64,000 nt of DNA. Origin: Candidatus Falkowbacteria bacterium RIFOXYC2_FULL_36_12 (GTDB lineage Bacteria > Patescibacteriota > Patescibacteriia > UBA11705). The number at the start of each line of letters is the position of its first letter. Position 1 is the first letter of the stretch. The stretch lies in assembly GCA_001778235.1 (NCBI GenBank), contig MFGJ01000007.1, positions 193,476-257,475 of the forward strand, given 5' to 3'. Below, in pieces: positions 1-64,000 of this stretch. The position numbers and the translations under genes are program-made. The notes beneath the pieces are model-generated. The model was not told the origin of the DNA, did not search any database, and saw nothing but the letters and a program-made list of their open reading frames with translations.

Positions 1-627
1 TATCACCACAGGATAATCCTGATTGGAGTCAAGAGGAATCAATTCAATGCCAGGATAATAGGACATGAGTATTGCTACTTGGTCAAAATATTGCTCAACA
101 GGGAAACAAATCTGCGAATTATTTTCGATCGTAGTAAACTGAATTGCTTCATCCTTTATCAAGCGTTGAAGGTTGTCTTGACCTTGCTTGGAATTGATGA
201 CAACATTAACACATTTATTTTTGAGTAAATTTACAATTTCAAAATCCTTCAGCCAGAGAAAAGAGCTTTTCCAAGATTGAATTTGCTGATCAATCTTTTC
301 ACCTGTATTACCCATGAGCTCTGAATGAAGATATAAGCCAGAATATTTAAATTTTGAATCATCTATGTTTTTTGTTGACAAACTCTCCTCAACTTTACTG
401 GTAAATAAATTGGCAATTTCAGATTTTATTTTGGCTGAAGTTGTTTCACCAAAGGCCTCTTCTGGTGTCGGCCAATTCTGAAGATTGTCATAGGCAGACA
501 AATCAAATTTAGGTGGATTGGCAAGATTTTTACCCTGGAAAAAGTTGTAAGACCAAATAACAAAACCAGCTGATATTATAATCACCAAGATAATAAGTAC
601 ATATTTACCTGAAACTTTTTTTAACAT
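1..627 (-). CDS. Hypothetical membrane-anchored protein, 5' portion (ATG at 625-627); runs off the window edge
   Basis: Hand translation of the minus strand gives an uninterrupted 209-codon frame from ATG (MLKKVSGKYVLIILVIIISAGFVIW...) to position 1. It has an N-terminal TM helix and begins 1 nt after the stop of the upstream gene. It is not in the ORF track because it is truncated. Confidence 0.55.
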   Translation of the reverse strand, partial: MLKKVSGKYVLIILVIIISAGFVIWSYNFFQGKNLANPPKFDLSAYDNLQNWPTPEEAFGETTSAKIKSEIANLFTSKVEESLSTKNIDDSKFKYSGLYLHSELMGNTGEKIDQQIQSWKSSFLWLKDFEIVNLLKNKCVNVVINSKQGQDNLQRLIKDEAIQFTTIENNSQICFPVEQYFDQVAILMSYYPGIELIPLDSNQDYPVVI

Positions 628-628
628 A

Positions 629-1687
629 TTAATACTCCACTGGAGGAAAATGATCAGGGACTACTTCGATCCAAGTTGGTCCAGCATTAAAATTAATTTC
701 ATGATTGTCTACATCAAAAAAGCGGGTTCGGTTGTTGACAGAATCTCGTTGCCAGACCCCATCAATGGCGCGACCATCGAGGAAAATCGTTGCATTACCA
801 CTACCTATTGTTTCAGTAAAACGACGGCCATAATCATCAATTATTTTGCTTTCTGAATACATGATAACCAAATTTTTAGTTGAGAGTTGATTTCTATCTG
901 AATCTAAATATTTTAACCCAGCTTGAGATCGCAAATACGAATTGGTAGAAGAATCATAAGTCCAATCAACCTCATGAGATGGCTGGCCAAAATCAATCTT
1001 TATATTTAATACTTGCCCCCTGTCCTCAATACCGGCGTCAGCCTTAAATATCCAGCTGTCAAATTGGTCAAATTCATCCCAACCTTTCTCTGAAGTGGCT
1101 TGAGTAACAAGAGCCATTGAAGTCATGGAATTGTGTGGAGCAAAACGATAGATATCTCGCCAAAAATAACCACCATTAGAAAATTCATTTAAATCATAAA
1201 TATTGCGAGAAGGTATTAGGGTCAGAGCTTCATCTGATCCCCCGACATGAACATAAACGGCCTTAAATTCAGAGGCCCAATCAACAAAATATGGACGAGC
1301 TGAACGAATCGGACCGATTTCTTCAATCTGACTTGAACTATCAAATACAGCTACTAAACGAGTAATTGACCCCTCGGCAATAGCTTCATAAACCAAAGAT
1401 GCTTGGCTTAAACCTGATGGTGGGTTGGCATCTGTATGATTGTCAATCATGACAACTACTGGGAATGACTCGGATACTGTATCAGAAAGACATAAGCCAT
1501 CAAGCTTACGACGCGCCTGGCATTTATTTTCAATGTCAGTGTTATTTGGCGATTCAGCTACAACTTGATCGGTGTTGTTTGGCCATTTGAGCACAAGATA
1601 GATGCTGGCAACCATTATGACAAAAATAAAAATAATTAAAGGTAGTATACTTAAATTCCGTTTCCATGAAAAAGATAATTTTTCCAT
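629..1687 (-). CDS. DUF3048-family (YerB-like) secreted or membrane-anchored protein
   Basis: 352 aa with an N-terminal TM and a 'VVMIDNHTDANPPSGL' motif plus overall architecture resembling DUF3048 lipoproteins. Confidence 0.55.
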   Translation of the reverse strand: MEKLSFSWKRNLSILPLIIFIFVIMVASIYLVLKWPNNTDQVVAESPNNTDIENKCQARRKLDGLCLSDTVSESFPVVVMIDNHTDANPPSGLSQASLVYEAIAEGSITRLVAVFDSSSQIEEIGPIRSARPYFVDWASEFKAVYVHVGGSDEALTLIPSRNIYDLNEFSNGGYFWRDIYRFAPHNSMTSMALVTQATSEKGWDEFDQFDSWIFKADAGIEDRGQVLNIKIDFGQPSHEVDWTYDSSTNSYLRSQAGLKYLDSDRNQLSTKNLVIMYSESKIIDDYGRRFTETIGSGNATIFLDGRAIDGVWQRDSVNNRTRFFDVDNHEINFNAGPTWIEVVPDHFPPVEY

Positions 1688-1810
1688 AAATATTCTGAAA
1701 TAAATAATTAAAGTTAATTTACGATTTTTCTATTATGACTTTAGACAAAAAAAGAATACCGTCATAAAAACATTATACGGTACTCTTTGTATTTTATCAA
1801 AATCTGATAA

Positions 1811-2506
1811 TTATTCTGGTTTTTTCGCTTCTCCAGCTGGCTCTTCAGCTTTGTCTTCTGCTGACGATTCTCCTGATTCAGCCTTTTCTTCACCTTCAAC
1901 CTTTGGTAATTCTTCAGTTGGCTTTTCATCGACAAGAACTTCTTCAATAATAGCATTAACTGTAGCCACTGTGTCGTCTTTGTCGGCCATGATTTCAACA
2001 CCTTCAGGTACTTGCAAATCTTTGACATGAATAACAGCATCAAATGTTTTCAAAACACTTAAATCAACCTTAATCTCTGAAAGCAAATCTTTTGGTAAAC
2101 ACTTGATAGTAACTTCATCAATCGGAGTTGAAAGCATACCACCAAGAGCTTTGACCGCAGGTGCTTCACCAATAAATTCAAGTTCAACCACTGCTTCAAT
2201 CTTTTGACCACGCTTGATCTTGTAGAAATCAACATGATGAATCAAGGGTTTTACCGGGTTGTAAACTACATCTTTGATAAGCACCTCCATTGGGTCTTTC
2301 TCACCTTCGATAGTTAAATTAATAAGACTACTCTCACCTGCTTCACTGTAAAGCTTTTTCATGTCAGCTTCACGCATTTTAATGTAAAAATTTTGTTCTA
2401 ATTCTGGACCATAAACCACACCAGATACCATACCTTGTTCTGCTAAATCTTTTACATTTCTGCCCATCTCCAATCTCTTTTTGACTGAAAAATTGAATAC
2501 TTGCAT
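1811..2506 (-). CDS. rplY: 50S ribosomal protein L25 / general stress protein Ctc with acidic C-terminal tail
   Basis: MQVFNFSVKKRLEMGRNVKDL...VVYG...HHVDFYKI matches the L25/Ctc fold. The ORF-track N-terminus (1811..2569) is probably an over-extension; the internal Met at 2506 is the likely start. Confidence 0.8.
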   Translation of the reverse strand: MQVFNFSVKKRLEMGRNVKDLAEQGMVSGVVYGPELEQNFYIKMREADMKKLYSEAGESSLINLTIEGEKDPMEVLIKDVVYNPVKPLIHHVDFYKIKRGQKIEAVVELEFIGEAPAVKALGGMLSTPIDEVTIKCLPKDLLSEIKVDLSVLKTFDAVIHVKDLQVPEGVEIMADKDDTVATVNAIIEEVLVDEKPTEELPKVEGEEKAESGESSAEDKAEEPAGEAKKPE

Positions 2507-2570
2507 AAGTTTTTCATTGTTTAATTTATAAAGTAACAATATTATAGTAAATATGGATAAAAATGTCAAG

Positions 2571-2741
2571 CGAGAACAGCCCGCCTACGCTAAAGCTATG
2601 GCGGGTAAACGAGTACAGCGAGTAAAGCAAGTACAGCGAGTACAGCCCCGAATTGGATGCTGTGCATCACTTCATGGCAGGCGAGAAAAGTTTCGGAGTA
2701 GAGGTTTCCGCCAGCCCGTTGCCAGGCAACGGGCTGGCGAG
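2571..2741. repeat. R1 intergenic repeat: GC hairpin CCCGCC...GGCGGG (2580-2605), four tandem 9-mers CGAGTACAG/CAAGTACAG (2610-2645), and a second strong hairpin GCCAGCCCGT..ACGGGCTGGC (2710-2738)
   Basis: The same hairpin plus 9-mer tandem unit recurs at 12681-12724, 33284-33370 and 62402-62505. Confidence 0.8.
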
Positions 2742-2816
2742 ATTTATCAATATTGACAATATTAATTAAATATGATAATCTTATTTTTAGCCTTCTCACA
2801 GGAAAGGAACAAACCA

Positions 2817-3073
2817 TGAATCTACCTGAAATGATCAGATGTTTTCCAATTAGGCTTCTTTGGGGAAATAATAATAAGCTTAATCTTATCTATGAAAACG
2901 AAGATGCATGGTTCTGCACCTATAACTTGACAGGAAAAAATTCTATTCTGGATAAAATCAAGTTTATTGACGGAGGTCAGAGTGTGATACTCTTTAGATT
3001 CCTTCCCGAACCTGGTTGGATTTTGTCAGAGCTTAGAATCAGACGAGATTTCCATGCTCCAGGTACTTATTAA
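2817..3073 (+). CDS. Hypothetical small protein (85 aa from MNLPEM)
   Basis: ORF with an AGGAAAGGA Shine-Dalgarno 8 nt upstream of the ATG at 2817. The longer ORF-track start at 2753 lies within the R1 repeat. Confidence 0.4.
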
Positions 3074-3148
3074 AATTTTCAGTTGTATCATCAGCTGATT
3101 TTTTAATCTAAATAAAAACACTCAACATCAAATTTGCGAGTGTAATTT

Positions 3149-3469
3149 CTAAACTAAATTAAACAAAGTATTTTCATCGGTCTGAATTGTTTGATACAAA
3201 TCAAGAACATCATCAGTAGAAACAGGTTTACTCTGGGAAAATTTGACTACTTCTTCACTAGAAAGATCAGTAAGAAGGCCAAGAGAACTTATGCCATTTT
3301 GATTGGATGTAATCAGGACCAAAACTCGACTCTTGCATTTTCGGCATTGAACATATAATAAATGAGAATCTTGATTTTCATTTAAAACTTTTATCTGTGC
3401 TGGGAAATTCTGACTGTTGCAGACCGGACAGTTGGAGATTATTTTTAATTGATCAGAATTATTAAACAT
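3149..3469 (-). CDS. Hypothetical zinc-ribbon protein (CPxC...CxxC)
   Basis: 106 aa with two Cys pairs (CPVC, CRKC). A TTGACT-17-TACAAT promoter lies upstream on the minus strand. Confidence 0.45.
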   Translation of the reverse strand: MFNNSDQLKIISNCPVCNSQNFPAQIKVLNENQDSHLLYVQCRKCKSRVLVLITSNQNGISSLGLLTDLSSEEVVKFSQSKPVSTDDVLDLYQTIQTDENTLFNLV

Positions 3470-3633
3470 AAATAAATATTAAATATAATAATATTGTAAC
3501 CTTTGGGAGACTGAAAGTCAAAAAATTAATACTACCTAACGATTTTCTGTCGTAGTTGACAAAAAAACCTACAAATTTGCATTAGGTGACTGGTTAACGA
3601 AAAAAACAAGAATTAGCTAATTTAAAATTTAGC

Positions 3634-4731
3634 CTACTCGCTTACAATCACACTTTCAGCAAACCCAATCAGAATAAAACAAGCAATCATAAAACTACCA
3701 CCATAACTGGTAAAGGGCAAAGAAATTCCTGTAACTGGCAATAAACCCATATTCATACCAACATTGACTAAAAGATGAATAAAAAATAAACAGGCAATAC
3801 CTAGTAGCAAATACATACCAAAATCATCGCGAGCTTTTTTGGCTGATTGGATTAAACGATAAAATATTAGAACCCAAAGAGCCAACATCAAGCTAACGCC
3901 AAGTAAACCAAGCTCTTCGGCAACAACGGCAAAGACAAAATCTGTCTGACTTTCTGGGATAAATTTCAGCTGACTTTGGGAGCCGAACCCTAGTCCACGC
4001 CCCATTAGATTGCCAGAGCCGACCGCAATTATGGCCTGCGTGACATTATAACCACTGCCAAGTGGATCAAGTTCTGGATTGAGAAAAGTCAAAACACGAT
4101 TTTTCTGATAATCAGCAAAAGCAAAAGTCCAAAGCAGAAGAACTATCAAGGCTAACGACACCAGCATGGTTGCAACATAGCGAAGTCTGACTCCAGAGAT
4201 AATCATTAATAAAACCCAAATTCCGAACAAGACTGAAGCAGAACCAACATCAGGTTGCAATAAAACCAAAAAGACTAGGATCATTGTACCAACCAAACTT
4301 ACAACAATATGTTTTGCTTGATTAAACTGGTGAAATCTATTAGCAAAAAAACGAGCCAAGAATAACAGTAAGCCAATCTTGGCAATTTCAACAGGCTGAA
4401 ATCTCAAACCAATAAAATTGAACCAGCCGGTGGTGCCACGAACTGTGCTACCGAAAAATAAAACCAATATTAATAATATAATTGAGCCGAGATAGACATA
4501 TCGGCTATATAGACGGAAAGCTGAAAAATTTATTGCACTCAAAATCAAAATAAATATCAAACCTAACCCAAAATAGACCAATTGTTTCTTGAAATTGGTA
4601 AAATCTGGATTTTCACTACTTAGGCTGACGCTGTAAATGGCAGTTAAACCAATGACAACTAACAATACAACTGAACCAAAAAGAAGAAAATCAAATTTTC
4701 GAAATTTTGCGCGGAGACTACTTAAAAGCAT
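3634..4731 (-). CDS. rodA: SEDS-family peptidoglycan glycosyltransferase (RodA/FtsW-like)
   Basis: 365 aa polytopic membrane protein with a typical FtsW/RodA/SpoVE profile. It is the second SEDS paralogue in the window; the other lies in the dcw cluster. Confidence 0.8.
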   Translation of the reverse strand: MLLSSLRAKFRKFDFLLFGSVVLLVVIGLTAIYSVSLSSENPDFTNFKKQLVYFGLGLIFILILSAINFSAFRLYSRYVYLGSIILLILVLFFGSTVRGTTGWFNFIGLRFQPVEIAKIGLLLFLARFFANRFHQFNQAKHIVVSLVGTMILVFLVLLQPDVGSASVLFGIWVLLMIISGVRLRYVATMLVSLALIVLLLWTFAFADYQKNRVLTFLNPELDPLGSGYNVTQAIIAVGSGNLMGRGLGFGSQSQLKFIPESQTDFVFAVVAEELGLLGVSLMLALWVLIFYRLIQSAKKARDDFGMYLLLGIACLFFIHLLVNVGMNMGLLPVTGISLPFTSYGGSFMIACFILIGFAESVIVSE

Positions 4732-4784
4732 AAAAAATGAGTTACCTCATTTTTTATTATTAATGATATTTTAATTTTTGACAA

Positions 4785-5738
4785 CTAATTTTCAATTTCA
4801 GAATAAATTTGTTCTGCTTCAAAGCCTTTGAAACTATCAGGATTTAAAAAATCAACATCAGGATAAATTTCAATTTTTGATGGAGTGGAAATATTATTAA
4901 AAATACTCAAGGAAATATCGGTTTTTTCACCAGCATCAAGCTTGGCAACGGGATAGACGGTGGCATAGATCAAACGGCTACCCTGAAAAAGTAAAATCTT
5001 ATTGTAAACATCCCAGAAATTATACGCGCCTTTATTTTCAACTGAAAAATTCAGATTGCTAACATTGGCGACATCGGTTTGGCTGGCTGGGATAAATTTA
5101 CTGTCCTGAACTTCGAGCTGATATATTTTTTCCTTTAACTCTGGGTAGTGAGCTTGTTTTTTCCACTTGATACTATCCACCACCAAGGTTACTGGCTGGT
5201 TCGGTGTGATATTTTTGACACCAGTGGCCATGAGATAGTCTATCTGGGCCGGTAAAACAAAGGCAGTATAAACCTCTGTCACCTCACCATTTGATTCAAA
5301 GTGATATTGTATTTCAGGAATATACCAAGAAGTATTTATATTGCTTACTTCAGCAACAATGTTTGACTCGGTATCATTGGCTTTGATGCTAACGGCATAA
5401 TTCACAGTCAGCGGAGATGGCTTTGAGATTTCACTCAAATATTGGTAATTGAGACTTGGGCTGGTCAAAGCCTGATACATGGTATTTTTACTTGGGAGGT
5501 CCAGAAGGTAAAGATTCAAAATAGTATATAAAATAAAAATAGCTAAAATTAAATCAAACAGAGCTAGAACTAAGATAGTAAGTCGGCGGATGAGTAGTTT
5601 GTGAGCCACATACCAAAACCCGACTTTCATTTGATCAGCGGTTAATTCGCCACCTGTAGGGGTAAATTCAGCATGAGGTGGTTTGGGGATATTAGTTTCA
5701 ATTTTATTTGTATTTTGTGTTTGTTTTTGTCCGAACAT
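4785..5738 (-). CDS. Hypothetical bitopic membrane protein encoded next to the rodA-like gene
   Basis: 317 aa with one TM helix after an approximately 50 aa cytoplasmic N-terminus. No PBP SxxK motif was seen. Confidence 0.45.
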   Translation of the reverse strand: MFGQKQTQNTNKIETNIPKPPHAEFTPTGGELTADQMKVGFWYVAHKLLIRRLTILVLALFDLILAIFILYTILNLYLLDLPSKNTMYQALTSPSLNYQYLSEISKPSPLTVNYAVSIKANDTESNIVAEVSNINTSWYIPEIQYHFESNGEVTEVYTAFVLPAQIDYLMATGVKNITPNQPVTLVVDSIKWKKQAHYPELKEKIYQLEVQDSKFIPASQTDVANVSNLNFSVENKGAYNFWDVYNKILLFQGSRLIYATVYPVAKLDAGEKTDISLSIFNNISTPSKIEIYPDVDFLNPDSFKGFEAEQIYSEIEN

Positions 5739-5930
5739 AGTTTTTCAATTTAATAAATTATACCATAATTAATCTCAAGTGACAAAATCTTATAAACAGA
5801 ATCTAGGTAAGGATCACTTAACAAAACAGGTAAAGTTTGATATAATGAGGTTAATTATTGTTACAATTGAATTGATTTAAATTCAAAGTCCAAACTTGAT
5901 ACATATTATTAATTACTCAAAATAATAGTT

Positions 5931-8030
5931 ATGCCGAAAAAAGAAGTTAACAAAAAACCAAAAACTGATAAAAAAAACTCCCAAGCTTATGGTGCTGAAC
6001 AGATTACTGTACTTGAAGGACTAGATCCTGTCAGAAAAAGACCTGGAATGTATATTGGGAATACAGCTGGTGAAGGTTTGCATCATTTGATTTGGGAAGT
6101 GGTAAATAATTCAATTGATGAAGCCATGGCTGGCTACTGTACAGAAGTTGTGGTCAAAATTCTACCGGATAATGAGGTTGAAGTGATTGATAATGGTCGA
6201 GGTATTCCAGTTGAAATCCACAAAGCAACAAAAGTCTCTGCCCTAGAAACCGTAATGACAAAACTCCATGCTGGCGGAAAATTTGGTCAAGGTGGATACA
6301 AAGTTTCTGGTGGATTGCATGGTGTTGGTGTTTCCGTTGTTAATGCCTTGTCTACACTGACAATCGCAAAAGTCAAAAGAGATGGAAATGTCTATGAACA
6401 AGAATATAAAATCGGTAAACCTCAAAAAAAGGTAAAAGTTATTGGAAAAGTAACTATACCAAAAAAACTGGACCCTTTTTTTCCGGAAGAACTGTATAAG
6501 ATGGGAACTTCAATAAAATTTAAACCTGACAGTACAATATTTACTGAAACTGTGTTTGATTGGGATAAAATTTTGAATTATTTGAGACAACAAGCATATC
6601 TGACAAAGGGTGTTAAATTACTTGCCTTTGATCTTCGGGACAAAGATAAACCAAAAGATTTTGCTTTCTTTTTTGAAGGAGGAATAAGTTCCTATGCCAA
6701 ACATCTAAATCACCAAGATAAGCCAATTCATGAAAATATATTTTATGTTGACAAGACCCTTGATGAGGTAAATGTTGAGATCGCTTTCCGTTATATTGAT
6801 GAATATCATGAAACAGTTGTAGCTTTTACCAACAATATTACCAATCCTGAAGGAGGTAGCCATGTAGCTGGATTTAGGACTGCCTTGACACGAACCTTGA
6901 ATTCATACGCTAGAAAACACAATATATTAAAAGAAAAAGATGAAAATCTATCTGGTGATGATGTCAGAGAAGGGTTAACTGCGGTTATAAGTGTAAAAGT
7001 TAAAGATCCGCAATTTGAAGGTCAGACCAAGGCAAAATTGGGAAATGCAGAAGTCAAACCAGCGGTTGATCAGGTGCTGTCAGAATCTTTGGATATATTT
7101 CTTGAAGAGCATCCAAAAGACGCTGAAGCTTTTATTGGGAAATCATTGCTCGCGGCCCAGGCCAGAAAAGCTTCTCGAGCGGCGCGCGAGACCGTTCTTC
7201 GAAAAGGTGTTTTGGAAAGTTTATCACTTCCTGGAAAATTGGCTGACTGTTCTTCAAAAAATCCTGATGAATGTGAACTTTATATTGTTGAGGGAGACTC
7301 TGCTGGTGGTTCAGCGAAACAAGGACGAAGCAGAAATTTTCAGGCAATACTTCCCCTTCGAGGAAAAATTATCAACATTGAAAAAGCCCGCATTGACAAG
7401 ATGTTAGCTAACAATGAAGTAAAATCATTAATAATTGCTCTTGGAACTAACTTTGGCGAGCAAATGGAAATTGGAAAACTACGATATGGCAAAGTCATCA
7501 TCATGACCGATGCTGATGTTGATGGAGCGCACATCCGAACATTGCTTTTGACTTTGTTTTTCCGACATTTTTATCCTTTAATACAAAATGGTAATCTCTA
7601 TATTGCCCAACCACCATTATTCCAAGTGAAAAAAGGCAAAAATATTGAATATGTTTATTCAGAAGAAGAGCTGGAAATAACTTTAGAGAAGTTCAAAAAA
7701 TTAAAAGATGAACCAAAAGCCAAGAAAGAGCAGGAAGAAACCGAGCAAGCTGATGAAGAAATAAAAGAAGCTGATATTGAACAAGTAGAAATCCAAGACC
7801 AAGCATTAAAAGGAGTGTCTATTCAACGATACAAAGGTTTGGGAGAGATGAATCCGACTCAACTGTGGGATACAACCATGAATCCAGAAACCAGGGTTTT
7901 GAAACAGGTGACGGTTGCTGATGTGGATAAGGCTGACGAGGTCTTTGATATTCTAATGGGGGCAGAAGTTGCACCAAGAAAAAGATTTATACAAACTCAT
8001 GCCAAGTCTGTGAAGAATTTGGATGTTTAG
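5931..8030 (+). CDS. gyrB: DNA gyrase / topoisomerase IV subunit B
   Basis: 699 aa carrying the GHKL ATPase motifs (HHLIWEVVNNSIDEAMAGY), the Toprim domain and the C-terminal EGDSAGGS motif. Confidence 0.9.
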   Translation: MPKKEVNKKPKTDKKNSQAYGAEQITVLEGLDPVRKRPGMYIGNTAGEGLHHLIWEVVNNSIDEAMAGYCTEVVVKILPDNEVEVIDNGRGIPVEIHKATKVSALETVMTKLHAGGKFGQGGYKVSGGLHGVGVSVVNALSTLTIAKVKRDGNVYEQEYKIGKPQKKVKVIGKVTIPKKLDPFFPEELYKMGTSIKFKPDSTIFTETVFDWDKILNYLRQQAYLTKGVKLLAFDLRDKDKPKDFAFFFEGGISSYAKHLNHQDKPIHENIFYVDKTLDEVNVEIAFRYIDEYHETVVAFTNNITNPEGGSHVAGFRTALTRTLNSYARKHNILKEKDENLSGDDVREGLTAVISVKVKDPQFEGQTKAKLGNAEVKPAVDQVLSESLDIFLEEHPKDAEAFIGKSLLAAQARKASRAARETVLRKGVLESLSLPGKLADCSSKNPDECELYIVEGDSAGGSAKQGRSRNFQAILPLRGKIINIEKARIDKMLANNEVKSLIIALGTNFGEQMEIGKLRYGKVIIMTDADVDGAHIRTLLLTLFFRHFYPLIQNGNLYIAQPPLFQVKKGKNIEYVYSEEELEITLEKFKKLKDEPKAKKEQEETEQADEEIKEADIEQVEIQDQALKGVSIQRYKGLGEMNPTQLWDTTMNPETRVLKQVTVADVDKADEVFDILMGAEVAPRKRFIQTHAKSVKNLDV

Positions 8031-8087
8031 CTGGGAGTAACTAGTAATTAGAAACTAGGGACTAGGGTTAATAAGAAAAAATATATA

Positions 8088-8120
8088 AAAAAACAGCTGA
8101 AGTTAGTCAGTTGTTTTTTT
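8088..8120. terminator. Bidirectional rho-independent terminator (A-run, hairpin ACAGCUGA/UCAGUUGU, T-run)
   Basis: The hairpin is flanked by A6 and T7. An identical 30-nt copy lies at 8399-8430. Confidence 0.7.
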
Positions 8121-8398
8121 GGATAGTAAGATTGATGTTGCTAAAGCAAGTTTTTTTCAGATAAAGTGATTGATTACGCTCTGCGTGGTACTTTTTGATG
8201 GCAAAAAGTACCCAAAAACCATTGGGGGCTTTAATTGCTACTTATAAAAAACATTTCGTGCTTTGAACACGGCAAAAAGCCCCCAAACCCGAGGCTCACC
8301 ATGTTTGTGGGGATGAATAATAAAATTAATGATTGGTTTTGCTAAAGCATGCCCCAGACCTAGAGTTATCAAGCTTCATTCTTTTTACTTATAAATAA
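8121..8398. ncRNA. Candidate structured non-coding RNA or element bounded by two identical terminators
   Basis: This 278 bp segment has no ORF. It contains stems such as GGGGGCUUU...AAAGCCCCC and GUACUUUUUGAUGGCAAAAAGUAC. Its strand and identity are unknown. Confidence 0.3.
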
Positions 8399-8430
8399 AA
8401 AAACAGCTGAAGTTAGTCAGTTGTTTAAAT
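8399..8430. terminator. Second copy of the bidirectional terminator, serving the minus-strand gene ending at 8425
   Basis: On the minus strand the hairpin is followed by a U-run. Confidence 0.7.
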
Positions 8431-8859
8431 TCTTGTAAATCGTTGCCACCAAGGATTGTCCAATGTGTCAGTGATGAAAATATAACAAACATTACATTCG
8501 GCATTTGGAGTTGTTTTTTCCGAGAATAAAGGACTGGTTTGATGTGGCATGTATGCAGTTAGAACTCTGAATTCAGGGTCATTTGGATTTGTCCCGCCTT
8601 CAATCAGAAAGCAAACCGTCTCAACAAATTGTTCAAAGTCAAATTCTTCCTTTTCCCGTTTCAGTGGCTCGAAAAAAGCAACAACTGCTTTGCGCATCTG
8701 TAAATCTGTTTCAGATCGTCTGCGTGAGTCAAAACCATAACCAAAACTTTCTTCGCCAACAAACACTGACATAGTCTGCGTGGTGATGTAATTTTCACCT
8801 TTTGGGATCCGCCCTGTTACACGACCAATAGCACCAAAAAACAAAACAATCTCTTTCAT
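8425..8859 (-). CDS. Island gene C: hypothetical 144-aa protein (start MKEIVLFF)
   Basis: A GGAGG Shine-Dalgarno sits 7 nt upstream of the ATG at 8859, and the gene has its own TTGACT-17-TAAGAT promoter. Its GC content is visibly higher than the flanks. No recognisable family. Confidence 0.5.
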   Translation of the reverse strand: MKEIVLFFGAIGRVTGRIPKGENYITTQTMSVFVGEESFGYGFDSRRRSETDLQMRKAVVAFFEPLKREKEEFDFEQFVETVCFLIEGGTNPNDPEFRVLTAYMPHQTSPLFSEKTTPNAECNVCYIFITDTLDNPWWQRFTRI

Positions 8860-8980
8860 GCTGGCCTCCGTGGGGTGCTGGGGATGTAAGCATGTTACAA
8901 AAAAAGATTGAAGATTGAAGATCAAAGATCTGTTGATTATACTGAATCTTACAATAATTAATAGCCAAAGTCAATAAAAA

Positions 8981-9001
8981 ATTTACGAAATTTTCGTAAA
9001 T
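8981..9001. promoter_or_regulatory. Perfect palindrome ATTTACGAAA-T-TTTCGTAAAT just upstream of the gene C promoter; candidate operator
   Basis: A 10+10 inverted repeat lies 7 nt beyond the -35 element (plus-strand 8969-8974). Confidence 0.5.
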
Positions 9002-9007
9002 TTATTT

Positions 9008-9769
9008 TTATTCATCACACCAAAGGCTACCGTCAATCGAGACGCTTTGTAACTTATCATCTAACTTTAGGCCGAATCGCAATCCAAGAACTTTAAGCCC
9101 AGCGATAAAAGCGACAACCATTGAAGAGTCACCAGTCATATGTAAGGATATAAGTCTTTCCATGATTTCAATAAAGACCAAAAGTTGCTTCAACCTATTT
9201 TTGGCCCAGATTTCCATTCCTGCCAACTGCACCTCAATTGCAACATTATTAATGCTGTTACGAGTCAAAAACAGGTTAAAAGTAATTCTGTGATCTTTAT
9301 CGTAGAACACATCAATCTGCGCTGATTTGTACTGCGAAGAGAGCACCTGCCACCAAGTTTTCTCCTTATTATCATAAACTGCAATACTGCATTCTGATTT
9401 TTCATCTAGATCAATATCCTCTTTGATTTCCGGACGAGGTCTGACAATTCCGCCATAAGTAGTGTAATTGTAACTGACATCATATTTACTGACTTCAATC
9501 ATCTTACATAGCACATCTCCGATGGCAGTTAATGTCCACTGCTTAATCCTGTGTCGCAGTTCGCGAATAAAGCTCCTCAAAAAGTTATCCAACTCCGTGC
9601 TCATGGAATCAGTGATCTCTTGAATTGTGATGCGTTTTGAGTCAAGATGGACATCAATGATTATTTTGTTTTTAAACTTGAAGCCACCTGGATCAAATGT
9701 TCCTGGTACATGATTATCTTCAAACCCATAATCAATGATAAATGTCTTGTGTTTACAATCGAGATTCAT
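9008..9769 (-). CDS. Island gene B: hypothetical 253-aa protein (start MNLDCKHK)
   Basis: An AGGAGAA Shine-Dalgarno precedes the ATG at 9769. It contains GG-x11-DIDLD (YGGIVRPRPEIKEDIDLD), reminiscent of the minimal nucleotidyltransferase G[SG]...DxD motif. Confidence 0.5.
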   Translation of the reverse strand: MNLDCKHKTFIIDYGFEDNHVPGTFDPGGFKFKNKIIIDVHLDSKRITIQEITDSMSTELDNFLRSFIRELRHRIKQWTLTAIGDVLCKMIEVSKYDVSYNYTTYGGIVRPRPEIKEDIDLDEKSECSIAVYDNKEKTWWQVLSSQYKSAQIDVFYDKDHRITFNLFLTRNSINNVAIEVQLAGMEIWAKNRLKQLLVFIEIMERLISLHMTGDSSMVVAFIAGLKVLGLRFGLKLDDKLQSVSIDGSLWCDE

Positions 9770-9798
9770 GCTGGTTCTCCTGTCTGGGTGGTCAACTG

Positions 9799-10131
9799 CT
9801 ATTTCCACCAATCAGCATTAAACTTAACTGCATAGATATTATCTACATCATACAATTCATATTCAGGTTGACGATATTGACTTCGAAGCAACATTCTAAA
9901 ATATTGCCAAATACTTTCTACTGTTAATTTTCCTCGATGCTGGTGGCAAAAAGTCTGCATGCCCTCGGCTAAAAACAATATTTTTTTCATCGGTTCAATT
10001 TGAAGTGGAACAAAAGTGGAAATATAGACCTTGAAGCCTTTTCTAACTGCAATATTTGCCATATTTTGAGTTGATTTCTGATTACTGATTTGGATTATAA
10101 TGATATAATCATTTTTCTGCAGGTCTGGCAT
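9799..10131 (-). CDS. Island gene A: hypothetical 110-aa protein (start MPDLQKNDYIIIIQ)
   Basis: An AGGAGGGAAG Shine-Dalgarno precedes the ATG at 10131. It is the first gene of the A-B operon and resembles a small Rossmann-like (DsrE-like?) module. Confidence 0.45.
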   Translation of the reverse strand: MPDLQKNDYIIIIQISNQKSTQNMANIAVRKGFKVYISTFVPLQIEPMKKILFLAEGMQTFCHQHRGKLTVESIWQYFRMLLRSQYRQPEYELYDVDNIYAVKFNADWWK

Positions 10132-10220
10132 GACTTCCCTCCTGGTTATTGTCAAAGAATATAAAAGATTATCATTTTACACAAAAAGTGTCAATGTTTA
10201 TAATTTTCAATAAATCTCTT

Positions 10221-10285
10221 GCCAAAATATTAAATTGTGCTATAATAAGGGTGTTAATAGGCCTTGGGGCCTTTTTAAGATAGTT
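10221..10285 (+). promoter_or_regulatory. TTGCCA-16-TATAAT promoter followed within about 15 nt by a GGCCUUGGGGCC hairpin and U-run (possible leader or attenuator upstream of secE)
   Basis: The promoter and the stem-loop plus TTTTT were both read directly from the sequence. Confidence 0.4.
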
Positions 10286-10389
10286 TTAATTCTAAATTAA
10301 ACAAAAAAAACATTTCCACGAATAACAAATTTGCCACAAATCTACGGATATTTTTGTACATTTGTAAATATTTGTAATTCGTAACCAAT

Positions 10390-10587
10390 ATGGATTGGAA
10401 AAAAAATAAATTAGCAACCTATTTAATTGAATCAAAAAAAGAATTAAAAAAAGTTACTTGGCCGACAAAGAAAGAAACAACTAAATATACACTGATTGTT
10501 ATTGGTATTTCTTTGTTCATTGCGGTTTTCTTTGGAGCCCTAGATTTTGTTTTTTCAACCTTGGTTGGCTTGGTTATATCTTCTTAA
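10390..10587 (+). CDS. secE: Preprotein translocase subunit SecE
   Basis: 65 aa with a single C-terminal TM; it sits immediately upstream of nusG, the canonical synteny. Confidence 0.8.
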   Translation: MDWKKNKLATYLIESKKELKKVTWPTKKETTKYTLIVIGISLFIAVFFGALDFVFSTLVGLVISS

Positions 10588-10623
10588 AATGGAACTAAAT
10601 TTATATTTTATTAATATCTAAAT

Positions 10624-11169
10624 ATGCCAAAACAAGATACAAAAGTTGGTCGGCGCTGGTATGTAATCCATACTCAATCCGGTCATGAAGAATCAGTGGC
10701 AGAAAACTTGAAGCAAAGAATTGAGTCTATGGACATGGAAGATAAGATCTTCAGTGTGCTGATACCGACAGAGAAAAAAATCAGGATAAAAAATGGCAAG
10801 AGAAAAACCATTACTGAAAAAATCTTTCCTGGATATGTCTTTGTTGAAATGGTTGTAACCGATGATTCATGGTATGTTGTTCGCAACACACCAAATGTTA
10901 CTGGCTTTATTGGATCAGGCACGATCCCAACACCGATCTCTGAAGCTGAAATGAAAGAATTGCAGAAACGAATGGGTGTTGATGATCCAACAGTGTCTAT
11001 TGAGCTCACACCTGGAACTCCGGTAAAAATCACTGATGGTCCATTCAAAGACTATGAAGGACGAGTAGATGAAGTGGATGAAGAAAGAGGAAAAGTAAAA
11101 GTTGCGGTTTCAATGTTTGGACGAGAAACTCCAGTTGAACTTGATCCTTTGCAAGTAAAACAATTGTAA
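10624..11169 (+). CDS. nusG: Transcription termination/antitermination factor NusG
   Basis: RRWYVIHTQSGHE... NGN domain followed by a C-terminal KOW motif. Confidence 0.9.
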   Translation: MPKQDTKVGRRWYVIHTQSGHEESVAENLKQRIESMDMEDKIFSVLIPTEKKIRIKNGKRKTITEKIFPGYVFVEMVVTDDSWYVVRNTPNVTGFIGSGTIPTPISEAEMKELQKRMGVDDPTVSIELTPGTPVKITDGPFKDYEGRVDEVDEERGKVKVAVSMFGRETPVELDPLQVKQL

Positions 11170-11426
11170 TTACGAATATACTACTATTACAATTTTACGA
11201 ATATAAATTAAGTATTTGTTATAGTTGTAAATAGGAATAAATTTGTAATAAAAATTAGCAAGGAGAGGGGCTAAGAAATTTTCATTTTATTAATCAGTGA
11301 GCTTCTAAATATAATTACTAAACTACCTGCCTATCATAAAAGTTTTGGCAGGTGAGCAAAAAATTACAACCATTACAAAAGACAATCAATAGTAATATTG
11401 TAATTTCTAACAACAACAAGAAATAT

Positions 11427-11852
11427 ATGGCGAAAAAAATAGTAACACAAATCAAGTTGCAAATCCCAGCTGGCGCAGCAAACCCAGCTCCTCCAGTCGG
11501 TCCTGCTCTTGGTCAACATGGTTTGAATATCCAGGAATTTTGTACAAAATTTAATGAAGCAACAAAAGACAAAACTGGAGATGTTGTTCCAACAATTATT
11601 ACTGTTTATGAAGACCGAACTTTTAGTTTTGTGACTAAAACACCTCCAGCTGCAAACTTGATTTTGAAAGCTTTGAAATTGAAAAAAGGATCGGGAAAAC
11701 CATTGACTGAAAAAGTCGGCAAAATCACTCAAGCACAGCTTCGAGAAATTGCTGAAGTCAAACTACCTGACTTGAACACAAAGGATATTGATCAAGCTGC
11801 AAAGATAATCGCGGGTACAGCTCGACAAATGGGGATTGAGATAAAAGAATAA
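11427..11852 (+). CDS. rplK: 50S ribosomal protein L11
   Basis: [32 protein letters not shown] is the L11 signature. The ORF-track start at 11352 is an over-extension. Confidence 0.9.
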
Positions 11853-11967
11853 AAGTGAACAGTTTAGACTAAAATTTATTTATAAAATAATGTGGGAGTT
11901 AGAAAAACTAACGATTGTACCACGAACTAATATTGGACAAGTTTGAATTAGTAAACTGACTCAAAGA

Positions 11968-12681
11968 TTGAATTCAATGTTAGTAAAAACTATGCCACAT
12001 AGATCAAAAAGATATCAAGTTCTTGCAAAAGAAATTGATAAAAACAAAGTTTATTCACTAGAAGAAACTCTTGCCCTTGTACGAAAAACTTCAAATATTA
12101 AATTTGATGCTTCGGTTGAAATCCATATTAGATTGGGAATTGACCCGAAGAAGGGAGAACAACAAGTACGATCAACAGTAGTTTTGCCTCATGGTATTGG
12201 AAAATCTAAAACTATTTGCGTCTTTGCTGAAGGCGACAAAGCCAAAGAAGCTGAAAAAGCTGGGGCGGACTTAGTTGGTGGTGAAGAATTAATTGAAAAA
12301 ATTAAAAAAACTGGTAAATGCGATTTTGAATTAGCACTTGCAACTCCAGACATGATGCCAAAGCTAGCAATTATTGCTAAAACACTTGGACCAAAGGGTC
12401 TGATGCCTTCACCAAAAAATGAAACTATTACTCCGAATATTGGGAAAGCGGTTGAAGAAATGAAAAAAGGTAAAATTGCTTTCAAAAATGATGACACAGC
12501 CAATATCCACCAGGTAATCGGAAAAGTCTCATTTGATGATGTTCAGCTAACAGAAAATTTTAAGACTTTTATGGAAGCACTTGAAAAATCAAAACCTGAA
12601 ACATCAAAAGGTACTTTTATAAAATCTGTTTCCATGACAACAACTATGGGACCTGGAATAAAAGTTGATTATCAGAAATAA
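11968..12681 (+). CDS. rplA: 50S ribosomal protein L1 (the true start may be the internal Met at 11977 or 11992)
   Basis: Shows the L1 family profile and follows rplK. Confidence 0.85.
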   Translation: MNSMLVKTMPHRSKRYQVLAKEIDKNKVYSLEETLALVRKTSNIKFDASVEIHIRLGIDPKKGEQQVRSTVVLPHGIGKSKTICVFAEGDKAKEAEKAGADLVGGEELIEKIKKTGKCDFELALATPDMMPKLAIIAKTLGPKGLMPSPKNETITPNIGKAVEEMKKGKIAFKNDDTANIHQVIGKVSFDDVQLTENFKTFMEALEKSKPETSKGTFIKSVSMTTTMGPGIKVDYQK

Positions 12682-12790
12682 GCGAGAAAAGAATAAAGCA
12701 AGTACAGAATAAAGCGAGTACAGTTATTATTGATGATTGAACTGTGAAGAAATAAATACAGAAATTTAGATATTAAAAAACAAGTTGAAT

Positions 12791-13135
12791 TTATTCAGCT
12801 TGTTTTTGTGATTCGAAATCAACAACCAGATTGGCACTCATAAATTTTGTGGAAAGTTCTATCTTGGCTCGCCAGCAATCCTCAATCCTGGCCCACTCAT
12901 CATCGGTAATTTTTAACCCCTTCACGAAATTCCAATTACACCTTCTATGATCATTCACCGCCCTTTCTTCAATATCTACTATCTGAAAATTATCATCTTC
13001 GCCAACTCTGAAAATCTCAACAACTAAATCAATATCAGTCTCCTGACTCGGGATATTCACTTTTTTTGACTTAACCGGTGAAAAGACTAAATAAATGGTA
13101 CCAGGAATGCGAGTTAACAAAAATGCTTGCTTCAT
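12791..13135 (-). CDS. Hypothetical protein (114 aa)
   Basis: ORF only; no family recognised. Confidence 0.35.
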   Translation of the reverse strand: MKQAFLLTRIPGTIYLVFSPVKSKKVNIPSQETDIDLVVEIFRVGEDDNFQIVDIEERAVNDHRRCNWNFVKGLKITDDEWARIEDCWRAKIELSTKFMSANLVVDFESQKQAE

Positions 13136-13366
13136 CTTTTCGCCCTTTCCTCGTCTGTTGTGAATGTGTTATCTACTTTTATCATATATTCTTATAAATG
13201 TCAATGATATTTTATCTTCAATTTAGGCAAAAATTTAATCCACAGGTAATTTTTTTGTCAGCCTGTTGTCTATCTGCTAAAATGGATTTACATTGATAGT
13301 CCATAGTTACTAGTCGGCAGTTTTATTGGCTCAAGACTATTAACTCTGGAATAATACCTAACTTCT

Positions 13367-14197
13367 ATGACACAGTTTGATCAGTTGTACAAAGATGCGA
13401 TTCTGCGAATAATGAATGAGGGGTTCGAAGAATTGAATGAGAGGACAGGTCATAAAACTAGGATTATTCCTGGTCTGACTTTTGAATTGGACCAAGGCTT
13501 TCCCCTATTAACCCTAAGAAAAATACCGATTAAAATATTTGTAGCGGAGCAAATCTGGTATATTATGGGGAGTAAAAATCCTGATGATTTTGTCAGTAAA
13601 TTCACAAAAATCTGGGAAGATTTCACTGAAGAAGATGGAACAATCCCAGCAGCCTATGGACACCGCTGGCGAAGTGCTTTTGGGAGAGATCAACTTGGAT
13701 TATTAATTCAACATTTACAAGATTCTCCAGGATCAAGACATGGGGTGGTAATTACCTGGGATCCGAGAGAAGATGGACTGGGCAATCCAGAAACAAAAAA
13801 AAATGTTCCCTGCCCTTATACCTGGACAGCAAATATTATAGGAAATAAATTACATATACATTCAATAGTCAGAAGTAATGATATGATGCTCGGTTGTCCT
13901 CACGATGTAGCTGGATTTGCTTTACTTCAAGCAATCTTGGCGGCAAAACTCCATGTTCAACCTGGTAAATTAACTCATTCAATCAGTAATGCTCATATTT
14001 ATGATATTCACTATGAGCAAGCTTGGGCATTAGTTGAAAGAATAAACAGCCATCCTCCAATTTACTTTGAAGCTCAAGATAACTACTTTGACCGAGCAGA
14101 AAAAGGTGACGAAAGCTTGGTTGATGAAATAGTAAGTAAGATAGAAAGACAATATAAACCGTCTGAACCGATTAAGGGAATGAAGATAGTGTTGTGA
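13367..14197 (+). CDS. thyA: Thymidylate-synthase-family (ThyA-like) enzyme; Asp at the position of the dUMP-specifying Asn177
   Basis: It aligns without gaps to the E. coli ThyA core (FPLLT, YGHRWR, the PC nucleophile at Cys149, RS, ALL). LGLPFNIAS is replaced here by LGCPHDVAG. Confidence 0.85.
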   Translation: MTQFDQLYKDAILRIMNEGFEELNERTGHKTRIIPGLTFELDQGFPLLTLRKIPIKIFVAEQIWYIMGSKNPDDFVSKFTKIWEDFTEEDGTIPAAYGHRWRSAFGRDQLGLLIQHLQDSPGSRHGVVITWDPREDGLGNPETKKNVPCPYTWTANIIGNKLHIHSIVRSNDMMLGCPHDVAGFALLQAILAAKLHVQPGKLTHSISNAHIYDIHYEQAWALVERINSHPPIYFEAQDNYFDRAEKGDESLVDEIVSKIERQYKPSEPIKGMKIVL

Positions 14198-14284
14198 TAC
14201 AAATATACGAAAACTACAAATATTACAAATGCATAAAATGGTCTAGGTATTTGTAATTTCTGTAATATTCGTAAATTCGTAATT
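14198..14284. repeat. R3 inverted-repeat element (solo, MITE-like): forward arm ..ATACGAAAACTACAAATATTACAAATGCAT, spacer, reverse arm GTATTTGTAATTTCTGTAATATTCGTAAATTCGTAAT
   Basis: Its arms are near-identical to the repeats flanking the GxxExxY gene at 34996-35036 and 35428-35470. It ends 1 nt before the start of the DHFR gene. Confidence 0.7.
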
Positions 14285-14803
14285 ATGAAAACAAGAATTG
14301 TTATGGTCATGTCGGCTGATGGCGTGATTGCCAAAAGTTCAAATCACAACCCAACCGAATGGACATCAAAAGAGGATCAGGAATTGTATAAAAAAATAAC
14401 CAAAGAGGCTGGGGTTATGATTTTTGGGCAAAGCACATATGATGCCATTGGAATGCCTTTGCCCGGCAGATTGAATATTGTTCTAACCAGAGAAAATCGT
14501 CAAGACATTCCAGGGACATTGGAGCATAAACAAGGAGACTTGAAACTGATTTTGGAAGATTTGGCTAAACGGGGTTTCAAACTAGTGATAATTGGTGGAG
14601 GAACTATTGTTAATTCAAGATTCCTTGAGGCTGGTTTGGTTGATGAACTCCAGCTGACTATTGAACCAAAACTTTTTGGGGCTGGCCTACGACTGTTCGA
14701 TCAAATTGATGTCAATATTGATCTCGAGCTGATTGAAGTCGTAAAATTGAATGATAATACATTGAACCTGATTTATAAAATAAAAAAGACAAGTAATTTA
14801 TAA
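14285..14803 (+). CDS. folA: Dihydrofolate reductase family protein (RibD-C/DHFR fold)
   Basis: VMSADGVIA...IFGQSTYDAIG...RLNIVLTRE...IIGGGTIVNS..VDELQLTIEPKLFGAG matches the DHFR/RibD_C profile, and the gene is adjacent to thyA. Confidence 0.7.
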   Translation: MKTRIVMVMSADGVIAKSSNHNPTEWTSKEDQELYKKITKEAGVMIFGQSTYDAIGMPLPGRLNIVLTRENRQDIPGTLEHKQGDLKLILEDLAKRGFKLVIIGGGTIVNSRFLEAGLVDELQLTIEPKLFGAGLRLFDQIDVNIDLELIEVVKLNDNTLNLIYKIKKTSNL

Positions 14804-14910
14804 TTTTTCTTTGTGAAAATAACTGGTCAAGACTTCATTTATTTTTTATTAACAACGATTAATATTATTTTATAAATTTACAAAACTTAATTATAATCAA
14901 AAAATAATCT

Positions 14911-15561
14911 ATGCCGATTTTAACCAAGAAACAAATTGAAGAAAAAATCAGTCGGGGGGAAATTGTTTTTGAACCAGCCTTAGATGCTTTTCAAACACAA
15001 CCAGCATCAGTTGACTTGAGGATTGGTTGGAGTTTTTATATCCCCTACACCTGGAAATACTGTGAAAAAGGTAGGATTGCTGTGGTTGCTGACCACATGG
15101 ATTACTCAACAACTCATGAAAATTTCCAGTTGATAAAACTAAAACCCGGACAATATTTTGAAATTTTACCAGGAGAGATGGTAATTGCCTCAACACTGGA
15201 AAAAATCAACTTAAACGCCGGCAATCTATCGGGTGTCATCCATCCAAGAAGCTCGGCTTCAAGGAGAGGTCTAGCAATTGAAAGCGGAGTAGTCAACCCA
15301 AATTTCACCGGATATTTAACAATACCAATGGTAAATCAAAGTCATCATGTGATAAAAATTTATCCAGGTGAGAGGTTGTGTCAAATTTTATTTCACGAAT
15401 TGACAGCTGAAATTAACAAAGAAGAAAGTAAAACTCATGGACTGTCAGAAGATAAATACCAAAGCTCAACACCATATAATATGGACAGCAAACTTGATCC
15501 ACAGGAAGAAATTGATTTTCTAAAATCAGGTAATATTGATGGACTGAAAAAAAAACTTTAA
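14911..15561 (+). CDS. dcd: dCTP deaminase / dUTPase-superfamily protein
   Basis: ASVDLRIG, RSSASRRGL and GVVNPNFTG are motifs of the Dcd family. Confidence 0.75.
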   Translation: MPILTKKQIEEKISRGEIVFEPALDAFQTQPASVDLRIGWSFYIPYTWKYCEKGRIAVVADHMDYSTTHENFQLIKLKPGQYFEILPGEMVIASTLEKINLNAGNLSGVIHPRSSASRRGLAIESGVVNPNFTGYLTIPMVNQSHHVIKIYPGERLCQILFHELTAEINKEESKTHGLSEDKYQSSTPYNMDSKLDPQEEIDFLKSGNIDGLKKKL

Positions 15562-15569
15562 ATCTTGAC

Positions 15570-16124
15570 TTGCCTAAACAGAAAGATGATTTACCACAAT
15601 ATCCGCACCTGCCAATTGATAGAAAATTTAATTTTGTTGAACTTTATGACCAATGGATGACAGAAGCGAGAAAAGCATCAGAGGATCGTGTGGTTTGTTC
15701 TTGGTGGCCGACTGGTGCTGTATTGGTCAAAGATAATAAAATCATTGGACGAGGCTCAAATGGTGGTAGATTTGTCCCACTTTGTCCAAGGTATTTGAAT
15801 AATTGTCCAACTGGTACTGGCTATGAATACTGCACAGCAGAATGCCAGCAAACCTCTCACGCAGAAGTTTCAGCCATTAATGATGCAATAGCTCTTGGCA
15901 ATAGCCCAGAAAACGCTGATTTGTATTTGTTTGGACATTGGTGGGCTTGCGAGAGTTGTTGGGAACATATTATAAAACATAAGGTAAAGAATGTTTTCTT
16001 GGTCAGAAATGCTCACAAAATTTTTACCAGAGAAAAAAGAGTTCAGCTAATGGAAGAAATAAAAAACCGTTTAGAAAAAAAAGAGCTTCTACGACCAATG
16101 GACATATATTGGGATGTGAAATAA
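15570..16124 (+). CDS. dCMP deaminase (cytidine/deoxycytidylate deaminase zinc motif HAE...CxxC)
   Basis: The motifs TSHAEVSAINDA...WACESC are present. Confidence 0.75.
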   Translation: MPKQKDDLPQYPHLPIDRKFNFVELYDQWMTEARKASEDRVVCSWWPTGAVLVKDNKIIGRGSNGGRFVPLCPRYLNNCPTGTGYEYCTAECQQTSHAEVSAINDAIALGNSPENADLYLFGHWWACESCWEHIIKHKVKNVFLVRNAHKIFTREKRVQLMEEIKNRLEKKELLRPMDIYWDVK

Positions 16125-16157
16125 TAAAATTAATACTTTTTTTGAATTTTATAAACT

Positions 16158-16709
16158 ATGTCAAAAATAATTTTTGGATTTGTTGGGGAAATTGCCAGTG
16201 GAAAAGGCACGGCTTGTGAATATCTAATAAATAATTATCAAGCAGGATATTATAGATTTTCAACAATAATAAGGGATATTATAAAAAGATTGTATATTGC
16301 TGAAGACCGTGAACATCTACAAAAAATGTCTTCTGTATTACGGGAAAATTTTGGACAGGATATTTTTGCCAAAGTAATGGCTGAAGATGTAAATAATGAT
16401 AAACATACAATAATCTGCGTTGATGGTATTCGGCGTCAAGATGATATTATATATCTAAAGAAAATACCTGGGTTTATTTTGGTTAATATTTTCGCTGATT
16501 TAGAAACCCGTTATCAAAGAATTGTAAAAAGAAGTGAAAATCAGGATGACAAAGCAAAAACCTTTGAACAGTTCAAAAAAGACCATGAGAATGAAAATGA
16601 AGCCTTGATTGAGGAAACGGGCAAACAAGCAAGTGAGAAAATTGACAACAATGGGACAGAAGCTGAATTGGTTGAACAGATTGAAAAAATGGTTGAAAAA
16701 TATAAATAA
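16158..16709 (+). CDS. P-loop deoxynucleoside-monophosphate kinase, T4 gp1 (dNMP kinase)-like
   Basis: The GEIASGKGT P-loop and the CVDGIRRQDD segment resemble the T4 gp1 motifs 'SGVKRSGKDT' and 'PDTRQDHE'. Confidence 0.5.
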   Translation: MSKIIFGFVGEIASGKGTACEYLINNYQAGYYRFSTIIRDIIKRLYIAEDREHLQKMSSVLRENFGQDIFAKVMAEDVNNDKHTIICVDGIRRQDDIIYLKKIPGFILVNIFADLETRYQRIVKRSENQDDKAKTFEQFKKDHENENEALIEETGKQASEKIDNNGTEAELVEQIEKMVEKYK

Positions 16710-16738
16710 AAAAAGGCTCCAACATTGTGAAGCACAAA

Positions 16739-16984
16739 TTAATTTTTCAGTTTTACAACTTCGGTCCGACCTCCACCACTGGTGCCAGTGGGATTGAAGG
16801 AATATTTCATGACATTGGTTGTCTGATCATAGTAAAGAGCCGTGAGTTGGTTTTTCTTCCCCGCAAAACCGATGATGATAAAGCGATTATAAGGCTTTTG
16901 AATGATAAGTACAACAGAAAAATCAATAATAGCGCCACTGGTCAAGTTAATGTGGACAAAATCACCTTTTTGCGGTAAAACCAT
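16739..16984 (-). CDS. Hypothetical small protein (81 aa)
   Basis: An ORF filling the gap between convergent genes; weak support. Confidence 0.3.
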   Translation of the reverse strand: MVLPQKGDFVHINLTSGAIIDFSVVLIIQKPYNRFIIIGFAGKKNQLTALYYDQTTNVMKYSFNPTGTSGGGRTEVVKLKN

Positions 16985-17044
16985 TGCAGAGCCTCCCTTG
17001 TGGTGATGGGAATATCAACCTATTTATAATCATTTTTAAATAAA

Positions 17045-17896
17045 ATGTCAACTGTAGAACAAATAAAGGAACTGCTGTATTCAGCCAAAAGTGATGTATT
17101 CATGAAATCTGAATTTGAATATTTATATCGGGAAACAATTGATTTTATTATCAATAAATACCAAGAATTCAGTAAAACGATTGAAGATACAACTGCTCTA
17201 GAAAACATGTTGCCATGCCTGGCTTTTGATAATTTCAAAATTGAAAAGAAAACATCCTCCGAGCAACAACTAGAAAATTCAGTGTCTGATATTATCAGAA
17301 ATGAAAAAAGTGAAATGGCCGAGCTCACTCTAATAAAATATGCAAAAGATGAGGAGAATTTCTTAACTAAACTGATTTTGTTTCAACAGTCAAGTTTATC
17401 ATTTAATCAGATTGAAGAAAAAATAAAGTTAATGACTCTGGAGCAGAAAGAAAAGTTGATTAATCTTTATTTTGACACAACAAAGGACAAAAATGTCTTT
17501 AATTTTTTCCATTATAATTTTCAGATGACATGTACTATCCCAATACTAGAAAAAATAAAACCAATCTTAGCCAACAAACTGCTGGTACAAAAACTGGAAA
17601 TCTGTAATGGATATTACACCCCGCCTAAAATCCTACATTCTGGTTACCATGGCGACTATATTTTGATCATGAAAAAAGCCATAGATGCTTACAAAAAAAT
17701 GCTCCCGACTTTATCCACACAAGCTTTTTACATTGTACCTCTTGCATTTATGCAAAAAATATTATTTACTGTAAAAGTAGTTGATTCATCTTTAATACAA
17801 TTGCCTTTCAAACAACAACTATGGCAAAAAATAAAAGAGGTCAACCCAACTATCTATGAACAAATAAATAAATTAATAACCATAGGGGAGGAATAA
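17045..17896 (+). CDS. Hypothetical protein (283 aa) embedded in the dNTP-metabolism cluster
   Basis: No recognisable motifs; it is not ThyX (no RHR...S motif). It is translationally coupled to the MazG-like gene (stop 17896, next start 17899). Confidence 0.5.
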   Translation: MSTVEQIKELLYSAKSDVFMKSEFEYLYRETIDFIINKYQEFSKTIEDTTALENMLPCLAFDNFKIEKKTSSEQQLENSVSDIIRNEKSEMAELTLIKYAKDEENFLTKLILFQQSSLSFNQIEEKIKLMTLEQKEKLINLYFDTTKDKNVFNFFHYNFQMTCTIPILEKIKPILANKLLVQKLEICNGYYTPPKILHSGYHGDYILIMKKAIDAYKKMLPTLSTQAFYIVPLAFMQKILFTVKVVDSSLIQLPFKQQLWQKIKEVNPTIYEQINKLITIGEE

Positions 17897-17898
17897 CT

Positions 17899-18210
17899 AT
17901 GATACATAACAAATTAGTCAGGGATTTGATCCCTCAAATCATTGAAGATGACGGAGATGAGGCGGTGACAAGAGTCTTGGAAGATGATGAATATTATCAA
18001 GCCTTAAAAGACAAATTACTTGAAGAGGTCGAGGAATACTTAGAATCAGACGACCACGAAGAATTAGCGGATGTCTTGGAAGTAATCCGAGCGCTGGTAG
18101 ACTATCATTCAATGACATATGAAGACTTGGAAAATACCCGAAAAATGAAATTACAAGAACGGGGGGGATTTAGTGAAAGGATATTCTTGTCAGAGGTAAT
18201 TGAAAATTAA
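17899..18210 (+). CDS. MazG-like / phosphoribosyl-ATP pyrophosphohydrolase-like NTP pyrophosphatase
   Basis: 103 aa all-alpha protein with the EEVEEY...ELADVLEV acidic metal-binding pattern of MazG/HisE-like house-cleaning NTPases. Confidence 0.6.
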   Translation: MIHNKLVRDLIPQIIEDDGDEAVTRVLEDDEYYQALKDKLLEEVEEYLESDDHEELADVLEVIRALVDYHSMTYEDLENTRKMKLQERGGFSERIFLSEVIEN

Positions 18211-18246
18211 ACAGGAAGGCGATTTTGTCGCCTTCTTTTATACAAT

Positions 18247-19491
18247 ATGAGTAATGGGAAATTTATTGTCTGTGAGGGAGGGGAAGGTTCGGGAAAAACA
18301 ACTCAAATAAAAATGCTCGAACAAAAATTGACTGAAAGAGGCTACAGTGTTTTGTTAACTCGCGAACCTGGAGGAACAAACTGCAGTATTGCTGAAGAAA
18401 TCCGCGCTATTTTGAAAAACCCAAACAATAAAAATATGACGGCCGAGACTGAATTATTTTTGTTTCTAGCTTCCCGAGCTCAACATGTAAAAGAAATAAT
18501 AAAAACCGCACTTGAACAAGGAAAAATTGTATTATGCGATCGATTTGAGGCATCAACTTTTGCTTATCAACATTTTGCACGAGGACTTTTTGATCTTGAA
18601 GAAGTAATGAAAATAAACTCTTTTGCCACTGGCGGTCTGATGCCTGATTTAACGGTATTACTTGACATTGAACCAGAATTTGGATTGAAACGGATATCAG
18701 ATAACACTAACCGAGGAAATCTCCAGGACGATAGATTTGATAGCGAGCAAATTGAATTTCACCAAAAAGTCAGAAATGGGTTTCTAGAATTGGCCCAAAA
18801 GCTAGCTAATTGGCAGGTGGTGCAGGCAACTGATTCGGTTGAAAATGTTCATATTAATGTTTGGCGCCAAGTAGAAAAAATATTACCTCAAAATAATCAA
18901 AGAATTAATCTACTGACTAATCAGCGCAGTACTGATCGAGGAAAATTGGAAGTTATTTGTGGCAGTATGTTTTCAGGCAAGACAGAAGAATTGCTTCGAC
19001 GAATGAAACGAGGGCAGATCGCGAATCTGAAACAAAAACTTTTTAAACCTGACAAAGATACTCGATATTCAGCCAATGAAATAAAAACCCATGATGGTCT
19101 TGGAATGACTGCAATAAATATTCCAGCACATCAACCAGCCATGATCTTCAACCTCATTGAGCCTGAAACAGAAGTAATTGGTATTGATGAAGTTCAATTT
19201 TTCTCTCCAGAAATAGTCCAAGTCTGTAATCAGCTGGCGGATCAAGGGATTCGGGTTATCGTAGCTGGACTTGATCTTGATTTTGAAGCTAACCCATTTG
19301 GTCCGATTGCAGGGCTGATGGCAACGGCAGAACATGTAAGTAAAGTCAGGGCAGTCTGCGAACAGTGTGGGGAGGATGCCAATAGGAGTTTCCGAATAAG
19401 TCATTCGCAAGATACTTTTCAGCTGGGAGAAAAAGACAATTACAAAGCCCTCTGCCGATCCTGTTATGTCAAAGCAATAAATAAAAAGTAG
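18247..19491 (+). CDS. tmk: Fusion protein: thymidylate kinase (aa 1 to about 215) plus thymidine kinase (aa about 231-414)
   Basis: The N-terminus has CEGGEGSGKTTQ...REPGG (Tmk). The C-terminus has GSMFSGKTEELLRR, VIGIDEVQFF and the zinc ribbon CEQCG...CRSC (Tdk). Confidence 0.8.
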   Translation: MSNGKFIVCEGGEGSGKTTQIKMLEQKLTERGYSVLLTREPGGTNCSIAEEIRAILKNPNNKNMTAETELFLFLASRAQHVKEIIKTALEQGKIVLCDRFEASTFAYQHFARGLFDLEEVMKINSFATGGLMPDLTVLLDIEPEFGLKRISDNTNRGNLQDDRFDSEQIEFHQKVRNGFLELAQKLANWQVVQATDSVENVHINVWRQVEKILPQNNQRINLLTNQRSTDRGKLEVICGSMFSGKTEELLRRMKRGQIANLKQKLFKPDKDTRYSANEIKTHDGLGMTAINIPAHQPAMIFNLIEPETEVIGIDEVQFFSPEIVQVCNQLADQGIRVIVAGLDLDFEANPFGPIAGLMATAEHVSKVRAVCEQCGEDANRSFRISHSQDTFQLGEKDNYKALCRSCYVKAINKK

Positions 19492-19641
19492 AATTATTTC
19501 TACTTTTTTGGACTCAATAAATAGTCTAGAATTTGAGTGGCAAACAGATGCTTTTTCTGAATTTTATACCTTTGCAAAAAATAATAAAAATGGTACGATT
19601 ATTCTTGTAAACTGACTTAAATTTAGTTATTTTTGGTATTT

Positions 19642-21162
19642 ATGAAATATGAAATTATTATAGGACTTGAATTTCATGTCCAGCTGAAAACCAAGACAAA
19701 AATGTTCTGCAGTTGTGATAATGATGCAACGGGGAAAACTCCAAATACATTAGTTTGTCCAATATGTCTTGGGCACCCAGGGACACTGCCAGTTGTAAAT
19801 AATGAAGCAATAAAAATGGCGATTAAAGCAGCTCTTGCCCTAAATTGTGATATAAATTTGTACACCAAGTTTGATAGGAAAAATTATTTTTATCCTGACT
19901 TACCAAAAGGCTATCAGATTTCACAGTTTGATAAACCTCTAGCCAAAGAGGGATATTTTGATATAAATTATAAAGCTAAAGATGGTTTAGCAGGGAGACT
20001 GGACAAGGAAGATGAAATGAAAAGAATTAGAATTAACCGACTACATGTAGAAGAAGACGCAGCAAAATCAATCCATAGAAACAATGAGAGTTTAATTGAT
20101 TTTAATCGTGGTGGATCACCATTGATTGAAATAGTGACTGAAGCTGATCTGCGTTCGGCTCAAGAAGCAAAAACATTTGCACAAGAACTGCAAATCCTGG
20201 TTCGACAACTAGAACTCTCCGATGCTGACATGGAAAAAGGACAATTGAGGTGTGATGCTAATATTTCTCTAAGACCTGTTGGAGAAACTAAATTGTACCC
20301 AAAAACTGAAGTCAAAAATATAAATTCATTTAAATCTTTGGAAAAAGCTTTGGAGTTTGAAATAAATAGACAAAAAATTCTGTGGCAAGAAGGTAACCCA
20401 CCGAGAACACAAGAAACCCGAGGTTATATTGATAACACAGGAGAAACTGCCAGTCAGAGAACTAAAGAAGGCTTTGCAGATTATCGTTATTTTCCTGAAC
20501 CTGATATCCCACCGCTAACTTTCTTAACTGAAGAAATTGCTGAAGCAGAAAACGAGCTGTGTGAGCTCCCACAATTTAAACGACAAAGATTTATGGATGA
20601 ATATAGCTTCTCGCCTGAAGATGCAAACATCCTGACTCAAGATAAAAATATTGCCAATTTCCTTGAAGAGGTTGTGTCTGAACTCGAAGCTTGGGTCCAG
20701 GCAACGAAAGATCAGAGCGAGACATGGGAATTGGTCAAAGAAAAATTGATGAAATTAGCTGGCAATTGGATTATAAATAAACTGATACCAAAAGTGCAAG
20801 AAAACAATCTTGCATTTGATCAAATAAAGATATCAGCTGAAAATTTAGCTGAACTTTTAACAATAATTTTCAGAAACAAACTTAATAGTACGAATGCAAC
20901 AAAGATTTTTGATATTATGTGGCAAAAAGGCGGAGACCCAACACAAATTATCGAAGAATATGATATGGGTCAAACTGAAGATTCAGAACAAATTACCAAT
21001 TTAATCAGAGAGATAATTAATGTTTTTCCAGATCAAGTCGCTGACTACAAAGCAGGGAAAGAAAATATAATAAAATTTTTACTGGGACAAGTAATGAAAC
21101 AGTCTCAAGGTAAAGTCAATCCGAAAACTGCTGAAGAATTATTAAAAAAGAACTTAAAATAA
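19642..21162 (+). CDS. gatB: Asp-tRNA(Asn)/Glu-tRNA(Gln) amidotransferase subunit B
   Basis: MKYEIIIGLEFHVQL...CSCDN matches the GatB N-terminus. The track ORF begins at a TTG at 19633; the ATG at 19642 is more likely. Confidence 0.9.
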   Translation: MKYEIIIGLEFHVQLKTKTKMFCSCDNDATGKTPNTLVCPICLGHPGTLPVVNNEAIKMAIKAALALNCDINLYTKFDRKNYFYPDLPKGYQISQFDKPLAKEGYFDINYKAKDGLAGRLDKEDEMKRIRINRLHVEEDAAKSIHRNNESLIDFNRGGSPLIEIVTEADLRSAQEAKTFAQELQILVRQLELSDADMEKGQLRCDANISLRPVGETKLYPKTEVKNINSFKSLEKALEFEINRQKILWQEGNPPRTQETRGYIDNTGETASQRTKEGFADYRYFPEPDIPPLTFLTEEIAEAENELCELPQFKRQRFMDEYSFSPEDANILTQDKNIANFLEEVVSELEAWVQATKDQSETWELVKEKLMKLAGNWIINKLIPKVQENNLAFDQIKISAENLAELLTIIFRNKLNSTNATKIFDIMWQKGGDPTQIIEEYDMGQTEDSEQITNLIREIINVFPDQVADYKAGKENIIKFLLGQVMKQSQGKVNPKTAEELLKKNLK

Positions 21163-21234
21163 CTAAGGGCTGATGGTTGACAACGGACCAAATTTTTGTT
21201 AAACTTTTATTTCATTCACCTCAATTAATATATT

Positions 21235-23085
21235 ATGAAATTTCTGTTTAAAAAACTTTGGTGGTTTTTCTTGATTGTACTAATCTTGATAATTTGGATT
21301 TTGAATTTGATTTTCAGCCCAAAACCTGTGGAATATTCAACTGTAATGGTTGAAAAAGGAACAATTGTTCAAACTGTAGAAGCAACCGGATCTGTTTCAC
21401 CATCGGCTGAAATCGACCTACACTTCCCTGTTTCAGGCAGTCTGAAACAAAACAAAGTGAGAGTTGGCGACATTGTACTGGCTGGAGATGTTTTGGCTGA
21501 ACTGGATGCTCGATCACTTTATTTCACCTTGCTACAAGCACAAGCAAACCTAGAACAAGGTAGAGCTAACCTAGCTAAAATTATTGCTGGCGCCAGTCCT
21601 GAAGATGTTGACATTTCTATCTCATCAGCTGACAAAGCTGAAGTTGATTATAATAATGCAGTTGCAAATTATAATGCAGTCAAGTTTCAGGCTGAACAAG
21701 AATTAAAATCAGCGTCAACAACAAAAGACAAAGCATACCTTGACTATCAAACAGCGCTAACAAGTCAAACCGATACTAACACCAGTCAAAACCAAACTGT
21801 AATAAATCTTGAAAATACTGTATTAACAAGAATAAATATTTCATTGATTAATACTCAAATTGCATTAAACAAAACAAAAGAAATCCGAGAAGATGGTACT
21901 GCCCTAAACTATTTGGGGATATTAGATGTCCAAGCTAAAGCTGATGAGCATGATAGTTATTTGAGAAGTGTATCCAGTTTGTCTTTTGCAAAAATATTGT
22001 ACACCCAAGCCAAGGATAGCTCGAGCTCCGCAAACATTGACCTAGCAATGGCTGCGGCTAGAACCGCGTCAACTGATATACTGGACAATCTAAATGATAT
22101 GCATCGCACCTTGTATGCCAGTGTTGCCTCAAATGATTTCACCACCGCAGACATTGAAACTTATAAAACAGAAGTGGCAACCAAAATCGCAACTATTTCA
22201 GCTGATTTAACTTCACTAGAAACTGCAATACAAAATCTTTTATCTGGAAGAATTACTGAATCTTCATCAGGCAATACATATACTTCATCAGCTGAAGCAG
22301 CATTCAAAGCATATGAACTGGCAAGTACAAACTATGATCTTGCAGAGGCATCATACCAAAACAAATTAACTACAGCAGACAATCAAGTAAAAGTAGCCAA
22401 AGCATCTTGGAACATTGCTGTATCACAACTTGATTATAAAAAAGCTCCGGCCAGATCATTTGATATTCTTGCCTATAGCGCCCAAGTAAAACAACTCCAA
22501 GCAGCCTATGGCTTGGCTGAAAAAAACTGGCAAGATAGCTCAATAAAAAGTCCAATAAACGGGGTTGTAACAAAAATAAACTTTGAAATTGGAGAGCAGG
22601 TTTCACCAACAGAGACCGTAGTAACTATTGTTAGTCAGAATGATTACCTGATTGAAGTTGATATTTCAGAAACAGATATTACAAAATTAAACAATAATAA
22701 TGAGGTTGACATAACATTTGATTCCTACGGAGATGAAAATAAATTTACAGGGAAAGTGGTCTCTATTGATCCAGCTCAAACTGTAATACAGGATGTTATT
22801 TACTACCTGGTTAAAATAGAATACGAAGAAAGAGATTTTGAAATAAAACCTGGGATGACTGCCAATGTGACTATTCATACTGACCAAAGAGATGATGTTT
22901 TATATATTCCGAGAAGAGCAATTATTGAGAAAGATAATAAGAAAATTGTCAGAGTACTAGAACAAGGAAATATTCGCGAGGTTGAAGTTGAAACTGGCTT
23001 AAAAGCAGACGATGGTTTGATTGAAATAAAAAATGGTCTTGAACCAGGACTGGAAATAGTAACATTTATCAAAGAAACAACATAG
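21235..23085 (+). CDS. HlyD/MacA-family periplasmic adaptor with very long coiled-coil
   Basis: Has an N-terminal TM, a biotinyl/lipoyl-like beta hairpin (VSGSLKQNKVRVGDIV) and a C-terminal beta-barrel (INGVVTKINFEIGEQV). Confidence 0.7.
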   Translation: MKFLFKKLWWFFLIVLILIIWILNLIFSPKPVEYSTVMVEKGTIVQTVEATGSVSPSAEIDLHFPVSGSLKQNKVRVGDIVLAGDVLAELDARSLYFTLLQAQANLEQGRANLAKIIAGASPEDVDISISSADKAEVDYNNAVANYNAVKFQAEQELKSASTTKDKAYLDYQTALTSQTDTNTSQNQTVINLENTVLTRINISLINTQIALNKTKEIREDGTALNYLGILDVQAKADEHDSYLRSVSSLSFAKILYTQAKDSSSSANIDLAMAAARTASTDILDNLNDMHRTLYASVASNDFTTADIETYKTEVATKIATISADLTSLETAIQNLLSGRITESSSGNTYTSSAEAAFKAYELASTNYDLAEASYQNKLTTADNQVKVAKASWNIAVSQLDYKKAPARSFDILAYSAQVKQLQAAYGLAEKNWQDSSIKSPINGVVTKINFEIGEQVSPTETVVTIVSQNDYLIEVDISETDITKLNNNNEVDITFDSYGDENKFTGKVVSIDPAQTVIQDVIYYLVKIEYEERDFEIKPGMTANVTIHTDQRDDVLYIPRRAIIEKDNKKIVRVLEQGNIREVEVETGLKADDGLIEIKNGLEPGLEIVTFIKETT

Positions 23086-23133
23086 AAAAGATCGAGGCTT
23101 GTCCTCGAATCTTTCGTTAGATAAGAATAATTT

Positions 23134-23856
23134 ATGGCTGTATTAATAAAACTGGAAAATCTGAAAAAGCAGTATGAAAATGAAGAAATCATAACCAAAG
23201 TTTTGCATGGTATTTCTTTTGAAATTGATGAGGGTGAATTTGTAGCTATCATGGGACCATCTGGTTCAGGAAAATCAACGCTGATGCACATATTAGGCTT
23301 CTTGGACAAATTGAGCTCGGGTAAATATTTTTTCAAAGGAAAAGACACTTCAAATCTGACAGAAGATCAAATGGCAGGTTATAGAAATTTTGAAATCGGC
23401 TTTGTTTTTCAGGCTTTCAATCTACTGCCAAGAACTTCTGTTTTTGATAATGTTAAACTACCTCTAACTTATGCTAATAAAATTGAAAATATTGATGAAA
23501 AAGTGAATAAGGCGATTCAGGCTGTTGGTCTGTGGCATCGAAAAGATAATTTATCCAATCAACTGTCTGGTGGAGAGAAACAAAGAGTGGCGATTGCTCG
23601 AGCACTAGTGAATGATCCGTCTTTAATCTTCGCTGATGAACCAACAGGCAACCTTGATTCAAAAACTGGAGGTCAAGTAATGAAAATTTTACAGGATTTG
23701 AATAAACAGGGTAAAACAATCATTCTGGTAACACATGAACAATATACGGCTGAACACGCAAAAAGAATTTTCAAGATCAGAGACGGATTAATCGAAGCTG
23801 ATTTCACGGTTGAAAAACATAGAGAGATAAAAGACGGTGACGAGTTGATCAAGTAA
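23134..23856 (+). CDS. ABC transporter ATP-binding protein (MacB/LolD-like)
   Basis: Carries Walker [10 protein letters not shown], the [15 protein letters not shown] signature and Walker [12 protein letters not shown]. Confidence 0.85.
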
Positions 23857-23900
23857 TTTTTGAAAAATTGTTTAACGGTTATTTTCGTATATAAATATCT

Positions 23901-25136
23901 ATGGTTATTCGCGATACAATCAAAATGTCATTAAAAAATTTGCGTATAAACAAAATGCGCTCTTTTTTGACTATGCTTGGGATTATAATTGGTATCTCAT
24001 CGGTCATACTGATAACCTCGGTTGTAGCAGGAGCAGAAAGCTTGATTGTAAATCAGGTCCAAGGTATTGGATCAAATTTAATCGGAGTTCTTCCCGGGGC
24101 ATCAGAGCAAGATGGTCCACCGGCAGCAGTCTTTGGTATAGTTATCACTTCACTCAAGGATGATGATGTTGAAGAAATCAAGGAAAAACTCCCACATATT
24201 ATTGCTGGTTCTGCCTATTTGACGGCAACTGAAATTATTTCTGCAGAAAATGTACAGACTACTGTAACTGTATTTGGTGTGTCTCCAGATTATCCAAATA
24301 TCGCTGAAACCTCTACTCAAATTGGTAATTTTTTTGTTGAAGAAGATAAAGCCAGCGCCAACAGAGTAGTTGTTCTTGGTTCAGAAGTACTTGATAATTT
24401 ATTTCCAGGACAAGATGCCTTGGGGAAAAAAATTAAAATTAATAAAGACAATTATACTGTAGTTGGAGTGATGAAAAGCCAAGGAGTTGTCGGTTTCCAA
24501 AATGTTGATAATGCGGTATTTATTCCAATAACGACTGCACAAAAAAGATTGCTCGGGATAAACTATGTTGGATTCGCAAGATTTAAAGTTGATAAAGAAG
24601 AAAATATAGCTGAAACAGTTGATGGAATTAAAATAATTTTAAGAGAAAGACATAATATTGATAATCCGACAGGAGATGATTTTACCGTAGAAAACACAGC
24701 GGCAGCGCTTGAAGTCTTGGGTAGTATCACTGGTGCGCTCAATGCTTTTCTGGTTGCGATTGCTGGAATTTCTCTGATTGTTGGTGGCATTGGTATTATG
24801 AATATCATGCTGGCGGCTGTAACCGAAAGAATAAAAGAAATTGGATTACGAAAAGCTGTTGGAGCAACCAGTAGAAATATTATTACTCAATTTTTAATCG
24901 AAACAGTAGTAATAACTCTGACGGGAGCGGTGATTGGAATGCTGATAGGAATTTTCCTGGCTTTTATCATTTCGATAGTCATAAATAGTTTAGGCTATAA
25001 TTGGAACTTTGTAATTACTTTTACATCGATTGCTATGTCTTCTGTTTTTTCAATTGCGATTGCGATTGTCTTTGGAGTTTACCCAGCAAAAAAAGCTGCC
25101 TCATATAATCCAATTGAAGCTTTGCGCTATGAATAA
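23901..25136 (+). CDS. ABC transporter permease, FtsX/MacB family
   Basis: Has an N-terminal TM, a large extracytoplasmic MacB_PCD-like domain and a C-terminal three-TM FtsX domain. Confidence 0.8.
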   Translation: MVIRDTIKMSLKNLRINKMRSFLTMLGIIIGISSVILITSVVAGAESLIVNQVQGIGSNLIGVLPGASEQDGPPAAVFGIVITSLKDDDVEEIKEKLPHIIAGSAYLTATEIISAENVQTTVTVFGVSPDYPNIAETSTQIGNFFVEEDKASANRVVVLGSEVLDNLFPGQDALGKKIKINKDNYTVVGVMKSQGVVGFQNVDNAVFIPITTAQKRLLGINYVGFARFKVDKEENIAETVDGIKIILRERHNIDNPTGDDFTVENTAAALEVLGSITGALNAFLVAIAGISLIVGGIGIMNIMLAAVTERIKEIGLRKAVGATSRNIITQFLIETVVITLTGAVIGMLIGIFLAFIISIVINSLGYNWNFVITFTSIAMSSVFSIAIAIVFGVYPAKKAASYNPIEALRYE

Positions 25137-25141
25137 TCACT

Positions 25142-26389
25142 ATGAATTTAATAAATACAATTAAAACTGCTTGGCAAAGCTTGAAAAGAAATAAAAGCCG
25201 GACTTTTTTGACTGTTATTGGAATTGTAATTGGAATAACTGCGGTTATAACTGTTTTGTCTGCAGGACAAGCAATAAAAAGCTTAATAATTGGTGAGCTT
25301 GAATCATTTGGCTCTAACTATATTCAGGTTGAAGTGAAAACTCCATCAACAGAGCAGGCATCAACTGAAAATGCCTTTAGCATGGTTGGTGGGTCAGTAA
25401 TCACCAGCTTGAAAGAAAGTGATGCACAGGAAATTGCCAAACATCCAAACATTAGCATTTTTTATACTGGATTAATGGGACAAGAAATCGTCAGCTATCA
25501 AAATCAGCTGAAAAAAGTCTTTTTATTCGGAACAAATGAGGATTTTATTAATATTGATAGCGGAGAAATAAACCAGGGAAGATTTTTTGATGAAGATGAA
25601 AATTCTTCATTGGCCAAAGTTGCCGTACTTGGGAGTAAAGTAAAAAATGAGCTATTCGGCAACAATGATTCTCTTGGTAAATATATAAAAGTTGGCAAAG
25701 AAAAATTTCAGGTTGTCGGTGAAATGAAAGAAAGAGGAGCATCATTTACCTTTGACATGGATAATATGATTTTCCTGCCAGTAAAAACTTTGCAAAAGAA
25801 ACTTCTTGGCGTGGATTATGTAAGTTTTGTAATTGCTCAACTAGAAGATAATTCCACATCAGCGGAGACAGCAGAGGAAGTCACTCTAATAATGCGAGAC
25901 CAGCACGACATCACTGATCCGAATAAAGATGATTTCGCAGTCACAACCATGGAACAAGCAATGGAAATGCTCGACATTGTGATAAGTGGAGTGCAAATTT
26001 TGTTGATTGCGCTTGGATCGATTTCATTAGTTGTTGGCGGAGTTGGCATTATGAATATTATGTATGTGTCTGTAACAGAAAGAACTTTTGAAATTGGGCT
26101 ACGAAAGGCAGTCGGAGCAAAAAATAAAAATATTTTATGGCAATTTTTGTCTGAAGCTGTGATTATTACTTTTATTGGTGGAATAATTGGTATTGCTCTT
26201 GGTATTTTGTTGTCTGGATTGATATCTGTGGTTGCCCAATCACAAGGCTTTGATTGGAAATTTTCTGTTTCTGTCTCGGGAATTGTTTTAGCCAGCTTGA
26301 TGTCAATGATTGTTGGCTTGGTTTTTGGACTTTACCCTGCCAAGAGAGCGGCCGGGCTGAATCCGATTGACGCGCTACGACATGAATAA
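25142..26389 (+). CDS. ABC transporter permease, FtsX/MacB family (paralogue)
   Basis: Same architecture as the upstream permease, including a near-identical C-terminus (GLYPAKRAAGLNPIDALRHE versus GVYPAKKAASYNPIEALRYE). Confidence 0.8.
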   Translation: MNLINTIKTAWQSLKRNKSRTFLTVIGIVIGITAVITVLSAGQAIKSLIIGELESFGSNYIQVEVKTPSTEQASTENAFSMVGGSVITSLKESDAQEIAKHPNISIFYTGLMGQEIVSYQNQLKKVFLFGTNEDFINIDSGEINQGRFFDEDENSSLAKVAVLGSKVKNELFGNNDSLGKYIKVGKEKFQVVGEMKERGASFTFDMDNMIFLPVKTLQKKLLGVDYVSFVIAQLEDNSTSAETAEEVTLIMRDQHDITDPNKDDFAVTTMEQAMEMLDIVISGVQILLIALGSISLVVGGVGIMNIMYVSVTERTFEIGLRKAVGAKNKNILWQFLSEAVIITFIGGIIGIALGILLSGLISVVAQSQGFDWKFSVSVSGIVLASLMSMIVGLVFGLYPAKRAAGLNPIDALRHE

Positions 26390-26472
26390 TTAAATCTTAT
26401 TTTAATCTTCCAAGACTGGTCTTGGATTTTTTTATAAAAAAAATAAACGATGTGATAATCGTTTAGATTGAC

Positions 26473-27111
26473 TTATTCCAAAGTGACTTTCGGTAGTGAT
26501 TCAAGCACATAACCAAACAAGTTCAAATGTGCATTAAGATTGGTTTCAATATATACTTGCAATGATCTCAAAGGAATTGCCTCTGCACCAGTGCAAGCGA
26601 CTGAATTGAAATTACTTTGCACTGAACTTTCAGCTCGGCTAACTGCGGTGTAAAACAATTTCTGCAAAATCCATTCCGACTGTTTTACTGTTTGTGGTTT
26701 GTCTAGATTGGTCCAATTGAACTGTTCAGCCAGCAAACGAAGATGTTCATTGCTAACAACTGCAGTTGCCTGAAAACGCAGGATACAGTTATTCAAGGTT
26801 ACATAGTTATCAATGCTATATTCTACGGGGATGTTAATACATTGGTTGAAACAAAAAGTGCTTCCTCGACTAACCTGACCAAATTCATTAATGGTAAGGA
26901 CATCACTTTTATATTTATCACCGAATTCCAGATACAGGGAGCTAAACAAAATTGCACAAGTAGTGAGCAAAGAAACAAGTCTGAAAAGATATCGGAACTT
27001 GTAAAAATAATTTTCTGGATTTTTCCAAGTTACAATAAACATTACCCAGGAGGCCATACAAAGAACAAAAACAATGATTATCATATAACCAATCAACCCT
27101 GCTAAAGACAT
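26473..27111 (-). CDS. Hypothetical membrane-anchored Cys-containing protein, tandem paralogue 1
   Basis: Two N-terminal TM helices and a conserved STFC..CINxP motif. It has a 3' terminator hairpin TAAACGAT-n6-ATCGTTTA plus a T-run. Confidence 0.5.
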   Translation of the reverse strand: MSLAGLIGYMIIIVFVLCMASWVMFIVTWKNPENYFYKFRYLFRLVSLLTTCAILFSSLYLEFGDKYKSDVLTINEFGQVSRGSTFCFNQCINIPVEYSIDNYVTLNNCILRFQATAVVSNEHLRLLAEQFNWTNLDKPQTVKQSEWILQKLFYTAVSRAESSVQSNFNSVACTGAEAIPLRSLQVYIETNLNAHLNLFGYVLESLPKVTLE

Positions 27112-27227
27112 TGTTGACTCCGCTCGTGGTTGGGACTGCGATGATATTTGATTTTATCACTAAAAATATGTTTTGTCAATAATGTAAAATCTGTATAAAA
27201 AAATAAACGATGTAATAATCGTTTACC

Positions 27228-27890
27228 CTACTCCCAACTAATTTGAGGGAGAGACGAAAGTTCATAGCCAAACAAATTCAGACGAGCATTAAGATAATGT
27301 TGGACTAAAATAGGAATAGAATACAGCTCTAATTGTTCACAGCCAGTTTGAGTAAAGAGACTCTGCAACATCAATTCAGTATCATTAACGGAGAGATAGA
27401 ACTTGCCACGAAGAATGGTATAAGATTCTTCTACTGATTGAGGACTTGAACGATTGGTCAGCTGAAATTGCTCGGCGAGTTGCCTGATATTAGCTTCACT
27501 GACTTGGGCTGAAGCTGTGATTCTCAAGACACACCCATTCAGAGGAACATAATTGTCAAACTTATAAATCGTTGGGAGATTGATACAATCATTGTGACAA
27601 AATGTAGATCCAGTCCCTAATACAAGGTGTCCTGATGAATCTTGCTTCAAAACTGATGGGCCAAACTCAATGTACAGTGATGAAGTGAAAAGTGCCCCAC
27701 AAAAGACAAGGCAGATGATACGAAATAGATGTCTGTAGGGGGAAAGCTTATTTTTACGGGAAAGTGGTGAAACACCATCCAGATTATTTAGCTTCGTAGC
27801 TGACCAAGAAGTCACAACAATAAAACATGAAATTACCGCCAACATTGAAATAATGTACATATATACGCTAGGGATGATTGTCGTGTCCAT
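27228..27890 (-). CDS. Hypothetical membrane-anchored Cys-containing protein, tandem paralogue 2
   Basis: A paralogue of the gene at 26473..27111 with the same terminator hairpin copy at 27204-27230. Confidence 0.5.
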   Translation of the reverse strand: MDTTIIPSVYMYIISMLAVISCFIVVTSWSATKLNNLDGVSPLSRKNKLSPYRHLFRIICLVFCGALFTSSLYIEFGPSVLKQDSSGHLVLGTGSTFCHNDCINLPTIYKFDNYVPLNGCVLRITASAQVSEANIRQLAEQFQLTNRSSPQSVEESYTILRGKFYLSVNDTELMLQSLFTQTGCEQLELYSIPILVQHYLNARLNLFGYELSSLPQISWE

Positions 27891-28007
27891 TGGTGGTCCC
27901 TCCTGTTGGCGTAAGCGGACATATAATTATATAATTTATAATATAATTTGTCAATAGCAGGAAAAAATTGTATTAATGGTACTGGCTCTGCTAAATTGAA
28001 GACTTTA

Positions 28008-28931
28008 TTATGTGTTAGAAAGAAATGCAGAGACTAATTTGATCGCTTGCTTGGGTGAAGATATCCAATGGATATAATCATCCTTGCGATACCAAGTCAA
28101 TTGCCTTTTGGCATAATGCCGAGTATCTCTTTTTATCAACCGAATTGCTTCATTTAAATCATGGATTCCATTCAAAGAATCAACAATTTGACGATAACCA
28201 ATACCGGTCATGGCTGGAGAATCTGATTTGTAGCCTTTTTTTATTAAAAATTTAACTTCCTCAACCAAACCTTCGGTAATCATTTGATCAACCCTAGTAT
28301 CAATTTTTCTGTAAAGTTCTTCCCGATTCTTCTCAAGGCCAAGAACTAAAAAATCAAATTTAGGCTCAAGGTTGGATTTTTTTTCAATGGTTCCTGCTGT
28401 TCGTAGGAGTTCAAAGGCTCTCATCACTCGACGAGGATTGCTTGTATCAATTTTTTGCTCAATATCAGGATCTTGCTGAACAAGTTTTTTAACCATGTAT
28501 TCCAAGCCATGCTGTTGGTATTCAGATTCAATTTTTTGACGGAAGCTTTTGTTTGGTGCGCCAGGTAAAGCATAGCCATGGACCAAAGCAGAGGTATAGA
28601 GTCCTGTTCCACCGACGACAACTGGGTCGCTTTTTTCAATATCAATAATTTTTTTAACTTGTTTCAACCAATGATCCAGACTGAATGGTTTGTTTGGGTT
28701 GACAATATCAACCATAAATTCTTCCACACCATCAACAATATAATGCTTTTTAAAGCCTTTTCTTAGCCATTTGCCATTATCTTTATTAGTACCAATATTC
28801 ATGTTTTTGAAGACTTGCCTAGAATCAGCTGAAATCAAATAGCCACCAATATGTTTGGCGATCTTATGAGCTAAATTTGACTTGCCTGATCCGGTTGCTC
28901 CGACAACAACAATAATTTTTTTCTTTTGCAT
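28008..28931 (-). CDS. miaA: tRNA dimethylallyltransferase
   Basis: IIVVVGATGSGKS P-loop and MiaA profile. The internal Met at 28931 is the likely start. Confidence 0.85.
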   Translation of the reverse strand: MQKKKIIVVVGATGSGKSNLAHKIAKHIGGYLISADSRQVFKNMNIGTNKDNGKWLRKGFKKHYIVDGVEEFMVDIVNPNKPFSLDHWLKQVKKIIDIEKSDPVVVGGTGLYTSALVHGYALPGAPNKSFRQKIESEYQQHGLEYMVKKLVQQDPDIEQKIDTSNPRRVMRAFELLRTAGTIEKKSNLEPKFDFLVLGLEKNREELYRKIDTRVDQMITEGLVEEVKFLIKKGYKSDSPAMTGIGYRQIVDSLNGIHDLNEAIRLIKRDTRHYAKRQLTWYRKDDYIHWISSPKQAIKLVSAFLSNT

Positions 28932-29000
28932 ATTTTGACTTAAATTGCTATATTTAAGTAATAAACAATATAACACAATAAACTGGATTTATCAATAATT

Positions 29001-30275
29001 ATGAACTACCAACAATGTCTTCAATATTTAAACACTTTTAAAAGGTTCGGTGATAAACCGGGTCTTCATAGGATTAGAAAAATATTGTCTAAACTTGGCA
29101 ATCCAGAAAAAAACATTAAATGTGTACAAATAGCTGGTACCAATGGTAAGGGTTCAACCGCAGCCATGAGCGCGTCAATATTGCAATCAGCTGGCTACAA
29201 AGTAGGGCTTTATACCTCGCCGCATTTGTTTCAATATAATGAGAGAATTAAAATAAATAATCAAAATATTTCTAATGCTGATTTTTGCCGACAACTGGGA
29301 GTGATAAAAAAAGTGTTGAAGAAAAATCCAGAAATAAACCCTGCTTTATTTGAGATATTGACTGCAATTGCCTTTTTGCAGTTTAGAGACAAACAAATTG
29401 ATATCGCGGTGCTGGAAGTCGGATTGGGTGGTAGGCTTGATTCAACCAATGTAATAAAAGCAATTGTAGCTGTAATTACCAACATTGACCTTGAGCACAC
29501 GGAAATACTGGGCAAAACAAAAGAAAAAATTGCGACAGAAAAGGCAGGCATTATCAAGTCAAATTCAGTTGTAATAACAGGAGAAACAAATAAAAAACTA
29601 TTAAAAATATTTGGTCAAATTGCGAAAAAAAATAAATCAAAGTTTTCAATTTTCAAGAAAAATGAAATCAGTCTACAAAAATACTCGGCACATGGTCAAA
29701 TATTTAATTTTAAAAAATATAAAAATTTAGAAATTCCCTTAATGGGTCAGCATCAACTCCTGAATAGTTCTTTGGCTGTGATAGTGGCTGAATCTTTACA
29801 AAAAAAAGGTTTTGATAATATTGATGAAAAAAGCATAAGACAAGGATTGAAGAATGTTAGTTGGCCTTTGCGATTAGAAATTGTCCATCAAAACCCCAAA
29901 ATTTTAATTGATGTGGGCCATAATATTCATGGAATAAAAGCAATCAAACAATCAATTGATGAAATTTTTAAAAAATCAAACAAAATTTTAATTTTGGGTT
30001 GTTCATATGACAAACCATATAAGCAAATGGCAAAAACTTTGTCAGAGTTGTCAGATAAAATAATTTTAACAAAAGCAAAGTATCATGGAGAAGAAATCAA
30101 AGAGCTGGAAAAAGTGCTTGATAAATCAGGAAAAACGATTTATCTGACAAACAATGTAACCAAAGCTCTTCAGATTGCAAAAAAAATTGTTAAAAGAAAT
30201 ACCCTAATTATGATTTTGGGGGGATTATATCTGGGAGCTGAAGCCAGACAAAAAATTAAAACTATTTTTAGATAA
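29001..30275 (+). CDS. folC: Folylpolyglutamate synthase / dihydrofolate synthase (Mur ligase family)
   Basis: IAGTNGKGST P-loop and Mur-ligase central and C-terminal domains. Confidence 0.75.
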   Translation: MNYQQCLQYLNTFKRFGDKPGLHRIRKILSKLGNPEKNIKCVQIAGTNGKGSTAAMSASILQSAGYKVGLYTSPHLFQYNERIKINNQNISNADFCRQLGVIKKVLKKNPEINPALFEILTAIAFLQFRDKQIDIAVLEVGLGGRLDSTNVIKAIVAVITNIDLEHTEILGKTKEKIATEKAGIIKSNSVVITGETNKKLLKIFGQIAKKNKSKFSIFKKNEISLQKYSAHGQIFNFKKYKNLEIPLMGQHQLLNSSLAVIVAESLQKKGFDNIDEKSIRQGLKNVSWPLRLEIVHQNPKILIDVGHNIHGIKAIKQSIDEIFKKSNKILILGCSYDKPYKQMAKTLSELSDKIILTKAKYHGEEIKELEKVLDKSGKTIYLTNNVTKALQIAKKIVKRNTLIMILGGLYLGAEARQKIKTIFR

Positions 30276-30413
30276 AAAAATAAGTGGTTAAAAATTGATT
30301 GACTCAATTTGTCGACAAGGCTATGCCAACGACTTTGCCAATAAACTCCGGTCATGAGACTTCCCTTCCTGCTTGATCTTATTAGGAGGATTTTTATTTT
30401 AATTATGCCTCAA

Positions 30414-31694
30414 TTACAATTTTTCTCCATCAAGTATCCACATTTTCGGTGAAGTTATATTGACTTTAATAATTTGTCCGGACAAATCTTCGGAAGAGGT
30501 GAATCTGGTCCTTTTCATCTCACGACTGTTGCCTTCACAGTAGCCAGCCTGATATTTGTCAACTAAAACTTCTACAACTTGATTTAAATATTTTTGATTG
30601 ATCGCCAGGGTGAGTTCTTCCATCCGAGTTTGGATCATTTGCCAACGATGTTTTTTGGTTGCTTTGGGAACATCATCGACTAATTCAGAGGCTTTAGTCC
30701 CCAGTCGAGGAGAATATTGGGCGGTGTAACAAATATCAAAATTGATTTTTTGGTAGAAATCATAAGTTTTTTGGAAATCATCTTCTGTTTCCCCAGGAAA
30801 ACCAACAATAATGTCTGTACCAACGGCAATACTTGGCCTCGACATTCTAATCATGGCAATTATTTTTTCATAATCTTCCGAAGTATATTTTCGGTTCATT
30901 TTTTGTAAAATTGTATCAGAGCCTGACTGCAGTGCCAGATGAATAAAGTTTAACATTTTTGGCAAAGCTAAAGCCTGAACAACTTCCTGTGTCATATCTT
31001 TTGGATGAGCAGAAACAAAACTGATACGATCTAAACCACTAAGTTGATTTATCTGCCAAAGAAGACGAGCAAAATTATGTTCAAATGGATTATTTTTGGA
31101 AAAATTTTCAGCATCTTTGGGATCGTATGAATTGACATTTTGACCAAGGAGAATGATCTCTTTGCAACCATTTTTCGCTAAATTGCTTATTTCTTCCATG
31201 ACGGCAGAAACTGATCGGCTGTCTTCCCTACCTCGGACATAGGGAACAGCGCAATAAGAACAAAAATTATTACAGCCAGTCATGATTGGGACATAAGCTT
31301 GAAATTTGGAACTATATTTAGGTAAAACATCTAGATAGTTATCACCGACCATGTCTCTGGAATGTAAATAATTTTCCAATTCACATAAATTTTTTATATC
31401 AAAAACAAAATCAAATCTGGTAGAAAATTTCTCTTTATCTTTGGCTAGTAAACAACCTGTCAAAATAAATGTGATTTTTTTCTTTTCTCTGATCAATCTA
31501 AATTTTTTCAAATCACCCCAAATCCGATCAATGGCTGACTGACGGACCGAACAGGCATTGACTATGAGCAAAGAGGCTTGGTCAACAGCTTCAACTGACT
31601 CATAACCAAGATGATGTAAAACAGCTGAAACTCGTTCAGAATCCGACTTATTCATCTGACAACCAAAAGTAATTAGTTTATAGGTTTTATCCAT
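30414..31694 (-). CDS. miaB: tRNA methylthiotransferase (MiaB-like radical SAM with TRAM domain)
   Basis: Has an MTTase N-terminal domain (LITFGCQMN), a radical-SAM motif CSYCAVPYVRG and a C-terminal TRAM domain. Confidence 0.85.
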   Translation of the reverse strand: MDKTYKLITFGCQMNKSDSERVSAVLHHLGYESVEAVDQASLLIVNACSVRQSAIDRIWGDLKKFRLIREKKKITFILTGCLLAKDKEKFSTRFDFVFDIKNLCELENYLHSRDMVGDNYLDVLPKYSSKFQAYVPIMTGCNNFCSYCAVPYVRGREDSRSVSAVMEEISNLAKNGCKEIILLGQNVNSYDPKDAENFSKNNPFEHNFARLLWQINQLSGLDRISFVSAHPKDMTQEVVQALALPKMLNFIHLALQSGSDTILQKMNRKYTSEDYEKIIAMIRMSRPSIAVGTDIIVGFPGETEDDFQKTYDFYQKINFDICYTAQYSPRLGTKASELVDDVPKATKKHRWQMIQTRMEELTLAINQKYLNQVVEVLVDKYQAGYCEGNSREMKRTRFTSSEDLSGQIIKVNITSPKMWILDGEKL

Positions 31695-31817
31695 AGAATT
31701 AATCAAAAATTAACACAATTTTGACAATTTGGCAATACAGCTGAAACAGCCACTGACTTTCAACACTTTTGTAATGAATAAATATGTGATAAAATATAAT
31801 TAAATAGCTACCAAAAT

Positions 31818-32216
31818 ATGTTAGTATCTTTTTATCGTTTTATAGAAAACATAAAAACTAGCCCAGCCAGAAGGGATAAGATTATTGTAATTTCCAACAT
31901 ACTAGCTCTGATTATCAATTTGATAATCTGGGGGTTTTTGTATTGGAGTTTACGGGGAATAATCGGTGACAATCCTGAATCCTCTACCATTCCACTTCAT
32001 TACAATGTTTTTTTTGGGGTAGATAAATTCGGAAAATGGTATCAAGCATTCATTCTACCGCTACTTGGCCTGATAATTCTTTTGGTTAATTTTGTATTAG
32101 CGCAAATTTATTTTAGTAAAAAATCTTTACTAAGTTATTTCTTGACAATTTCTTGTGTTTTTATTCAAATTATTTTATTAGTATCCAGTTTTTTAATTAT
32201 ATTAATAAATTTATAA
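31818..32216 (+). CDS. Hypothetical polytopic membrane protein
   Basis: 132 aa with 3-4 TM helices. Confidence 0.4.
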   Translation: MLVSFYRFIENIKTSPARRDKIIVISNILALIINLIIWGFLYWSLRGIIGDNPESSTIPLHYNVFFGVDKFGKWYQAFILPLLGLIILLVNFVLAQIYFSKKSLLSYFLTISCVFIQIILLVSSFLIILINL

Positions 32217-32228
32217 TTATATTTTTTT

Positions 32229-33278
32229 ATGGAAACAGCAATTGTTTTTAAGCTTGGGATCCTAACTTCTATTTCTTTTTTGGTTGCCATGTGGGGGACT
32301 CCGATCCTGACTCATTTTTTATACAAATTCAAACTTGGCAAACAGATTAGAAGTGCAAATTCAGCTCCAATTTTTGCTAAGTTTCACAAAGGAAAAGAAG
32401 GTACACCAACTATGGGGGGAATATTGATCTGGGGAACAACTGCTTTCTTGACCATACTTTTCTACATCCTATCCCAAGCTTTTTCCTCTGATTTTTTTCA
32501 CAACCTTGATTTCTTGTCTCGAGAACAAACACTCTTACCACTTGGGGTCTTGCTACTCGCAGCTATAATTGGCATGATTGATGATATTTTGGGAATAAAA
32601 AAAATTGGTCCAAAGGGCGGTGGTATGAGTATTCTTTTTCGTCTAGGTCTGTATGCTGTGGTGGCAACAATTGCGGCCTTGTGGTTTTTCTTCAAATTGG
32701 ACTGGGATGTTTTCCATGTTCCTTTTCTTGGCAATTTCATGTTGGGTTGGTGGTACATACCTCTGTTTATTTTTGTGGTTGTTGGGACGGCTTTTTCAAT
32801 CAATGAAACTGATGGGCTCGATGGATTGGCTGGGGGCATTTTAATGATTGCTTTTGCTGCCATGGGAGCGATTTCTTTCACCCAGGGCAGATTTGATCTT
32901 GCAGCTTTTTGTGCAGTAATAATCGGAGCTTTGCTGGCATTTCTCTGGTTCAATATTAATCCAGCAAAATTTTTTATGGGGGATACTGGCGCCATGAGTT
33001 TGGGTGTAACTCTTGGAGTAATTGCCATGTATACCAATACTGCTATTTTATTAATTTTAATTTTATTAATCCCTGTAATAGAAACTTTTTCCGTTATAAT
33101 TCAGGTTTTATCAAAAAAAATTCGCAAGAAAAAAGTATTTCAGTCCGCACCGGTACACCATCACTTTCAAGCGCTTGGTTGGGCAGAAAGCCAGATTGTA
33201 ATGAGATTTTGGTTGATTGCAATTGTAGCTGGCGTGCTTGGTGTAATTTTATTTCTACTCGATAAAGGTTGGTACTAA
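32229..33278 (+). CDS. mraY: Phospho-N-acetylmuramoyl-pentapeptide transferase
   Basis: Polytopic membrane protein with a typical MraY profile (NAPIFAKFHKGKEGTPTMGG). Confidence 0.9.
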   Translation: METAIVFKLGILTSISFLVAMWGTPILTHFLYKFKLGKQIRSANSAPIFAKFHKGKEGTPTMGGILIWGTTAFLTILFYILSQAFSSDFFHNLDFLSREQTLLPLGVLLLAAIIGMIDDILGIKKIGPKGGGMSILFRLGLYAVVATIAALWFFFKLDWDVFHVPFLGNFMLGWWYIPLFIFVVVGTAFSINETDGLDGLAGGILMIAFAAMGAISFTQGRFDLAAFCAVIIGALLAFLWFNINPAKFFMGDTGAMSLGVTLGVIAMYTNTAILLILILLIPVIETFSVIIQVLSKKIRKKKVFQSAPVHHHFQALGWAESQIVMRFWLIAIVAGVLGVILFLLDKGWY

Positions 33279-33283
33279 AATTG

Positions 33284-33370
33284 CGAGAACAGCAAGTACA
33301 GCAAGTAAAGCGAGAACAGCCCGCCTACGCTAAAGCTATGGCGGGTAAACGAGAACAGCAAGTAAGGCAA
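33284..33370. repeat. R1 intergenic repeat copy (9-mer tandem plus CCCGCC..GGCGGG hairpin) inserted between mraY and murD
   Basis: Contains the hairpin CCCGCCTACGCTAAAGCTATGGCGGG, identical to the one at 2580-2605. Confidence 0.8.
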
Positions 33371-33403
33371 ATAAATTTGAAAATAAATTAATATTAATAA
33401 CTT

Positions 33404-33655
33404 ATGACTAGAAACCTTCTTTTAGATATAGTAGCGTTTGTTCTTGGTTTGTTTGCTTTAGTATATGGTTTGAAATTAACTACTAAAAAATATTTTGAGT
33501 CCGAGGTAAGAAATAATACAAAAATTCGAAATTATAGAAAGTACTTTTTTGGTGAAAAATTTTTTGATAAATACGGTCGACTTGCTTTGCCCTTGATACT
33601 TATTATTTCGGGTGTAATCATTATTTATTCTGTTGTAAAAAATTATTTGAGTTAA
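33404..33655 (+). CDS. Hypothetical small membrane protein (83 aa)
   Basis: Two TM helices; it sits between mraY and murD. Confidence 0.4.
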   Translation: MTRNLLLDIVAFVLGLFALVYGLKLTTKKYFESEVRNNTKIRNYRKYFFGEKFFDKYGRLALPLILIISGVIIIYSVVKNYLS

Positions 33656-33666
33656 AAAATAATTTT

Positions 33667-34992
33667 ATGAATTCATTTCCAAATTACAAAAATAAAAATA
33701 TTTTAATTCTTGGTCTTGGTCTGCTAGGTAGAGGGATCAAGGATACTATTTTTTTTGTAAAAAAAGGTGCGAATGTGACAGTGACTGACTTGAAAACAAA
33801 AGAACAACTCTCCACTGCTCTAAAGCAATTGAAACAATATAAAAACATCAAATTTGTTCTTGGAAAACACAGACATGAAGATATCGATAAAGCTGATCTG
33901 ATAATTCGTAATGCGGATGTGCCACTGAATTCAGAATTTCTTCAATATGCATTTAAAAAGAAAAAACTGGTTGAGATGGACGAATCAATGTTTGCGGAAT
34001 TTTGTCCTTGTCCAATAATTGGCATTACAGGAACTCGAGGTAAAACAACAACTGCGACCTTGATCTATGAATTTTTGAAAAAAACTGATAAAAAAGTTTA
34101 TCTAGCTGGGAATATAATGGGTCAAGCAACTTTGCCGCTTATGGATAAGGTAAAGAAAAATGATCTGGTGGTTTTGGAATTATCTAGCTGGCAACTTCAG
34201 GGCTTTGGATGGAAAAAAATCAGTCCGCAGGTTGCGGTTTTTACGAATATTTACCCTGATCATCTAAACCGCTACAAAGGAATGAGAGATTACATTGCTG
34301 ACAAACGAAATATTTACAAATGGCAACATAAAAATGATTATTTTATTGCGAATTCACGCGATAAAGTAACTAGCTCTGCGGTCAAATCGGCTAGAGCGAA
34401 AATCAAAATGTTCTCCAGCAGTCAGGTACCGAAATCTTGGGAGATAAAACTTTTCGGCGAGCATAATTTGGAAAATATTTCGGCAGCAATACAGGTAGCA
34501 AAGATTTTCAAAGTAAAAGACAAAGATATCCGAACTGTTTTGGCAAGATTTAAAGGAGTTGAACATCGATTGGAATTTGTAAAAAAAGTAAGTGGGATTG
34601 ATTTTATCAATGATACTACCAGTACAACGCCAATTGCAGGACAAATGGCGCTAGCCAGTTTGAACAAACCCATAATATTGATTGCTGGCGGAGCGACAAA
34701 ACAACTTGAATTAAAAAATTTTTCCAAAGATATTGCCCAAAAAGTAAAAGCCGTTGTTTTACTCAAAGGAACTGCGACCGATGAGCTGAAGAATGGGATT
34801 GTAAAATACAAAGGTGAAGATAAAATTCTTGGGGAATTTGATAATTTTGAGGAGGCAGTAAAAACTGCTTTTAAATACGCGGAAAAAGGTGATGTTGTTC
34901 TTCTCTCTCCGGGGTGTGCTAGTTTTGGTATGTTTACCAATGAATTTGATCGAGGGGAACAGTTTAAAAAAATTGTTAAGGATTTGAGATAA
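33667..34992 (+). CDS. murD: UDP-N-acetylmuramoylalanine--D-glutamate ligase
   Basis: Mur ligase with GITGTRGKTTT and a MurD-type Rossmann N-domain. Confidence 0.85.
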   Translation: MNSFPNYKNKNILILGLGLLGRGIKDTIFFVKKGANVTVTDLKTKEQLSTALKQLKQYKNIKFVLGKHRHEDIDKADLIIRNADVPLNSEFLQYAFKKKKLVEMDESMFAEFCPCPIIGITGTRGKTTTATLIYEFLKKTDKKVYLAGNIMGQATLPLMDKVKKNDLVVLELSSWQLQGFGWKKISPQVAVFTNIYPDHLNRYKGMRDYIADKRNIYKWQHKNDYFIANSRDKVTSSAVKSARAKIKMFSSSQVPKSWEIKLFGEHNLENISAAIQVAKIFKVKDKDIRTVLARFKGVEHRLEFVKKVSGIDFINDTTSTTPIAGQMALASLNKPIILIAGGATKQLELKNFSKDIAQKVKAVVLLKGTATDELKNGIVKYKGEDKILGEFDNFEEAVKTAFKYAEKGDVVLLSPGCASFGMFTNEFDRGEQFKKIVKDLR

Positions 34993-34995
34993 TGA

Positions 34996-35036
34996 TGCAA
35001 ATTTACGAATACTACAAATATTACAAATGCACATAA
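34996..35036. repeat. R3 repeat, forward arm (AAATTTACGAATACTACAAATATTACAAATGCAC) flanking the GxxExxY gene
   Basis: Its reverse complement is found at 35428-35470. Confidence 0.7.
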
Positions 35037-35042
35037 AGAGAC

Positions 35043-35423
35043 ATGAAAGATAAAGTTTTATATAAGGATTTAAGCTATATAGTAGGTGGCATTTTGTTCC
35101 AAGTATATAATTATCATGGTTTCGGACTTAGAGAAAAAATATATTGCCAATATATAAATAAGCTTTTAAGAGAGAATAAAATTAACTTTCAAGAACAATT
35201 TACAATTCCAGTAAAATACTATAATAGACATGAAGTAAAAAGATACGCTGATTTTCTGATTGATGATCAAATTATTTTAGAGTTAAAAACGGGAAAAAGA
35301 TTGTTTGGTAAAGATTTTGATCAAACTTTTGAATACTTAAAATTAACAAATAAAAAACTGGGGCTACTCGTGTTATTCTCACCAGAAAAAGTAATAATCC
35401 ATAGAGTCCTAAATAACCAGTAA
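35043..35423 (+). CDS. GxxExxY-family protein (PD-(D/E)XK nuclease-like), copy 1, inserted between murD and ftsW
   Basis: The motifs GxxExxY (GLREKIY), DFLIDD and ELK match the family. Confidence 0.7.
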   Translation: MKDKVLYKDLSYIVGGILFQVYNYHGFGLREKIYCQYINKLLRENKINFQEQFTIPVKYYNRHEVKRYADFLIDDQIILELKTGKRLFGKDFDQTFEYLKLTNKKLGLLVLFSPEKVIIHRVLNNQ

Positions 35424-35427
35424 ACAC

Positions 35428-35470
35428 CAGTCGTAGTATTTGTAATATTTGTAGTATTCGTAAATTTGTA
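35428..35470. repeat. R3 repeat, reverse arm (TAGTATTTGTAATATTTGTAGTATTCGTAAATTTGTAA), ending 7 nt before the ftsW ATG
   Basis: Inverted copy of 34996-35036. Confidence 0.7.
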
Positions 35471-35477
35471 ACCAAAG

Positions 35478-36623
35478 ATGAGATTAAAAAAAATAAGCAA
35501 AAGAACAACAGCTAAACAGGAAGAAGGTCACAAACCAGATATTATCTTGATTGCATCATTTGCAATCTTGCTTTTATTTGGACTCATAATGTTGACCTCG
35601 GCCAGTTCTTCAATTGGCTATGAAAAATTTGGAGATAGTTATTACTTCATAAAACATCAATTAATTTCAGGTTTACTGCCAGGAATAATTTTATTCTTTA
35701 TTTTTTCTAAAATATACTATAAACATTTACAAAAAATTGCTAATATTTTGCTCTTTGTCTCTATTTTGCTACTAATCAGTGTATTTATTCCAGGAATAGG
35801 AGCTGAATACGGTACAGCCAAGAGTTGGGTATCGGTTTTTGGACTTTCATTCCAACCAGCTGAATTTGTCAAACTAACCTTCCTACTCTACCTAGCAAAT
35901 TGGTTGTCGAAACGAGGTGAGACTGGAATTCGTGATTTTTATTTTGGGTTAATGCCGTTTTTCTTCTTGATTGGGGTAGTTTCACTGCTTATGGTACTTC
36001 AACCTGACCTCGGTACCTTGGCAATTATTATTTTCATGTGCATGGCAGTTTTCTTTGCTTCAGGAGCTAGATTGAAACATGTAATGGGTTTAATTGCTTT
36101 CGGCACTACTGGGATTTTACTTTTGATTAAAGTATCGCCTTATCGGGCGGCTAGATTGACAACTTTTCTTCATCCAGAATTGGACCCACTGGGAATCGGC
36201 TATCATATTAACCAAGCTTTCTTGGCAATAGGATCAGGGAAATTCTGGGGGCGAGGATTTGGCTATTCAAGACAGAAGTTTCAATATCTGCCTGAAGTTT
36301 CAGGTGATTCAATCTTTGCAGTGATTGCAGAAGAGCTGGGTTTTTTTATTAGCGCTTTATTTGTATTTTTGTTTGTATTTCTAATGATTCGCGGATTCAA
36401 AGTGGCGCAAAGAACTCCTGATAAATTTGGGCAGTTGGTTGCAACGGGTATTATTGCTTGGTTTATTTTTCAAGCCTTTTTCAATATCAGTTCAATGGTT
36501 GGTCTGATGCCAATGACTGGTGTTCCCCTTCCATTTGTCAGTGCAGGTGGAACTGCTCTGGCTGTGGGTATGGCGGCTATGGGAATTCTAGTAAATATTT
36601 CTAAACATACAAAGAATTCATAA
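35478..36623 (+). CDS. ftsW: Cell-division SEDS protein FtsW
   Basis: SEDS profile; it follows murD in the dcw order. Confidence 0.85.
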   Translation: MRLKKISKRTTAKQEEGHKPDIILIASFAILLLFGLIMLTSASSSIGYEKFGDSYYFIKHQLISGLLPGIILFFIFSKIYYKHLQKIANILLFVSILLLISVFIPGIGAEYGTAKSWVSVFGLSFQPAEFVKLTFLLYLANWLSKRGETGIRDFYFGLMPFFFLIGVVSLLMVLQPDLGTLAIIIFMCMAVFFASGARLKHVMGLIAFGTTGILLLIKVSPYRAARLTTFLHPELDPLGIGYHINQAFLAIGSGKFWGRGFGYSRQKFQYLPEVSGDSIFAVIAEELGFFISALFVFLFVFLMIRGFKVAQRTPDKFGQLVATGIIAWFIFQAFFNISSMVGLMPMTGVPLPFVSAGGTALAVGMAAMGILVNISKHTKNS

Positions 36624-36639
36624 TCTCATGTTTGTCATT

Positions 36640-36830
36640 CTAATTTTATACTGAAACAGTTTGACCGCGAACTACAAACAAGTTTAGGTGCATGGGAAGA
36701 AAGCTCAATGTAGGCGAAGTTCAGAGTGAGAAGTGAGAGGTGTTTGATTATACCCTGAAATCCATCTTCGTTAAAACTTCGATGGACAAGCAAGTTCAGG
36801 GTGACAATAGGAGAGAAACAAAAAAGAAAC
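36640..36830. repeat. R2 repeat region (nested hairpin units ...CCCTGAAATCCATCTTCGTTAAAACTTCGATGGACAAGCAAGTTCAGGGTGACAA...)
   Basis: The same unit recurs at 63455-63520 and 63825-63885. The related hairpin TTCAGGATGACAAG is at 37290-37320. Confidence 0.75.
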
Positions 36831-36853
36831 CAAGTTTTAGTTTCTAATATAAT

Positions 36854-37177
36854 TTATTTTGAGGAAGTTATTTCCTTATTTTTTCTGGGGAAAAAATGTT
36901 TAACTATCTGTGCTAGTCCGGAACCTACTAATGCTGAAATTATAAATATTGCGAGAAACATCAAAACACCAAATTTCTCATCAATAAAATTGACAGCTTC
37001 TGCTAAATCAAGACCTAATAAATTCATAAAGAAATAGAGTGGAAGAACCACTACTACAATTACTGTCATTTGCAATAAAAATTCTAACCACTCATTCTTT
37101 ATTTTAATATAATAATCAGTAAGATTCTCCATGAAGAAGTAAATGACTATCATTAAAATTAAAGCAACAAGTTCCAT
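36854..37177 (-). CDS. Hypothetical small membrane protein (107 aa from MELVALIL)
   Basis: An AGGAGGGAAGAG Shine-Dalgarno precedes the internal ATG at 37177. Two or three TM helices. Confidence 0.45.
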   Translation of the reverse strand: MELVALILMIVIYFFMENLTDYYIKIKNEWLEFLLQMTVIVVVVLPLYFFMNLLGLDLAEAVNFIDEKFGVLMFLAIFIISALVGSGLAQIVKHFFPRKNKEITSSK

Positions 37178-37267
37178 CTCTTCCCTCCTGTCTGTTGGCG
37201 TGGGAAAAAGCATTAAAATATAAAGTACAAACTGACAATTTATATTAACATAATTGTATTTTTTTGT

Positions 37268-37330
37268 CAACATCAAACCGCCCTCATCTTAGATCCTGAA
37301 CTAAATTCAGGATGACAAGATGAGGGCGGT
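37268..37330. terminator. Long perfect hairpin AAACCGCCCTCATCTT-[ATCCTGAA..TTCAGGAT]-AAGATGAGGGCGGTTT followed by TTTT; an R2-related element
   Basis: The 16-bp outer stem and the inner stem were both read directly. Confidence 0.6.
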
Positions 37331-37344
37331 TTTAAATATTATTT

Positions 37345-38538
37345 TTATTGCTTCAAGGCTGGAGCCATTTGGCGAAGTTTTTCAACAATTTGTTTGAGCG
37401 AAGTAACAAAAGTACTGACTTCCTGCTCTGAATTAAATCTGCCAAGTGACACTCGAATTGATCCATGAGTCCATTCAACTGGAATCCCCATAGCGGTCAA
37501 AACATAAGATGGTTCCAACGCACCTGAAGAGCAGGCAGAACCGGTAGAAATGGCAATGCCCTCCATGTCTAGCATCATAAGTATGCTCTCCCCTTCTGCT
37601 CCATAAAAACTGATATTTAATAAATTTGGGAGTTGCTTGTCTGGATTACCATTAAATCTAATATCTTTGACATCTTTTAATTCATGAATAATTTTTTCTT
37701 TTATTTTTTTGACTTTGGAAATTGTTTTTTCTTTTTCTGAATCAAGTATTTCAATTGCTTTGCCAAGACCGACAATACCAGGAACATTGGAAGTACCTGG
37801 TCGCAAATTAAATTCATGACTACCACCCTGCATTAATGGTTCAAGGCTAACGCCTTTTCTTATAAACAAAACACCAATACCCATTGGAGCATAAATCTTA
37901 TGACCAGAAAATGAGAGGAGATCACATTTTATTTTGGCAACATTTATCTCTAAATAATTCAAAGCTTGGACTGCATCAGTATGAAAAAAAATTGGGAGTT
38001 CTTTATTCTGTCGTTTTATTTTTTCTTTGGCAATGATTTCTCCGATTTCTTCAACAGGTTGGATTGAGCCGACTTCATTGTTGGCAGACATAATTGAAAC
38101 TAAAACAGTATTGGCTTTTATTTCCTTGCGTAATTGTTCCAGTTTTATAATGCCGTCATGATCAACTTCAATAAAACTAACTTCATGACCAAGTTTTTCA
38201 ATTTTTTTAAAAACCTGAAGAACAGATGGGTGCTCAATTTTTGAAGTAATAAAATGCAATTTTTTCTTTTTTATTTTGAATTTATTAAAAATTCCCCAAA
38301 TAGCTAAATTATTACTTTCAGTAGCGCATGAAGTAAAAACTATTTCCTGTGGATCATTGGCTCCAAGAAAACCAGAAATTTTTTCTCTGGCGCTTTCGAT
38401 TGCAGTTGAAGTTTCCTGACCAAAAGAATGAATTGACGACGGATTGCCATATTCATCAGAAAAAAATGGTAGCATCGCATCCACCACCCTGGAGTCAACC
38501 TTGGTTGTGGCTGCATTGTCAAAATATATTCGAGGCAT
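37345..38538 (-). CDS. iscS: Cysteine desulfurase (IscS/NifS class V aminotransferase)
   Basis: Starts MPRIYFDNAATT and has the PLP-lysine region SFSGHKIYAP and the active-site SSGSACSS. Confidence 0.9.
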   Translation of the reverse strand: MPRIYFDNAATTKVDSRVVDAMLPFFSDEYGNPSSIHSFGQETSTAIESAREKISGFLGANDPQEIVFTSCATESNNLAIWGIFNKFKIKKKKLHFITSKIEHPSVLQVFKKIEKLGHEVSFIEVDHDGIIKLEQLRKEIKANTVLVSIMSANNEVGSIQPVEEIGEIIAKEKIKRQNKELPIFFHTDAVQALNYLEINVAKIKCDLLSFSGHKIYAPMGIGVLFIRKGVSLEPLMQGGSHEFNLRPGTSNVPGIVGLGKAIEILDSEKEKTISKVKKIKEKIIHELKDVKDIRFNGNPDKQLPNLLNISFYGAEGESILMMLDMEGIAISTGSACSSGALEPSYVLTAMGIPVEWTHGSIRVSLGRFNSEQEVSTFVTSLKQIVEKLRQMAPALKQ

Positions 38539-38572
38539 ATTATTATTGAAGACTTAAGATTAAGGTTGGAAG

Positions 38573-38806
38573 TTATTCCTGTACGCTCACAACTTGTTTG
38601 ATTTCCGGAATTTTTTCAAGCAATCTTGCTTCAATGCCAGACTTCAATGTCAATTCTGACATTGGACAATGAGCACAATGCCCGGTTAATTTTACCTTAA
38701 CAATGCCTGATTTTTCATCAAGATCAACAAATTCAACATCGCCACCATCCATTTGAAGCATGGGACGAACCTCTTCTAATATTTTTTCTACTTTTTCTTT
38801 TAACAT
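38573..38806 (-). CDS. NifU-like (Nfu) Fe-S cluster assembly domain protein
   Basis: 77 aa with a GHCAHC motif. Confidence 0.7.
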   Translation of the reverse strand: MLKEKVEKILEEVRPMLQMDGGDVEFVDLDEKSGIVKVKLTGHCAHCPMSELTLKSGIEARLLEKIPEIKQVVSVQE

Positions 38807-38821
38807 ACTTTGTTAATATTA

Positions 38822-39184
38822 TTATTTTTTATAATTTTCAATTGCTTTTTTCAAAGCTTCTTCTGCAAGAATAGAACAATGGAATTTCGGGGCTGGGATA
38901 CCACCGAGAACATCAACGATATCCTGTTTGCTGATTTTCAAGGCATCATCTAAAGATTTTCCCTTGGCTAAATCAGTTAAAACAGAAGAGGTGGCAATAG
39001 CGGCGGCACAACCAAGTGTTTCAAACTTTATATCATCAATCTTATCATTATTAATCTTCAGATAAACTTTCATAATATCGCCACATTTCATATTCCCAAC
39101 TTCACCGACAGCATCAGCATCTTTTATGTCTCCCTGATTGTGAGGATTTTTGAAATGTTCTATGAGTTTTTCCGTGTATTGCAT
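38822..39184 (-). CDS. iscU: Fe-S cluster assembly scaffold IscU
   Basis: NPHNQGDI...GNMKCGDIM...CAAAIATS are the three conserved Cys motifs. Confidence 0.85.
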   Translation of the reverse strand: MQYTEKLIEHFKNPHNQGDIKDADAVGEVGNMKCGDIMKVYLKINNDKIDDIKFETLGCAAAIATSSVLTDLAKGKSLDDALKISKQDIVDVLGGIPAPKFHCSILAEEALKKAIENYKK

Positions 39185-39192
39185 ATTGTTAT

Positions 39193-39567
39193 TTAAATTA
39201 AATCTTTTAATGTTATTGAATTTAGAGTTGAGTCAATTTGTTCATAAAGCTTTTGCCAAACAGGATGGACTTTACAACAAGTAACATTGCATTCAGCGCA
39301 GTCAATTTTATAAAGTTCACCTTCAAGTGCTTGAACTATTTCAGCTACATTGACTTGATTTGCTGGTTTGGACAAAATATAACCACCTTGCACGCCTTTG
39401 AAACTGGTAATTAAATCGGCTTTTTTTAACATAGCAAAAATTCTCTCCAGGTATGCCAATGATATATTTTCTATTTTTGCAATCGAAGCCAAAGAAACTG
39501 GTTCATCTGAATCAGCTAAATGCATAATGGCCCGTAGACCATATTCTGCCTTAGTACTAAACTTCAT
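39193..39567 (-). CDS. iscR: Rrf2-family transcriptional regulator (IscR-like)
   Basis: MKFSTKAEYGLRAIMHLA helix-turn-helix, with Cys residues near the C-terminus. Confidence 0.7.
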   Translation of the reverse strand: MKFSTKAEYGLRAIMHLADSDEPVSLASIAKIENISLAYLERIFAMLKKADLITSFKGVQGGYILSKPANQVNVAEIVQALEGELYKIDCAECNVTCCKVHPVWQKLYEQIDSTLNSITLKDLI

Positions 39568-39569
39568 AT

Positions 39570-39662
39570 GTTACAAAATTACGAAAAATTACAAACATTA
39601 CAAAAGTTAGAATTAGTGAGTTACGAAACTACAAAAGATTACGAACATTACAAAAATTAGAA
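39570..39662. repeat. R3 repeat arms (TTACGAAA/ACTACAAAAG units, two copies) flanking GxxExxY copy 2
   Basis: The inverted partner is at 40047-40088. Confidence 0.65.
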
Positions 39663-40046
39663 TTAGATATTGTTTAGAATTCTATAAATATCTGCTTTTT
39701 CTGACCCAAAAAGAACCAGCAATCCCAATTTATACCCAGACAACTTCAAATATTCAGTTACCTGATCAAAATCTTTTTGGTATAATCTTTTACCTACTTT
39801 CACTTCTATAACGATTTTATCATCAATAATAAAGTCAAAATATCTGTTGCTTAATTTTTCACTATATAATGTTAAAGGAACTTTATATTGTTCTTCAAAT
39901 GAAATATTGTTTTGTTTTAATAGCTTCCCCAAACTTTGGCAATAAGTTTTTTCTCTGTATCCAGGACCATGATATTTAAAAACTTGAAAAACAATCCCAT
40001 TCAAAACATAACTTAGATCTTTATATATTAGCTTATCTACGCTCAT
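39663..40046 (-). CDS. GxxExxY-family protein (PD-(D/E)XK nuclease-like), copy 2 (start MSVDKLIYKDLSY)
   Basis: A paralogue of the gene at 35043..35423 (GYREKTY, DFIIDD, EVK). The ORF-track start at 40097 is an over-extension into the repeat. Confidence 0.65.
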   Translation of the reverse strand: MSVDKLIYKDLSYVLNGIVFQVFKYHGPGYREKTYCQSLGKLLKQNNISFEEQYKVPLTLYSEKLSNRYFDFIIDDKIVIEVKVGKRLYQKDFDQVTEYLKLSGYKLGLLVLFGSEKADIYRILNNI

Positions 40047-40088
40047 ATTTTCGTAATCTTTTGTAGTCTTTTGTAGTTTTGTAATCAC
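40047..40088. repeat. R3 repeat arm directly abutting the start of GxxExxY copy 2
   Basis: ATTTTCGTAATCTTTTGTAGTCTTTTGTAGTTTTGTAATCAC. Confidence 0.65.
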
Positions 40089-40155
40089 AATACCCAACTA
40101 AAAAAGTAGGTATTTATATAATACCTACTTTTTAATAAATCGTCAAGTATTAATC

Positions 40156-40989
40156 TTATTTCCAAACAACCAGGAAAGTTTTGTTTCCGCCAAGCATTTT
40201 CTGGGCTTTTTGCTCATCTGATAATGTATTATCATCGTAAGGACGAAAAACTTTATTATCAATTGTTGGTAAATCATAGATTGCGTCAATCAAGGTCTGA
40301 TATTTGTATTTGTAATTCTCCCCTTTTCTCGTACCAACATCATTGGTGATAAATTGATTGCGGTCATAACCTGTGATGACAAGCATATGATAAAGTGGGC
40401 CTGGAGCTGTAAAATTTGGATTGCCCAGTTCCCTACCGGCAAATGGGGCTATGATTAATTTACCTTCAGCAAGGTATTTTTTTATAGAATCAACTGAAAC
40501 ATTAACAATTATTTCTGTATTAAAACCAAAATATTCCCTGGCAATCTTCTCGACTTCATTTATATTGGTATCAGAATATAGTCCTAAATTGGTATTTTCC
40601 CATTCAACTAACTTTTTTATCTCTTCATCCATAATAGCTGGCGTCAAATCTGAATGAGTAAAAAATTTATCAGCATTAATTAATGAAGCTTCTTCACAAG
40701 CTTCCTGATACGGCAAATCCCAATTGGCATAGGGAGCTTGAGAGGCAAATGCCACTTTATTTTTTACAACGGCTGGGAATTCTAGCTCGGATTCTTCTGA
40801 TTTAAGATTTATTGTTTCTTCAACCAGAGGATCTTGATTACTAAAATTATCAATCTCTACTTGTGGCAAAATCAAGAGTTCTTCGGATTGATCAACTGCT
40901 GGATTATCTCCATCTACCTTGTCAGCTGGTAGCTGGAACAGACAACCTACTAACAAGAATGGAATTAATGCAATAAAAATAATTTTCAT
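40156..40989 (-). CDS. Lipoprotein with a putative papain-like (peptidase C39-like) domain
   Basis: Has a signal peptide and lipobox (LLVGC). An ASQAPYANWDLPYQEACEEAS segment resembles the Q...C active-site region of Peptidase_C39_2 proteins. Confidence 0.45.
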   Translation of the reverse strand: MKIIFIALIPFLLVGCLFQLPADKVDGDNPAVDQSEELLILPQVEIDNFSNQDPLVEETINLKSEESELEFPAVVKNKVAFASQAPYANWDLPYQEACEEASLINADKFFTHSDLTPAIMDEEIKKLVEWENTNLGLYSDTNINEVEKIAREYFGFNTEIIVNVSVDSIKKYLAEGKLIIAPFAGRELGNPNFTAPGPLYHMLVITGYDRNQFITNDVGTRKGENYKYKYQTLIDAIYDLPTIDNKVFRPYDDNTLSDEQKAQKMLGGNKTFLVVWK

Positions 40990-41154
40990 GTTTTTATGGT
41001 TAATTTAGTTTAATTTTACTATATCTTATTCATATTCACAAGTTGTCTTGACAAAGATCAATTATTTATGTACTATATAGCTACATATCAATAAATTAAC
41101 TTTTATTTTATCCCCTATTTTAGGGATAACCTTCAATATTAACCTGAAACTAAT

Positions 41155-41445
41155 ATGGCACATAAAGCAGCGGGCGGATCCACCTCGAATGGTCGCGATT
41201 CAGTGGCTAAAAGATTAGGCGTCAAGAAATATGCTGGACAAACTGTTATTGCTGGAAATATTATTGTCCGCCAAAGAGGAACAAAGCTCCATCCCGGCAA
41301 GAATACAAAAAGAGGAAATGATGACACTCTGTTTGCAACAAGTAACGGAGTCACAAAATATCTGACAAAAAAAGTAAGAAATTTCACTGGAAAATTGGTA
41401 AAAAGAACCTTTGTCAGCATTGAAACAGCAATTGCAAAAAAATAA
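41155..41445 (+). CDS. rpmA: 50S ribosomal protein L27
   Basis: [22 protein letters not shown]...[11 protein letters not shown]. Confidence 0.9.
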
Positions 41446-41492
41446 CTTCCAATAAATAAAAAGAGTCAGCAAGTTTAGCTGATTCTTTTGTT

Positions 41493-43331
41493 TTAGTTAA
41501 AACAATTTATAGTTTCAAACCAAATTTCACCCTCGCCACGATAATCTATTCGGCCTTGACCAGATTCAAACAGATTATTACATTCAATCGAAGCCAAGGC
41601 ATAATCAAAATCAGACCAATCAGCATTAGCACAATTGTAATCAACCCAAGGTCTTCCTCGCTGACACAATTCTTCAAAACTAATGTCAAAAACTAATCTT
41701 TCAAACTGGGATAAATTTCCGGAAGAACCATACCAGATATGAACAGTGTAACCAACTGGGCAAATAATTGTACATGATAACAAGTTATCCGACTGATTGC
41801 TCTGATCATCAATAGTAACATTTTCAAAATCTTCATCAGTCTGGCCATCACAATCATTATCAACATTATCAAAAATTTCTTGACTGGCAAGAACTTGTTC
41901 CTGTGTCAAGACCCAATGGAAATCTTGGCAAACTGATATTTCAGGCTGACATTGACCAATATTATTTGTTTCTTCTGACCCAGAATAACTTTGGATAACA
42001 TCATCAAAGCCACATTCTCTGTTGATTAAAGTGAAATCAAAACATTGTTCTTGACTGGACTCTTCAATCATAGACCCACCATACTGAAAACCTGATTCAA
42101 ATTCTGATTGGCTTAGATGAAAAATCTGTTGATAATCAAACCCCAGTCGCCAAAACGCACCTTCGTTTTCAAATGGATAAATATTTCCCGAGTTACCTGC
42201 AAGATATATTGTGCTAGAAGAATTTGACTTTAGTAACGATCCTGTCCTGAAATATAAAAATCCACCATCCTGACAACTCTGTTTTTCTCGGTTATAATTA
42301 AAAGTTGATACTGGCCAAAAATTAGAGGAATTCAGATTCCAGGATTCCAGTGTTGAAACAGAAGCAAATTCATAAGAAAAACAAATTAAATTATTTGAAT
42401 CAAGCCTTTCAAGCATCAAATACTTTTGACCATCAGTAATATACTCGCGGATTGGAAGCCAATCTATATCTTCGCCCCTTTCATAACAAGCAAACTCTTC
42501 CTGGCTAATATAAACAATTTTCTGCCAATCAAACTCGTGAGCGAGGAATACTTGTTCATTTTCAATCAACCGTAATCTCTGGGATTCCAACAAATAGATT
42601 TCTGATTGTCCATAAATCTGAACCAAGACATTGTCAGGATGCCATAAAGATTGCAGAGAATTCTGAAGAATAAATTCTGTAGGGTTGACCCAATTATCAT
42701 GGATAGTATGAGGTTGATTCCAACCTTCACTACTGTAACCTCGAACATAAATTGCTGGGTTTGTATTATCGAATCTTCCTAGTCTAATACCGAAATGCAG
42801 ATGATGCCAGTTAACGGTGGTTGTTGGACCATGCCAATATGATGCTACCTTGCCAACATACTGTCCTTTGTAAACAATTGAACCGACTGGAGCCAATCCT
42901 GATTGATTTTCATAATTATAATTGGTTGAACCTGATTGAAGATGGCCAAGAAGAACTGTAAATTCAGTGCCTGTTTCCAATTGACAAGCAATAACAAGAA
43001 CATAGCCACGATAGTTTGGACTGGCAGAACTATCTGAACCATAACCAGTAAAACTGATATTATCACTTATCATTACTTGACCTGTGCATGGTGAATAAAC
43101 AGCTGTACCAACAGGTGTTCTGGAAACTAAAGTATCTTCAGCTAAATGATAACCATTAAAAGCAGAATTAAAACCACCAAAACTGAAGCCCTGAATTTGC
43201 CACCAATTTGTTTTCAAGGGGAAACCGAGAGAATATGTGACTGGTAAATTGTTAGCTTTGGCTTCGGCAATACTCCAAAAAATTGTTATGAGAATAATGC
43301 TCCAAATAAATAAAAACCATCTAATTCTCAT
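41493..43331 (-). CDS. Secreted peptidase-M23-domain protein with a long Cys/Asp-rich C-terminal extension
   Basis: Signal peptide (MRIRWFLFIWSIILITIFWSIAEA). M23 motifs HLAED..., GTAVYSPCTGQV and HLHFGI. The C-terminus has DNDCDGQTDED metal-binding-like repeats. Confidence 0.6.
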   Translation of the reverse strand: MRIRWFLFIWSIILITIFWSIAEAKANNLPVTYSLGFPLKTNWWQIQGFSFGGFNSAFNGYHLAEDTLVSRTPVGTAVYSPCTGQVMISDNISFTGYGSDSSASPNYRGYVLVIACQLETGTEFTVLLGHLQSGSTNYNYENQSGLAPVGSIVYKGQYVGKVASYWHGPTTTVNWHHLHFGIRLGRFDNTNPAIYVRGYSSEGWNQPHTIHDNWVNPTEFILQNSLQSLWHPDNVLVQIYGQSEIYLLESQRLRLIENEQVFLAHEFDWQKIVYISQEEFACYERGEDIDWLPIREYITDGQKYLMLERLDSNNLICFSYEFASVSTLESWNLNSSNFWPVSTFNYNREKQSCQDGGFLYFRTGSLLKSNSSSTIYLAGNSGNIYPFENEGAFWRLGFDYQQIFHLSQSEFESGFQYGGSMIEESSQEQCFDFTLINRECGFDDVIQSYSGSEETNNIGQCQPEISVCQDFHWVLTQEQVLASQEIFDNVDNDCDGQTDEDFENVTIDDQSNQSDNLLSCTIICPVGYTVHIWYGSSGNLSQFERLVFDISFEELCQRGRPWVDYNCANADWSDFDYALASIECNNLFESGQGRIDYRGEGEIWFETINCFN

Positions 43332-43914
43332 TTCTACTCTCCACTGCAACGGGGTGATTGATGGAAAATGAATTAATAATCAGATTATAATTTTCTGAAA
43401 TTAACTTATTTAAATCCTGATCTGAAAATTGGGACGGTACGGATTTCAAGACAAACATTACTTCAAAGCCAGAAGAAAGATATACATAATTTGTTTGAGG
43501 AATTAATCCATCATCATTTTGTCGCAAAATAATTTTTTTGAACTTATAACAAAGTTCATAGTCAGAATAATGCCACATATTTCTATTTTCAACCCTGAAA
43601 TGAATGGTCATTTCCGGTAATTGTTGAGAAAAAGCCTGGTCTTCAATCCAATAATCCTCAAGCTGTAATTTTACCTGTAGGGCAATAAGTTCCTCTGAAT
43701 TTTCTTTCAATTTTATTACTTTGAATTGATTGTAATAATTAAAACTGAAAAATTCATTTCGATAAACACCAAGATTGGAATCCAAGGTTGAAATTGTTCT
43801 ATTCCTCATTTGCGTTTCAGCAGTGATTGAAGCATCACTATCATTTGGGTTATTGATTTTATCATCGTAGTCACAACTTACAATCAGCAATAACATAAAC
43901 CATAATTTTTTCAT
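43321..43914 (-). CDS. Hypothetical lipoprotein (start MKKLWFMLLLIVSC)
   Basis: Lipobox LIVSC; no family recognised. Confidence 0.4.
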   Translation of the reverse strand: MKKLWFMLLLIVSCDYDDKINNPNDSDASITAETQMRNRTISTLDSNLGVYRNEFFSFNYYNQFKVIKLKENSEELIALQVKLQLEDYWIEDQAFSQQLPEMTIHFRVENRNMWHYSDYELCYKFKKIILRQNDDGLIPQTNYVYLSSGFEVMFVLKSVPSQFSDQDLNKLISENYNLIINSFSINHPVAVESRNEN

Positions 43915-44132
43915 GATTGCACCCCTTTCCTTGGGTGTTGAGGGTTTGGTTGTAAGGAACAAACATCTGTTTTGATAATTTTATAATACTGCATAGAAAC
44001 CCAAGATTTAAGGAAAATGTTTTCCAATTTTGACAAAATTTTATAATAAAAAAAATTCCTGGAAGATAAGGAATAATTGAAGATAAATAATTGTTGGCAT
44101 GGACCGTCAAGAATTATTTAGTAAAGACACTT

Positions 44133-44335
44133 GACAAATAATAAAAAATAGTTTACGATAGTTTTGAATTGCTCGTCTATCAGGACGAGACAGTGACTTG
44201 AGGGTTCATAGGCGTTAGCCAGCAGAAATTCTGCTCGAGCACCTGGTGGGGTCCCCTCCTTTCCCCACTGGAAGAGCGCTTCCTCTTGTCACTTAGCCCG
44301 CCGATGCGTGCATCGGCGGGCTTTTCTTTTTAAAT
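44133..44335 (+). ncRNA. Candidate small structured RNA: TTGACA-17-TACGAT promoter, about 165-nt GC-rich multi-stem body closed by a 12-bp terminal helix, intrinsic terminator GCCCGCCGAUGCGUGCAUCGGCGGGC plus U-run
   Basis: There is no ORF. GC content is strikingly higher than the surroundings. The promoter and terminator are oriented on the plus strand, convergent with trpS. Confidence 0.4.
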
Positions 44336-44389
44336 AAAAAACACTCAATCATAAATGAAAAATCGAGTGAGTTTTTTTTATTTTATATT

Positions 44390-45379
44390 TTAACGATACA
44401 GGTGTTTCTCAACTTCAAATAATGTTGCTCGGGCATTTTCAATTGCAACTTTTGCCCCATTTTCAAGAATTGAATCAATATTTTTTTTATTTTTTACAAT
44501 TTCAGCTCGTTTTGCCTGGAAATCCTGAAGAAATCTTTTGACAATAGCAATAACCAGCTTTTTGAATTGGCCCATGACTTGCTGGCCTGATTTATGTTGA
44601 ACAATAATTTCGTCTATTTGTTTTTGTTCTGCCTCGGTGCTGTTCAAACCTTTGGCAATCAAGACTAAACTTTCAAGGCTTGGTGTCATTTGTTTGTCCA
44701 TGGCTGTTTGAGCTTTGTTTAATTTTTTTTCTGCTTCAGCCGGTGTATCGGTCAAAAAGATGGCGCCTTCAGGCAGACTTTTACTCATCTTGCTATCACC
44801 TTTTAATGACAAAATGCGAAGAGATTTAACTTGATGAACCTTTGGCAGAGTAAAAAAATTGCCATATTTTTTGTTAAATCTTTCAGCCAGCATTTTTGCA
44901 ACTTCCAAGTGCGCAACTTGATCTTCGCCGACCGGAATTTTTTTTGATTTTTGAATTAAGATATCAGAAGCCATTAAAACCGGATAAAAAAACAACAATG
45001 CGTTGGCTGATTCAGGTTTCTGGCCTTTTTTAATTTTATCTTTGATAGTCGGTACACGAAGCAATTCAGCAACGGTTGTTAGTCGAGCAAGATAAATACT
45101 AAGTGTCATGACTTCAGCCTTTATAGCTGACTGGACATAAATAGTAGTCTTTTCCGGATTAATACCAAGGGCGAGATAATCAGCGACTAATTCCTTGATA
45201 TATTTTTTTACCTCATGAGGCTCATAATCAGTAATCGCATGCAGGTCGGCAACAAAAAGAAAAGGCTTTTCACCTTTTTCCTGCAATTCTAAAAGTGGCT
45301 TGACTGCACCAAGATAATTGGCAATAGTCAAATTCCCTGTTGGCCGAACGCCGGTAAGAATGTTTACTTCGGTGGACAT
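44390..45379 (-). CDS. trpS: Tryptophanyl-tRNA synthetase
   Basis: Class I aaRS with TGVRPTGNLTIANYLG (HIGH-like) and KMSKS. Confidence 0.9.
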   Translation of the reverse strand: MSTEVNILTGVRPTGNLTIANYLGAVKPLLELQEKGEKPFLFVADLHAITDYEPHEVKKYIKELVADYLALGINPEKTTIYVQSAIKAEVMTLSIYLARLTTVAELLRVPTIKDKIKKGQKPESANALLFFYPVLMASDILIQKSKKIPVGEDQVAHLEVAKMLAERFNKKYGNFFTLPKVHQVKSLRILSLKGDSKMSKSLPEGAIFLTDTPAEAEKKLNKAQTAMDKQMTPSLESLVLIAKGLNSTEAEQKQIDEIIVQHKSGQQVMGQFKKLVIAIVKRFLQDFQAKRAEIVKNKKNIDSILENGAKVAIENARATLFEVEKHLYR

Positions 45380-45484
45380 AAGATAATAGTTGATAGATTA
45401 AAGATTAGAGTTGTAATACGAGTATATTACTATTCTTATTCTAGCATTAAATAGCCTTATTTTCAACAAAATCAAATGTGCCCT

Positions 45485-45512
45485 TGACAAATTGGCTTAA
45501 TTTTGATATAAT
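45485..45512 (+). promoter_or_regulatory. Consensus sigma70-type promoter TTGACA-16-TATAAT about 200 nt upstream of typA
   Basis: Read directly. A second TTGACA-n-TATATC promoter lies at about 45642-45672. Confidence 0.6.
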
Positions 45513-45714
45513 TTCAAGTTAGTATTGTTCATTCATATATTCGGCCAACAGCGCTGACTCACTTCCGGCTACCGCGAATCAGACGCAAATCTGCGTCAAA
45601 ACCTCAAAAAACAAGAAGCTGTCCTAACCGATGGCTTTTTCATTGACAAATTTTTAAATTTATTATATCATTGATTTTATGCGCTGAAGATTTTTAGCGA
45701 TTTTTACTAAATTT

Positions 45715-47502
45715 ATGGAAATTAGAAATATTGCGATTATTGCTCATGTGGATCATGGGAAAACAACACTGACTGATGCTATTATGCGACAAACAGGCAT
45801 GGTAAAAATGGATGATAAAGTCAGTATGGATAGCAATGCACTGGAGCAAGAACGAGGGATTACAATTTACTCAAAAAATACTTCTGTCTTTTATAAAGAC
45901 ACAAAAATAAATATCGTGGACACTCCTGGCCACGCTGATTTTGGTTCTGAAGTTGAACGAGTTTTGCGGTCAATTGATTCTGTGCTTCTGATTGTGGATG
46001 CTCAAGAAGGACCAATGCCACAGACAAAATTTGTGCTAAAAAAATCGCTTGATCTTGGGCTGAAGCCAATTGTTATTTTGAATAAAATAGATAAACCAGC
46101 GGCTGATCCTGTCAGATCTCATGAGCAAGTCTTGGAACTGTTTATGGATTTGGGAGCTAATGACGAGCAACTTGATTTTGTTACTCTCTATGCTGATGGA
46201 AAGGCTGGTATTGCCAAATGGAAAATGGAAGATGAAGGAAAAAATTTATTTCCAATTCTTGATGCTATCTTGCAATATGTGCCTCAAGCGCCAAGCGATA
46301 ATAAAGCTGATTTTAGAATGCAACCATTTAACCTGGCCTATGACAATTACTTAGGTAGATTGGCAATTGGAAGAATATATGAAGGAACTATAAAATCTGG
46401 CAGTAGAGTTGTAATAAAACAATCTACTGGTGAAACTAGAACTGGTAATATTACAAAAATTCAAACTTTCCAAGGTTTGGAAAAAGTGGAAGTTGACGAA
46501 GCTGTTGCCGGAGATATTGTAATGATTGCGGGTATTCCTGATATTTATATTGGAGAAACTATTTGTGCCAAAACAGATCAAACTCCATTGCCAGCAATTA
46601 CAATTGATGAACCAACTATTTCCATTAACTTTTTAGTAAATAATTCCCCATTTGCAGGACAAGATGGTAAATATGTAACTTCAAGACAAATCAAGGAACG
46701 ACTGGAAAAAGAATTGGAAGTCAATGTGGGACTAAAAGTTGATTTTTCTGCGATTGACCATTACAAAGTCTATGGACGAGGCGAAATGCATATTGCTGTA
46801 TTGCTAGAAAACATGAGACGCGAAGGGTTTGAACTGCAGGTGTCACAACCACAAGTTATTATAAAAGAAGAAAATGGTCAAAAACTGGAACCGTTTGAAG
46901 AAGTGACTATTGATATTCCGGGAGAATTTGCAGGCATTGTTATTGAAAAAATGGGTAAAAGAAAAGCGACTACAACTTTCATGGAAAATAAATCCGGACA
47001 AACAAGAATGATGTTCCACATACCTTCTCGTGGTTTGCTGGGTTATAGAGGTCAATTCATAATGGATACCAAAGGTGAAGGAATTCTGTGCTCTCAAATG
47101 ATCGGTTTCCGAGAATTTGTTGGGACAATTGAAAAAAGAAATGTTGGATCAATGATTTCTATGGCGACAGGTAAAGCTCTTGGTTTTTCTTTGGCAAATT
47201 TGCAAGAAAGAGGGACACTATATATTGGGCCACAGACTGAAGTCTATGAAGGTATGGTGATCGGCAATTCAGCCAAAGGTGAAGACCTAGCAGTGAATCC
47301 AATCAAAGGAAAACATCTGACAAATATGCGCTCGAGTGGAGCTGATGAAGCCCTGAACCTAACACCGCCAATAATTTTCACACTTGAAAGAGGTCTGGAA
47401 ATAATGGCTGAAGATGAATATATGGAAATCACTCCAAATAATTTACGAATTAGAAAAAAATATTTAACTGATCTTGAAAGGAAAAAACATCCAGTAAAAT
47501 AA
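45715..47502 (+). CDS. typA: Translational GTPase TypA/BipA
   Basis: [18 protein letters not shown]1 motif and EF-G-like domains. Confidence 0.9.
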
Positions 47503-47513
47503 AAATTTGCATA

Positions 47514-47540
47514 GAAAAAACGCCGTGAGGCGTTTTTTTG
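47514..47540. terminator. Bidirectional intrinsic terminator AAAAAACGCCGUGAGGCGUUUUUUU between typA and msrA
   Basis: A hairpin flanked by an A-run and a T-run. Confidence 0.75.
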
Positions 47541-47569
47541 TTAGAATTTTTCTGACTCCATGGTTCGGG

Positions 47570-48106
47570 TTATTCTAAACTATCTCCAAACTGGGCTTCA
47601 ACTTTGCGGATTTTTGGTGCGATATTGAGAATACAGTATGGTTTAGTAGTATTGTTTTTGTAATAATTCTGATGATAATCTTCAGCTGGATAAAACTTTA
47701 TCAACCGCCTAACTTCAGTAACAATTTTTATTTCATCTTTTAGTTGTTTTGCCTCAATAAAATTTTCAGCTTGTTGTCTCTGATCATCTTCAGTCCAGAA
47801 AATTATTGAGTGATATTGGGGACCGGCATCGTGGCCTTGTTTGTCCATGGAAGTTGGGTCATGCATAGCAAAAAAGATTTCAAACAAATCTTTCAACTCT
47901 AAAATTTCTGGATTGTATTCAATTTTCACAACTTCAATATGACCGGTTTGGCCGGAGCTGACTTGCTGATAAGTCGGATTATCAATTTCACCGCCAGCAT
48001 AGCCAGGAGCAACAGACTCAACACCTTTTATCATTTGAAAAACTGCTTCAGTGCACCAGAAGCAACCTCCGCCAAGTATAATTGTTTTATTTTTCATAGG
48101 GTACAA
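47570..48106 (-). CDS. msrA: Peptide methionine sulfoxide reductase MsrA
   Basis: The GGGCFWC active site. Confidence 0.9.
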   Translation of the reverse strand: MYPMKNKTIILGGGCFWCTEAVFQMIKGVESVAPGYAGGEIDNPTYQQVSSGQTGHIEVVKIEYNPEILELKDLFEIFFAMHDPTSMDKQGHDAGPQYHSIIFWTEDDQRQQAENFIEAKQLKDEIKIVTEVRRLIKFYPAEDYHQNYYKNNTTKPYCILNIAPKIRKVEAQFGDSLE

Positions 48107-48452
48107 ATTTTATGGATAAGGAATTGACGCAATGACGAGTATTTTTTTCAGTGTAATGTTCATTTGTAAAAACATGCCCAAGATGAGCACCACAGTTAGC
48201 GCATTGAATTTCTGTTCTTTGTCCATCTGGGTCAGGCAGATGTTTGACTGCTCCCAAGATTTCCGCATCAAAGCTAGGCCAGCCACAATTGGTCTGGAAT
48301 TTGTGTTCGGATTTATATAGTTCAGCATTGCAACGACGACAGATGTATTTGCCTGTTTGGAAATGTTGATAATATTCACCAGAAAAAGCTGGTTCAGTGG
48401 CTTTGTTTTCTATAATGTTGGCTTCTTCGGGGGTGAGAGGGTTGTATTTCAT
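48087..48452 (-). CDS. msrB: Peptide methionine sulfoxide reductase MsrB
   Basis: Zn-binding CxxC pairs and the RCNAELY...GWPSF...HLGHVF motifs. It overlaps msrA by 20 nt. Confidence 0.9.
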   Translation of the reverse strand: MKYNPLTPEEANIIENKATEPAFSGEYYQHFQTGKYICRRCNAELYKSEHKFQTNCGWPSFDAEILGAVKHLPDPDGQRTEIQCANCGAHLGHVFTNEHYTEKNTRHCVNSLSIKFVPYEK

Positions 48453-48609
48453 ATAGTTAAATCATTATATATAATTGTAGCATGATTTAATAAAAACATT
48501 ATCTTTTCCCTAGTTCTAGCCAGTCATGTTGACAAATATCCTGATACATGATATCATATAGGTAGATAGAAGGTGCCAATCTCCCAACAGAACTCGAAAG
48601 GAGTTCCTC

Positions 48610-49281
48610 ATGGACATCAAGAAGCGCTTCGTTCTTTTCATCATGGTCTTCGCTGTCATGTCGCTGGCGGTCGCCTGCGACACGCCCAGCGGAGATCAGA
48701 ACAACGACACGGTCGCGGGCGCCGACAACGGCACCGTGCCCCCTGACACGGGCAAGACCGACAGCGGTCAGCCCGTGGATTCCAGCCCGCCCGATGACTC
48801 GGGTGGGGAGCTGTGCTCGGGAGAAGAGGAGCTCTACAGCTACGAGATCTGGGATGACCACGCTGGAGACAGGGGTCTCGGAGGGTTCGTCATGCTCGAC
48901 TACTGCGTCTCGCAGGAGCTGTACGAGCTCCTGACCGTGACGCTACCCGGAATCTGGGTTCAGACCGATCCCCCGCTCGACAGAATGGGTCGCGAGTGGG
49001 AGCCGTTCGAGCTCACGGTGAAGCCAGTCGAAGCTGACTTCGAACTGCGGGCCCAGGCTACCTGCCCGAACGCGGACTTCTACCTCGAAGGAGGTGATTT
49101 CAGTCTGTGTATTGAGGATGATATGAGCCTCAACCTCTGCACGGACAGGCAGGCTTGCCAAGGTGTTTTCAACGGCTATGTCGAAGCCGATACAGTACAG
49201 TTTTTCAAGTCAACTGAAATCTCTCTGACTTATGAATTTTGTACAAGTACATGTAACACTCGTTCATACAAGAAGCTGTAA
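48610..49281 (+). CDS. High-GC foreign lipoprotein (acidic, 8 Cys), hypothetical
   Basis: The signal and lipobox (LAVAC) are read directly. GC content jumps sharply at about 48595 and falls at about 49240. It has its own TTGACA-17-TATCAT promoter and an AAAGGAG Shine-Dalgarno, and a terminator at 49289-49325. Confidence 0.6.
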   Translation: MDIKKRFVLFIMVFAVMSLAVACDTPSGDQNNDTVAGADNGTVPPDTGKTDSGQPVDSSPPDDSGGELCSGEEELYSYEIWDDHAGDRGLGGFVMLDYCVSQELYELLTVTLPGIWVQTDPPLDRMGREWEPFELTVKPVEADFELRAQATCPNADFYLEGGDFSLCIEDDMSLNLCTDRQACQGVFNGYVEADTVQFFKSTEISLTYEFCTSTCNTRSYKKL

Positions 49282-49288
49282 ATATTAA

Positions 49289-49325
49289 AGTGTAATACTA
49301 AATTGTGTTATACTTTTTTTGTTTT
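49289..49325 (+). terminator. Intrinsic terminator (GUGUAAUAC/GUGUUAUAC stem with G-U pairs plus U-run)
   Basis: Read directly from the sequence. Confidence 0.5.
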
Positions 49326-49498
49326 GAAGATATATTACTTGTTTTGCCTGTTGGCTGTGCGAACAAGCGGACGAGGCGAACTAATCGTCCAGTGAATTGC
49401 TCCACAATTCTGGTATGCCGATAGCTAAATCATTAATTAAACTATTATACAACAAAAGCTGAATTTACAACTTTTGTTTTTTTATCTATAATTAAACT

Positions 49499-49936
49499 AT
49501 GCGAAATTTATTATCAAACGAATCAGATTCAAAAAAACTGCAAAGAGCATGGGACTTAGATCAGAAGGCTTTGTTTTTGGCAGACAAAGATATCCAAAAA
49601 AAACTTTGGTCAGAAGCTATAAATATCTGCAAAAAATTACTAAAAAAATATGGGAACAATTTTCCAGATAATTTACAAATAATATACAAAATATTTTTAA
49701 TTTATCTACATCAGAAAAAAATTTTACTCGCAAAAAGATATATTGATAAAGCCTGGAATTTAGATAAAAATAATCCCATAACACTATTTAACTACGGCAA
49801 TTTTTATAGGGCGATAAATAAACCCAAATTGGCAATAAAATATTACGAATCAGCATCAAAGAAAAGTAGTACTAAAATCTTTGGAGAAGAATTAAAAAAA
49901 TATCTAACTTTTATAAATAAAAACAAAAAAGGATAA
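49499..49936 (+). CDS. TPR-repeat protein, apparently leaderless (TTTACA-16-TATAAT ends 6 nt before the ATG)
   Basis: TPR-like helical repeats (AWNLDKNNPITLFNYGNFYRAINKPKLAIKYYE). Confidence 0.5.
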   Translation: MRNLLSNESDSKKLQRAWDLDQKALFLADKDIQKKLWSEAINICKKLLKKYGNNFPDNLQIIYKIFLIYLHQKKILLAKRYIDKAWNLDKNNPITLFNYGNFYRAINKPKLAIKYYESASKKSSTKIFGEELKKYLTFINKNKKG

Positions 49937-50144
49937 CACAACTTTGTATTATCCTTATCTTTTATGACATTTATTACAACTGCTTGTCGGATCCAGTAAA
50001 ATAACCCCTATTTGTACAATCTTCAAACCAAAGGTGATATTGGAAGACTTGGATAAGTTGAAATTACTTAATGAACAAGGTAACAACAATGTTGCATCAG
50101 ACAAGACTTTGTAGTGTTTCTTTTTTTCCTGGATTTGGCTCGCT

Positions 50145-51404
50145 TCATTGCGTTCCCCTTTCCTCTTGTCTAAGGGTGTGCCAGAAAATTGTTTTATACA
50201 TAAACTTCAGAACTTCACAGTAAGGATCTTTATTATCATCCATCAGTTGATATCTATCAATACATCCTCCGCAACATAACCAACCAAAATCACAAAGCCT
50301 ACAATCATCTTGCTTTTGATAATTAAATCTATTTACTGTATCAAATCTATTTTTTATCTCCGAGAGAGGTAGATGACCCACCTCCCCGAGTTTCATTTGA
50401 TGATTATCTACAAAATTTGTGCAAGGATAAATACCAGAAGGAGCAAGACAACAATTATTAATAGCAGCATTACAAGTATGCATCATATGTGGCTCTAACA
50501 CTGTCTGTTTAATTCTGTAAAATTCATTGAAAAATGCTTCTGGGACTTTTCCTTCACACCACAAATCTAGACACTTGCTAAAAACAGAAATCAATTCATC
50601 TTCTAATAAAACATATTTTTCCCAAAAATCACTAGCTCGCCCCCCTCTTTCCAGAAAAACAAAGTGTAGACCCAATAGATTATGCCTTAAACACCAATCT
50701 ATCATATCTTCAACTTCTTTAACATTATACCTTGTCAAAACCATACTTATCCTACATTCAATTCCACAATTCAACATTTCAATTATTTTCCTTTGAACAG
50801 CCGAACTGGCAACCCCTCTTAACATATAATTGACATCATCCTTCAACGAATCAAGTGATACCTGCAAGCTAACCTTATTATTTGCTAAAAATAGTAGTTG
50901 TTCATTGCTAAGGTTAACGAGACCATTCGTTAAAATCCCGAAATTCACTATTCCTCGTATTTTTGATTTTTCAATTATGTCTTGAACTACCCCCCACTCT
51001 AATAGTGGTTCTCCACCAGTAATTGTTATTGACTTAGTATCTTCTTTTGATAATTCGTCTAAAAACCAATCAATATTTTTTGGTGAAACAACTGGATAAT
51101 CAGAATTAGTACAACTATATCGACAATAACTACATTTTAGATTACATTTATTGCTTACATGGATTGATGCTCCTCTTATTGGAGTAGCATATTCGACTTC
51201 ACCATAAAGTGTATCCTGAACATCCTCTAAATAATCCAATATCTCTTCTATGGTTACATTTTCTTTTTTTGCTAAATTTGCTAAATCACTTTCGCGCTCT
51301 TGCCAAATTCTCAAACCTTGTTTATTTGTAAAGTACCAGACTCTTCTGATCGGATCTATAATAGCAACATCATCTTCTCTGAATAAATAAGTTAAATTCA
51401 CCAT
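50145..51404 (-). CDS. Radical SAM / SPASM-domain peptide-modifying enzyme with an N-terminal PqqD-like RRE
   Basis: The N-terminal 80 aa (YFTNKQGLRIWQ...EEILDYLEDV) resemble RRE/PqqD. The radical-SAM core has CNLKCSYC. The C-terminal Cys-rich SPASM is CNAAINNCC...C...CRLCDFGWLCCGGC. A strong Shine-Dalgarno AGAGGAGAAAAG is present. Confidence 0.8.
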   Translation of the reverse strand: MVNLTYLFREDDVAIIDPIRRVWYFTNKQGLRIWQERESDLANLAKKENVTIEEILDYLEDVQDTLYGEVEYATPIRGASIHVSNKCNLKCSYCRYSCTNSDYPVVSPKNIDWFLDELSKEDTKSITITGGEPLLEWGVVQDIIEKSKIRGIVNFGILTNGLVNLSNEQLLFLANNKVSLQVSLDSLKDDVNYMLRGVASSAVQRKIIEMLNCGIECRISMVLTRYNVKEVEDMIDWCLRHNLLGLHFVFLERGGRASDFWEKYVLLEDELISVFSKCLDLWCEGKVPEAFFNEFYRIKQTVLEPHMMHTCNAAINNCCLAPSGIYPCTNFVDNHQMKLGEVGHLPLSEIKNRFDTVNRFNYQKQDDCRLCDFGWLCCGGCIDRYQLMDDNKDPYCEVLKFMYKTIFWHTLRQEERGTQ

Positions 51405-51435
51405 CTTTTCTCCTCTTTTGCGGATTGGATGAATA

Positions 51436-52194
51436 TTATATAATATCTTTCAAGTACTGCATAAACGATTTTTTCTGTTGATGGGCATATTTTATCATAT
51501 ATAATAAATTCATAAATGATGCTAAACTTGACTCGGGTAGATAACAAATTTCTCTATCACCTATTTTTGTGAATCCTTTTTTATTTTTTTGTGGTGATAA
51601 TATTCCATACAATATTTCATTTTGTTGTTCAAATATTATTTCGTATATACATATATATTCTATACTGTTTTTTCTCAACCATTTAGATGCGTCAACAATT
51701 ATTTCATTCACAATTCTATTTATCTTTTTTGGCAGATAATTTTTGTCTAATTGGCACAGATGTTCCGATTCTGTCATTATTTTTTGGACTTTTTTTATTG
51801 GTGCTAATTTTTTCGGTCTAATTAATACCTGTAAACCATTTTTAAGGTATTTATTCATTTTCATTTCCAATTTATCAATATCATAATCTCCTACAATATC
51901 ACATCTAACAACAATAGGATATTCAACAAATGGAACTATTACCCACTCCAAAATTTCTATCTGTTTTTCATCAGACAAAATTTTGGCAATGTATTTTGAT
52001 ATTTTTCTATACTTCGTGTATATTTCTGTCATAAAAAAAGATACGAAAAGTATCCCATAAATTAAATAAACGAATTTTGATATTAATAGAAAGCTTGAGC
52101 ATATCTTCAATATTATATTATCTATTTGGGTATTTTTTGTCAAATGAAACTCCAACAGACTACGCTGATGGTATCTAACATTATTACCAGCCAA
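51436..52194 (-). CDS. Hypothetical protein co-transcribed upstream of the rSAM gene (start may be the internal Met at 52032)
   Basis: Its stop lies 31 nt before the rSAM start. A TTGACA-17-TAATAT promoter lies inside the 5' part of the ORF-track frame, suggesting the shorter version (about 198 aa from MTEIYTKYRK). Confidence 0.45.
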   Translation of the reverse strand: MAGNNVRYHQRSLLEFHLTKNTQIDNIILKICSSFLLISKFVYLIYGILFVSFFMTEIYTKYRKISKYIAKILSDEKQIEILEWVIVPFVEYPIVVRCDIVGDYDIDKLEMKMNKYLKNGLQVLIRPKKLAPIKKVQKIMTESEHLCQLDKNYLPKKINRIVNEIIVDASKWLRKNSIEYICIYEIIFEQQNEILYGILSPQKNKKGFTKIGDREICYLPESSLASFMNLLYMIKYAHQQKKSFMQYLKDII

Positions 52195-52222
52195 GCACCT
52201 CTTTTGGCATCTTGAAGCTTAA

Positions 52223-52414
52223 TTAATCTATTACGAATACCAACACGAAGCCAAAAGGATATAATATACCTTCCAGCTTACGCTGGTGGTTTTGCAAAGG
52301 CATACAGACAAAACAACCAATGAGAAGAGCGCTCCTTGATGAATTATTTAAACAATAGTAGGGAAATTTTATGTCCCTACTTTTTTGACTGCATAATTTT
52401 TCTATATTCTTCAA
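52223..52414 (-). CDS. Possible small Cys-rich peptide (63 aa, TTG start), candidate rSAM substrate; weak
   Basis: MKNIEKLCSQ...YYCLNN...IGCFVCMPLQ contains 4 Cys. No Shine-Dalgarno, a TTG start, and it overlaps the 3' end of the upstream gene. Confidence 0.2.
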   Translation of the reverse strand: MKNIEKLCSQKSRDIKFPYYCLNNSSRSALLIGCFVCMPLQNHQRKLEGILYPFGFVLVFVID

Positions 52415-52844
52415 ATGGGATTAAACCATATTTACTTCTTCGTTTATCTAGATTTTTTTGGTCAATAATTGGTCTGGGGACAACAATACCGAAGTCATCT
52501 TGATAAAATTGTGTACCAAATTTTTGTTTTTTCCCTTGGTTTATTAAAACACGATCAGTCAACATGGCTATTAAATTCTTTGGGGAATTATTTTCCGCCA
52601 TCAATTTCAAACATTTTTCTTGGAAAGAAACATCATGGTCAGCGTGTTGTGCGATTAGCCAGGTCGCTGTCTCGCCTTCAACGCCTACCAGTTTACGGAT
52701 AGGCCAGCCGTATTTAACTATAATCTTCTTTAATTTTTCTGTATTTTCTTTGTCAACAGCTATATCCCATTTTTTGCTCTGCCTCATTTTCTGATCTTTT
52801 GTTTGCATCCGCAGTAATTGTTTTCGGAGTTGTTGGTTCTGCAT
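52377..52844 (-). CDS. Hypothetical protein (155 aa), first gene of the rSAM operon, near-leaderless (TTGACT-16-TATAAT ends 8 nt before the ATG)
   Basis: Promoter at 52853-52880 on the minus strand. No family recognised. Confidence 0.5.
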   Translation of the reverse strand: MQNQQLRKQLLRMQTKDQKMRQSKKWDIAVDKENTEKLKKIIVKYGWPIRKLVGVEGETATWLIAQHADHDVSFQEKCLKLMAENNSPKNLIAMLTDRVLINQGKKQKFGTQFYQDDFGIVVPRPIIDQKNLDKRRSKYGLIPFEEYRKIMQSKK

Positions 52845-53021
52845 ATAATAGTATTATATACAAAAAGGTGTAATAGTCAAAAATTCTTTTTTTATAAATG
52901 ACTCTGCAAAAAACTTTTTTAAGGATGTAATGAATTAAATTCTCTGATGAATTTCATTCATAATGCTCAATCGAAAGAACGCATTCATAATGCGTTCTTT
53001 TTTATATAGAAACTTATTTTT

Positions 53022-56000
53022 TTACGGTTTTATTAAGATTCGTCCAGCAAAGCGGGTCCAAGGCTCTGGGGCTGTTCTTGAACATTCACCTTCATAACAT
53101 CCATCGGTGACCCAGGTAGATTTCTGATGGCCACATGATCCATTGCACCAACCCCAGCTGTCTTTAACCTGAACCTGCGGAATAAATTGGCAGGCTTGTT
53201 CGGTGGCATTCCAGCAATTTGAGATGACGCTACCACTACAGACCCGGTCACCCTGTCCCTCGCAGGTGTATCGATGTTCAAATTTGAAAAATTCTTGAGG
53301 ACTGCAGGCATCGGTTGTATCACCAAAAACATCATATTGAGTACCAAGACATGAAGTGCCGACAGGACAATCTGTTGTTTCGCGACAAGCATAATCTGGA
53401 ATATATTTTCCAGCATTATCAATTTTACAACGCTGGAGCAATTCACCGGCTAATTGCTGGCAAACTGGTTTGTGATTTTTCAATTTACCTTCATCCAAGC
53501 CAACGACTGTGCTACCATCATTCCAATCAACCAGAACTGAAGTTATTGGCATTTGATTGGAGTTGGCCCAAGCATAGAATGTCATCTGGGCAGAATAATC
53601 CTCGCCTGAATAACGAATATCGCCTCGAGATTGAGTACCAATACTGATGGTATTAATATCAGCGGCTGAAGTTTCATTGCCAGTAATCGGATCAGAATTA
53701 CCGGTAAAGACAACTCCGGCAACAATTGGAGGCTGATGTGAATTGGTTAAGGCAAAATCACCAGCGACTGGCATAGAACCAGCAAGATTCACATATTTAT
53801 CATTTTGATATATCCATCGATTATAAACATTGGCAAATAAATTGTTGATGAAGACACTATAGCCTGATGACTTGGTAACATTGTCGCAATTGGCTGTTTC
53901 TCCACCTTCACAACTGATTGGCTTACCGGCTGTATGGGCATTGTTGCCTAAGCCAGCGAAAAATGGTGTACCACCTGGATTTTCAGCTAGATCAGTGCCA
54001 TCATCATTGGTTGAGTCAAATGGGACATAGACAGGATCACCTTCATCTGTACTAACAGCAGAACCATAGGCACTACCAAATGGGTTTAAGGCAGTAGTTG
54101 GAGACAAGCCGTATTCAAGAGATCTGGTAGTCGCGTCCCACAATTTATCATGGGTTGCTCCAGACTCTAGTACAAGGTTATCCCCAGTCTTTAAATATTT
54201 ATAGAAATTGTCAGTATAAGCTTTGTTACTACCAAGAGCATCTTCTTCTACAACCTGAATAACATCCTGACAATATTCACCTTTTAATAAATCAAGGGTA
54301 AAATCCTGCCAACCAATACTGTTGGAATCATCGCAGATAGAAGCCCAGACACCTTTGAACTGATCATTTTCATCAAACAGCACTCTAACACCGAAATAAT
54401 TATCCTCACCCCAACAATGACTGTTTATCTGCCGAGCACTTTGAGCTAATGTATTATAGTTACAATAACCAACTTGGCTCTGGTCTGACTGACAGTACCA
54501 AATAGTTTCTCCCTCAACTTGTTGGTTGGCATTATTGTTGCAAGGGAATTGAGCTGGGTTTAGGTCATAATCTGTAGCTGGATTACACTGAACATTGGAA
54601 CAGTAGTTACCATAATAACTGTCCTTAATACATTTTCCATTGCCACAATCATTATCTTCGGTACAGCCTTGTGATGACCAATTTACACCATGCAAGACAC
54701 CTGCTGGAATAGGCTTAAAAACATCTTCTGCATCACCAAGAACTTCATTGGTAATCAAATCTTTATTTTCTACTCCTCCATCCTTGACAAACATGAGATA
54801 TTTATCATCATCAAATTCACCAAGTTTCTTGCCACTGCCACCATATTGATAGAGGGTGTCACTCTCAAGGAATCGGCTGGAGACAAAATCTTTTTCAGAC
54901 CAAGTAATCTGCCAATAAGTCCATTGACGATATTTGTCTTGATCACGAGTGAAATTGTAAGTCGAGAGATTGCCTGTGACCAAAGTATTTGGAGCTGAAC
55001 CACTTGGATTAATAGACCGAGCTGATTTTTTGAAGAAATTGTAACCTTGAAAGTCTTGGCTGTGACTTTTTTCATACCAGGTTGTAGCTGATTCACCTTC
55101 GCACCAATCTTCGTCTTGACCTTCATTGCAAGCAAAAGAAAAGCCTATTAAATCTTGTTTATAAAGAGGTTCACCACTATAACCAGTGAAATATTCGCGA
55201 TAATCATTGCCACCTGAAGGGATATAATAACGATAATCATCAAAAATCCTGGCTCGATAGGAAATCGGATCTTCGTACGGTGTATCATCTGTTTCTAATC
55301 CGGCTGCACCGAGACAGTATAAACGACCACCATCATTTTCAAAAGCATTTGGATCATAACCAGCTTCATCATACTGGGCATATAGATCCTGAAGACCGGA
55401 CAATGAATCAACAGGATACCAGGACAAACAAGCGGTGTCGCCCTGCCCACTAAGTTTGAGACTGCCATCTCGTTCAAGACAATATCCCTGCATGCCAAGA
55501 TATTTTACCCGATCAATATCCTTCTTCATACACATACCGAGCTGTCCACTGTCACTGCAGTCATATGATTCGCACATTGTACTTCGATCAATAGCATTTC
55601 TGGTAATGTTGTCATCCTCTGTAATCAGACCAGCGCAAGCACATTGCCTATCTGGAATATCCTGACAAAAGCCGACTTTGTCAGTTTCAATATATTGGCT
55701 GATTGAATTTGGAAAATATTTGTCTATATATCCGCCACCAAAACTAACCTTGGTATAAGCACAACCGCAGGCAAAATTTTCATCGCCTTCGCAGGTCAGA
55801 ACATTTTCATAGGCTTGGGCAGTTTGATTGCCTAACTTTTTAACACTGGCATTGAATGGAGAGTCTGCCTGCGGATAAGCTCGGCATTCAGCAGAACTGG
55901 CGCTGATAATATCAGCGGTAGCAACTCCTTCAACGCAAACATCACCAAGACAGCGACGGCCAGCTCCGCAGGCGTCATCTGAAGTACATGTTTGACTAGT

Positions 56001-59000
56001 AAGATGAACCAGACGATAGTCTTTTGGTAGAGCATTGTCACGAGCATTTATATTGTAGGAATTATAAAATTGTAGTGGATATCTATTTGAAATAGAATAA
56101 CCACTGTAATCAAGCTGTCCCCATGAAACTCCCTGCGTTCGGCGGACTTGAGTATAATTGGTTGCATTTAATAATTGATTGGTTGTAAGGAGTGAATCTG
56201 ATGGACCCTCACTGACAAAATGACTACATTGACCAGTATTCTCTGCCTCACCAATAGCATCACAAAGGCCAAGTCCCTGACAGACGAATTTCGAAGTGTT
56301 GGTAACTGGATCAAAAACAGTTTGTCCGCTCTTGCAGTCATACCATTCTGCACATTCGCGATCACGGACAACTTTTATTATACGATTTGAATCCTGAAAA
56401 ATATTAGCTTCATTGGCAGCGTAACACAAGACAGACTCATAAGTACATTGATTAACTCCGACTGGGCCAGCACTGGCACTCGGGGTTGTCCCGAGCAGTG
56501 CGAAAACGCTATTTGTAATTGCAGTTCTTTCTACGGAATTAGTGTCTGGTTGGTTAAAAATAGCTCTGACCTCTGGGCAATAATTTGTGTGCAGAGAGCA
56601 ATCAATATTTAAATTTTCTAGTAGTAATTTCAAACCTTGGAGTGCCTGATCAGTGGAATTGGCAAGAGGAGAAACACCTCGACCACCATCAGCAGAACTG
56701 GCTTCATAGGTTGAAGCAGAATTAAACAAAAGCTGATTAAATCCTTGGGCATTTTTGACAGAAGTGTCATTGAATAATAGACAGCCATCTTTTTCACTAA
56801 CAGTAGAGCAAGACTGGATGTCTTCATTGTTTAAATAATAATAAGCTGAACCTTTGGTTGAGCCACCTTCAACATCAACTGGATCAAGAAAAGCAGTACA
56901 TGAATCATATTTACTCTTGCATTGACCAACCCAGCCATCATAGGTGGCAGTACTTGAATGCAATAAATGACCCGTGCCATCAGCGTAATAATCAAAAGTT
57001 CCAGACGGACAAGAATCTTCAGTGCCTGTGACGAACCAACCTTCATTGCCGTCAGAACCTACCTTGTATTCACAAGTGCGTTCACCCGGCTCCTTGAAAT
57101 AATAAGTGTTGTTGTCAGAAGTAGTAAATTCATCACAGCGATTATCTCTGCCGAGGCATAAGTATTTATCAAGATTATCAAAATCTAATTTGAAAAAGTT
57201 AGTAGCCCAATTATCAGACTCTATTTGATTGTTCTGATCATAATTTGGGACGCCGAGCATGGTACAACCAATACCAAATACTTTACACCTAACATCATCA
57301 GATAGGACTAAGTACATCAAATTGTCTTGATCGGTTGTAAAGGCTCCATTGTCATTATCATAAGATTGACTAAATGGGTTAGTCGAATTTTGGGTATCAA
57401 TAACTGCTTGACAGCCAACTGCTGACTGACGGCAAATATTGCGAAAACCTCGAAGTGTCTGACTGCCGGCAACACTACTTTCAAATTCACGACAACCAAG
57501 CTGGGCTTGTGGCAAATATTGTTTGGACAAGGTCTGATCGCAAGCTGTCGGAGTTGACCAACTATTAGTAATCAAATAATGTGTATCGCTAAGTCTCTTG
57601 ACTTCAATACTATCAAAATAAATCGTGCCACTATTTGATTGGATATTTATTTCATTAACCGCTTCGGTTGGAACAAATATGGCTGTATCATAATGTAAAA
57701 ATTGTGTCTGATCAGCCGGAGTTGACTGGATTTCCACCCTTGACTCAAGGCTTGAGCTACCAAGATTAATATCAGCTCGGGCAGTTGAACCAGGGCTCTC
57801 TGCCCAGAAGGAAACAATATATGATTCACCTGGAATAAGGGAGTTTGATAATCTACGACCGGAGGTTTGGCCAGAAGTGAGCTTCAATGATTTTCCGCCA
57901 TTGATTGAAGACCGTTGACTGATTTCTCCTCCAGTCCAGATTGTACTGGCATCAAAAGTGTCATTTAACAATTGGTCAACATCATTGGCTGTATTACCGC
58001 GGTATTCACGACAGCCAGCATTTGATTTATCACATGACTTGCTAAAATCAGGGTTAGCCCAGAAAACACACTCATTGTCAGCTCGCCATTCACCACCTCG
58101 ACTAGTGCATTGGATCTCTGCATCATATTTAAGTGTTCGGCGGTATGGATGACAATTTTGGCTACATAAAACTAAATTATCTAAAATATAATATGAAACA
58201 TTGCCATTTTTATCATAAAGTTCACGGCATTCAGGAAAATTTATTGGGTCAAAAGTTGACGGACTACATTCACGAGTTATAGGCGACTTCTGGACGACTT
58301 TTGGTACAGAATTATTCATCTCAAACTGATGTGCCTGGAGTTGATAACCAGAAACATCGGTTCCGACCCAAGTATAATAAGTGCCACAACTTGTATCGGT
58401 TTCAGGATTGTCTGATTTTTTGCAAAGTCTAAGATCAGAATAATATTCAGTTCCTTCACCACCTGCATCTAAATCATCTAAATTGGTAAATTCTTCACAA
58501 CTGACTTGATTAGCTGAACAGCTTTCAGCAGTTGATGGCATGAAATATAATGGGAACTGGGTTGAAACAAAATTTGTAGAGGCCTGGGAATAAGTCGCAT
58601 ACCCAACACACTGTGAAGGACAGAGATCTTCTGGTGAAGCAACAGCGGTAACGCTGGTGCCACCATCGGTTGGATTGAAGAGCTGACAGCCAACTTCTTC
58701 AGCGGCACAAAGCTCGGCAAAGTCAGAACATTTTTCTGAATTATTACTTGTTTTATCAAGAATATCTGAAACATTAACTGGGGTATACCAAGTTGTTTCA
58801 CCTTGTCTTATCCCACGACTAAAGGCTGGATCAGTATATAAAGCTGAATCATAACAGCCATAATAATCAGGAGCAATTTTGATAAAATCCAAACCAATAG
58901 TCCCATAATCACTGTAATCATAAACTTCAAATGGACTGACTGCTTCTGAAATTTGGACTTCATCAATGACTGAACTCTCAATGCCTGAAAAACGCATTCC

Positions 59001-61481
59001 AAGATAAGCAACATCTGGAGCTAGACGAACAATCTTGTTGATTCTCTGCCAACCGCCACCCAAATCCTCAATTTGAGTGGTATAAATATAAGAATCATTT
59101 AATGGATTTAAATTTTCTGTGGTTGAAGTAAAGGTAACATCAAAAGTTCCACCCATTCTCCGCATAGAGTAGTTTAACCTAGCAACTGTTGGAATGAGTT
59201 CAACAACTTGACTACCAGAAACAACGGCAGAAAATAAATAATAACGAGAGTATTTCAATGGAGTAATTTGTAAATCTTGAGTGAGATACAATTGACCTGA
59301 AGCTCCAAGTGATACAGAATTTGAACTTTGATAACCTGTATCTGTAACAATAAAATTATCAGCTTCAGAATTGTTCCACCCAGTAATCATATCAGCGGTT
59401 GTATCATTGGCCTCACCAACAAAAAGATCAAAATTACTATTTGGAACCAAGTTAGCACCAAAACGATTGCTAGTATTTATTACCCTAGTACAACCTTCAT
59501 CATTTGGTGAACAACTTTCAGTTTCAATCTGACTGTTCAAGTGGACAATTGAACTACCTGTTTTGTAATAATCTGCGGGATAGTTTTCAGCCCAAACCCG
59601 ATCTGTGGCAGTAGAAGAAGTCAACCAGCTACTATACCCTAGACAACCAACTGAATTAGCATCACAGCTACCAAAATCTACTGTATTTAATAAATAATTA
59701 AATTTTTTACCGTCACGCTGGGTCAGAGTAGTACAAGAATCAGCGACTGCAGGACAAATATCGCCAGTAAATTTCCAAACATTTTCTTCAGCGGCACAAT
59801 AAGCATAATGGCAATTGCCCTCCTCATCAGTGGCAACACAACTTTTTACATCAGCACAATATTCAGCTCGATCTGTAGTATTTGAGGCAAGTAGAGTTGG
59901 TCCGCTGGCAACAGCATCACAACGAGCTTTGGGATATTTGAGAACCCAATCAGGGTCAACTAAATAACGATAAGGATCACAACTGGTAACTGCGGCAGGA
60001 GCATTGAAACAGCCAAGCATAAAACTCAATGTCTTGGCAGGATCGCCATTGGCGGAAACTGCTTGAGCTGCGAGCTCCCAACCAATTGGAATAATTCTGG
60101 CTTTTCGCAATTTTACAAGATTGTAATAACAATAACCATTTAAGTAACAATCATCATCTAAATTGTCTGAATTTTGTGGGCTGATAAAGGCTAAATTGGG
60201 AATTAATTGTTGATTTAGCGCTTCTTGAACGGTTAACGGAGTACCATAATTTGCAGTGCGGACAGCATCAGCAAAATCTTCGGTTATAACACAATTATTT
60301 GGACCTCGATTGATTGTACCAGGATCACAAGTGGTAAACTCTGTGAGCTGGTCAATTTCTCGGGAAGAAGTTTTAAACCCAATTTTTTTTAAGCGAGAAA
60401 TCTGATTCTCGGCTACAGTTTTGTAATCAAAAACACCTTGTGATGGATTGTAAGAATTGGAGACATAGCCTTGGGATATACGGTCAAACAAAGCATTGAC
60501 AAATCGTTGAGAAACAAATGAATTCAAAAAGGTTGAACCAATTGCTTCTGGAATTGATTCAATAACATTCCAAGCTTTTTCTTCTTCAGATGCAGGAGCG
60601 TCTAGGGTTTTCGAAATTTGACTTGATAATAATTCTTTTGAAACATCTGGCGGATTTTGGATGGTTGTTCCTGTAATATCGGTTTTGGGTTTGAAACTTC
60701 CCTCGCCTTCAAGTCGTTCTTCTTTGGCTACCTGCTCTTGTTCTCTCTGGGCAGATTCAGCTAAATCATAAGTATATAAATAAGTACCAATATCACTTTG
60801 TTTTGGTTCAAAACCTTTGACAACTTGTTCTATTGCCACAAAAGAAGCAACTGACGGATTGTCAACATATTTACTCTGTAATTCATCGGCAAAAGCGCTC
60901 CAGCGATCCTTTACTTTGTTCCAAGAACAACGACGATTTTGGACTTGAGCATCAAATGGGTTGCGTTTGGTATTGACCTCAAGAGAACGAATTACTCTAA
61001 GTTTTACATCCAAACTTGGTTCGCAGATGTCAAACTTGTCAGCCCATGGTTGAGCTGTACTCAATTCACTCAAAACATCGGTCAAAACAGCTTCACGAAC
61101 ACGGTCAACATAAGTGCTCCAAGTATCAAGTTGCCAAACAGGTTGTTGACCCCACTCGCCTGTTTCAAGCCAATTAACACTCTGCTCGGCCAAATCCTGC
61201 GCAACTGTAACGGCTAAATTTTTTAAATTTATGGCGGCTGTACGGATCAGAACTTTTTCAATCTTATCTCCAATCGTCTCTTCAAGCTTATTTGTTTTTT
61301 CCGTTATTATACGGTCAGTCTCAATGGCAATATCAACTGAAGTACCTGCAGGGTCAATTACCGGCAATTCAGCAAAGGCAGTTTTGGGTGGAACTATTAT
61401 ATTGGCAAAAATCAGAAAAACAATAACAACCAATAATGTAAATAAAGGTTTAATGTAGCGACAATTTTGAACTTTTTTCAT
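53022..61481 (-). CDS. Giant secreted or surface protein (2819 aa), Cys/Gly/Asn/Ser/Thr-rich with an N-terminal signal anchor
   Basis: An uninterrupted 8.46 kb ORF. N-terminus MKKVQNCRYIKPLFTLLVVIVFLIFANIIVPP. It holds more than 100 Cys, including a recurring module C-T-[SE]-D-[DN]-x-C-G-x-G-[RK]-C. Confidence 0.8.
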   Translation of the reverse strand: MKKVQNCRYIKPLFTLLVVIVFLIFANIIVPPKTAFAELPVIDPAGTSVDIAIETDRIITEKTNKLEETIGDKIEKVLIRTAAINLKNLAVTVAQDLAEQSVNWLETGEWGQQPVWQLDTWSTYVDRVREAVLTDVLSELSTAQPWADKFDICEPSLDVKLRVIRSLEVNTKRNPFDAQVQNRRCSWNKVKDRWSAFADELQSKYVDNPSVASFVAIEQVVKGFEPKQSDIGTYLYTYDLAESAQREQEQVAKEERLEGEGSFKPKTDITGTTIQNPPDVSKELLSSQISKTLDAPASEEEKAWNVIESIPEAIGSTFLNSFVSQRFVNALFDRISQGYVSNSYNPSQGVFDYKTVAENQISRLKKIGFKTSSREIDQLTEFTTCDPGTINRGPNNCVITEDFADAVRTANYGTPLTVQEALNQQLIPNLAFISPQNSDNLDDDCYLNGYCYYNLVKLRKARIIPIGWELAAQAVSANGDPAKTLSFMLGCFNAPAAVTSCDPYRYLVDPDWVLKYPKARCDAVASGPTLLASNTTDRAEYCADVKSCVATDEEGNCHYAYCAAEENVWKFTGDICPAVADSCTTLTQRDGKKFNYLLNTVDFGSCDANSVGCLGYSSWLTSSTATDRVWAENYPADYYKTGSSIVHLNSQIETESCSPNDEGCTRVINTSNRFGANLVPNSNFDLFVGEANDTTADMITGWNNSEADNFIVTDTGYQSSNSVSLGASGQLYLTQDLQITPLKYSRYYLFSAVVSGSQVVELIPTVARLNYSMRRMGGTFDVTFTSTTENLNPLNDSYIYTTQIEDLGGGWQRINKIVRLAPDVAYLGMRFSGIESSVIDEVQISEAVSPFEVYDYSDYGTIGLDFIKIAPDYYGCYDSALYTDPAFSRGIRQGETTWYTPVNVSDILDKTSNNSEKCSDFAELCAAEEVGCQLFNPTDGGTSVTAVASPEDLCPSQCVGYATYSQASTNFVSTQFPLYFMPSTAESCSANQVSCEEFTNLDDLDAGGEGTEYYSDLRLCKKSDNPETDTSCGTYYTWVGTDVSGYQLQAHQFEMNNSVPKVVQKSPITRECSPSTFDPINFPECRELYDKNGNVSYYILDNLVLCSQNCHPYRRTLKYDAEIQCTSRGGEWRADNECVFWANPDFSKSCDKSNAGCREYRGNTANDVDQLLNDTFDASTIWTGGEISQRSSINGGKSLKLTSGQTSGRRLSNSLIPGESYIVSFWAESPGSTARADINLGSSSLESRVEIQSTPADQTQFLHYDTAIFVPTEAVNEINIQSNSGTIYFDSIEVKRLSDTHYLITNSWSTPTACDQTLSKQYLPQAQLGCREFESSVAGSQTLRGFRNICRQSAVGCQAVIDTQNSTNPFSQSYDNDNGAFTTDQDNLMYLVLSDDVRCKVFGIGCTMLGVPNYDQNNQIESDNWATNFFKLDFDNLDKYLCLGRDNRCDEFTTSDNNTYYFKEPGERTCEYKVGSDGNEGWFVTGTEDSCPSGTFDYYADGTGHLLHSSTATYDGWVGQCKSKYDSCTAFLDPVDVEGGSTKGSAYYYLNNEDIQSCSTVSEKDGCLLFNDTSVKNAQGFNQLLFNSASTYEASSADGGRGVSPLANSTDQALQGLKLLLENLNIDCSLHTNYCPEVRAIFNQPDTNSVERTAITNSVFALLGTTPSASAGPVGVNQCTYESVLCYAANEANIFQDSNRIIKVVRDRECAEWYDCKSGQTVFDPVTNTSKFVCQGLGLCDAIGEAENTGQCSHFVSEGPSDSLLTTNQLLNATNYTQVRRTQGVSWGQLDYSGYSISNRYPLQFYNSYNINARDNALPKDYRLVHLTSQTCTSDDACGAGRRCLGDVCVEGVATADIISASSAECRAYPQADSPFNASVKKLGNQTAQAYENVLTCEGDENFACGCAYTKVSFGGGYIDKYFPNSISQYIETDKVGFCQDIPDRQCACAGLITEDDNITRNAIDRSTMCESYDCSDSGQLGMCMKKDIDRVKYLGMQGYCLERDGSLKLSGQGDTACLSWYPVDSLSGLQDLYAQYDEAGYDPNAFENDGGRLYCLGAAGLETDDTPYEDPISYRARIFDDYRYYIPSGGNDYREYFTGYSGEPLYKQDLIGFSFACNEGQDEDWCEGESATTWYEKSHSQDFQGYNFFKKSARSINPSGSAPNTLVTGNLSTYNFTRDQDKYRQWTYWQITWSEKDFVSSRFLESDTLYQYGGSGKKLGEFDDDKYLMFVKDGGVENKDLITNEVLGDAEDVFKPIPAGVLHGVNWSSQGCTEDNDCGNGKCIKDSYYGNYCSNVQCNPATDYDLNPAQFPCNNNANQQVEGETIWYCQSDQSQVGYCNYNTLAQSARQINSHCWGEDNYFGVRVLFDENDQFKGVWASICDDSNSIGWQDFTLDLLKGEYCQDVIQVVEEDALGSNKAYTDNFYKYLKTGDNLVLESGATHDKLWDATTRSLEYGLSPTTALNPFGSAYGSAVSTDEGDPVYVPFDSTNDDGTDLAENPGGTPFFAGLGNNAHTAGKPISCEGGETANCDNVTKSSGYSVFINNLFANVYNRWIYQNDKYVNLAGSMPVAGDFALTNSHQPPIVAGVVFTGNSDPITGNETSAADINTISIGTQSRGDIRYSGEDYSAQMTFYAWANSNQMPITSVLVDWNDGSTVVGLDEGKLKNHKPVCQQLAGELLQRCKIDNAGKYIPDYACRETTDCPVGTSCLGTQYDVFGDTTDACSPQEFFKFEHRYTCEGQGDRVCSGSVISNCWNATEQACQFIPQVQVKDSWGWCNGSCGHQKSTWVTDGCYEGECSRTAPEPWTRFAGRILIKP

Positions 61482-61498
61482 ATTTAAATATTGGCTAG

Positions 61499-62332
61499 TT
61501 AATTTGAAGTTACTTCTTTATTGGCTTCTTCCCATGCTTGCTTAAAAAACGAAAGTAATTCTTCATCGCTAAGGGAGCTGACAATATTTTCAGGTACACC
61601 ATTTTCAATCAAAATAATTCGAAGCTCGGCGGGAGTATAATCTTCTGCTTTGGTTTTGGTTTCAATGCTTACCGGAGTTTTCAGGGGTTGATCACCAATG
61701 GTATCTCGGTAAAATTTCAAAAGCTCATCATCGGAAAAAGCCACAATGTCTGCTTCTGAAAACTTACCAGACAACCGCAATAAATCTCTTAATTCTTCCG
61801 GGGTAGGAAGGTCTGTAGCGATGGGACTCACAGTTGAACTATCTTCGGTGTCACTAGTGACAAAACTATTAAAACAGGTTTTTCCTGTCGGACAATTTGG
61901 GTCAGTGCCATTATCAATCTCCTGTTTATCATTCAAATCATCACTGTCAGAATCAGCCAAATATGGACTGGTAATATAAATATTTAATTCTTCATAATCA
62001 TTGACGCCATCTTCATCAGTATCTTTACTCCTCAAATCTTCTTCTTCTGATGATAAAACCGGTTCAATAGACTTGGCATTTTCAGCATCAACTCGTTCCT
62101 GCCCACCAGGGACAGGAACAGCAAAAAAACTTTTGGCACCAAAACCAACCACAAGCAATAAAACAAGCACCAATCCAGCTAAAATACCAGACAAAACTTT
62201 CTGTCGTTTGGTTAAGGTTCCAGAGGGTAATTCTTCAATAATCGGCGGTTTATTTTCCAATAAACCTAAAGGTTCCTCTTTGTAATCATCAAAAGAGGAT
62301 CTGCCCGGATTTTGTAAGCGATCTTGTCCCAT
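61499..62332 (-). CDS. Bitopic membrane protein with thrombospondin-type-3-like Ca-binding Asp-rich repeats
   Basis: One TM (ILAGLVLVLLLVVGFG), then DTDEDGVNDYEE and DSDSDDLNDKQEIDNGTDPNCP. It lies 17 nt upstream of the giant gene. Confidence 0.6.
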   Translation of the reverse strand: MGQDRLQNPGRSSFDDYKEEPLGLLENKPPIIEELPSGTLTKRQKVLSGILAGLVLVLLLVVGFGAKSFFAVPVPGGQERVDAENAKSIEPVLSSEEEDLRSKDTDEDGVNDYEELNIYITSPYLADSDSDDLNDKQEIDNGTDPNCPTGKTCFNSFVTSDTEDSSTVSPIATDLPTPEELRDLLRLSGKFSEADIVAFSDDELLKFYRDTIGDQPLKTPVSIETKTKAEDYTPAELRIILIENGVPENIVSSLSDEELLSFFKQAWEEANKEVTSN

Positions 62333-62401
62333 GTTATGCCATTATTTTTTATAATTATACCACAAAACCAAGGCTTGATGAAAAGAGTTTATGCACATGA
62401 A

Positions 62402-62505
62402 AAGCGAGACAGCGAGTACAGCCCGCCTACGCTAAAGCTATGGCGGGTAAACGAGAACAGCCCGCCTTCGCTAGGTGTAGCTATGGCGGGTAAACGAGTA
62501 AAGTA
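62402..62505. repeat. R1 intergenic repeat copy with two CCCGCC...GGCGGG hairpins
   Basis: Hairpins at 62421-62447 and 62460-62490. Confidence 0.8.
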
Positions 62506-62570
62506 ATAAATAAAAAATTTTACAAAAAAAATAACCCTTGGAATAAGGTTGTTAGTTTAGGGAAAAATTT

Positions 62571-63401
62571 TTAGACTACTTTTGATAAGTTAACCCAGTC
62601 ATCAAGAGAAAGCTGTTGGGCCCTAGTAGTGGGGTCAATATTGGCCTTTGTTAAAATAGCTTCTGCCTGTGAATTTGTAATATGCAAGCCATTAGCCAAA
62701 TTATTTTTTAATTGTTTTCGCTTGGCAGCGAAGCTGATTCGAATAATCTGGAAAAATTTTTTAACATCAATTTCAGGGAATTTATTTTTGATTGTCAGCT
62801 TGACAATTGAGCTGTCAACTTCTGGCGCGGGAATAAAACATTTTCGAGAAACTGTTGATACAATTTCAATATCAGAATAAAACTGGGCGGAAATCGCTAA
62901 CTTGCTCATTTCACCAGGAATTGAAACCAATCTTTCAGCAACTTCTTTTTGCACCATTAAAACCATTTCCGTTGGCGGATATTTGAATTCTAGGAATTTT
63001 CGAAGTATCTTCGAAGTAATATTGTATGGGATATTGGCAACAATCTTGTATGGCTGATGATCAAAAAAATCTTCAATATCAACTGGTTTTAATTCAAGTG
63101 CGTCTTGATTTACAATCATCAACTTTGAATAATTTTTATTTTTTCTAAATTCCTGTTTCAAAACATAGTTCAGTGTTCGATCAAGTTCAACTGACACAAC
63201 TTTTTTTGCTGTCTCCAAAAGTTGCTCGGTTAAAATGCCAAGACCCGGTCCGATTTCGAGGACATTGTCAGATGTTTTCAGATCTGCGGATAATACAATT
63301 TTTTGTAAAATATTTTTGTCTACCAAAAAATTCTGGCCAGCGGATCGGCGAGGAATAATCTGATATTTTTTCATTAAAGCTTTTATATTCATACTATTCA
63401 T
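62571..63401 (-). CDS. rsmA: 16S rRNA (adenine1518/1519-N6)-dimethyltransferase KsgA/RsmA
   Basis: RSAGQNFLVD...VLEIGPGLGILT SAM-binding motifs. Confidence 0.85.
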   Translation of the reverse strand: MNSMNIKALMKKYQIIPRRSAGQNFLVDKNILQKIVLSADLKTSDNVLEIGPGLGILTEQLLETAKKVVSVELDRTLNYVLKQEFRKNKNYSKLMIVNQDALELKPVDIEDFFDHQPYKIVANIPYNITSKILRKFLEFKYPPTEMVLMVQKEVAERLVSIPGEMSKLAISAQFYSDIEIVSTVSRKCFIPAPEVDSSIVKLTIKNKFPEIDVKKFFQIIRISFAAKRKQLKNNLANGLHITNSQAEAILTKANIDPTTRAQQLSLDDWVNLSKVV

Positions 63402-63439
63402 TTCATAATTATCATGAGAACATCTAATTATGTGAACAA

Positions 63440-64000
63440 TTATAATGAATTATACCCTGAAATCCATCTTCGTTAAAACTTCCGACTACGCTCTTTTGGG
63501 AGCTTCGACGGACAAGTCGATGGACAAGTAAATTCAGAGCCTGCCCTGAATTTAGTTCAGGGGTGACAAATGGGAGATGCTGAAAACAGTCCCCAGAGAT
63601 CCTGAAACAAGTTCAGGATGACGAGTGTAGTGTTCAGTATGACGAGTGTAGTGTTCAGGATAACGAGTGTAGTGTTCAGGATGACGAGTGTAGGGTTCAG
63701 GATGACGAGTGGTGTGTTGTCCTGTCACTCTGAACTCCTGCCTGTCGGCAGACAGGTGTTTCAGAGTCTCCTGAATTGACCATGTAGGAAGGAGGGAAAG
63801 AATTTAAATTTTGAATAGTTATACCCTGAAATCCATCTTCGTTAAAACTTCGATGGACAAGCAAATTCAGGGTGACAAGTGAGAGGGCGAAGAATTATAC
63901 CCTGAAACCACGCACTATAAACAAGTTTAAGTGCAAGACAAGCAAGTTCAGAGCCTGCCCTGAATTTAGTTCAGGGGTGACAAAATCTAATTATTCACCG
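63440..64000. repeat. Dense R2 repeat cluster including a 21-bp tandem array (GACGAGTGTAGTGTTCAGGAT, about 5 copies, 63617-63725) and several CCCTGAA...TTCAGGG nested-hairpin units
   Basis: Read directly. The repeats are contiguous with no unique spacers, so this is not a CRISPR array. Confidence 0.8.

Follow-up and report, generated by a model that had tools for sequence, protein, structure and literature searches.

We have identified a likely precursor gene, 26 codons long, for the radical SAM (rSAM)/SPASM peptide maturase encoded in a 64,000-nt stretch of Candidatus Falkowbacteria DNA (this whole stretch is referred to below as the window). We put at roughly 80% the probability that this is a cluster of RiPP type with the ORF at 50068–50148 as its precursor gene. 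A cluster of this type had been proposed in the original prediction, and the proposal is borne out by homologous short peptides encoded beside relatives of the maturase. Two other parts of that prediction do not hold: the maturase gene was taken to be the last in the operon, and no convincing precursor was seen, so that the substrate might be of a novel kind, be encoded in trans or be found among the larger proteins. A conserved, cis-encoded ORF follows the maturase gene immediately and overlaps its stop codon. As judged from sequence comparison, the core of the cluster is three genes:

51436–52032, minus strand: partner protein gene, 198 aa, orphan family (homologues beside the rSAM gene; public annotation)
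50145–51404, minus strand: rSAM/SPASM peptide maturase gene, 419 aa (ORF, family matches, alignment, predicted structure)
50068–50148, minus strand: precursor peptide gene, 26 aa, MKRAKSRKKRNTTKSCLMQHCCYLVH (sequence, six-frame scans, homologues, profile)

The ATG of the precursor gene overlaps the TGA of the maturase gene (ATGA), and a Shine–Dalgarno-like sequence, GAGGAAAGGGG, ends 6 nt upstream of it. Three of the 26 residues are Cys. With a profile built from the 12 other peptides of the family, leaving the window out, the ORF was found at E-value 1.7e-5 among 3001 six-frame segments of the window; the next segment had E-value 3.2. The exact 26-aa sequence is absent from a collection of 15 billion proteins, which indicates that public gene calls overlooked the gene. 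Downstream we observed a possible end of the transcript:

49929–49956, minus strand: intrinsic-terminator-like hairpin, a 12-bp stem followed by a T run (sequence scan)

The hairpin is situated 112 nt past the precursor stop codon and also at the end of a convergent TPR gene. The 15-residue leader of the peptide is unusually short, a feature that counts against the RiPP reading. An opposite-strand ORF of 50 aa (50071–50223), earlier listed as readable, is antisense to the peptide gene, and the same frame has four stops in the orthologous locus L001; it is not conserved.

Homologous peptides make a family of 13 distinct sequences, encoded next to maturases of this family or next to their partner genes. 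All 13 end with C-x2-3-H-C-x-x-[F/L]-[V/I/A]-H-stop, and all 13 carry [K/R][K/R]-A-[K/N/H]-S at 8–9 residues before the first Cys. In an alignment of 11 peptides the start Met, C16, H20, C21 and H26 are invariant, while S6 and F24 are nearly so. The closest counterpart is the L001 orthologue, MRRAHSKKSKKTSNTCLSCHCGGFIH, which has the same length and position as the window peptide; its gene, with the Shine–Dalgarno sequence GAAGGAGGTGA, starts 2 nt past the stop codon of a maturase 46% identical to that of the window. Homologous peptides are encoded downstream of the partner gene in six loci (L005, L012, L020, L022, L023 and L024), in one of which, L023, all that is left of the maturase gene beside peptide and partner is a remnant. 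In four more (L008, L009, L017 and L018) a homologous peptide gene precedes the maturase gene. A search with the peptide profile against 5.8 billion proteins yielded five peptides only (E-values from 1e-9 to 2e-7); three of these were already known beside family maturases, and one was later found adjoining a fragment of a partner gene. Among maturases only 25–46% identical, the peptide has kept its sequence, length, position and terminal motif. The comparison shows the 26-aa ORF to be a conserved companion gene of the maturase family, a homologous peptide being encoded beside every maturase relative whose flanks are available.

The four loci with the peptide upstream are of the Lachnospiraceae type; the public names in this clade are Lachnospiraceae, Acetatifactor and Clostridium. 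They resemble the window in having a homologous maturase (25–27% identity over the full length) and a homologous precursor (e.g. MFSKYVKKSNSTVKNGFVGCAAHCDYFVH) in which both the leader motif and the C-terminal motif recur. They differ from it in the reversed gene order, in the presence of an ABC exporter, joined in some loci by AgrB, a histidine kinase and a LytTR regulator, and in the absence of the partner protein. In the libraries and literature searched, these peptide–rSAM–ABC exporter clusters are uncharacterised. Taken together, the sequences define a small uncharacterised family of putatively modified peptides common to candidate-phyla-radiation bacteria and Lachnospiraceae. The exporter and Agr-type genes of the Lachnospiraceae relatives suggest a secreted signal or bacteriocin; loci of the window type encode neither an exporter nor a leader protease, so that their product may have an intracellular role or be released by general routes.

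The sequence and the predicted structure bear out the original description of the 419-aa enzyme as a peptide maturase of the rSAM/SPASM type to which a recognition-type domain is fused at the N-terminus. Its start codon is preceded by a Shine–Dalgarno AGGAG 7 nt upstream, and the match to the Pfam model Radical_SAM (PF04055) has E-value 8.4e-20 (72 bits; cutoff 29.5). Two cysteine-bearing regions were located by alignment:

51123–51146, minus strand: CxxxCxxC motif (C87, C91, C94), binding the [4Fe-4S] cluster that cleaves SAM (invariant in the family alignment)
50217–50474, minus strand: SPASM region with seven invariant Cys (C311, C328, C368, C371, C377, C381, C396)

The C87-x3-C91-x2-C94 motif is invariant among the six closest homologues and aligns with the same motif in CteB, MoaA and SkfB. 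Also invariant in these six homologues are all the Cys of the SPASM pattern, C311-x12-G-x3-C328 / C368-x2-C371-x5-C377-x3-C381 / C396, which conforms to Cx9-15Gx4C ... Cx2Cx5Cx3C ... C but for a G-to-C spacing of 3 instead of 4. The ten invariant Cys in total make an rSAM motif plus a seven-Cys SPASM pattern, and the latter implies two auxiliary Fe–S clusters. The Pfam SPASM model PF13186 did not report the maturase at E ≤ 0.1; the region aligns with the SPASM regions of CteB and anSME. CteB is the best solved relative by sequence (E-value 3e-17). In Foldseek searches the predicted fold matched rSAM structures, CteB being the best (E-value 4e-16, full length), followed by anSME, SuiB and SkfB. 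None of the curated NCBIfam cutoffs was passed, all matches being far below them, and the top matches (DynA, PapB, NirJ2, MoaA and MftC) mix chemistries.

The original prediction described the N-terminal domain as a PqqD-like RRE. No sequence model supports the likeness; the predicted fold does.

51195–51404, minus strand: N-terminal domain of the maturase, residues 1–70, presumed leader-recognition element (AF2 model)

In the AF2 model (pLDDT 83–97 in this part) three strands (residues 5–9, 12–17 and 22–27) are followed by three helices (28–35, 41–48 and 52–67). This predicted topology is that of an RRE, for which we looked for a winged-helix domain of ∼80–90 aa with a three-stranded sheet and then three helices. 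Foldseek alignments to the RRE-bearing CteB and SuiB run over the full length (>440 columns), and the NCBIfam alignments with StsB and CbpB start from residues 4–13. The PqqD model PF05402 matched neither the whole maturase nor any of ten N-terminal domains of the family; a profile of the domain found nothing below E-value 0.08 among PDB sequences, the best hit being a winged helix of the MarR type. From the predicted structure we presume that the domain is a recognition element of the RRE type. The leader motif [K/R][K/R]A[K/N/H]S, at a fixed spacing from the core, gives indirect support to leader binding by the predicted RRE.

As to the specific chemistry, thioether formation is the most likely one by analogy with CteB, and we would give it even odds. 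Translation of the peptide would be coupled to that of the maturase gene via the ATGA overlap, and the predicted recognition domain would bind the K-R-A-K-S motif of the leader. The rSAM cluster would then cleave SAM, and the resulting 5′-deoxyadenosyl radical would take an H atom from a core residue; one or both of the invariant Cys thiols (C16 and C21) would form a thioether cross-link at that carbon, as in sacti/ranthipeptide synthases of the CteB type. In sactipeptides the Cys sulfur is bonded to the alpha carbon of the acceptor residue, in ranthipeptides to its beta or gamma carbon. Because the SPASM region has seven, not eight, Cys ligands, the first auxiliary cluster may have an open coordination site, and cross-linking may use it. 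The invariant His residues at −6 and at the C-terminus could serve as acceptors, help in positioning, or bind metal in the product. The partner would be a family-specific accessory that most likely binds or presents the peptide or performs a second step.

The CteB/SCIFF-type ranthipeptide maturases (TIGR03974; PDB 5WGG and 5WHY) share with the window enzyme its three-part build (N-terminal recognition domain, rSAM core, SPASM region with seven Cys), and CteB likewise has a short precursor with Cys encoded next to it. The SCIFF precursor has six Cys in about 45 residues. Window-family peptides have two or three Cys in an 11-residue core that ends at the C-terminus, with two invariant His, and the window-type loci, unlike that of CteB, encode the orphan partner protein. 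Five of six residues close to the catalytic site differ between CteB and the window maturase. The identity of the two enzymes, on which the thioether analogy is based, is about 20%. Membership in the SCIFF/CteB family was rejected: the maturase scored 71.2 bits with TIGR03974 (cutoff 425), and the precursor, with three Cys in 26 residues, has a different motif. The top NCBIfam matches over the rSAM and SPASM regions, at 93 bits each, are PapB (ranthipeptide, NF047865) and DynA (dynobactin, NF041298), which are likewise peptide maturases with SPASM. These scores are about a quarter of the respective cutoffs (340 and 450), and the alignments start at residues 80–85, thus not covering the N-terminal domain. 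The PapA and dynobactin precursors, the former with CxxxD/E repeats and the latter with a Trp/His/Tyr core, are unrelated to the window peptide.

The same three genes may support another chemistry. The maturase could act on the extreme C-terminus of the peptide, as MftC acts on the Val-Tyr end of MftA, e.g. by oxidative decarboxylation and a C–C or C–N cross-link of the terminal [V/I/A]-His. The product would then be a peptide-derived cofactor kept inside the cell, for redox chemistry or metal binding, and not a secreted thioether peptide. We regard this alternative as unlikely. All 13 peptides do end at an invariant His preceded by a hydrophobic residue, the invariant Cys/His/Cys/His set resembles a metal site, and the lack of exporter and protease in window-type loci fits a cofactor. 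The mycofactocin system (MftA/MftB/MftC; TIGR03962) is similar in that an rSAM/SPASM enzyme acts on a ∼30-aa peptide with a conserved extreme C-terminus and a Cys a few residues upstream, with a small accessory protein and no dedicated exporter; many database homologues of the window maturase are labelled ‘mycofactocin radical SAM maturase’ (JGI). However, MftC is not the best NCBIfam match, and its score of 73.1 bits is to be compared with a cutoff of 265. The penultimate residue of the peptides is V, I or A, while the cross-linked Val of MftA is not known to vary. The recognition domain is fused to the enzyme, as in CteB and SuiB, whereas MftC uses a separate RRE protein, MftB, and the partner shows no RRE-like topology in its AF2 model. 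Among the neighbours examined there was no gene resembling MftD, MftE or MftF. Against a cofactor, the ABC exporters and Agr-type genes of the Lachnospiraceae relatives fit a secreted product. Assignment to the MftC family itself was rejected on the score, on the fused domain and on the precursor ending, [F/L]-[V/I/A]-His in place of Gly-Val-Tyr.

The partner corresponds to the protein of ∼200–250 aa in the original prediction; homologues and public annotation agree on a start at M55 of the 252-aa ORF (ATG at 52032). Its homologues adjoin the rSAM gene in seven distinct locus types (L001, L005, L007, L012, L020, L022 and L023), and a search of 1.84 billion proteins yielded only 19 representatives of the family (E ≤ 0.001). 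The partner matches no Pfam or NCBIfam model, and its AF2 model (pLDDT 88.4) has no match in PDB or BFVD at E < 0.001. The only invariant residues are P34, R43, R72 and E131; they include no protease-type triad, and no Cys is conserved. In L010 and L011 the partner occurs with no maturase or peptide within 8 kb; along with the maturase remnant in L023, this indicates that the partner can exist apart from the enzyme.

Its tight linkage to the maturase raises the question of whether the partner is itself the substrate. Full-size proteins are known to be acted on by rSAM/SPASM enzymes such as anSME and QhpD, and a neighbouring 2819-aa Cys-rich protein, a homologue of which is also encoded near the maturase gene in L020, would be another candidate. 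Still, the conserved short peptide is present in every locus with flanks, including clades that have neither the partner nor the giant protein, and the partner offers no conserved Cys. The fused recognition-type domain and the leader motif at fixed spacing are, moreover, a signature of a leader-guided peptide substrate. We thus find it very improbable that a cis-encoded precursor is lacking and that the true substrate is a larger protein or is encoded in trans.

Hardly credible is an enzyme with no peptide substrate, i.e. a relative of anaerobic sulfatase maturases or of cofactor-biosynthesis rSAM proteins (NirJ, AhbD or MoaA-like) next to a chance or regulatory small ORF. In its favour, NirJ2, MoaA and anSME are among the NCBIfam and PDB matches, and anSME (TM 0.64–0.73) gives a slightly better superposition of the core and SPASM region than CteB does. 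Against it, all those scores fall short of the family cutoffs by a factor of 4 to 6, and the N-terminal domain is as in CteB and SuiB and is not known from any such enzyme. A scan of the neighbours found no genes for sulfatases or for heme or molybdopterin pathways. The small ORF is conserved between distant maturases, with significant profile matches in the 5.8 billion proteins. For the sulfatase maturase family itself (TIGR03942) the score was 56.3 bits (cutoff 349), and the enzyme has seven, not eight, conserved SPASM Cys. The grouping with sulfatase maturases or cofactor-type rSAM enzymes that the original prediction had named as its refutation did not emerge: the nearest relatives outside the clade are in clusters with an ABC exporter and AgrB that encode homologous short peptides.

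Upstream of the partner gene are a further gene and two promoter-like sites:

52377–52844, minus strand: DUF6624 protein gene, 155 aa (PF20329)
52853–52880, minus strand: promoter-like site TTGACT-16-TATAAT (consensus match, 11/12)
52115–52143, minus strand: second promoter-like site TTGACA-17-TAATAT (consensus match, 10/12)

The 155-aa protein, originally listed without a family, matches PF20329 with E-value 3.5e-21 (75.9 bits; cutoff 27). It is 39% identical to a DUF6624 protein encoded upstream of the orthologous module in L001; the gene is present only in these two loci and is absent from the other related ones. We consider the gene an optional neighbour on the upstream side; that it belongs to the system is uncertain. 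DUF6624 has been reported to co-occur with graspetide clusters (PMC13097080).

The first site is the best in the region 49800–53200, and its −10 element ends 8 nt before the DUF6624 ATG, so that an mRNA from the predicted promoter would be leaderless or nearly so. The near-leaderless consensus promoter proposed earlier stands as a sequence match, while promoter-like sites in this AT-rich region are no commoner than in shuffles (18 versus 17.4). The second site is 83 nt upstream of the partner ATG, within the 345-nt gap that separates DUF6624 from the partner. Given this site and this gap, a single operon, as in the original prediction, is only possible. The possible fourth gene proposed there, a 63-aa ORF with a TTG start (52223–52414), is not retained; it overlaps the 3′ end of DUF6624 and has neither a counterpart in related loci nor a family match.

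The genomes of candidate-phyla-radiation bacteria are tiny, and these bacteria are believed to produce few specialised metabolites. The locus would give Candidatus Falkowbacteria a complete, minimal and conserved module of peptide maturation, and it would turn an ‘orphan’ rSAM enzyme into a directly testable enzyme–substrate pair of one 26-residue peptide and one enzyme. A speculative extension, in our view rather a long shot, concerns the loci of the candidate-phyla-radiation type. There the maturase and its orphan-fold partner would jointly convert the last 11 residues of the peptide, rich in Cys and His, into a peptide-derived cofactor that stays in the cell and binds metal or carries out redox chemistry, with a role like that of mycofactocin or PQQ. 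If so, the partner would represent a new class of enzyme or chaperone in RiPP biosynthesis, and genome-reduced episymbionts would possess a home-made small cofactor, a new RiPP class with a Cys/His-based warhead.

For the family as a whole, the analysis adds a new candidate family of precursors that strictly end in C..HC..ΦΦH and are shared with gut Lachnospiraceae, where they stand beside exporters and Agr-type quorum-sensing genes. It also flags a partner family of ∼200-aa proteins with a confidently predicted fold and without known relatives. More generally, ORFs of fewer than 30 codons that overlap a stop codon may be a hiding place of ‘missing’ RiPP precursors.

The maturase gene is followed by a candidate precursor gene that overlaps its stop codon, and homologues of the encoded peptide occur beside related radical SAM (rSAM) genes. 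The original prediction of a putative RiPP cluster with no obvious precursor is revised in this respect. The other elements of the locus are as follows.

52880-52853, minus strand: promoter-like site TTGACT-16-TATAAT, the best in the region
52377-52844, minus strand: 155-aa ORF, a DUF6624 member
52143-52115, minus strand: second promoter-like site, before the partner gene
51436-52194, minus strand: 252-aa ORF as read, containing the partner gene
50145-51404, minus strand: maturase, 419-aa ORF, radical SAM/SPASM
49956-49929, minus strand: terminator-like hairpin

The 3′ end of the maturase gene reads caATGAag, with the ATG at 50148 overlapping the TGA (50147-50145). This ATG opens a 26-codon ORF, MKRAKSRKKRNTTKSCLMQHCCYLVH, whose stop is at 50068-50070 (minus strand); the purine-rich stretch GAGGAAAGGGG, which resembles a Shine-Dalgarno sequence, ends 6 nt before the ATG. 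The 26-aa peptide ends in HC-x-Y-L-V-H-stop, as do two Lachnospiraceae peptides. At the database locus L001, which has a 46%-identical maturase, a 26-codon ORF (MRRAHSKKSKKTSNTCLSCHCGGFIH, Shine-Dalgarno sequence GAAGGAGGTGA) starts 2 nt after the maturase stop and is followed by a hairpin. Both 26-aa peptides are absent from a collection of 15 billion proteins, and are therefore uncalled as genes there.

In five types of locus, L005/L006 (...LRRAKSGTPQPIRNCGSCHCELFVH), L012, L020/L021, L022 and L023, homologous peptides of 49-54 aa are encoded after the partner gene; such peptides also turned up again in the protein database. In the Lachnospiraceae-type loci L008, L009, L017 and L018, the peptide gene lies ahead of the rSAM gene and encodes 29-31 aa. 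Distinct homologous peptides number 13, with one of them, P0148, recovered from the protein database on a contig of 1,002 nt, counted by peptide sequence alone. An alignment of 11 peptides shows an invariant Cys at −10/−9, His at −6, Cys at −5 and a C-terminal His, all present also in the two peptides recovered later. Position −2 is nearly invariantly F or L, position −1 is V, I or A, and a leader motif, [K/R][K/R]-A-[K/N/H]-S, lies 8-9 residues ahead of the first Cys.

When a profile of the 12 peptides from other loci was run on the six-frame translation of the window (3001 segments in all), the top match was 50068-50169 (minus strand; E 1.7e-5), the runner-up having an E-value of 3.2. A profile of the four Lachnospiraceae peptides only still ranked the precursor segment first (E 0.003). 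Searched against 5.8 billion proteins, the 11-peptide profile found five peptides, with E-values from 1e-9 to 2e-7. Three were already known beside family maturases; the others are P0149 of locus L024, which lies next to a partner-gene fragment, and P0148. The peptides have no match in NCBIfam or Pfam.

Other short ORFs near the cluster were rejected as precursors. The 63-aa ORF with a TTG start mentioned in the original prediction (52223-52414) overlaps the 3′ end of the DUF6624 gene, with no counterpart in related loci and no Pfam match. The 50-aa ORF on the opposite strand (50071-50223), also mentioned there, is discarded, as the same frame in L001 holds four stops; its weak resemblance to L001 mirrors conservation on the sense strand. 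A 49-aa TTG ORF (49955-50104, minus strand, in a different frame) was rejected for having no counterpart elsewhere. A CxxCx1-3C motif scan near the cluster gave no further precursor-like ORF; the search for further precursor copies covered the 64-kb window.

The architecture proposed earlier for the 419-aa enzyme, radical SAM plus SPASM, is borne out. The Pfam Radical_SAM model matches with E 8e-20, and in an alignment with the five closest homologues the CxxxCxxC motif (C87, C91, C94) is invariant along with seven more cysteines (C311, C328, C368, C371, C377, C381 and C396). The C-terminal spacing, C-x12-G-x3-C ... C-x2-C-x5-C-x3-C ... C, is the SPASM pattern. The database entry for the maturase, labelled ‘hypothetical protein’, comes from Candidatus Falkowbacteria bacterium RIFOXYD2_FULL_35_9, whose genome belongs to the candidate phyla radiation (CPR). 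Its best NCBIfam scores are 93 bits each for DynA (cutoff 450) and PapB (cutoff 340); NirJ2, MoaA, MftC (73 vs 265), SCIFF/CteB (71 vs 425) and anSME (56 vs 349) also match below cutoff, and neither the maturase nor its relatives reach the cutoff of any curated NCBIfam family.

By sequence, the closest solved structure is CteB (5WGG, E 3e-17). With an AlphaFold2 model of the maturase (pLDDT 81.7), Foldseek also placed CteB first (E 4e-16) over >450 aligned columns, i.e. the full length, followed by anSME (core and SPASM region only), SuiB and SkfB. Residues 5-67 are predicted (pLDDT 83-97) to form three strands and then three helices, arranged as in a RiPP recognition element (RRE). The PqqD-like RRE proposed earlier thus stands as to predicted fold topology but not as to sequence: PF05402 (PqqD) matches neither the whole maturase nor ten family N-terminal domains, and a profile of these domains against PDB sequences gave nothing significant and no RRE match. 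Because sequence models do not back an RRE, we regard the N-terminal region as a recognition domain supported at the level of predicted fold.

Six ‘catalytic-site proximity’ positions have been defined on CteB (F112, F152, T186, S210, H363 and Q364; PMC10288494). In an alignment with the CteB sequence they correspond to R95, T129, L158, S183, T329 and N330 of the maturase; with CteB as the sole reference compared, only one of these six positions is common to the two enzymes, and the chemistry of the maturase therefore cannot be read off from CteB.

Close relatives of the maturase among 5.8 billion proteins are five only: P0002 (46% identity), P0003 (32%), P0004 (31%), P0005 (27%) and P0006 (25%). 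The P0002 gene lies downstream of that for a 209-aa homologue of the partner, and those of P0003 and P0004 lie upstream of genes for ∼210-aa homologues of the same protein. P0005 and P0006, from a clade with the public names Lachnospiraceae, Acetatifactor and Clostridium, have the gene order of classical peptide clusters: short ORF (MFKKFVKKANSSVKSMAIVCAAHCDYFVH and (M)LEQYVKKANSFKVRKTIACVVCTHCTYFAH, respectively), rSAM gene and ABC exporter. In one subgroup of the exporter-type clusters, genes for AgrB, a histidine kinase, a LytTR regulator and an HTH protein are located upstream.

The second protein, of ∼200-250 aa in the original prediction, can now be delimited. Partner homologues from the P0002-P0004 loci align with the 252-aa ORF from Met55 on; the true product is therefore 198 aa (51436-52032), a length that matches the public annotation. 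When 1.84 billion representative proteins were searched exhaustively with a profile of the partner, only 19 relatives emerged; no member matches Pfam or NCBIfam, and a partner profile found nothing among PDB sequences. In seven distinct types of locus, the partner and maturase genes are adjacent. In L023 (4639-5816) the maturase gene is reduced to a frameshifted C-terminal remnant (residues ∼324-425), by either gene decay or assembly error, while the partner and a downstream 50-aa precursor gene are intact. In L010 (8001-8618; also L011) a partner-family protein, P0123, occurs alone (profile E 1e-20), neither a maturase nor a precursor being present within 8 kb; the 403-aa gene that follows it has no family match and was ruled out as an rSAM enzyme. 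Since the family is unmatched and these exceptions exist, we infer only that the partner may have an accessory role, binding or presenting the peptide, or may catalyse a second step.

Several features recur around the related loci. A family of ∼235-260 aa is found near the peptide gene in three rSAM-partner-peptide loci (L020 5895-6608, L023 5919-6701 and L024 2823-3605, minus strand) and not in the window; the two members scanned (L020, L023) have no Pfam match. L024 also encodes a second radical SAM protein of 466 aa (3691-5091, minus strand), 3 kb from the precursor gene and related to the maturase family (BLAST E < 1e-5). The 460-nt intergenic region upstream of the L005 maturase gene carries a 45-nt direct repeat (7565-7916), whose two copies are 84% identical, together with a partial copy in inverted orientation.

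At the 5′ end of the cluster, the −10 end of the site at 52880-52853 is 8 nt from the ATG of the 155-aa gene; promoter-like matches in this AT-rich region do not exceed the frequency seen after shuffling. The 155-aa gene is separated from the next gene by a 345-nt gap with the second promoter-like site. An Rfam scan of 49800-53200 gave no match. The DUF6624 protein is 39% identical to one encoded upstream of the L001 module, where the stretch 5014-6315, just ahead of the maturase module, holds a 40-aa acidic ORF (MENIEKKSYESSIEREENLIESASEADLRGMVDISSQKVA), a RimK-like ATP-grasp gene and the DUF6624 gene. This set looks like a separate graspetide-type module, which may account for the DUF6624 gene nearby; DUF6624 co-occurs with several graspetide groups in a 2026 survey (PMC13097080). 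The window gene has no adjacent ATP-grasp gene, and DUF6624 is absent from related loci other than L001. Its relevance to the module is uncertain, and we treat it as a neighbour.

Immediately upstream of the cluster lies a gene (53022-61481, minus strand) for a protein of 2819 aa, rich in Cys and with a hydrophobic segment at its N-terminus; its sole family match, CBM_4_9, is weak and below cutoff. We read a hairpin and T run after its stop codon, absent from the terminator scan list, and a homologue is found in L020/L021, ∼2.4 kb upstream of the maturase gene. On the other side, the gene for a 145-aa TPR-repeat protein (49499-49936, plus strand) converges on the cluster and has the terminator hairpin in common with it; L017 likewise has a TPR gene upstream of its cluster (75-812), probably by coincidence. 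A putative Cys-rich lipoprotein of 223 aa (48610-49281, plus strand; signal peptide end LAVAC, no family match) is encoded within DNA of raised G+C (0.41 vs ∼0.35) and is overlapped by a long antisense ORF (48499-48861). Genes for the methionine sulfoxide reductases MsrB (SelR) and MsrA (PMSR), with a 20-nt overlap, lie ∼2 kb from the cluster (47570-48452, minus strand).

The analysis establishes which genes make up the set, that the peptide is conserved along with its two motifs, and what domains the enzyme has. On this basis we propose that the peptide would be translated by coupling to the maturase gene and its leader recognised by the N-terminal domain of the maturase. SAM cleavage would be followed by hydrogen abstraction within the 11-residue core, and one or both invariant Cys thiols would capture the radical, giving thioether cross-links. 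The first auxiliary cluster may keep an open site for the substrate thiolate, as suggested by the seven cysteines of the SPASM region; in CteB this cluster reportedly has such a site. A possible alternative, especially in window-type loci, is MftC-like C-terminal chemistry or a metal-binding product, which would fit the invariant terminal His, the Cys/His/Cys/His set and the lack of an exporter or protease in these loci.

By analogy, the locus would resemble CteB/SCIFF-type and other rSAM/SPASM RiPP systems in its working, but it falls outside the curated rSAM families by each of their membership tests. Pfam and NCBIfam hold no model for the precursor family, the partner family or the maturase clade, and no description of these families was found in the literature on rSAM RiPPs in CPR/Patescibacteria, on AgrB-linked rSAM clusters or on the peptide motif. 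The locus would thus be a new family within a known kind of rSAM/SPASM RiPP system; for its Lachnospiraceae relatives, a secreted product, either a signal or a bacteriocin, is suggested by the ABC exporters and Agr-type genes.

Follow-up and report, generated by a model that had tools for sequence, protein, structure and literature searches.

Introduction

Large, cysteine-rich extracellular proteins have been described in another CPR lineage, the Peribacteria, where they are multi-copy, differ from strain to strain, average 1,655 aa in length and are encoded by a cluster of 14 genes (Anantharaman et al, 2016; PMC4736985). By description they resemble the protein reported here, as they carry a signal peptide, contain several per cent cysteine, are unannotated and have been proposed to act in attachment. 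The present locus differs in that there is a single gene, for a protein of some 3,000 aa, which keeps a fixed, ksgA-linked place, comes with a small partner that is also conserved and, in many lineages, is followed by a type IV secretion system (T4SS) cluster.

The latter feature recalls the PrgB-type adhesins (pCF10 class, MPF-FATA), large secreted surface proteins that are encoded upstream of VirB6/VirB3/VirB4-type monoderm T4SS genes and are thought to make cell–cell contact. A survey of Patescibacteria T4SSs published in 2025 did not find a PrgB-type adhesin, PrgB profiles being negative across Patescibacteria, and reported an enrichment of ksgA near virB4; the ksgA-linked and T4SS gene sets may, however, merely share a location near the replication origin (PMC12102498). 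A third group, formed by VirB5/TrbJ (PF07996) and DUF4141 proteins, has in common with the protein studied here a signal peptide followed immediately by an [IL]PV.D motif, a long helix, a G-G-x-G motif and a gene position near VirB6 and VirB4. A large part of bacterial diversity is made up of Patescibacteria, most of which appear to live attached to other cells, a lifestyle for which the T4SS is essential in Saccharibacteria.

Here, we analyse a gene pair located in a 64,000-nt stretch of a Candidatus Falkowbacteria contig, hereafter the window. Unless stated otherwise, coordinates are those of the window, and the pair and all its domains lie on the minus strand.

Results

An intact giant gene belonging to a large unannotated family

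The giant gene (53022..61481, minus strand) starts with ATG and encodes 2,819 aa followed by a stop codon. Its frame is unbroken over 8.46 kb and 2,819 codons, as the first-pass annotation of this DNA had described. We retrieved 109 relatives, every one of them labelled hypothetical. Relatives with lengths of 2,600–3,600 aa align with aa 50–2050 and 2580–2819 of the giant protein. A broader family search, in which representatives correspond to clusters at 50% identity, returned 1,685 representative proteins at E < 1e-3 and 1,124 at E < 1e-30 (thus more than 1,100 clusters), the latter almost all about 3,000 aa long and with "hypothetical protein" as the listed source name throughout. Relatives occur in no fewer than 580 species genomes. 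The record names include Falkow-, Uhr-, Magasanik- and Komeilibacteria, and we take the lineages bearing the gene pair to correspond to GTDB class ABY1. The giant protein is therefore a member of a large unannotated family that is strictly conserved, together with its partner, in one large CPR/Patescibacteria group of ultra-small bacteria. With an uninterrupted frame, collinear full-length relatives in hundreds of genomes and conserved cysteines, we give practically no weight to an assembly artefact or a decaying pseudogene.

Searches of Pfam, NCBIfam and PDB sequences with the whole protein yielded a sub-threshold CBM_4_9 match as the sole hit. The earlier annotation had named RTX and S-layer families as possible alternative identities. 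Pfam gave no HemolysinCabind match (GGxGxD nonapeptides) at E values up to 1, and neither Pfam nor NCBIfam gave an SLH or other S-layer family match; the HlyD/ABC/MacB genes of the window (21235–26389) are of the MacB type and lie about 27 kb from the giant gene. Pfam did not detect PrgB adhesin domains either. Compared with PrgB, the giant protein shows no sequence similarity and lacks an LPXTG sorting signal or anchor (its C-terminus reads ...RFAGRILIKP), its cysteine-rich, CBM-containing architecture is unrelated, and in the window no T4SS genes adjoin its gene. The Lipocone/Omnitrophota giant proteins were also considered as a match and discarded, as that paper deals with different proteins.

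Cysteine content had been described as very high, together with that of Gly, Asn, Ser and Thr. This is true for cysteine, with 107 residues (3.80%, versus 1.06% in the window's 41 other ORFs), but an overstatement for the other residues, since S, T, D, N and G are enriched only 1.2–1.45-fold. In a 110-sequence alignment, most of the cysteines (73/107) reach a conservation of 80% or more. The dominant repeat is C-x6-C, which occurs 13 times, whereas 2,000 shuffles gave 3.2 copies on average and never more than 12; it mostly has a G preceding the second Cys and an aromatic residue 2–3 positions past it. Three other disulfide-like motifs quoted previously are present (aa 1832–1844, 2273–2284 and 2699–2711), but only the first is conserved in the family, and the recurring module is the C-x6-C hairpin instead.

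The N-terminal region and its likeness to VirB5

The N-terminus consists of a charged n-region, an 18-residue hydrophobic core and A-F-A ahead of ELPV. Such a core followed by a small-x-small site is found in 178 of 199 full-length relatives. Whereas a signal anchor had been proposed, the AFA|ELPVID motif points to a cleavable Sec-type signal peptide (aa 1–37; 61371..61481), probably with a signal-peptidase-I type site. In agreement with the first-pass annotation, the gene appears to code for a giant, disulfide-rich protein that this CPR bacterium secretes.

The following N-domain (aa 38–373; 60363..61370) begins with ELPVIDP and is predicted to be all-helical, in a model with pLDDT below 50; its mean identity among relatives is 21%. 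Its family motif, AYD.A..ASGG.GQ.P, appears as ETGEWGQQP in the window protein. This domain raises the question of a giant VirB5-like protein, whose helical N-domain would bind to the channel of the T4SS or to a VirB2-like pilus, as VirB5, TrbJ and TraI do (we take TraI to be the product of the DUF4141 gene), and the remaining 2,400 or so residues would form a receptor-binding head. The mature start ELPVIDP resembles QGIPVFD of TrwJ, and a second motif (ASGG.GQ.PL versus TGGRGLGDL) follows in collinear order. Of 199 relatives, 31, belonging to several clades, have the N-terminal motif, and one relative shows a weak Pfam echo to DUF4141. The gene position is also compatible, since the giant gene lies directly ahead of a VirB6-like gene in several loci and in conjugative transposons of Bacteroides the DUF4141 genes are flanked by traG (VirB4) and traJ (VirB6) (PMC10434189). 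Moreover, the Patescibacteria T4SS has VirB2-like pilins, and VirB5 is not reported from the clade. However, VirB5 is only about 230 aa long and the likeness amounts to two short motifs, the N-terminal one missing in 84% of relatives. Comparison by hhalign with a 29-sequence VirB5 profile gave a probability of 1.0% (E 0.057, 73 columns), and that of the giant-family alignment with TrwJ gave 0.7%. There was no Pfam VirB5 (PF07996) match, the best relative reached 16.6 bits over 18 residues with DUF4141 (PF13605; cut-off, 30 bits) and the window protein did not match it at all. With a low-confidence N-domain model that matches no structure and hhalign probabilities of at most 1%, the protein is not detectably VirB5, and we regard this relationship as quite unlikely.

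A small alpha/beta domain (aa 374–520; 59922..60362) is the best conserved part of the protein, with NLVKLRKARIIPIGWELAA and LVDPDWVLKYP as its hallmarks, 44% mean identity, invariant R, E and D residues and a model pLDDT of 80–92. Foldseek searches of the N-terminal model against PDB and BFVD gave no structural match for this domain or for the N-domain.

Two predicted CBM folds within a cysteine-rich scaffold

Downstream of the alpha/beta domain, cysteine-hairpin regions made of C-x6-C modules alternate with domains resembling carbohydrate-binding modules (CBMs). Hairpin region 1 (aa 521–670; 59472..59921) is followed by CBM-like domain 1 (aa 671–870; 58872..59471), hairpin region 2 (aa 871–1160; 58002..58871), CBM-like domain 2 (aa 1161–1305; 57567..58001) and hairpin region 3 (aa 1306–1695; 56397..57566). 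By hhalign, region 1 matches regions 2 and 3 with probabilities of 62 and 73%, and region 2 matches region 3 with 93%. The model of region 2 is beta-rich, with pLDDT values of 80–93 from about aa 930. The unit formed by hairpins and CBM is duplicated inside the protein, as judged by hhalign.

The Pfam CBM_4_9 profile (PF02018) matched aa 1172–1240 of the window protein with 23.3 bits and an E value of 9e-5, below the gathering cut-off of 25.9 bits, and many relatives carry a precomputed PF02018 match. Foldseek matched the model of CBM-like domain 2 to CBM16, CBM22, CBM4-2 and CBM6 structures at E values of about 1e-6; with 2zex, 4xup, 2y6j and 5fui it aligned over 126–160 columns with an rmsd of 3–6 Å and a target-normalised TM-score of 0.54–0.78. 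Thus, aa 1161–1305 are predicted to adopt the jelly-roll beta-sandwich of CBM4/6/9/16/22-type modules, although identity to CBM4/9/16/22 modules is 10–16% and the copies sit inside a cysteine-rich, non-enzymatic giant. CBM-like domain 1 probably shares this fold by internal homology to domain 2 (hhalign probability 93%, E 3.5e-7, 84 columns). The CBM fold is the only part of the giant protein that resembles anything solved, neither the C-x6-C hairpin modules nor the alpha/beta domain having solved relatives. Glycan binding is the function predicted from the fold, and CBM folds occur in non-lectin contexts too.

CBM4/9/16/22-type modules normally accompany glycoside hydrolases. The protein could accordingly be a secreted polysaccharide or cell-wall enzyme in which the CBM domains direct a catalytic domain that has escaped recognition. 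The alpha/beta domain, with its invariant R, E and D residues and the highest conservation in the protein, would be one candidate. An M23-type peptidase gene is also found nearby in relatives, and a weakly M23-like ORF in the window. Nevertheless, we consider an enzyme very unlikely, as Pfam, NCBIfam, PDB sequence profiles and Foldseek identified no catalytic family in the protein, and 2,800 aa with some 50 disulfides far exceed known CBM-bearing enzymes.

The C-terminal half comprises a conserved cysteine-rich core (aa 1696–2060; 55302..56396; VxRDRxCxEW...GYCxExD...CxxWxP) with 34.5% mean identity, a hypervariable region (aa 2061–2580; 53742..55301) and a conserved cysteine-rich C-terminal domain (aa 2581–2819; 53025..53741). 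In the hypervariable region, which ranges from 0 to 1,106 aa among relatives, only 6–17 of 109 relatives align; the identity here is 19%, and gaps make up 57%. The C-terminal domain carries the motifs VDWNDG ... HRY ... DSWGWCNG and has no Pfam profile match; a PKD identity was rejected because just the WGD ... HxY motifs resemble PKD, and Pfam PKD matched none of 16 C-terminal segments. Profiles built from the N-terminal, core and C-terminal alignments found nothing meaningful in PDB, a 14-3-3 match (E 0.06) being attributable to chance. The structure models are partly confident overall (mean pLDDT 54 and 66).

The fastest-evolving parts of the protein are the CBM domains and aa 2061–2580, while the scaffold is kept at 33–44% identity. 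Fast CBM domains and a fast aa 2061–2580 segment on a conserved scaffold are the pattern expected of a fixed frame with changeable binding surfaces, and the adhesin-like role suggested initially fits with it. We also considered the gene as the target of a diversity-generating retroelement. No template repeat of 53022–61481 was present in the window beyond chance-level 70% matches, and no reverse transcriptase was found by Pfam among 37 ORFs of the window, a scan that left out nine smaller ORFs of at least 150 aa, those at 13367–17896 and 26473–28976.

A small membrane protein is the conserved partner of the giant protein

A gap of 17 nt separates the end of the small partner gene (61499..62332; 277 aa) from the giant gene. 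As anticipated, its product is a bitopic, Asp-rich protein, with a cytoplasmic N-tail, a KRQK patch, a single transmembrane helix (about aa 46–68) and extracellular TSP3-like repeats predicted to bind Ca (aa 104–146; DTDEDGVNDYEE / DSDSDDLNDKQE), followed by a conserved C147–C153 pair and two C-terminal "SDEEL" helical repeats. Pfam TSP3_bac (PF18884) matched two stretches with an E value of 7.8e-4 and 19.7 bits (cut-off, 25 bits), and relatives gave faint to weak matches. An alignment of four loci showed that the transmembrane helix and the D-rich repeats are kept and that DTDxD..DY.EL..SPYL.D.D.D is invariant. The Myxococcus surface proteins CglD and MtsD carry similar Ca-binding repeats (DxDxDGxxDxxE), but the repeats alone match, at E values of 0.003–0.03 and far under family cut-offs, and the small partner, with its 277 aa and one transmembrane helix, is no orthologue of either. 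From its topology, we infer that the small protein most likely tethers the giant protein at the surface; a chaperone role, which had been proposed as well, found no support.

In all but one of 80 species-level loci (79/80), the giant gene is preceded by a homologue of the small gene. The two genes are therefore a genuine coupled pair, as first suspected. Upstream of the pair lies ksgA/rsmA, encoding the 16S rRNA dimethyltransferase (62571..63401, minus strand; Pfam RrnaAD, E 6.5e-67), an arrangement found in 64 of 80 loci and in 9 of 10 gene-called loci, the exception (L089) having an unannotated 254-aa gene there. At the other end, the terminator hairpin noted previously was located at 52974..53000 (minus strand), with 12 bp, a folding energy of −13.6 kcal/mol and a z-score of −2.7, and is followed by UUUCGAUU. 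The next gene beyond this intrinsic-terminator-like hairpin has its own strong promoter-like site (52880..52853).

In many relatives the pair precedes T4SS genes

In three genome loci (L004–L006), a T4SS gene cluster adjoins the giant gene. The order in L005 and L006 is giant gene, VirB6-like gene, a gene of about 500 aa, PrgI, TraC-like gene and VirB4, and the gap between the giant and the VirB6-like gene is 15 nt in L006 and 19 nt in L004. Of 41 genome loci, 11 have a VirB6-like gene at most 1.9 kb downstream of the giant gene. Among metagenome loci with at least 9 kb downstream of the giant gene, 18 of 35 have T4SS genes there, always on the same strand. The downstream genes (VirB6-like, PrgI/VirB3, TraC/TrsD-like and VirB4) correspond to a monoderm-type, MPF-FATA-like T4SS. 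Synteny among related genomes is not independent evidence.

No T4SS genes were found in the 64-kb window, and in two Falkowbacteria relatives there is none within 10 kb of the pair, which indicates that the pair works, or at least persists, without physical linkage. The only find of the search in the window was an ORF (41493..43349) that is weakly M23-like (22.6 bits versus a Pfam cut-off of 28.7). Separately, we observed that this ORF is related to M23 genes located ahead of T4SS clusters elsewhere.

This loss of linkage in the window and in the Falkowbacteria relatives would also be compatible with a structural envelope component, such as a scaffold of the surface-layer or sheath type. Every cell would need it, the small Ca-binding protein would be its base in the membrane, and it would be functionally independent of the T4SS, the synteny reflecting only a shared near-origin position. 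Ca-binding repeats are common in surface-layer systems. The gene occupies a fixed chromosomal spot beside ksgA/prfA/groEL in at least 580 species genomes, and about 2,000 aa are conserved with invariant cysteines. On the other hand, no SLH or other S-layer family was matched, there is no sign of high abundance, a hypervariable region and fast CBM domains suit ligand recognition better than lattice formation, and gaps of 15–19 nt to the VirB6-like gene suggest co-transcription in L004 and L006. On balance, we find an envelope scaffold unlikely.

Discussion

We propose that the giant protein is a surface-displayed, glycan-binding contact protein, tethered by its small partner and ancestrally coupled to a T4SS, a reading to which we assign a probability of roughly 0.5. 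The giant protein would be exported by the Sec pathway and become extracellular and heavily disulfide-bonded. Its conserved scaffold, made up of the helical N-domain, the alpha/beta domain and the duplicated cysteine-hairpin modules, would carry two CBM-fold beta-sandwiches of the glycan-binding type and one hypervariable region. The small protein, predicted to be N-in and bitopic, would most likely hold it on the cell surface through a putative Ca-binding, TSP3-type ectodomain. What the assembly recognises and binds would most likely be polysaccharides on the surface of a host or partner cell. In the putative ancestral arrangement, the pair heads a monoderm-type T4SS operon, and so it is probably a contact element of the T4SS machine. 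Against a contact protein, conservation of about 2,000 aa at 33–44% identity is not usual in adhesins and is more in keeping with a structural component or a machine part.

A more specific version, in which the pair supplies the extracellular contact element that the Patescibacteria T4SS has been missing, seems tentative and rather doubtful. The giant protein would here be a VirB5-like pilus-tip or channel-distal protein or a functional analogue of PrgB, with CBM domains and hypervariable region selecting the host, and the genes of the lineage studied here would merely have been separated from the operon.

The existence of a hypothetical family of more than 1,000 clusters, placed between ksgA and T4SS genes in many lineages, offers a concrete candidate for the T4SS contact role, and this placement would account for the enrichment of ksgA near virB4. 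As candidates for what sets the host range, we point to the variable region and the fast-evolving CBM domains. Heading a T4SS cluster in about half of the related genomes, the pair may be the missing cell-contact part of this secretion system.

Organization of the locus

The giant gene occupies positions 53022..61481 of the minus strand as a single unbroken frame of 2,819 codons, in agreement with the 8.46 kb ORF described in the first-pass annotation, and we attach a negligible probability to its being an artefact. It begins 17 nt past the end of the small partner gene (61499..62332, minus strand), which a 238-nt spacer separates from ksgA (62571..63401, minus strand; RrnaAD, E 6.5e-67). The small gene encodes the bitopic partner, a 277-aa protein in which a short cytoplasmic tail and a single TM helix are followed by two to three Asp-rich repeats of the TSP3 type (Pfam match below threshold), a conserved Cys pair and, at the C-terminus, two helical repeats. 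The hairpin reported behind the giant gene was also recovered, with 12 bp at 52974-53000, 3' of the stop codon (-13.6 kcal/mol, z -2.7). Past it comes the gene for a DUF6624 protein, with a near-consensus promoter-like site of its own.

The remaining window (G+C 32-41%) is ordinary chromosome, including gyrB, ribosomal proteins, nusG, mur, ftsW, gatB, trpS or tyrS, and typA; no tRNA genes or Rfam families at gathering score were found in positions 1-64000 (64 kb). One 414-aa ORF (18247-19491, plus strand) joins a thymidylate kinase (aa 10-202) to a thymidine kinase (aa 232-407), and a MacB-type efflux set (21235-26389, plus strand) comprises an HlyD-like adaptor, an ABC ATPase and two consecutive MacB/FtsX permease paralogues. 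We also observed several intergenic repeats. A 69-nt repeat with a GC-rich hairpin core (CAGCCCGCC...GGCGGGT) lies at 2565-2633, 33305-33373 and 62407-62475, the latter two copies being 93% and 72% identical to the first and the third sitting in the spacer between ksgA and the small gene. Immediately upstream of ksgA, a 21-nt unit (GTTCAGGATGACGAGTGTAGT) is present in 5-6 tandem copies (63590-63739). Other dispersed repeats of 48-60 nt (36748-36807, 63450-63509 and 63819-63878; 63523-63570 and 63937-63984) are 96-98% identical between their best copies. A perfect 31-nt inverted repeat (34998-35028 / 35438-35468) brackets 409 nt ahead of the ftsW-like gene, and related TACAAATATTACAAAT repeats are found at 14195-14282 and 39570-39666.

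Composition and domain architecture of the giant protein

The giant protein contains 107 cysteines (3.80%, versus 1.06% across the 41 other ORFs of the window). The very high content claimed for Cys, Gly, Asn, Ser and Thr therefore holds for Cys, whereas S, T, D, N and G are enriched just 1.2-1.45-fold. Likewise, all three C-x5-C-x5-C motifs singled out earlier occur in the protein, but conservation is confined to the first. The element that genuinely recurs is C-x6-C, found in 13 copies (mean 3.2 and maximum 12 in 2,000 shuffles), where Gly usually precedes the second Cys and an aromatic residue comes shortly after. In an alignment with 109 relatives, 73 cysteines were conserved in at least 80% of the sequences, many of them being invariant.

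The N-terminus consists of MKKVQNCRYIKP, an 18-residue hydrophobic core and PPKTAFA|ELPV. By its layout, common to 178 of 199 full-length relatives, this is a putative cleavable Sec signal peptide rather than the signal anchor proposed in the first-pass annotation, and we accordingly read the protein as probably secreted and not anchored by its own N-terminus.

Beyond this predicted signal peptide (aa 1-37), the protein comprises a helical N-domain (aa 38-373; family mean identity 21%), an alpha/beta domain (aa 374-520; 44%), a first Cys-hairpin region (aa 521-670; 37%), a first CBM-like domain (aa 671-870; 20%), a second hairpin region (aa 871-1160; 40%), a second CBM-like domain (aa 1161-1305; 24%), a third hairpin region (aa 1306-1695; 33%), a Cys-rich core (aa 1696-2060; 34.5%), a hypervariable region (aa 2061-2580; 19%, with 57% gaps) and a Cys-rich C-terminal domain (aa 2581-2819; 33%). 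Alignment with relatives extends over aa 50-2050 and 2580-2819, but aa 2050-2550 could be aligned in only 6-17 of the 109. PKD-like motifs are visible in the C-terminal domain; no profile supported a PKD identity, which we rejected.

AlphaFold2 modelling of aa 30-530 (19 sequences) placed aa 30-373 in long helices at low confidence, whereas aa 374-520 formed a small alpha/beta domain modelled with confidence (pLDDT 80-92); aa 861-2060 (36 sequences) were modelled as beta-rich, with a mean pLDDT of 66 and values of 80-93 at about aa 930-1360. When models were compared with the PDB by Foldseek, the jelly-roll at aa 1161-1305 was the sole part matched (E about 1e-6, 126-160 columns, target-normalised TM-score up to 0.78), its matches being CBM16, CBM22, CBM4-2 and CBM6 as well as the CBM-like receptor-binding domains of binary and Cry toxins; no solved structure or curated family matched the other parts. 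Internal profile comparison showed aa 665-875 to be homologous to this domain (93%, E 3.5e-7) and hairpin region 2 to region 3 (93%); a hairpins-plus-CBM unit was therefore duplicated to give the protein's middle part. With such domains the protein might be a CBM-targeted enzyme, a reading that we regard as quite improbable.

Family size and distribution

A search of 5.8 billion proteins returned the 109 relatives (1,800-3,600 aa), the closest being 49% identical. Their listed source names all read 'hypothetical protein'; where a source is named, it is Falkowbacteria, Uhrbacteria or the 'Parcubacteria/Patescibacteria group'. A profile of aa 30-530 matched 1,685 representatives of 50% clusters at E<1e-3 and 1,124 at E<1e-30; among the best 150 of the 1,685, nearly all are about 3,000 aa long and carry this domain N-terminally. 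In a collection with one genome per species, the family is present in at least 580 genomes, Magasanikbacteria and Komeilibacteria among them; together with Falkowbacteria and Uhrbacteria, these lineages make up what we take to be the GTDB class ABY1. Many species-representative MAGs carrying the gene, including those of loci L009, L013 and L014, are titled 'uncultured Gammaproteobacteria bacterium', evidently a placeholder or wrong label.

We found no published description of the family in the literature; it is uncharacterised, and most of its parts are without known relatives. Large Cys-rich extracellular proteins have been noted in Peribacteria, another CPR group, with a proposed role in attachment (PMC4736985).

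Gene neighbourhood and association with type IV secretion genes

Of 80 species-level loci, 79 have a small-gene homologue upstream of the giant ORF, and the remaining one lacks upstream DNA; ksgA precedes the pair in 64 of the 80. All ten gene-called loci contain the pair, with an annotated ksgA (RrnaAD) ahead in nine (in L089 an unannotated 254-aa gene takes its position) and sua5, prfA and groES-groEL often farther upstream.

Downstream, the order in relatives L005 and L006 is giant gene, polytopic VirB6-like gene (700-1,100 aa), a gene of about 500 aa, PrgI (VirB3), TraC/TrsD-like gene and VirB4 ATPase. The VirB6-like gene also follows directly in L004, the gap being 19 nt there and 15 nt in L006. 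L002, L087 and L089 have, 1.5-9.6 kb beyond the giant gene, an M23 peptidase gene together with a large gene; the latter was identified as VirB6-like in L002 only and, in the other two, is unannotated and truncated by the locus end. In L003 an M23 gene lies at about +9 kb. Overall, a VirB6-like gene was found within 1.9 kb downstream in 11 of 41 genome loci. Metagenome loci were also collected by way of the C-terminal domain; of the 35 that extend at least 9 kb downstream, about half (18) have T4SS genes there, all on the same strand and starting 0-7 kb past the stop codon.

The link between giant gene and T4SS cluster is circumstantial, and it is missing here: no T4SS genes were found within the 64 kb of the window, nor a T4SS cluster within 10 kb in the two Falkowbacteria relatives. 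That the protein is a structural envelope component with no T4SS tie is nevertheless, in our estimate, unlikely. The window's only echo of the linkage is an ORF at 41493..43349 (minus strand, 618 aa; overlapped by an ORF at 43321-43962, minus strand) with a weak M23 match (22.6 bits versus a cut-off of 28.7). It shows homology (E 1.5e-11) to the L002 M23 gene located ahead of that locus's VirB6-like gene; the M23 genes of L087 and L089 are comparably placed. Being M23-related with no T4SS genes behind it, this ORF may be a remnant of the ancestral T4SS neighbourhood.

Small genes of selfish-element type (DUF559, 23S_rRNA_IVP, GIY-YIG) were repeatedly seen directly after the giant gene and once before it (L001:19363-19710 and 20977-21156; L005:14344-14706; L089:19463-19843; the P0090 locus; L088:8247-8585). 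The junction after the giant gene may be an insertion hotspot that parts it from the T4SS cluster. On the contig of the closest relative, a 1,991-aa SpvB/TcdB/RHS (YD-shell) toxin-like gene starts about 10 kb downstream of the giant gene (L001:29168-29237 onward).

Proposed function

According to a 2025 survey, the T4SS of Patescibacteria is MPF-FATA-like, with VirB3, TrsD, VirB6 and VirB2-like genes near virB4; ksgA is among the enriched neighbours, unannotated neighbours are shown in grey, no PrgB-type adhesin was found, VirB5 was recorded in a single genome, one with an MPF-T (diderm) type VirB4, and nowhere in the Patescibacteria clade, and the word 'giant' does not occur (PMC12102498). 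As a review emphasises, this system is essential in Saccharibacteria and may build a pilus (PMC12857230). A role as a VirB5-like tip protein would fit two short collinear motifs that the giant protein shares with TrwJ, a VirB5-type protein, and an 18-residue echo of DUF4141; however, the hhalign probability is 1%. We consider this role doubtful.

Our best reading, to which we give a probability of about 0.5, is that the giant protein is a surface glycan-binding contact protein, held by its small partner and ancestrally coupled to the T4SS. Sec would export it and it would fold into a disulfide-stabilised frame; the bitopic Ca-binding partner would keep it at the surface, while the CBM domains and the variable region would bind glycans on the partner-cell surface. 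In the ancestral layout, it would have been expressed with the T4SS channel genes and acted as their contact element. The first-pass observation is confirmed, subject to the corrections above, and its adhesin-plus-anchor idea is supported in part, by the CBM fold and the gene pairing, whereas tethering and ligand, like the coupling to the T4SS, are what we infer. What is new is that ksgA, the small gene and the giant gene form a conserved module, often found at the head of a T4SS cluster.
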